This document shows, piece by piece, positions 1-22,570 of a stretch of DNA of 22,570 nucleotides (position 1 is its first letter; each line of letters begins with the position of its first letter). The stretch is from Bdellovibrionia bacterium. GTDB taxonomy: Bacteria; Bdellovibrionota; UBA1018. The notes below the pieces were generated by a model that was not told where the DNA came from, did not search any database, and saw nothing but the letters and a program-made list of their open reading frames with translations. The translations under genes and the position numbers were made by a program. The DNA lies in NCBI GenBank assembly GCA_049424145.1, contig JBMSSC010000035.1, positions 1 through 22,570 of the forward strand, in the 5' to 3' direction.

Positions 1-34
1 CCTAAAAATGGGTCCACGTAGGTGGGACGGAACA
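1..34 (-). repeat. Possible terminal IR of a second IS3-like element extending left out of the window
   Basis: The minus strand from 34 reads TGTTCCGTCCCACCTACGTGGACCC, sharing the TG..C.G.CCC...TGGA pattern of IS3 ends. It lies where OrfA would normally stop. Confidence 0.4.
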
Positions 35-383
35 GCGTTACAGGCGGCTGAAACTGAACCAAATTCCTTGATGTGATTATTGACGAACTGGCGATTTTGA
101 GCTGGCTCTTCCAATTTTCAATTTTTTTTAGAACATCGATTGTCATGATGAGCTCCCCGACTTTGGCCTTGAACTTCTCGTTCTCCCGCTCAGATTCCCT
201 GCCCCTGTTGCTTGGACTTGTTGAGAGACTGCCGGATACATGTTTCTTTAGCCAGCATTCCACAGTTGGTCGCTGCAGCTGATGTTCCTGGCAAATTTGC
301 CTTACTGTGTGGGTCCCGGTCTCGATGGCCTGGCAAACCTGAATCTTGAATTGAATATCGAACTTCCTTCTGATCTTTCCCAT
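1..383 (-). CDS. IS3-family transposase OrfA (HTH), probably truncated or interrupted near base 34; frame runs off the window
   Basis: Not in the ORF track; translated by hand. ATG at 383 follows TAGGAG and reads MGKIRRKFDIQFKIQVCQAIETGTHTVRQICQEHQLQRPTVECWLKKH...ERENEKFKAKVGELIMTIDVLKK. This is the RRKF..FK / HTH / leucine-zipper-like LKK layout of IS3 OrfA. Confidence 0.85.
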   Translation of the reverse strand, partial: MGKIRRKFDIQFKIQVCQAIETGTHTVRQICQEHQLQRPTVECWLKKHVSGSLSTSPSNRGRESERENEKFKAKVGELIMTIDVLKKIENWKSQLKIASSSIITSRNLVQFQPPVTLFRPTYVDPFL

Positions 384-500
384 ACTGGATTACTCTCCTA
401 TCGCAGTCCCAGGGTTTTCGCTCCTGGGAATTGCTTCTAGGCATTTTTACCAGTCATATAAACTGCTTAAAAAACCCTCCAGTTTTTGGGGTGCAGTCCA
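35..500 (-). mobile_element. IS3-family (IS150-like) element, left end plus orfA remnant
   Basis: The minus strand from 500 reads TGGACTGCACCCCAAAAACTGGA, a typical IS3/IS150-group terminal IR, about 117 bp upstream of the orfA start. Confidence 0.8.
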
Positions 501-554
501 CCAAAAGACTAGAAGTCTTTTCCCTATTTTAAATGGAAATAAAAATCAGCTGAA

Positions 555-1973
555 TTAGGAATATTTTCTACTTTTTCCTCGCTCAGATATGGAACTGTTT
601 GAAAAAATAAAAAAAGCGTAAATGCCATGCAAAAAACGCAGGCCTTTAATACTCAATAAGAAAGCTCCATTAGTACTGATATAAATAAGTACGGCCACAA
701 AGCCAAAATACCACATAATATAATTCATATGTACATGAACATAGGAGTGACCCTTAGCCAAGCAAAACCAACTTAATGGACCAAAGACATATACAACAAA
801 GAAACTAAAGTCTCGCCATCGGCTTCTGTGTTGGGTAAAAAACTTATATCCAATTGTTGCTAATGCCGTCGAGTTCAGGAGGATAAACCTCTTGCCATGA
901 ATACGATAAATTAAATCAGTGCTCCATGACTTAATATATGTTTTTAGAACACTTATTAGACTTGCATTTAATGAAGCCGCCGAAACAGGATCAAAAGAGG
1001 AGGGAGAACCATATGTTCTACGCTTAACGTCTTGGTTCCATATTGCTGTTAATCCCTCAAAAACCGTATTCCCTCGGAAGGTTGAATGAACTAGGATTGC
1101 AGCTAAAAATCCACTTACAGCAAGGCCAAAAGTAATACTCGCATATCTCAATGAAGAAGTCCTATTGAGTCGAGGACTGATTAAGAACGGGTCTATCAAA
1201 AATATAGCACAAGAAAACCAAATTATCGTTGAGATGTATTCATACCCACAAAGGCATTTTATAAATATAGATATAAAAAATAGGAATAGAAAGACGTTTT
1301 TTTGGAAATGATTAATATAGAAGTATGCAAGCATAGAAAAAACAGCGGGTGAAAACCACAGAAAGGGAGACCAATAGAGATTCCTAGCAAAAGAAATCAT
1401 CCATGGAGAAAAAGAAACAGACACTAAGAATGCAAGAGCAAATCCACTTCCAATGGTCTTACAAAATCCAAGAGTTAAAAAAACTAGGGAAATAGATGTT
1501 AGTAGTGCACATAAATAATTCAAGGATTCTATTTGTCTTATTTTTAAATTATTATACAAAAAAGAATATACCAAACCTTGTAATCCGACCTGGCTGGTGT
1601 ACGGGAAAAAATTAAGTTTTTGATTTTTATCAACATTTAAAAGATCATAGCCTTCAAGAATATGTTTCAAATCAGAAGAAAATCTGTCAGACGTACTAAA
1701 CCCAAGGTTTGCCTTTTCCTTTACGTTGGGATGGTTTTTGTCGAAGACGATTTTCCCGACAACCAATGCCTCGGAATCTTTTTGAAAATTAGAAAAGAAA
1801 TCTTTTTCCACGAGGTTAAAACTATTTTTGTAGAAAATGCTTGTTTGTATTAAACAAATTAATATTACAATAAAAAATTGAACTAAACGCCAAAAGCCTT
1901 GAGTTTTCCGCTGCGCAGTCCAGTTCATTACTCGTTTAGTGTATGTAAACTGATCTAAAATCAAATTTTTCAT
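555..1973 (-). CDS. Polytopic membrane protein, putative GT-C-fold (GtrC-like) glycosyltransferase
   Basis: 472 aa: N-terminal TM helix, a large loop with acidic DSE motif, then many hydrophobic segments. AT-rich gene in a glycan locus. Function inferred from topology and context. Confidence 0.55.
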   Translation of the reverse strand: MKNLILDQFTYTKRVMNWTAQRKTQGFWRLVQFFIVILICLIQTSIFYKNSFNLVEKDFFSNFQKDSEALVVGKIVFDKNHPNVKEKANLGFSTSDRFSSDLKHILEGYDLLNVDKNQKLNFFPYTSQVGLQGLVYSFLYNNLKIRQIESLNYLCALLTSISLVFLTLGFCKTIGSGFALAFLVSVSFSPWMISFARNLYWSPFLWFSPAVFSMLAYFYINHFQKNVFLFLFFISIFIKCLCGYEYISTIIWFSCAIFLIDPFLISPRLNRTSSLRYASITFGLAVSGFLAAILVHSTFRGNTVFEGLTAIWNQDVKRRTYGSPSSFDPVSAASLNASLISVLKTYIKSWSTDLIYRIHGKRFILLNSTALATIGYKFFTQHRSRWRDFSFFVVYVFGPLSWFCLAKGHSYVHVHMNYIMWYFGFVAVLIYISTNGAFLLSIKGLRFLHGIYAFFIFSNSSISERGKSRKYS

Positions 1974-2263
1974 CAGGTCCCCTTTTTTCGGTAATTGTCT
2001 TAGACGATAAAAAGAGTCTTTTCAATTCGCAGTAAGTTTCATAAAAAATAGTTAAAAAAGTTGAAGTAAGAGTTAGGCCTTTTTTTTTCGGTATCTAATC
2101 AAAAAAAATTCCAAAAGATCGGACCAACTCACGCCGAGGATCAACATAGCTCATCTCGTTGTATTTACGGAACTAGAATTATTCGAAAAACCAGAGAATG
2201 GGAGAGCGTGAGGCGCTTCCCTCGGAACGTGTCAATGAGTTTGAGACAGCAATCTTGATTAAT

Positions 2264-2996
2264 TGTTACGTCCCACTAAACTGACCGCAATTTTGGGCAT
2301 CCTATTCTCGCCTAAGTGACGGCACTTTGCGGGGGGTCATTCCCACTTAATTGACGGCACTTAGAAGGGGTCAATACCTTTAGCCCTGACATAGACGAGG
2401 AAAAAATCCGAGAGCTGGCCAGGCTGAAGTTTATAGACCAAGATCAGATCTCTCTCTTCCTTGGAGCTCCTGGAGTTGGAAAGACCCATCTGGCCCTAGC
2501 TATAGGACTCCTCGCTGTGCAGGATAGCCGTCGGGTCTACTGTACAAGTGCCAAGCGGCTGGCCCAGGACATTGCCCTCGGAAAACTTCGAAATCACTTA
2601 GATCTCTTTTTTAAAAAACTACTCTCGGTACACCTCTGGATTTTAGACGACTGGGGAGTGGTTTCCATGAACCGTGAAGTAGCTGAAGAGGTCTTTGATC
2701 TCATGGATCGCAGGAAGCACAGCTCCGCAATGATCTTAACTAGCAGTCGAGACGTAAGTGAATGGTCGGAAGAATTCCCCGATCCAATCATCGCAAACGC
2801 CACGGTCGATCGCATCTTCGATCGTGCTAAAATGGTCTTACTTAAAGGCCAAAGCTATAGGCTAAAAGGATGAATAAAAGACAGGGAACCAAACAAGGTT
2901 GACGAGGAAATAAAAACATATTAACAAAGAAAAATCTTAAACAGATGCCGTCGTGTTGCTGAGACGAACCTGCCGTCGGTTATGTGGGCCGTGACA
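2264..2996 (+). mobile_element. Internally deleted IS21-family element (733 bp), both ends retained
   Basis: IRL TGTTACGTCCCACTAAACTGACCGCA (2264-2289) versus reverse complement of 2971-2996, TGTCACGGCCCACATAACCGACGGCA: 20/26 identical. Subterminal TGACGGCACTT repeats near 2317 and 2352, and TGCCGTC twice at the right end. Contains the 3' part of istB but no istA. Confidence 0.88.
2385..2873 (+). pseudogene. istB: 5'-truncated IS21 helper ATPase IstB
   Basis: The frame of ORF 2517-2873 extends upstream without a start codon: PDIDEEKIRELARLKFIDQDQISLFLGAPGVGKTHLALAIG (Walker A), then ILDDWG (Walker B) and ATVDRIF...LKGQSYRLK, the IstB C-terminal signature. Confidence 0.9.
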
Positions 2997-2997
2997 C

Positions 2998-3099
2998 ACA
3001 GTGAACACTTAAAGCGATTTCATTGCGACCGAGTCCCATGCGGTACCTCACTCGAAGAGTTTCTCCTAACTTGCGCATTGGCAGACTTTCCTGGCCCAT
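2998..3099 (-). pseudogene. istA: IstA transposase N-terminal fragment (34 codons), cut by the neighbouring IS21 right end
   Basis: AAAGGAGG-ctgt-ATG at 3099 gives MGQESLPMRKLGETLRVRYRMGLGRNEIALSVHC, resembling the IstA N-terminal pattern (L.MRKI.E.LRL...GL..R.IA.S). It ends at the IR at 2996. Confidence 0.75.
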
Positions 3100-3103
3100 A
3101 CAG

Positions 3104-3123
3104 CCTCCTTTGAAAAAAGGAGG
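3104..3123 (-). promoter_or_regulatory. Hairpin sequestering the istA Shine-Dalgarno
   Basis: Minus strand CCTCCTTT-TTTC-AAAGGAGG is a perfect 8-bp stem whose 3' arm is the SD, 4 nt before the ATG. Confidence 0.55.
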
Positions 3124-3392
3124 AGCATACTATGCTGGGTCACTCAGGCTTGCGTCGGTATTTGAGCCTCAGTTACAGGATCCAACCTCGGAGTCCCTGG
3201 TCGGCATCAGGCCGGAACAGGTGCTCGGATTAGCCCGGAACATGCATTATGGATTGTGGCTATAAATTGAATCAATTTCTGGATGTTCTCGTAAAATTCT
3301 GAGCTCTCCTGGCCGTTGCAAGATGACCCAATTGGATCGATGAAGATTCAGCTTATGGTCCTGAGGATTATTGCCTGCGATATTAATTCAAT

Positions 3393-4988
3393 TTAATTTT
3401 TAAATATCAGGCTCCGTACCTGATTGTTTTTCAGGAGATCTTTTCGAATATAGTAAGGCTTTTCTGGAACTTGTTGATAGTTCAAGTCAACGTAATTCTG
3501 GATACATGTAGCATAGCTCCGCCAGGGAAATCTGCCCCAAAAAAGGCCTTGATCAATCCAAATGACTTTGGGTGCTGCCTCCTGAATTTGCTGACAGGCA
3601 TTGATCATCACTCCGAACTGAGGGTTCTCATTGTATTTCTCTTGCCAGGGTAAATAGAAGAAATGACCAGATGCTGGTAACCGATCCGAAGCAAGGTATT
3701 CAAAATTATTAAATGGATAAGAAATAATTCGATCTTCTGGTTCGGTAATTTTTTTAACTAACTGAGAAAATTCAGTGTCCATTAATATTTTTCCATTTGA
3801 GAGTAATTGTCTTTTCTTTGGAAGAATAAGTGACGCTTGGACTGTGAAAAAGGACAAGACGCCAAAGATAGCAATACGAAACAGGCTAGAATCGGTCTCT
3901 AGAAATTTAAAAAATGGAGCGAAAAATGGAAGAACAGAATAGAAAAATGGCATTCCGTGAAATCCTCCTCCGCGCATGAGCAAGCTCAATAGTGCAATCA
4001 CTAGAAAAATCGGTCTCCAGTAAAATCGACTATTATTTCTTCCTAAAACATATAGAGCACGAAGCAAGACTAGAAATGAGGTTCTAGTAGAAGAGTCGCT
4101 CAGTACTGTGTTTAAGGCGGTGATCACTAAGTCCCATCCTGGTTTTAAGCCGGTATAAAGAGGCAGTAATTTTGAATTCAGATAAATGTGAAATGCAAGG
4201 TAACCCGCAAGAGAGCCGAACTTGGCAAGAAATGCTAGGTTCACCAAGAGTCCTGAGCAGAGTCCGATAGCACTGGGTAGAATCCATGCTTGGCGAAAAG
4301 AGGCTAAAAAAATGAGTCCTGAGGTCGGTAGGTATGTAATAGATAAAAATGGAAGGGATGCAAGGAGGAAGTTGCCCATGAATATAGAATTTTTTCTTAA
4401 TACATTTTGATTGTAAATTGATGGGAGGCTGAAATTTGAGATAATAATAGTTAAAAAAATCCCAGCAATCGTTTGATATTTGTACATGTGTCCGAAAATT
4501 TTCGGCATGAAAAAGATGATCGCGGCCACCGAGAATGTAGATGCAATCAATCGTAGTCTTTTAGTCTCAATGATGGGAGAATTATAGATCGATAGCACAG
4601 CCAGGATTTGAAGTATTGCAATGAATAATCGATGCCCTTGGATTCCGCAGTTGGTTATTTTCTCGGCGATTAATCCTGGAAGAAAAGTAAGAGGACCATG
4701 GTGGTTAAAGATCTCAGAATAGAGACGCATTCCATGGTGCATCATTTTTACACAAACAATTGTTTCGGATTCATCACCCCATTCCTGAAAATTCAAAAGA
4801 TGGTATTGGTATCGAAGGCTGAAAAGACAAAATAGGCCAAGAAGAAAAGTGAGGACGATGTTGAATTTTTCTTTTTGGTTCCATCCGTTTATGGTTTCTC
4901 GAAGGGTAGGCAAGTCTATTCTTCTCAAGAGGGGGTATCCTTTTTGAATAAAATCGAATGTGGGCGCTGAATGTGAGTCAATTCTCAA
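3393..4988 (-). CDS. ArnT/PMT-like GT-C membrane glycosyltransferase (putative)
   Basis: 531 aa. After TM1 comes WGDESETIVCVKMMHHGMRLYSEIFNHHGPL, the DE...G..LY..F.H.PL first-loop motif of GT-C proteins. Many TM segments and a soluble C-terminal domain follow. The TTG start is uncertain. Confidence 0.7.
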   Translation of the reverse strand: MRIDSHSAPTFDFIQKGYPLLRRIDLPTLRETINGWNQKEKFNIVLTFLLGLFCLFSLRYQYHLLNFQEWGDESETIVCVKMMHHGMRLYSEIFNHHGPLTFLPGLIAEKITNCGIQGHRLFIAILQILAVLSIYNSPIIETKRLRLIASTFSVAAIIFFMPKIFGHMYKYQTIAGIFLTIIISNFSLPSIYNQNVLRKNSIFMGNFLLASLPFLSITYLPTSGLIFLASFRQAWILPSAIGLCSGLLVNLAFLAKFGSLAGYLAFHIYLNSKLLPLYTGLKPGWDLVITALNTVLSDSSTRTSFLVLLRALYVLGRNNSRFYWRPIFLVIALLSLLMRGGGFHGMPFFYSVLPFFAPFFKFLETDSSLFRIAIFGVLSFFTVQASLILPKKRQLLSNGKILMDTEFSQLVKKITEPEDRIISYPFNNFEYLASDRLPASGHFFYLPWQEKYNENPQFGVMINACQQIQEAAPKVIWIDQGLFWGRFPWRSYATCIQNYVDLNYQQVPEKPYYIRKDLLKNNQVRSLIFKN

Positions 4989-5734
4989 TATAGCCTTTTG
5001 GTGTGGAATTTTTATTTTTTAAGATACCGACTCGTAAGGATGTGTCAATTTTTTTCTATTTGATGGAGTTCATCCAAAATAGTTCGCAGCAGATTTTGAC
5101 ATGCTTTTGAGATCGATGGATAAGTTTTGAGTCGTTCGAATCATCCTCTTCTGGGAGTGACCGTGGCGTCAATTTTTTTGGCCGTCTCTTTCTACCTGTA
5201 TACCATGGTGGGTTTCTAGGGGCTCGATTCCATTAATTCTGCGGCCGTACCTCGTTTGGGGATCTCAATGTGACTTGGATGCCAGGGTTGATTCTGGACT
5301 TGTAATGGCCATCAACTGGGCTCCCTGGGTAGAGTCTTTGCGGTTGGGTGCAGGGTTCTCCATCGCTTTTGACGTTATCTGGGTTACTCTTTTGTATCTT
5401 GTTCCGTCTCCTGTCTTGGTTTTTTCAGTTATTCCTCAGGTTTGGGTTATTTTGGACTTTGTGTGGCCTGCAATCGAATTCAGCGTTGGGATGAATATCC
5501 GTTTGTATGAATCAGTCATCTTTCGATGAGGAGCTGTACTCTACAGAGTGTTGGTCAAAAGTTGTAAAGAAAGAAAAAGAGTTGGCTCAAGTCCAGGATT
5601 TGAGTATAGTTTGGGAAAAAATTTACCTCAATTCAAGCGCTTTTTTCAAATTGAAGCTGAATAGGTCTAGCAGGACGTTAAAAAGTTCCTTTGAGAAAGA
5701 TTCTGTCTGCTGCGCAACTTTGGAGAATTGTGAT

Positions 5735-6733
5735 ATGCCTTTTTATCCAGTCTTTCTGTCGGTTGTAGTTTTAGTCCGCAACCAGGAGGATCAACTTGAG
5801 CGGATTCTTTCACGGGCCGTACAGCAGCTCTCATCACTTGTGGTTGACTATGAGCTGATCGTTGTTGACAACTCGTCGGAGGATGGCAGTGTCAACCTAC
5901 TGAAACGGCTGACAGCTCAGGAGGGCTTGCCTAATCTTCAGGTTTACGCTCTTACCAAAGAAGTGAGCCCCGATACGGCTGCCTGGGTAGGTTTGGAGAA
6001 TGCGTTAGGTGATTTTGTAGGAGTGATTGATCCTTTAACTGACGACATCGGTTTTCTTCCGAAAATGCTCGAGAAGGCGGTCAGTGGGGTAGATGTAGTT
6101 TTTTCAAATAATCTTCAAAAGGTCACACAAGGGTTCTTCTATCGATTCGCACATGGCTTATTTCATGCCGTTTATCGAGTTTTTAACGGAATTCATCTGG
6201 CTAAGGAAGCCCCAAGTTATCGCCTCTTAAGTAAGCGTGTGATTCATTTCATTCTTCAGCACACCCAGCCTGCTCTCACTTATCGTTATCTTCCGGCAAC
6301 AGGCGGGTTTTCACGTGTTAATCTCGAGTATAGCGCGTTGCCTAGTGCAGCAAATACAAAAAGACTGAGTGAAAGCTTTGATCGTGGTTTGAGACTTTTG
6401 GTCTCCTCATCTCATGCTCCATTGCGACTTGTTACCAGTCTCTCGCTGTTTGGTGCGGCTGCAAATCTCATTTATTCAGCCTATGTGGTAGCGATTGCAA
6501 TTTTTAAGGCAGATGTAGCGGCAGGTTGGGTGAGTTTATCTTTACAGCAGTCGGGGATGTTTTTTCTCATCTCCCTGGTGCTTTTGGTTTTAAGTGAGTA
6601 CATTCTACAGATGGTCAGTCTCTCCAATGGGGGAGTTCTCTATCATGTCGGGCAGGAGTTTACGAGCGCTCGCATTACGCGTAAGGAAAAGTTGAACGTC
6701 GAGATCGTGGCTCCCGTTGGAAAAGGGACATAA
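5735..6733 (+). CDS. GtrB/ArnC-like family 2 glycosyltransferase with degenerate DxD
   Basis: Likely start ATG 5735 (GGAG upstream; MPFYPVFLSVVVLVRN). YELIVVDNSSEDGS, GT-A domain and two C-terminal TM helices. VIDPLTDD stands where GtrB has MDADLQD. Confidence 0.8.
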   Translation: MPFYPVFLSVVVLVRNQEDQLERILSRAVQQLSSLVVDYELIVVDNSSEDGSVNLLKRLTAQEGLPNLQVYALTKEVSPDTAAWVGLENALGDFVGVIDPLTDDIGFLPKMLEKAVSGVDVVFSNNLQKVTQGFFYRFAHGLFHAVYRVFNGIHLAKEAPSYRLLSKRVIHFILQHTQPALTYRYLPATGGFSRVNLEYSALPSAANTKRLSESFDRGLRLLVSSSHAPLRLVTSLSLFGAAANLIYSAYVVAIAIFKADVAAGWVSLSLQQSGMFFLISLVLLVLSEYILQMVSLSNGGVLYHVGQEFTSARITRKEKLNVEIVAPVGKGT

Positions 6734-6738
6734 GTTCG

Positions 6739-7896
6739 ATGACTCGAACGGTTGATGCGGTGGTGATTGGCGGTGGCTTCTATGGAGCAGTCATTGCCCT
6801 GTACCTAGTCAAACAAAGGCAAATCAAGCGTGTCCTTCTCGTTGAAAAGGAGGACCGCCTTCTCAGGAGAGCCTCCTATCATAATCAGGCAAGAGTTCAT
6901 AACGGGTACCACTATCCCCGCAGCTTTACGACGGCTTTTAGGAGTCGGGTGAACTTACCTAAATTTATTCAGGATTGGCCCTCTGTGGTCAAACAAGACT
7001 TTATTAAACTCTACGCCATTGCTCGACGGAATTCGAAAGTGACGGGTAAACAGTTTGAGCGATTTTGTCAAGAAATTGGGGCGCGGCTCGACCCTGCAGA
7101 TCTGAGGTTAGTTCAGCTTTTCGAGCCGAGGTTGATTGAATCGGTCTTTCAAGTGCAGGAGTATGCTTTTAATGCGGATCGGCTCGCTGCTTGGGCGCAG
7201 ACGGAGATCTTAGCAGCAGGCGTTGAAGTTAAGCTTTGCTCCCGGGTAATCAGTGTATCCCGATCTTCGCGTCTGCCATTGAGTGTGTCTATTCTTGATT
7301 CTCAAGGAAGTCTGCAGAGCGTATCGAGTCGATATGTTTTTAATTGTACTTATAGCGGACTCAATCAGCTGAAGGGTGAGTTTCCGGGGACTCAGACCAC
7401 TCTAAGGCATGAAATTACGGAGATGGCATTGATTCAAGTGCCGTCAGTGCTCCAAGATGTGGGAATCACCGTTATGGATGGGCCATTTTTTTCGATCATG
7501 CCCTTTCCTGCACGAGGGCTCTATACCCTTTCGCATGTGCGGTACACCCCTCACTTGAGTTGGGAGGATCGTATAGGAGCGGATCCTTATCAGAGCCTCC
7601 ATGAGTATTCAAAAGAGTCTCGCTTTGATCGTATGATCAGAGATGTTTCACGGTACCTTCCTGTGATTCGCGAAGCAGTACAGGTGGATTCTTTGTTTGA
7701 AGTCAAAACGGTTTTAAAAAAAAATGAGGGAGATGATGGTCGTCCCATCCTCTTTGAAAGGCATACGGAGCTGCCGGGTTGTTATTCCGTACTCGGGGGA
7801 AAGATTGACAATATCTATGATGTGGTGAGTCTCTTGGATCGTGAGATTTTTGAAGGCAGCTCGATTCATTCAGTCGAGTTGACTCAAGCAAAGTAA
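6739..7896 (+). CDS. FAD-dependent oxidoreductase (DAO / L-2-hydroxyglutarate oxidase-like fold)
   Basis: VVIGGGFYG dinucleotide-binding motif, LLVEKE, and ASYHNQARVHNGYHYPRS. Starts 5 bp after the GT2 stop. Confidence 0.85.
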   Translation: MTRTVDAVVIGGGFYGAVIALYLVKQRQIKRVLLVEKEDRLLRRASYHNQARVHNGYHYPRSFTTAFRSRVNLPKFIQDWPSVVKQDFIKLYAIARRNSKVTGKQFERFCQEIGARLDPADLRLVQLFEPRLIESVFQVQEYAFNADRLAAWAQTEILAAGVEVKLCSRVISVSRSSRLPLSVSILDSQGSLQSVSSRYVFNCTYSGLNQLKGEFPGTQTTLRHEITEMALIQVPSVLQDVGITVMDGPFFSIMPFPARGLYTLSHVRYTPHLSWEDRIGADPYQSLHEYSKESRFDRMIRDVSRYLPVIREAVQVDSLFEVKTVLKKNEGDDGRPILFERHTELPGCYSVLGGKIDNIYDVVSLLDREIFEGSSIHSVELTQAK

Positions 7897-7959
7897 AAGA
7901 GACAGGCTGAATTTGAGTCTGAGACCGCGATTTATATTGGTCATCAGAATTTAAAATGC

Positions 7960-9999
7960 ATGTTTGCCTTCACTAAAAATGAAATGAATAACGAGGGGAA
8001 AGCGTCTGTGATTTTAGCATCCGAATCAAAAAAATGGAGAAGTTCCTTCTTCATGAGTTGCGTTATTGTTTGTTCTTTATTGATTATTTTGAGTTGTACT
8101 TCCTTAAGAAGTGCAATTGATATTCCTACTTTTCATTTGGATGGAGCCTTTCAGACTGCTAGTGGTCTTTTTAGGTTAGATTCTGGGCAGATGCCAGGGC
8201 GTGACTTTTTTCCGTATTTAGGGATTGGCCCGCTTTTTTTACTTTTTCCTTTTTTTAAAATATTTGGAGCAAAATTATTTGCAAGTGTCTTTTCAGCGAA
8301 ATTCGTCACCTTAACGGCAGGTTGGCTAATTTTTTCCTTCCTTTGGCACCTAATTTTTATTCCGAGGCGGGTTTTGTTTTCATTGGCTGGAGGAGCAACT
8401 TTTTTTTTCTTGTGCCTCTGGAGTGTAGACCAATTACCTGAGCAGAGTCGATTTTCTTTTTTGTTTTCTCCGGGAAATTCTCTCAGGCCGATTCGCTCTT
8501 TTGCGCCCTATTGGGTTGCAGCAGGAATCTATTTCGCTATTCAAAAGCTTCGAAGAGGGGCTTTGTGTGATGTTCTTGTGGGGTCGATAATTGGACTTTC
8601 TCTTCTATGGTCTAACGATTTTGCCCTCCCCAGTGGCTTTTTATTTTGCCTTTTTTATTTTTTCTATCTGCATTCTCAACGCTGTGATTTGAAAAAAAGC
8701 TTTGTTCGAGTGATCCCCACTGCGGGCTTGGTGATGTTTTTGATATTGAGTCTCGTTACTCAGGGTTACCCGGTTCAAATGCTAAAATACAACTTTCTTG
8801 ATGTTGCAAGGGATCAGTGGTGGTTTTTTGGTCCCTATAGCCCAGCTCGGCGAGTATTTGAGGCTTGGCAAGTTCTCTGGTTATTCTATCGGTCAAACAT
8901 TTATTCAATGACCATTTTGGTGATTTCATTTATTTCAATGATCAAGAAAAATAACAATGAATCACAACTTCTTTTTTTTATTGGAATGACGCTGTTTTTA
9001 GGAGGAAGTCTTGCTTCGCTCGGTGGGCACCTAGAATATGCCTATTTTTATGCTTTTCATTGGTGGTCATGGATCATGACTTTTTTTTGTGGATTTAGGG
9101 TGATTCAGAATTTTTTGCTAAAAAGAAACCAGGTTGCCTCTCTAATTGATATCACCCTCTTCAATCGATTTCTCTTGGTCTTAATGGTTTTTTTTCTAGG
9201 TGCAGCCGCAAGTGGGTTTGCTCATTATCAACGCGAATTAAAGGTGGCAAGTCGAGATCCCAGTCGGTTCTTTGTCGAGGAGTTAGGCGGCTACCTGGAT
9301 CAGAGCTGGTCAAATTACATTTCTTATTCGCGTCAGGCGAAAGATAAAAAAATAATCGAAGAATATTTTGGGATCTTCAGTGCTATGAATAGAAGTCTTC
9401 CTCCATGGCCTGTTGACTCCGTTATCCACGCTTTAGGACGTGTTCGGGACGAGGCTGCATCGAAGATGTCTGAGGTAGATCTCGTGGTATCAACCCGATA
9501 CGTAACTTCAAGAGATTGGCAACCGTGGAACTTGAGTCAGAGCTTTTGGTTCTATGAGCAGCTCCTGAATCGTTGGGAGCCAGATTTTACCTCTCCCAAT
9601 ACGGTGGTTTGGCGGAAGAGTCCTTCCCCTCGAATCCATGAAAAAGTCGGCTGTCGAATCACTGAGCAGCAAAATGCCTTCTTTCTTGATTCAGACCTAG
9701 AGGGCTATTACGCTGTTCGTGTTACATACGAATCAACAGGTGCGGGGCGTTCTCTTTTGATGCTGAAGAATAATATCTCTTATGCAGCAGATGCCCGAGG
9801 TTACGTTTCATTGCCGCACGGTCGTTCAACGGTTATGATCCCTGTGCTGATTCAGAACAAGTTAGACAACTTTTTTGACTTAAAAATTATTGGGGGTTAT
9901 AAGGATTCGTACCATTCTTCGATTACGGCTTGTGAGGCAGAGCGGATTAGTTTCAAAGGGAATGATGTGTTACCCAGTCATCCTTGGAGGCCACTTTAA
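7960..9999 (+). CDS. Large polytopic membrane protein, putative GT-C glycosyltransferase
   Basis: 679 aa. First loop HLDGAFQTASGLFRLDSGQMPGRDFFPYLGIGP resembles the D.G...RL..G..P.RDFF...GP loop of ArnT-like proteins. Multi-TM core plus a soluble C-terminal domain of about 250 aa. Confidence 0.6.
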   Translation: MFAFTKNEMNNEGKASVILASESKKWRSSFFMSCVIVCSLLIILSCTSLRSAIDIPTFHLDGAFQTASGLFRLDSGQMPGRDFFPYLGIGPLFLLFPFFKIFGAKLFASVFSAKFVTLTAGWLIFSFLWHLIFIPRRVLFSLAGGATFFFLCLWSVDQLPEQSRFSFLFSPGNSLRPIRSFAPYWVAAGIYFAIQKLRRGALCDVLVGSIIGLSLLWSNDFALPSGFLFCLFYFFYLHSQRCDLKKSFVRVIPTAGLVMFLILSLVTQGYPVQMLKYNFLDVARDQWWFFGPYSPARRVFEAWQVLWLFYRSNIYSMTILVISFISMIKKNNNESQLLFFIGMTLFLGGSLASLGGHLEYAYFYAFHWWSWIMTFFCGFRVIQNFLLKRNQVASLIDITLFNRFLLVLMVFFLGAAASGFAHYQRELKVASRDPSRFFVEELGGYLDQSWSNYISYSRQAKDKKIIEEYFGIFSAMNRSLPPWPVDSVIHALGRVRDEAASKMSEVDLVVSTRYVTSRDWQPWNLSQSFWFYEQLLNRWEPDFTSPNTVVWRKSPSPRIHEKVGCRITEQQNAFFLDSDLEGYYAVRVTYESTGAGRSLLMLKNNISYAADARGYVSLPHGRSTVMIPVLIQNKLDNFFDLKIIGGYKDSYHSSITACEAERISFKGNDVLPSHPWRPL

Positions 10000-10263
10000 G
10001 CGGATCTAATACTCCTCCCAGTTCAGTAGTAGACTTCCGTGTTTCTGAGTGACCAAAGGATGGAAAAGAGCTTGTGCAGTGGAAAGTATACAATAGCTGG
10101 GAGTATAACGACCGTTCGATGTCTCTGGGAGACCTGAGTCGGGTTTGGTTGTTATCAAGGCTTCGGTAGGTATTCTAGAGCGGTTCTAGATTGATTAAAA
10201 AATCATACTCCGAGTTGAGGGGCAGGCATTCTGAGAATGCTCGGGTGAAATTGAGGTGTTTGA

Positions 10264-11064
10264 ATGAGTAATGCACTAATTGGGTATTCTGGATTTGTCG
10301 GAGGAACACTTTTAAGACAGGCGTCGTTTGATGCTCTTTATCGCTCTACGAATATCGATCAGATCGATCATCGTGAATTCGATCAGGTGGTCTGTGCAGG
10401 CGCTCCTGCTCAGAAGTGGCTTGCCAATCGTAATCCTCAGGACGATCGACGTCAGATTGAGTCGCTGATTTCTCATCTCAAGCAGGTGAGATGCAATCGC
10501 TTCATCTTAATCAGTACGGTGGATGTTTTTAAGAGTCCCAAGGGAGTTCATGAGGGCACTGAAGTTGACGAAGGCGGCCTCCATCCATACGGTCTTCATC
10601 GACGATGGCTGGAGAAGTTTGTTGAGGGGCATTTTCCCAACCACTTGATTGTCCGTCTTCCGGGGCTCGTAGGCCCAGGTTTGCGAAAGAATGTGATTTT
10701 TGATTTTCTCAATCAGAATAACATTCATGCGATTGAAAGCCGGAGCGTGTTTCAGTTTTATCCCATGGTTAATTTGTGGTTTGATGTTCAGGCCGCTCTG
10801 CAGAAGGGGCTTCATCTGATCCACCTGACTGCTGAACCTGTTTCTGTTGCCGATGTTGCCCTCCAAGGCTTTGGCCGATCGTTCGCTCAGAGATTAGAGA
10901 GTCAGCCGGTTTGTTATGATATGCAGACCCAGTATGCGGAAGTGTTTGGAGCCAAGGGGCGTTACCAATATTCTGCGCGAGAGACCTTTCAGGCAATTCG
11001 AGCGTACGCTCAGTCGGAGTCGAACACACTCAAGGCAGCTTCCGCTCAGGGTGAGCTCCGATGA
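10264..11064 (+). CDS. Atypical SDR / NAD-dependent epimerase-reductase family protein
   Basis: LIGYSGFVGG Rossmann motif, LISTVDVF and IVRLPGLVG. YGLHR replaces the YxxxK catalytic motif. GAGGTG SD upstream. Confidence 0.85.
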   Translation: MSNALIGYSGFVGGTLLRQASFDALYRSTNIDQIDHREFDQVVCAGAPAQKWLANRNPQDDRRQIESLISHLKQVRCNRFILISTVDVFKSPKGVHEGTEVDEGGLHPYGLHRRWLEKFVEGHFPNHLIVRLPGLVGPGLRKNVIFDFLNQNNIHAIESRSVFQFYPMVNLWFDVQAALQKGLHLIHLTAEPVSVADVALQGFGRSFAQRLESQPVCYDMQTQYAEVFGAKGRYQYSARETFQAIRAYAQSESNTLKAASAQGELR

Positions 11065-11888
11065 GACTTGCCATCTCGAATATTGCATGGGACGTTTCTG
11101 AAGATGAAGCAGTGGTTGACCTTTTAAGGCAGTATGGGTTGGATGCCATCGACATAGCGCCTGGAAAGTACTTCTCTCATCCACGTGAAACGTCTCTGGC
11201 TCAGATTGAGAAAGTCCGAAGTTGGTGGTCAGATCGCGGTTTTGAGATCACGGGAATGCAGGCCCTGTTATTTGGTACGGTAGGCCTCAATTGTTTTGGT
11301 TCTCCCGCTGTTCAGGAAGCTATGCTGGAACACTTATCCGCTATTTGTCGGATTGGTTCTGCCCTCGGGGCTAAGCGACTTGTTTTCGGATCCCCAAAAA
11401 ATCGCGATCGGAGTGGTTTGAGTGATGACGAGGCGCTCGAGGCGGCAGCCGGTTTTTTTAGGCAGCTCGGACAGATTGCATTGAGCCATGGGGTTATCAT
11501 TTGCTTGGAGCCCAATCCCGCTGCATATGGGGCCAACTTTATGACTACCAGTTCAGAAACTGCTCATGTGGTGAGGAAGATTGACCACCCCGCCATTCGA
11601 ATGCAGCTCGATACCGGGGCACTAAGCATGAATGGCGAATCGATTGAGTCGGTGCTGAAGGATTGTGCGGATTGGATTGGTCATATCCATGCCAGTGAAC
11701 CTCATCTCGTCCCTCTTGGGGATAGTGGCACGGACCATGGACGCTTGAGAGCCGCTCTTCAAAAGTATGCTCACTTGGAGTTGGTCTCAATTGAGATGCT
11801 GGCAACCCAAGGTGAGCCTCATCTCAAGGCGATTGAGCGTGCCTTGGTCTATGCAACAAGTGCTTATGATTCATTGCGAATGAATTGA
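11061..11888 (+). CDS. Sugar phosphate isomerase/epimerase (xylose-isomerase-like TIM barrel)
   Basis: Metal-ligand pattern CLEPN, QLDTG, HIHASE and SIEM. ATGA overlap with the upstream SDR. Confidence 0.85.
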   Translation: MRLAISNIAWDVSEDEAVVDLLRQYGLDAIDIAPGKYFSHPRETSLAQIEKVRSWWSDRGFEITGMQALLFGTVGLNCFGSPAVQEAMLEHLSAICRIGSALGAKRLVFGSPKNRDRSGLSDDEALEAAAGFFRQLGQIALSHGVIICLEPNPAAYGANFMTTSSETAHVVRKIDHPAIRMQLDTGALSMNGESIESVLKDCADWIGHIHASEPHLVPLGDSGTDHGRLRAALQKYAHLELVSIEMLATQGEPHLKAIERALVYATSAYDSLRMN

Positions 11889-12003
11889 CTAGCAGGGTCC
11901 TTGAGCTTTTTGCAGTAAAATTGGGTTTTAAACTGAGCAATGGCTCGTATTGACTGGAGTGATTGAAGTATGAGTGGTCTGAGTTTAACCGAGAGCGAGT
12001 CTT

Positions 12004-12858
12004 ATGATGAACCCATCTGAAAATAATCGATTTGCCCACCGAGATGAATGGCAAGTGCCAGACATGGAAGTTGTTTATTGGGAGGGAAAACGCTCAAAGT
12101 ATTGTGTGGTAATCCCCGTCATTAACGAGGGTGAGCGGATTAAAAGCCTTCTCAAGCGAATGGAAGTGCTCCGTATTTCAGAGTGTTCAGACATTATTCT
12201 AGTCGATGGTGGCAGCACAGATGGCTCTTTAGAGGTGCAGTCACTGCAGCGGCTTGCTGTGAGGGGACTCGTTGTTAAGCGAGGTCCGGGTAAATTAAGT
12301 GCTCAACTGAGATGTGCTTACGCATTTGCTCTTGATCAGGGATATGAGGGCATTGTCACGATTGATGGTAATGACAAAGACGACCCTGAGGCCATTCCAC
12401 GCTTTTTGATCGCTCTTGATGAAGGCGTTGATTTTGTGCAGGCCTCTCGCTTTATTCAAGGGGGGGTTGCTGAAAATACCCCACGGTCAAGAGATTTTGC
12501 AATTCGATACATTCATGCGCCTTGTCTGAGTTGGGCCTCAGGGTTTAAATGGACGGATACGACTCAAGGTTTTAGGGCTTATAGTCGAAGAATTCTGCTT
12601 GACCCGCAAGTGGCGCCTTTTCGAGATATTTTTTTAAGCTATGAGCTTCTCGCTTATCTCTCCTATAAGGCGCCCAAGTTGGGCTATAGGTGCATGGAAA
12701 TTCCTACTATTAGGCGGTATCCTGTTGGAGAGGTTCCAACAAAAATTAGTGGTTTGAAAGGAAATTGGGCTGTTTTAATCACTCTAATTCGTACATGTGT
12801 GGGTAGGTATGATGTTATTGACGATGGCCAAGCGGTTATGAAGGCGGCAAACCGTTAG
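12004..12858 (+). CDS. Dolichol/polyprenol-phosphate glycosyltransferase-like GT2, no TM helices
   Basis: VVIPVINEG, ILVDGGSTDGS, TIDGNDKDDP, VQASRFIQGG and TDTTQGFRAYS are DPM1-like motifs. Confidence 0.85.
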   Translation: MMNPSENNRFAHRDEWQVPDMEVVYWEGKRSKYCVVIPVINEGERIKSLLKRMEVLRISECSDIILVDGGSTDGSLEVQSLQRLAVRGLVVKRGPGKLSAQLRCAYAFALDQGYEGIVTIDGNDKDDPEAIPRFLIALDEGVDFVQASRFIQGGVAENTPRSRDFAIRYIHAPCLSWASGFKWTDTTQGFRAYSRRILLDPQVAPFRDIFLSYELLAYLSYKAPKLGYRCMEIPTIRRYPVGEVPTKISGLKGNWAVLITLIRTCVGRYDVIDDGQAVMKAANR

Positions 12859-12898
12859 TTGTGGGCTACTTCATCTTGATCGCACTTGATTTCAGTCT

Positions 12899-13960
12899 TG
12901 GTGAGCTCTGTAACTTTCAGAGGTCATTGGACTAAAGTTTTTGTATACCATTCGATGGTTTTGGTGAGTCCAGTTTCAAAACCATATGAGGGCTTCCAAT
13001 TTAATAGATTTTTCGCCTTATCGCTATTGAGACATTGCACGGGAATTTCATTGGAGGCTTGGTCTAAGACTTGAGGCTCAAGATCTGTGCGGTTCATTAG
13101 TGAGAGAATCGCATTGACGACGTCAATGACTTTAAGTCTGAGTCCATAAGAAAAGTTAAATGCCTCACCCGCAAAGGCTCCGCTACTCATCTTTTGTGCC
13201 AAAGTTAGGTACGCATGGACACCATCTTCTACAAAAAGGTAATCCCGAATCAGCTGTCCGTTGCTCCGAATGATGGGTTTCTTGTTAGAAAGAACACTTC
13301 GAATCGTTCCTGGAATAATACGACTATAATTTAAGTCTCCGGGTCCAAAGAAGTTCCCGCATCGAGTGACAGTTAAGGGTAGACCATAGGAGACGAAATA
13401 CGATCGGGCAATGAGGTCGGAGCAGGATTTTGAAACATCGTAGGGATGTTCTCCGTTTAGAGGGAAGCATTCGTCGTAAGCTTCTCCTTTCAGATTACCA
13501 TAGGCCTTATCCGACGAGGCGAGGATCACACGTTGAATCCGTTTTTGGTGCACTCGGCAAGCTTCTAGGAGATTCCAGGTGCCTTCAATATTGGCCTTAA
13601 ACGTGGCTAAGGGGCTTTGGTTGGCTTGCCCGACTAAGGTCTGAGCCGCCAGGTGGAACACAGTATCGATCTCATATTCGTTTAAAATTCTCTCCAATAG
13701 AGCGTAGTCTTCGATTGCTCCCCGAACTGAAATAACCTTGCTGAAGAGGTTCCAGTCTGACTCACGTGAGTAAAAAAGGGATTGAGGAATTGAATCTCTT
13801 ACTAAGGCTACGACCTGTGCTCCAGAATGAACTAAGGCTTTTGTAAGATGTGAGCCTAAAAGGCCCGTTGCACCGGTGATGAAAACTTTTGAGTTTTTCC
13901 AAGACTCCGAGGTATTCTTATGACTCATCAGCATCTGGAGAAAGTTACTGAAATTCACCA
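12899..13960. repeat. Imperfect inverted repeat pair (12899-12918 and 13940-13960) bracketing the RfbG-like gene
   Basis: Left arm TGGTGA-GCTCT-GTAACTTTC; right arm reverse-complemented TGGTGA-ATTTCA-GTAACTTTC. Confidence 0.4.
12924..13934 (-). CDS. CDP-glucose 4,6-dehydratase-like extended SDR (RfbG/DdhB-like)
   Basis: W...KVFITGATGLLG, VFHLAAQ, SSDKAYG and YDVSK; adjacent to rfbF. Start probably ATG 13934 or 13928 rather than 13961. Confidence 0.75.
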   Translation of the reverse strand: MLMSHKNTSESWKNSKVFITGATGLLGSHLTKALVHSGAQVVALVRDSIPQSLFYSRESDWNLFSKVISVRGAIEDYALLERILNEYEIDTVFHLAAQTLVGQANQSPLATFKANIEGTWNLLEACRVHQKRIQRVILASSDKAYGNLKGEAYDECFPLNGEHPYDVSKSCSDLIARSYFVSYGLPLTVTRCGNFFGPGDLNYSRIIPGTIRSVLSNKKPIIRSNGQLIRDYLFVEDGVHAYLTLAQKMSSGAFAGEAFNFSYGLRLKVIDVVNAILSLMNRTDLEPQVLDQASNEIPVQCLNSDKAKNLLNWKPSYGFETGLTKTIEWYTKTLVQ

Positions 13961-13977
13961 TGGGAGTCTAATAAAAT

Positions 13978-14838
13978 ATGACAAAACCAGCAGAGGTGCC
14001 CGTCTTTATTCTGGCCGGGGGTTTGGGTACGAGAATTTCCGAAGAAACCAATTTAAGACCTAAGCCGATGATCGAGGTCGGCGATATACCCATCTTGGTT
14101 CATATCATGCGTTGGTATTATGCACATGGCTTCAATGATTTTGTCATTTGTGGGGGGTATCGATCTTGGGAGATTAAACAGTACTTTTTAAACTACGAGT
14201 TTCGTGTGAATCATCTTCTCATTGACCATAGAGAGGGTGGTTTGAGCGCCTTGACTCAGAAAAAAAAGCGAGTGGCTGATATTATGGGTCAAAATCAGGC
14301 TCAAGAGCGTTGGCGTATCCGGGTGATTGATACGGGTTTAAATTGCATGACAGGGGGCCGGATTGCACGAGCATTCGATGAGATTCATGGGAGCGATCGA
14401 TTTGAACACTTTGCGATTACCTATGGAGATGGAGTTTCCGATGTCCCCTTGGGTCGGGAGCTGGAGTTTCACTTGGAGCATCAGAGAATTGGAACCGTCT
14501 TAGGTGTAACTCCGTTAGCCCGGTTTGGAGAGCTCGAAGTGAACTCAGATGGACGCGTCGATGGATTTTTAGAGAAACCTGAGATGAACCAAGGTTCAAT
14601 CAATGGGGGTTTTTTTTTCATGAAGCGTCAGTTTAGGGAATTTCTTAGCACGGATGCGACTTGTATCTTGGAGCGACAGCCCCTGGCCACTCTTGCTCAA
14701 AGGGGAGAACTCATGATGTTTAAAAATCCAGGATTTTGGCACCCCATGGATACGCTTCGGGATAAAAACTACCTGCAGGAGCTCTGGGATAAGGGAAACC
14801 CTCCCTGGCTCTATCGGTCGGGAGTTAGTCGGTCTTGA
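13978..14838 (+). CDS. rfbF: Glucose-1-phosphate cytidylyltransferase
   Basis: ILAGGLGTRISEET..RPKPMIEVG, DTGLNCMTGGRI, TYGDGVSD, INGGFF and FWHPMDTLRDK..L.ELW...PPW. Confidence 0.92.
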   Translation: MTKPAEVPVFILAGGLGTRISEETNLRPKPMIEVGDIPILVHIMRWYYAHGFNDFVICGGYRSWEIKQYFLNYEFRVNHLLIDHREGGLSALTQKKKRVADIMGQNQAQERWRIRVIDTGLNCMTGGRIARAFDEIHGSDRFEHFAITYGDGVSDVPLGRELEFHLEHQRIGTVLGVTPLARFGELEVNSDGRVDGFLEKPEMNQGSINGGFFFMKRQFREFLSTDATCILERQPLATLAQRGELMMFKNPGFWHPMDTLRDKNYLQELWDKGNPPWLYRSGVSRS

Positions 14839-15895
14839 TCAGAGGAATTTTTCTTTGGGACGCATGCCACTTGAATGTTCTTAAAAGGGCCTCCCTGAGG
14901 GGAATCTGAAGCGACAGGCCGAGTTCCTTTTTGGCTCTTTCTGTCTCAGGTACGTAGCGGGAGATTGAGGCGTCATTCTTGGGCTTCACTAGTAATCGGG
15001 GTTGGATGAGCTGACCGGAGAGTTCGAACCAGGCTTCACTTACGCTCTGAGCGAGAGCTGCAATGTTGACTGATTCCTCTGATCCAACGTTATAGCTCCT
15101 TAGGTTCTCACCAAAGGTGAGTATTTTGAGTAACCAAGTGACTAAGTCCGTAGGGTACATATAGGATCGACAGGGGGTTCCATCTCCCGTTATGAGGATA
15201 TCTCGTCCAGACAGGCAGTCGTTGATGAAGTTGCCGACAGCAAAATGTCGATCCAGTGGAAGGTAAGGACCAACGAAGGAAAAGCAGCGCGCAAAGCTCA
15301 CGAGCTGTCCCGTCTCCTTGAAATGAAACGTGCCCATGAGTTCCGAGACACGTTTGCCCTCTCCATAGGCGCTTGAGCTCAGGTGGGTTTCAGGTGCAGT
15401 GAGGGTCTCATCGGGTTGATGGATCTGCTGTGATTCCTGTTTTCCGTAGACAGCACCAGAGCTAACGATTAAAATTTTCTCAGGTTTGCTTTGCTTGCAG
15501 TTTTCAAGCAGGTTCTTTGTGCCGTTAACAATAACGTCAAACATTTGAGAAGGCTGCTCTTGATTTAGGCTTGCGCTTGCATCAGTTGCAGCATGAATGA
15601 CGTAGTCGGTTTTCTTTGTCCATTTAAATTCTCGAATATCCCCAGTGATAAATTGGATCCCACGTGCTTGAAAATCAGGGAAATCCGTAAGAAAAGATGA
15701 TGGGTTTCTCGAGAGAACATGGATCTTCAGATTTAAATCACAATGCGAATTGGCATAATCGAGGAAACCTAAAATCCACTTACCAAAAAAACCCGTTCCG
15801 CCCGTGAGAAGCAGAGATCTCCCTTGAAGTTTTTCTAGGGAAGGCTTGCTTTGTCTACCAATGAGATTAAAGTCAAAGTTTAGGAACTCTTTCAT
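14825..15895 (-). CDS. NAD-dependent epimerase/dehydratase family SDR; candidate YerF-like reductase
   Basis: LLTGGTGFFG, VIHAA, SSGAVYG, YGEGK and ARCFSFVGP. Start set at ATG 15895 (MKEFLNF) to avoid overlap with ddhC. The 3' end overlaps rfbF by 14 bp. Confidence 0.8.
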   Translation of the reverse strand: MKEFLNFDFNLIGRQSKPSLEKLQGRSLLLTGGTGFFGKWILGFLDYANSHCDLNLKIHVLSRNPSSFLTDFPDFQARGIQFITGDIREFKWTKKTDYVIHAATDASASLNQEQPSQMFDVIVNGTKNLLENCKQSKPEKILIVSSGAVYGKQESQQIHQPDETLTAPETHLSSSAYGEGKRVSELMGTFHFKETGQLVSFARCFSFVGPYLPLDRHFAVGNFINDCLSGRDILITGDGTPCRSYMYPTDLVTWLLKILTFGENLRSYNVGSEESVNIAALAQSVSEAWFELSGQLIQPRLLVKPKNDASISRYVPETERAKKELGLSLQIPLREALLRTFKWHASQRKIPLIKTD

Positions 15896-15934
15896 TGCTA
15901 AATCTTCTTTTCCTAGGATACCAAAAAAAATAGT

Positions 15935-17275
15935 ATGAAAACGAATGAAAACAATCCGCTCCGAAGTCAAATTCTCTCACTTTCTCGGGTTTTTTTCCAA
16001 GAATCTCTTCGAGCGAAGGAATTTATTCCAGGCGAATCATATGTTCCTGTGACGGCAAAAGTGATGGATGGGGACGACCTAGCTCATCTCGTGGACGCAT
16101 CGTTGGACCTCTGGCTTACGGCGGGAAGGTTTTCTAGGGAGTTTGAAGCCAGGCTACCCACTCTTTTCTCCAGAAAGACAAGCGCACTTTTAGTCAACAG
16201 TGGTTCGAGTGCCAATCTCATTGCCGTCTCAAGTTTGGGCGCTCAGATGTTACCGGGACTCAAGCTGCGGCCCTTGGAAAAAGGCGACGAGGTGATCACA
16301 GCGGCTGCTGCTTTTCCAACGACGGTGAATCCAATCATACAGAATCAATGGGTCCCTGTTTTTGTTGATGTCGAACAAAGAACTATGAACGTTAGCCTGG
16401 AGGCTCTCCAGGCTGCACGGACTCCAAAGACACGAGCGGTGGTTCTTGCCCATACTCTGGGAAACCCCTTTCGGGCGGATCGCATTGCGCAGTGGTGCCA
16501 AGAAGAGGGCCTTTATTTAGTGGAGGACTGCTGTGACGCGCTGGGTGCAACTATTGGAGATGCTCCTGTAGGTTCCTTTGGAGAGTTTGCCACGTTGAGC
16601 TTTTATCCTGCTCATCACGTGACGATGGGCGAGGGGGGCGCGGTGATTCCTAAAGATGGTCGCTGGAGGAGGGTTGCTGAAAGTCTCAGAGATTGGGGAC
16701 GCGATTGCTGGTGTGAGCCAGGGGTGGATAACACCTGTAAGAAGCGCTATGAATGGAGTTTAGGCGAATTGCCCTGTGGGTACGATCATAAATATACCTA
16801 TTCGAATATTGGGTATAATTTAAAAGCAACAGACATGCAGGCGGCTTTGGGCTTATCTCAACTCAAGAAGCTAAGTGGATTTGTCCAGCGGAGAAGAGAG
16901 AATTGGAAAAGTTTAGAAGCAGGAATCAAAACTTCAAAACTCTTGACCGAACACCTAACCCCGATTGTTCCAACTGAGGAGACGAATCCAAGTTGGTTTG
17001 GCTTTCCAATGTATTGCTCGGGTGCATTAGATCGCGACAAGCTGGTTCGACTTTTGGAACAGAAAAAAGTTGGAACACGTCTGGTTTTTGGGGGGAATTT
17101 AACCAAGCAGCCTGCCTATAAAAGCGCTGTGTATCGAGTCTCAGGTGAGCTAAAAGTAACCGATCAAATCATGAGAAAAGCTTTTTGGGTTGGGGTTCAT
17201 CCTGCACTGGGCGATCGCCAGATTCAATACGTCCTTGAGGTTTTGGAACAGTGTGTTCGTTCTCTGCTTGAGTGA
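15935..17275 (+). CDS. rfbH: CDP-4-keto-6-deoxy-D-glucose 3-dehydrase (E1, RfbH/DdhC)
   Basis: NSGSSANL and EDCCDALG. SFYPAHHVTMGEGG has His in place of the Schiff-base Lys, the E1 hallmark. WGRDCWC.PG.DNTC Fe-S motif and GYDHKYTY. Confidence 0.95.
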   Translation: MKTNENNPLRSQILSLSRVFFQESLRAKEFIPGESYVPVTAKVMDGDDLAHLVDASLDLWLTAGRFSREFEARLPTLFSRKTSALLVNSGSSANLIAVSSLGAQMLPGLKLRPLEKGDEVITAAAAFPTTVNPIIQNQWVPVFVDVEQRTMNVSLEALQAARTPKTRAVVLAHTLGNPFRADRIAQWCQEEGLYLVEDCCDALGATIGDAPVGSFGEFATLSFYPAHHVTMGEGGAVIPKDGRWRRVAESLRDWGRDCWCEPGVDNTCKKRYEWSLGELPCGYDHKYTYSNIGYNLKATDMQAALGLSQLKKLSGFVQRRRENWKSLEAGIKTSKLLTEHLTPIVPTEETNPSWFGFPMYCSGALDRDKLVRLLEQKKVGTRLVFGGNLTKQPAYKSAVYRVSGELKVTDQIMRKAFWVGVHPALGDRQIQYVLEVLEQCVRSLLE

Positions 17276-17529
17276 GTGAGCGTTTTTAGTTTTTGATTGG
17301 CTCGGCTAAAGAACACTTCCTTTTGATCGGGGAAGGCTCAGGTCTGCTTTGTGTGAGTTTTTTTCCAAAAAATGGGAAGGAACTCAGCGGAGCGAAAATT
17401 TCATCCAAGGCCACCGGATCGAGTAGAAAAATGTGGAACACTTGATTTAGAGCATCGCTCCGTAGCAAAGCTTAACATGAAACATCAGAGCAATCCGGAG
17501 ATGGGGCTCGAATGAAAAAAGTAGATCTC

Positions 17530-17555
17530 AAAAAAAAGCTCCTTCTGAAGGGGTC
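17530..17555. terminator. Weak candidate terminator between the convergent rfbH and GT2 genes
   Basis: A8 tract followed by the short hairpin CTCCTT-CTG-AAGGGG; T8 follows on the minus strand. The stem is short. Confidence 0.25.
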
Positions 17556-17719
17556 AGATTCAGGTCTAGAAATCCTGTTGGATCAAATGGGTGATCCTGA
17601 AATTTTTTGATCTTCTGGATTGAGCCTAACAAGAGTTGATTTTCTAAATCTTATGATAAATTCTGAATATTAAGCATGAACCATACAAGATATTCTGGTT
17701 CCCTATAAAGACGAGCGGA

Positions 17720-18655
17720 TCAAAAGTTGATTCGCTCCTTTTCAATGACCAATGGACGTTTTAAAACTTGTGTATGAATAAATCCGATGTACTCCCCAAT
17801 GATCCCGATGAAAAATAGCTGTATTGACATAAAAAAGAAGGCACCTACTAAAAGAGGGGCAAGGCCCATCTGAAAGCTGTCCCAGTAGATCAGCTTGAGC
17901 AGAGTATAAGTTAACGTGATGAGAAGTCCTAAGAATGAGCAGAAAAATCCAAGGATTGTGGCAAGCCGCAGCGGAACCTTAGAGTGACTGGTGATTCCGA
18001 GCATAGCCATATCATAAAGCTTGTAGAAGTTGTTACTTGTTATGCCTCGTTTGCGAGTAGGTTGATTAAAGCTGATTGTAGCTAGCGGGAATCCGAGTTC
18101 AGAAATCAAGCCCCTAAAGTAAGGATAGGGATCATGAATCTTTTGAAGGATTTGAATAACCTTTCGGTCAAAGAGCCCAAACCCGGTGCTGTTTTTGACA
18201 ATCTGAGTGTCTGCGAGTGAATAGATCAGTGAATAATAGGCCTTGCGGATCAGAAACATGATCGGAGATTCTTGGCTGCTGTCTTTTACCCCGAGAACAA
18301 CGGGAATCCCTTCATTCCATTTTTCCAGAAATTTTTCGATTAGTTCAGGAGGGTCCTGAAGGTCAGAGGCCATGATGATCACGGCGTCTCCTGTTGCTTG
18401 AAGCAGCCCATAAAAAGGAGATCGAATGTGGCCAAAGTTTCTTGTATTAAATATCAACTTTATCTTCTTATCCTGTTCGGCATACATCCTGAGGATATCT
18501 CGAGTTCGATCTTTTGAGTCGTTGTCAATGAAAATGTGCTCATAGTGAGAATGGTTCAATTTCTGAAAAACAGCTCGGATTCTCAAGATTAGCTCATGAA
18601 TATTTCCTTCTTCATTAAAACAAGGAGTCACAACACTAATGAGCTTAGATTCCAT
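17720..18655 (-). CDS. GtrB-like undecaprenyl-phosphate glycosyltransferase (GT2)
   Basis: ISVVTPCFNEEGNI, FIDNDSKD, NTRNFGH, IMASDLQDPPELI, TGFGLFDR, two C-terminal TM helices and IGIIGEYIG...RPLVIEKERINF. Confidence 0.9.
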   Translation of the reverse strand: MESKLISVVTPCFNEEGNIHELILRIRAVFQKLNHSHYEHIFIDNDSKDRTRDILRMYAEQDKKIKLIFNTRNFGHIRSPFYGLLQATGDAVIIMASDLQDPPELIEKFLEKWNEGIPVVLGVKDSSQESPIMFLIRKAYYSLIYSLADTQIVKNSTGFGLFDRKVIQILQKIHDPYPYFRGLISELGFPLATISFNQPTRKRGITSNNFYKLYDMAMLGITSHSKVPLRLATILGFFCSFLGLLITLTYTLLKLIYWDSFQMGLAPLLVGAFFFMSIQLFFIGIIGEYIGFIHTQVLKRPLVIEKERINF

Positions 18656-18930
18656 TTGAGTTCCTTTTCTTCGAGTTTAAACCATGGAATGACTTATTAG
18701 TTTTCGCCTAGAATGGGAATAGTGTCTAGATCTGTTTTAAGATCTGAGTGCTCTAAGTGGCTTAGTTTTTTATTTTTAATCTGGAGATGAGAGTGACGCG
18801 AGTTCTGGCGGGGGAGGTGAAATTCCTTGATCAGAAACTTAGAGCTGTGACTGTTATTTTTCTGTGAGCAGATCTATAGCGATTCTGGTGGGCTTGCTAT
18901 CTGGGTGACGAAAAATTTATAAAATTTTAG

Positions 18931-18956
18931 TTAAAATATCCTAATAGATATTTTAA
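18931..18956. repeat. Perfect 10-6-10 palindrome, possible operator or recombination site
   Basis: TTAAAATATC-CTAATA-GATATTTTAA in the non-coding stretch upstream of the GtrB-like gene. Confidence 0.4.
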
Positions 18957-19492
18957 TCCATAGTTGGGAGCGGATTTTGCCTTGATTTTCTTGAGCAGGT
19001 TTTTAAGTTTTGCGGCCCATCGGTCTATTTCGTTTTGTGCTTTGTCAGGGAGGGGTCTGAGTTTTGGGTCTTCTCCTCTTCGGTTGCTGGGTGAATCCCT
19101 ATTTGATATGGGTGATTCAAGAGACCATAAGGGCCTAATTTCTCATCTGTTCCATTGAAATGCTTCAGGGTGGACGAAGAGCGCTGGTCCATAAATCTCC
19201 TTTTCAGCGGCGACGTCGTGAGTGAAGGTCATGATGACGGCTCGCGTCTCAAAAATCAGGGTTCCGGTTTCCTACGACCCAATGAATAGGACAGGATCAA
19301 GGAATCGGATGGTAGATATCACGATCTGATGATTCGTATCATGCAAGGATTACACAGAGGCAGTTTCTGCTTGGGTAAGGAGGTCATTATTTTGGCTGAG
19401 CTGCTGTTGGTGTGTTCTTAAATAACTTGCGCTTACCTCAGTGGTATTTGGCCCTAGGCAAAACGGCCCTCTGTATGAGGAGTTCCAGGCTT

Positions 19493-21325
19493 TTAGGTTT
19501 CAGTTTCCCATAGGGGGATCAGCATGTTCTCTTTGAGCTCTTCTCTTGGCAGGAAGGGATAGAGATCCTCAAGCGGAGCCGATACCATTTTTCCGTCGGG
19601 AAGTTTTTTTGATGAGAGCTTGGGAGAGAACTGTTGCTTGAGGTCTAAGATTACTTCACATAGTTGAGGTCCAGAATTTTCCAGTGTGGCCTGGATTCCT
19701 GCTTTGAGTTCTTGGTGGTTTTGAATTTTTTGAAATCCAAGGCCAAATGCATCCGCGAGCTTTTTAAAGCTGGGAAAACTTAGGCCGCTTTCTTGTCCGC
19801 AGCCCACAATATTGTCGGGGAAATAGTTCTGCTGGGTTTGCCTGATGGAGTGATAGCCTTGGTTGTTGAGGACGAAGATTTTTGCTGGAATTTGATGTGT
19901 GACGATCGTTTGTAGTTCCTGTAGATTCATCATCAGGCTTCCATCGCCGGCAATGCAGGTGATTCTGGGTGCTCGGGTAGCAAACCAAGCTCCGATTGCA
20001 GCCGGGAGGTCAAATCCCATTGAAGCACAGCCTGAGTTGGTATAAAGGCGTTGGCCCTTCTTGATTTGTGCCGCTTGAAACGTCGTCACACAGGCCGTAC
20101 CATCTCCGGTGACAATGATTTCATCTTCTGGGAGCGTATCGAATAAAGCCTGAGTAAAGCAATAAGGATTGACGCTCTCTGTGTTTTCCCAGTACTCGGG
20201 GAGTACTGTGGGATATTTTTTTGTACGAATTTTGCACCAAGCCAGGTACTCCTCATGAGCTTTCTGTCGTGAGTTAGGGGCCTCTTGCAGCATGATTTTG
20301 AGGAAGGTTTTCAGATCGGCGTGAACGGGTAGGTCAATGGCTAGAGTGGGTTTTTTGAGCTCCGCTGCGTCAATGTCAACCATCACGCAAAAAGCGGCTC
20401 GGGCAAAAGACTTCCAATTATAGCTGATTTGTCTAATATTCAGTCTACAACCGAGTATGAGTAAAAAGTCCGAGTTTTGTACAGCAAAGTTTCCTGCGCG
20501 ATCTCCGATTGTCCCGGGTCTTCCAATGTAAAGTGGGTGGGTATTCCATACCACATCATGGGCGTTCCAAGCTGTAACGACAGGGATTCTAAGTTTTTCT
20601 ATTAGATCAATGTAAATTGAATGCGATCCTGAAATTCTGACTCCTGATCCATTGAGAATTACAGGGCGCTTTGATTCTTTCAAGCGAGATAGAATTTCTT
20701 TGACCACCGGTTGGAGTTGCTGCTCGCTTAGTCCGTTTCCTTCAAGTCCTTCTATTTTTTCAGAGAATCCGGGTAGGCTATCGGGGTCTATCCATGCTGA
20801 TTGAATGTTGATTGGAATATCAATCCAAACTGGTCCAGGTCTTCCGTGTCGGGCTAAGAACAATGCTTTCTCTAAGATGTAGCGAATTTCCTCAGGTTTG
20901 CGCACGATCTCAGCAAATTTTGTGATGGGTTTGGCCATTGAAATAATGTCGACCTCCTGGTCGCCGAGCTGCCTCAGTGGGAGATCTGTGCTTCTGACTA
21001 AAGTTTCCCATTTGACTTGGCCTGAGAGTACGATCATTCCTATGGAATCAACAAACGCTCCATATACGCCAGTGAGTGCATTTGTGCCTCCTGGGCCTGT
21101 GGTGACGTTGACCGCTGCGATTTGACCGGTGGCTCTAAAGTAGCTTTCTGCAGCCATAGAGCAAGCCTGTTCGTGATGGCAAGCTACGTAGTTGATTTTT
21201 TTTTGACGGCCAATCGCATCATTTAAGTGCATTGCTCCTCCTCCAGTTACCATAAAAACGGTATTGATTCCGGCTTGAGCACAGGCTGATGCAATGTAGT
21301 CCGCTACGCGAATTTTTTTACTCAT
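19493..21325 (-). CDS. ThDP-dependent enzyme, acetolactate-synthase-like; YerE-like CDP-sugar C4-branching carboligase
   Basis: RVADYI, FMVTGGGAMHLND, HHEQA (catalytic Glu), VTTGPGGTNA and the GDGSLMMNLQEL...FVLNN ThDP motif. Lies among CDP-dideoxyhexose genes with no ilv regulatory subunit beside it. Confidence 0.85.
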   Translation of the reverse strand: MSKKIRVADYIASACAQAGINTVFMVTGGGAMHLNDAIGRQKKINYVACHHEQACSMAAESYFRATGQIAAVNVTTGPGGTNALTGVYGAFVDSIGMIVLSGQVKWETLVRSTDLPLRQLGDQEVDIISMAKPITKFAEIVRKPEEIRYILEKALFLARHGRPGPVWIDIPINIQSAWIDPDSLPGFSEKIEGLEGNGLSEQQLQPVVKEILSRLKESKRPVILNGSGVRISGSHSIYIDLIEKLRIPVVTAWNAHDVVWNTHPLYIGRPGTIGDRAGNFAVQNSDFLLILGCRLNIRQISYNWKSFARAAFCVMVDIDAAELKKPTLAIDLPVHADLKTFLKIMLQEAPNSRQKAHEEYLAWCKIRTKKYPTVLPEYWENTESVNPYCFTQALFDTLPEDEIIVTGDGTACVTTFQAAQIKKGQRLYTNSGCASMGFDLPAAIGAWFATRAPRITCIAGDGSLMMNLQELQTIVTHQIPAKIFVLNNQGYHSIRQTQQNYFPDNIVGCGQESGLSFPSFKKLADAFGLGFQKIQNHQELKAGIQATLENSGPQLCEVILDLKQQFSPKLSSKKLPDGKMVSAPLEDLYPFLPREELKENMLIPLWETET

Positions 21326-21412
21326 ATATAATTTTTGGTTACCATAAAGAATCTATTGATTGGTAGTGAGTTTTGTTCGTAAAATAAGAGAATAAATAAA
21401 AAGGACCTTCCC

Positions 21413-22225
21413 ATGAATCTCACCGAAAAAAAAATGGTTGAGCTTTTAAAAGAGCTAAAGCAAGAGTTTAATGTCTCAGGAGTGAAGGCGGAATTTGAGG
21501 CAGAGGGAACACGTATGGAGGAAGCCATGAGGCTGAAGGAAATCAGCTTAAAGGCAGATCTTCAAATGACCATAAAGGTGGGTGGCTGCGAGGCAATTAA
21601 AGATATGTTTGAGGCGTCGAGTCTGGGTGTTGATCATTTGGTTGGACCCATGGTTGAGACTCCATATGCTTTGAAAAAGTATTTAGGAGCCGTGAAGGTT
21701 GCCTATAATGAAGAACAAAGAAAAGATACTGAGTTTCTGGTCAATATTGAGACCATAACAGCCGTTCAGAAGTTCCCAGAGATGTTGATGCTCGAGGAGG
21801 CAAAAGACTTAGATGGGATTGTCATTGGCCGAGTGGATTTGACAGGTTCGATGGGTTTAAATCGGGACGCTGTGAATGGGAAAGCGATTTTTGACATTGC
21901 TGTGAGTCTCGCCGAGCAGGCCAAGAAGCATCATCTCAAGGTAGTAGTCGGTGGCGCTGTCTCCGCGCACTCAAAGACTTTTTTCTCCGATTTTCCTAAA
22001 GGATATCTGGATCGATTTGAAACTCGTAAAGTGGTGTTTAATTGTCCCGCTGCATTGAATAATTCAGATGTTGCCTTTTTAAAGGCAGTGGAGTTTGAGA
22101 TTCTTTGGTTAAAAAATAAGAAGTCCTACTATGGTGCAATTCATCGTGAGGATGATGCAAGGCTTGTGATGATGGAAGAGCGCTATCGCAAGTCGATTGA
22201 TGCATTGACTCCTACTCGTCGGTAG
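21413..22225 (+). CDS. HpcH/HpaI aldolase / citrate-lyase-beta family protein
   Basis: VGPMVET, VNIET and IVIGRVDLTGSMG match the PK/HpcH-type barrel motifs (PMVE, IET, G..DL..SMG). Confidence 0.75.
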   Translation: MNLTEKKMVELLKELKQEFNVSGVKAEFEAEGTRMEEAMRLKEISLKADLQMTIKVGGCEAIKDMFEASSLGVDHLVGPMVETPYALKKYLGAVKVAYNEEQRKDTEFLVNIETITAVQKFPEMLMLEEAKDLDGIVIGRVDLTGSMGLNRDAVNGKAIFDIAVSLAEQAKKHHLKVVVGGAVSAHSKTFFSDFPKGYLDRFETRKVVFNCPAALNNSDVAFLKAVEFEILWLKNKKSYYGAIHREDDARLVMMEERYRKSIDALTPTRR

Positions 22226-22257
22226 GTTCGGAATTAAAAATCCAGTGGGAGATTTGC

Positions 22258-22570
22258 CTAGACCGCTGTTTTATAGCGCTTTCCCCGATTCCTGTTTGAT
22301 TTGGCTGCGTTTTTGGATCTGTCAGGTGAATGATGGCCGGCGTGTCTCAAGGATCGAGTGGAGGATTGCGATGTAAGGGTTTTCCGATCTGGACGCATCC
22401 TGGATGAGTCATTGAGGGTCGAGCTCTTTGTGCTTGCTGACGGGTTTGTCCTATTTTTTCTTCCGAGCTCCCTGATTCTCGGGACGGAGCCGATCCTTCT
22501 CAGATGAGGTCTTTCCTGATTGACATCCTCTCCGGCGTGAAAGCGGGAGATTCCCCGAAGGCGATTCATG
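22258..22570 (-). CDS. Possible 3' end of a hypothetical protein (basic, low-complexity tail) entering from beyond the window
   Basis: Open frame from the window edge to the stop at 22258; Arg/Ser-rich with no recognisable motif. Confidence 0.25.
   Translation of the reverse strand, partial: MNRLRGISRFHAGEDVNQERPHLRRIGSVPRIRELGRKNRTNPSASTKSSTLNDSSRMRPDRKTLTSQSSTRSLRHAGHHSPDRSKNAAKSNRNRGKRYKTAV

Follow-up and report, generated by a model that had tools for sequence, protein, structure and literature searches.

Three-component GtrA/GtrB/GtrC systems of Shigella and Salmonella combine a polyprenyl-phosphate GT2, a variable GT-C and a small flippase (PMC11127046). The cassette described here shares the first two, and most of its full-core relatives carry the flippase. 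It differs in that loading is predicted to fall to a soluble DPM-like GT2, with the GtrB homologue predicted inactive, and in its three additional sugar-remodelling enzymes. A second parallel is the DprE1/DprE2 and Citrobacter pentofuranose route, in which flavin oxidation followed by NAD(P)H reduction also gives a new GT-C donor (PMC11127046). Here, however, the oxidase has a DAO fold, a TIM barrel stands between the two steps, no PRPP prenyltransferase is found in the window (the whole stretch of 22,570 nucleotides analysed, from a Bdellovibrionia bacterium), and the product is likely a hexose.

Related genes between gnd and ugd of E. coli were suggested in a 2019 review to make 4-deoxy-D-arabino-hexose (ara4dHex), the side-chain sugar of O162 (PMC7685785). 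Of the two serogroups only O162 has this sugar; in O101 an IS sits in the first of these genes, and on this ground the review tied them to ara4dHex. The same review lists ara4dHex biosynthesis as unidentified, a 2024 paper says likewise of its transfer in Franconibacter, and a 2026 paper still treats the ara4dHex role of the genes as a hypothesis (PMC13168486). Polysaccharides with ara4dHex have been reported from C. braakii and F. pulveris, with solved glycans for strains PCM 1531 and G3872 respectively. The preliminary description of the locus regarded the module as uncharacterised, which stands in so far as no enzymology was found but must be qualified, as it had already been flagged for E. 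coli O101/O162 (PMC7685785). K4 kfo fructosylation and the xylulose O antigens were also considered as matches and found no support in the literature.

The cassette in the window consists of six genes, A to F, alongside two further membrane protein genes:

555-1973, minus strand: second cassette-type membrane protein, likely a GT-C; outside the range of the preliminary description
3393-4988, minus strand: third cassette-type membrane protein, likely a GT-C, divergent from A; outside the same range
5735-6733, plus strand: A, GtrB homologue; Pfam Glycos_transf_2
6739-7896, plus strand: B, DAO-family flavoprotein; Pfam DAO 3.4e-18
7960-9999, plus strand: C, membrane glycosyltransferase of GT-C fold, ending in a beta-rich domain; no Pfam match
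10264-11064, plus strand: D, atypical extended SDR; weak Pfam NAD_binding_10/Epimerase
11061-11888, plus strand: E, metal TIM barrel with ketose 3-epimerase fold; Pfam AP_endonuc_2 8.9e-23
11889-12003, no strand: E-F gap of 115 bp, the site of a 118-aa SMR/EamA flippase gene in most proteobacterial copies, absent here
12004-12858, plus strand: F, soluble DPM-synthase-like GT2; Pfam Glycos_transf_2

The six genes were originally described as co-oriented and tightly coupled. All six lie on the plus strand as listed, whereas tight coupling holds at two of the five junctions, the 5-bp gap between A and B (6733/6739) and the ATGA overlap of D and E at 11061; the other three are looser (63, 264 and 115 bp). 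The open frame of A reaches back to 5507, but this 76-codon extension has no counterpart in 80 cassette loci and 5735 is therefore the likely start. The cassette lies close to IS21 remnants, with an IstB fragment at 2517-2873 (Pfam). Across the window, promoter and terminator scans gave signal at chance level and Rfam gave no matches. None of six window proteins compared with PHROGs belonged to a family there.

In E. coli the cassette lies between gnd and ugd, adjoining the O89/O101/O162 wzm-wzt genes, and comprises seven genes in the annotation versus six in the review. The window carries orthologues of its oxidoreductase (B, 42% identity), SDR (D, 62%), xylose-isomerase-like protein (E, 57%) and two GT2 (A, 24%; F, 68%). 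The order is B-A-D-E-SMR-F-membrane protein in E. coli versus A-B-C-D-E-F without the SMR gene in the window, and the terminal membrane protein of the E. coli cassette is unmatched by the window GT-C, a direct comparison with C giving no match. This version of the cassette occurs in six of 5426 E. coli genomes, the same six that carry wzm-wzt at ≥99%; the other 309 wzm-wzt carriers lack it. One copy (L204) has IS4/IS3 at the start of B, and its 357-aa product lacks the FAD-binding motif. A single natural knockout provides the correlation that links the cassette to the sugar, and no serotype is given in the E. coli records. Close orthologues of B are found in Citrobacter braakii clusters (93–94% to the E. 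coli gene) and a Franconibacter helveticus cluster (85%), with the link to the sugar in these genera holding at the level of species or genus rather than strain. Copies in E. coli SY3626 and on plasmid pCUPF09A sit in other contexts.

Conservation was assessed in genome loci seeded on B, using the best 80 of 584 matches in GTDB genomes, many of which are related and so are not independent. Within these 80, A is found in 78, D in 67, E in 66, F in 64 and all five in 63. Co-occurrence of the core genes is far above chance, as the preliminary description had proposed to check by gene neighbourhood. A variable GT-C beside the conserved core, also anticipated, is the usual arrangement, with the family of C in only 12 of the best 80 loci. 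Alignments A2 to A6 are subsets of the loci with 57, 49, 61, 57 and 47 sequences; one B sequence with a stop within the given range (L049) was left out of A4. B has 1,129 representatives at E ≤ 1e-30, and a homologue (28%) in genome G001 has surroundings free of cassette genes. The D/E set can be exchanged, for an AKR, another GT2 and GtrA in five loci (L013, L017, L132, L139, L162) and for a classical SDR with a canonical GtrB in another (L024), and in the B-seeded loci its replacement is always accompanied by a change of GT2 type. Copies occur on a small plasmid and within a remnant prophage, and the system is likely a mobile side-chain glycosylation cassette.

The preliminary description set the GtrB-like gene A among enzymes that load sugars on polyprenyl phosphate, a role that its residues speak against. 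The protein retains a full-length GT-A domain, the juxtamembrane part and two C-terminal TM helices (at 236 and 266), and matches Synechocystis GtrB with a profile E of 1e-51 over profile positions 5-303. GtrB activity requires the DXD motif, R122, D157 and R200 (PMC4728340). D96, R122, D157 and R200 are all changed in the window protein, to L101, N126, S161 and S204. Across the family, DXD and D157 are kept in 0 of 57 members, whereas 12 of 57 still have Arg at the position of R122 and 20 at that of R200. A is thus predicted to be a pseudo-enzyme and is likely a non-catalytic membrane partner of the FAD enzyme B. It accompanies B in 78 of the 80 loci, even beside a canonical membrane GtrB (L024, L165), and most B proteins that occur with A fall in a single clade (support 0.72). 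The constant A-B pairing is no less compatible with a lipid-linked substrate than with remodelling at the nucleotide level, and may suit it better.

F is likely the active Und-P-sugar synthase and loader of the system, judging by its motifs. Its top PDB profile match is dolichol-phosphate mannose synthase 5MLZ (E 3.6e-19), and no TM segment is predicted. The NE, DGGSxD and SR motifs and D185 are conserved, with DGN (DGNxKD) in place of DXD; N41, E42, D73, D126, R149 and D185 are kept in 49 of 49 sequences, and D121 and R237 in 48 of 49. The earlier proposal of a lipid-linked donor is supported.

The assignment of B as DAO-like rather than DprE1-like was borne out by Pfam. With 16 window ORFs searched against Pfam, neither a PRPP-dependent prenyltransferase nor a DprE1-type oxidase was found, which agrees with the earlier view that this is not the PRPP/DprE pentofuranose route. 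B is nearest to glycerol-3-phosphate oxidase type II and L-2-hydroxyglutarate dehydrogenase. Its top PDB profile match is L-alpha-glycerophosphate oxidase 4X9M (E 4.9e-6), with the active-site His common to both, although B resembles GlpO only weakly, over the N-terminal half. Against the family model for glycerol-3-phosphate oxidase type II it scores 19.9 bits with a cut-off of 460, making it only a distant relative. H54, R52 and K355 are invariant in 61 of 61 sequences. B is predicted to be a sugar C2 dehydrogenase, and its nearness to an oxidase of the carbon adjoining a phosphate-bearing carbon was counted for C2 oxidation.

The model of E (pLDDT 96.3) superimposes on 2ZVR with a Z of 28.6 and an rmsd of 2.4 over 257 aligned residues. 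It shares the fold and E/D/H/E quartet of AP_endonuc_2 TIM barrels such as ketose 3-epimerases, YcjR, IolE and AsbF, the last two being dehydratases, but is ≤18% identical to them in structural alignments and falls far under every NCBIfam cut-off (31.6 bits versus 300 for ketose 3-epimerase). The quartet E150/D184/H210/E245 is kept in 57 of 57 sequences. Two residues that bind substrate in ketose epimerases, the His behind the Asp and the Arg after HxxE, are missing from E, which reads DTGA and HASEP where those enzymes have DTFH and HxxExxR. Epimerases or isomerases score best in 56 of 57 family members and IolE worse, with 28 of 57 matching the IolE model TIGR04379 (best 1.5e-7) and the window protein unmatched at E 0.01. 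The predicted reaction of E is removal of H3 from a 2-keto sugar with loss of the 4-OH, and its fold and quartet, which act at C3 of 2-ketoses, and its dehydratase relatives were counted for this chemistry. As the product is likely a 4-deoxyhexose, E likely eliminates water rather than only isomerising. D is predicted to be an NAD(P)H keto-sugar reductase, with GxxGxxG, Ser84 and YxxxR motifs in which G7/G10/G13, S84, Y109 and R113 are invariant in 47 of 47 sequences; those of its PDB profile matches that carry names are to enzymes acting on nucleotide sugars, RmlD and GalE-type (E ≥ 2e-6). The oxidise/isomerise/reduce triad of the preliminary description hence survives as oxidation, modification and reduction, with a likely water elimination in the middle.

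C was originally called a GT-C-like membrane protein and its predicted structure agrees (pLDDT 93.5), with Foldseek ranks 1-33 all of GT-C fold, including AglB, AftA, ArnT, ALG12 and DPY19. It has 360 homologues among 8000 candidates scored and is putatively the variable, acceptor-choosing gene of the cassette. The 555-1973 product has 24–33% matches in 10 of 80 cassette loci, is 34.6% identical to the last gene of the cassette in E. coli SY3626, and has structural neighbours in the Atlas that include PMT_2 clusters (TM about 0.5). The 3393-4988 product has eight predicted TM segments and is 50% and 46% identical to the gene directly after F in L010 and L019. Both are likely GT-C proteins, the latter on sequence grounds.

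An SMR flippase gene (Pfam EamA) is present in 43 of 63 full-core loci and was not detected in 20. A profile of the cassette SMR found nothing on the window contig, which has no linked GtrA, SMR or MATE gene, and no SMR remnant was found in the E-F gap. The ORF at 5275-5529, a candidate flippase, has no Pfam match and no counterpart in the 80 loci. The source genome (G000) encodes one GtrA (C93) and one SMR protein (C6), both unlinked.

Our leading explanation, to which we give somewhat short of an even chance, is that the module makes ara4dHex from a common nucleotide-linked hexose and that the sugar is transferred from Und-P to a surface glycan. B, held at the membrane by A, would oxidise the 2-OH of an NDP-hexose such as UDP-Glc or GDP-Man. 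A ketone at C2 makes the 4-OH a beta-leaving group on chemical reasoning, and E would take H3 and eliminate the 4-OH to give a 4-deoxy-2,3-diketo sugar. Myo-inosose-2 dehydratase carries out an elimination of the same kind. D would then reduce to the arabino configuration, at both ketones with a glucose donor, whereas with a mannose donor C3 alone would need reduction, provided that B gives its hydride back. By homology, F would load the finished sugar on Und-P. An unlinked flippase would move it out, and C, with its predicted GT-C fold, and perhaps the 555-1973 and 3393-4988 proteins would transfer it to the glycan. In desosamine synthesis, the 4-OH of a nucleotide sugar is lost through the aminotransferase DesI and the radical-SAM enzyme DesII, whereas the cassette encodes neither type of enzyme. 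Several points run against this explanation, among them the lack of a linked flippase, the low identity of A and B to their E. coli counterparts, the better match of E to epimerases and isomerases than to IolE, the weak likeness of B to GlpO, and the cassette copies in other contexts (SY3626, pCUPF09A).

The same product and chemistry could instead arise on the lipid, with F loading a common hexose, A presenting the Und-P-sugar to B, and E and D finishing at the membrane in a DprE1/DprE2-like manner. The retained juxtamembrane and TM parts of A, its near-constant company with B and the single main clade of A-associated B proteins all favour this, and epimerisation on Und-P has been argued for the pentofuranose route (PMC11127046). 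It is nonetheless rather unlikely, as the triad occurs in viruses without any polyprenyl GT, D resembles nucleotide-sugar enzymes, and a change of reductase set goes with a change of loader GT2, a dependence not required of a loader of a common sugar. Remodelling is probably on the nucleotide sugar. A rare epimer such as allose or altrose, formed if E only epimerises C3 between oxidation and reduction, would suit the best sequence and fold matches of E (ketose 3-epimerases and YcjR) and its two retained catalytic Glu, and EryB/EryC pair a dehydrogenase with a racemase on a phosphorylated polyol. This is unlikely given that the only glycan tied to the cassette has a 4-deoxy sugar with no other candidate for deoxygenation in the cassette, that E lacks the epimerase His and Arg, and that D, E and F are 57–68% identical to the E. 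coli copies. The preliminary description had expected a rare epimer or ketose, in place of which orthology to the E. coli O162 cassette makes a 4-deoxyhexose more likely.

That the module supplies side chains with fructose or xylulose as a lipid-linked ketose is the least probable reading and very doubtful. E does have a ketose-enzyme fold and some O antigens have ketose donors still to be explained, but the E. coli xylulose serogroups are O95 and O97 (PMC7685785) while the cassette tracks O101/O162, and a ketoside from a C1-linked hexose would by reasoning need a phosphate shift. That the cassette is incomplete or silent in its source genome is improbable. The missing SMR gene between E and F, the IstB fragment and promoter signal no higher than chance point that way; against this, none of the six frames is broken and their catalytic residues are conserved, the flippase is likewise undetected in other full-core loci, and unlinked GtrA and SMR genes exist in the genome.

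The remodelling triad also occurs in phages and giant viruses without lipid genes. A viral scan with the B alignment gave 24 loci, of which five have B-D-E without A, F or a GT-C (L099, L108, L112, L113, L119) and four have a fused D-E (L109, L110, L117, L118). In L099 the triad precedes a T4-type beta-glucosyltransferase (E 4.5e-39). A viral scan with E alone found nothing, and annotated phages gave one partial, unannotated match. A broader and more tentative proposal joins these data, in which B, E and D would form a non-radical C4-deoxygenation of nucleotide sugars by C2 oxidation, beta-elimination of the 4-OH and reduction. In bacteria the route would serve serotype conversion, coupled to a GT-C and to an inactive GtrB as scaffold. 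Giant viruses and phages would apply it to glycans of their own, and in at least one large phage the T4-type glucosyltransferase would coat the viral DNA with the deoxysugar. B would then act as a C2 oxidase of general use, with an exchangeable partner (SDR and TIM barrel, AKR, classical SDR, or Gfo/Idh/MocA) deciding the product.

The proposed synthesis of ara4dHex by the module gives each cassette gene a testable role and the sugar a chemical route. If true, it would explain the serotype difference between O101 and O162, and the sugar would be expected in many bacteria that have yet to be studied. Glycoengineering would gain a new deoxygenation chemistry and a scaffold derived from a pseudo-glycosyltransferase, and the proposal hints at an undescribed sugar on phage DNA.

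ORF calling placed all six genes at the positions given in the preliminary description; the tight coupling it reported holds at two junctions but not at the other three, where the gaps are 63, 264 and 115 bp. The genes are:

5735-6733, +: A, GtrB-like GT2
6739-7896, +: B, FAD/DAO enzyme
7960-9999, +: C, GT-C membrane protein
10264-11064, +: D, SDR
11061-11888, +: E, AP_endonuc_2 TIM barrel
12004-12858, +: F, soluble DPM-like GT2

Pfam and NCBIfam assign these six genes to broad families only, with every NCBIfam score far under its cut-off, and a structure model gives C a confident GT-C fold. The source genome is 2.69 Mb and 95% complete, and the window is one entire contig of it. Two membrane-protein genes further left, 555-1973 and 3393-4988, are similar to the variable membrane genes found in other cassettes, so the unit probably reaches left beyond 5735. 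Both are low in GC (34% and 39% vs. 49% for the genome) and an IS21 IstB fragment (2517-2873) lies between them. To the right, 12924-22225 contains the CDP-glucose pathway genes rfbG, rfbF, SDR and rfbH together with genes for an HpcH-like aldolase, a TPP enzyme and a canonical GtrB; the set resembles branched-chain CDP-sugar synthesis, e.g. of yersiniose. Strands alternate across 12924-17275 (rfbG −, rfbF +, SDR −, rfbH +), with the divergent rfbG and rfbF starts 16 bp apart; across the whole genome, neighbouring long ORFs lie on the same strand in 780 of 1066 pairs.

A GTDB genome scan seeded with B gave 584 relatives, of which the best 80 were used. These span Proteobacteria, Cyanobacteria, Gemmatimonadota, Planctomycetota, Actinomycetota, Chloroflexota and others. 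The co-occurrence anticipated in the preliminary description is seen here, as A accompanies 78/80 of these loci, D 67, E 66 and F 64, with the full core of A, B, D, E and F in 63 and a large multi-TM gene near 55 of those 63. The counts use analyst-set thresholds, profiles derived from the same loci, and loci related to one another. Among metagenome loci the full core occurs in 39/80, many of the 80 being short, and gene order varies between loci. An SMR/EamA gene is found in 43 of the 63 full-core loci among the best 80; no flippase gene was detected in the other 20, nor in the window cassette. Elsewhere the source genome has one GtrA and one SMR, both unlinked.

Full-length B occurs in only 2/60 relatives of the source genome, at 44-49% identity, while proteobacterial copies reach 65-70%. 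This distribution, together with copies on a prophage remnant and a small plasmid, points to a mobile cassette:

L082, Psychrobacter plasmid pA22P4 (10.8 kb): seven-gene cassette as sole cargo beyond replication and mobilisation genes
L081, E. coli plasmid pCUPF09A: cassette with a phage lysozyme gene on one side and an integrase remnant on the other, where seroconversion genes usually sit

The A gene of pA22P4 is present though missing from the annotation; that of pCUPF09A is annotated as frameshifted, and the same plasmid has a second cassette-like place. A Mesorhizobium plasmid (L083, 5989-10054) carries distant B-D-E without A or F, amid IS elements.

A aligns with GtrB over its entire length. 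GtrB activity is tied to D96, R122, D157 and R200 in PMC4728340, and the window A has lost all four equivalents. Across the family the DXD motif and D157 are each present in 0/57, and the two arginines remain in a minority. F retains a DPM-synthase-type site, has a distinctive DGNxKD motif and lacks a TM helix. With the site kept in F and these residues lost in A, F is the likely loader of Und-P and A a likely pseudo-enzyme. A tracks B, not F: L024 and L165 pair A and B with a canonical GtrB, and five further loci pair them with GtrA, an aldo-keto reductase and a different GT2. These variant-partner loci are nested at several points among ordinary cassettes in a midpoint-rooted FastTree of 74 B sequences, many nodes of which are weak. 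One 781-aa protein (P0156) with B as its C-terminal half could be a candidate A-B fusion.

The O101/O162-type cassette of E. coli, between gnd and ugd, was proposed for 4-deoxy-D-arabino-hexose (ara4dHex) in PMC7685785. There, only O162 bears the ara4dHex side-branch, its pathway is called unidentified, and in O101 an IS breaks the first cassette gene. Window proteins are 24 (A), 42 (B), 62 (D), 57 (E) and 68% (F) identical to this cassette. At the DNA level, D-E-F matched 8/5426 E. coli genomes, and the Psychrobacter cassette likewise matched 8. Six carry chromosomal copies of one type; the three inspected all lie between gnd and ugd, adjoining O89/O101/O162 wzm-wzt, with B intact in two and IS4/IS3 at its start in one. 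This version occurs in exactly the 6 genomes with wzm-wzt at least 99% identical to that of E. coli locus L201, and is missing from 309 other wzm-wzt carriers among the 5426. Three of the 6 match from base 14 only, as expected for the IS state, and the remaining 2 of the 8 hold the cassette in different contexts. The species named for close B orthologues are C. braakii, C. freundii and F. helveticus. As for the sugar, a reference title reports an ara4dHex glycan in C. braakii PCM 1531, and PMC11231755 reports one in F. pulveris. The tie is a correlation, the E. coli records carry no stated serotype, and PMC13168486 still terms the link hypothesised. We consider ara4dHex the probable product of the window copy.

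By configuration, ara4dHex differs from glucose by inversion at C2 and C3 and loss of the 4-OH, and from mannose at C3 and C4 only. The nearest solved relative of B is glycerol-3-phosphate oxidase, which acts on the carbon adjoining the phosphate-bearing carbon, suggesting that B would oxidise C2 of a sugar 1-phosphate. E has a ketose 3-epimerase fold with an invariant E/D/H/E quartet and appears suited to removing H3 from a 2-keto sugar. Two residues usual in ketose 3-epimerases are absent from E, and its fold also includes dehydratases, although its best matches are still epimerases. Following H3 removal, the 4-OH would be eliminated to give a 4-deoxy-2,3-diketone, which D would reduce. Each step is putative, but the three enzymes present would suffice for the changes at C2, C3 and C4. 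The full sequence of C2 oxidation, 4-OH elimination, reduction, Und-P loading and GT-C transfer is offered tentatively, at slightly less than an even chance.

B genes also occur on viral contigs, in several settings:

L099, 8132-13773 (385-kb contig): thymidylate kinase-like, thymidylate synthase-like, second kinase, B, D, E, T4-type beta-glucosyltransferase
L101/L102, 8918-12837 (180-189-kb contigs): distant B, then aldo-keto reductase and QueC-like gene (L101 scanned)
L109, L117, L118 (giant-virus MAG contigs), L110: B adjoining D and E fused into one protein (489-548 aa)
L100, L103-L107, L111, L114, L115: distant viral B beside Gfo/Idh/MocA or classical SDR reductases, in glycan clusters

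Pfam confirms the Gfo/Idh/MocA neighbour in L100 and L103-L105. From its gene content, the L099 block looks like DNA hypermodification with a remodelled sugar, and that of L101/L102 may likewise serve DNA or tRNA modification. B, E and D may act on a nucleotide or a lipid carrier. The tie of A to B favours the lipid level. However, the nucleotide level is the more probable of the two: B-D-E triads occur in viruses with no lipid genes alongside, L099 has a T4-type glucosyltransferase, D is related to nucleotide-sugar enzymes and the loader co-varies.

The three-component pattern is described in PMC11127046, whose authors state that they knew no other O-antigen side-chain epimerases outside pentofuranose cases; EryB/EryC are named in PMC11508834. 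No biochemical study of the cassette or of ara4dHex synthesis was found in the literature covered, mostly outside subscription journals. The cassette and its candidate sugar are already flagged in print; a dead GtrB, non-radical C4 deoxygenation, swappable reductases and a phage DNA context were not found in the literature covered and are proposed here. The lipid-carrier and GT-C architecture is highly likely, and the cassette is a real, widespread and mobile variant of three-component glycosylation.
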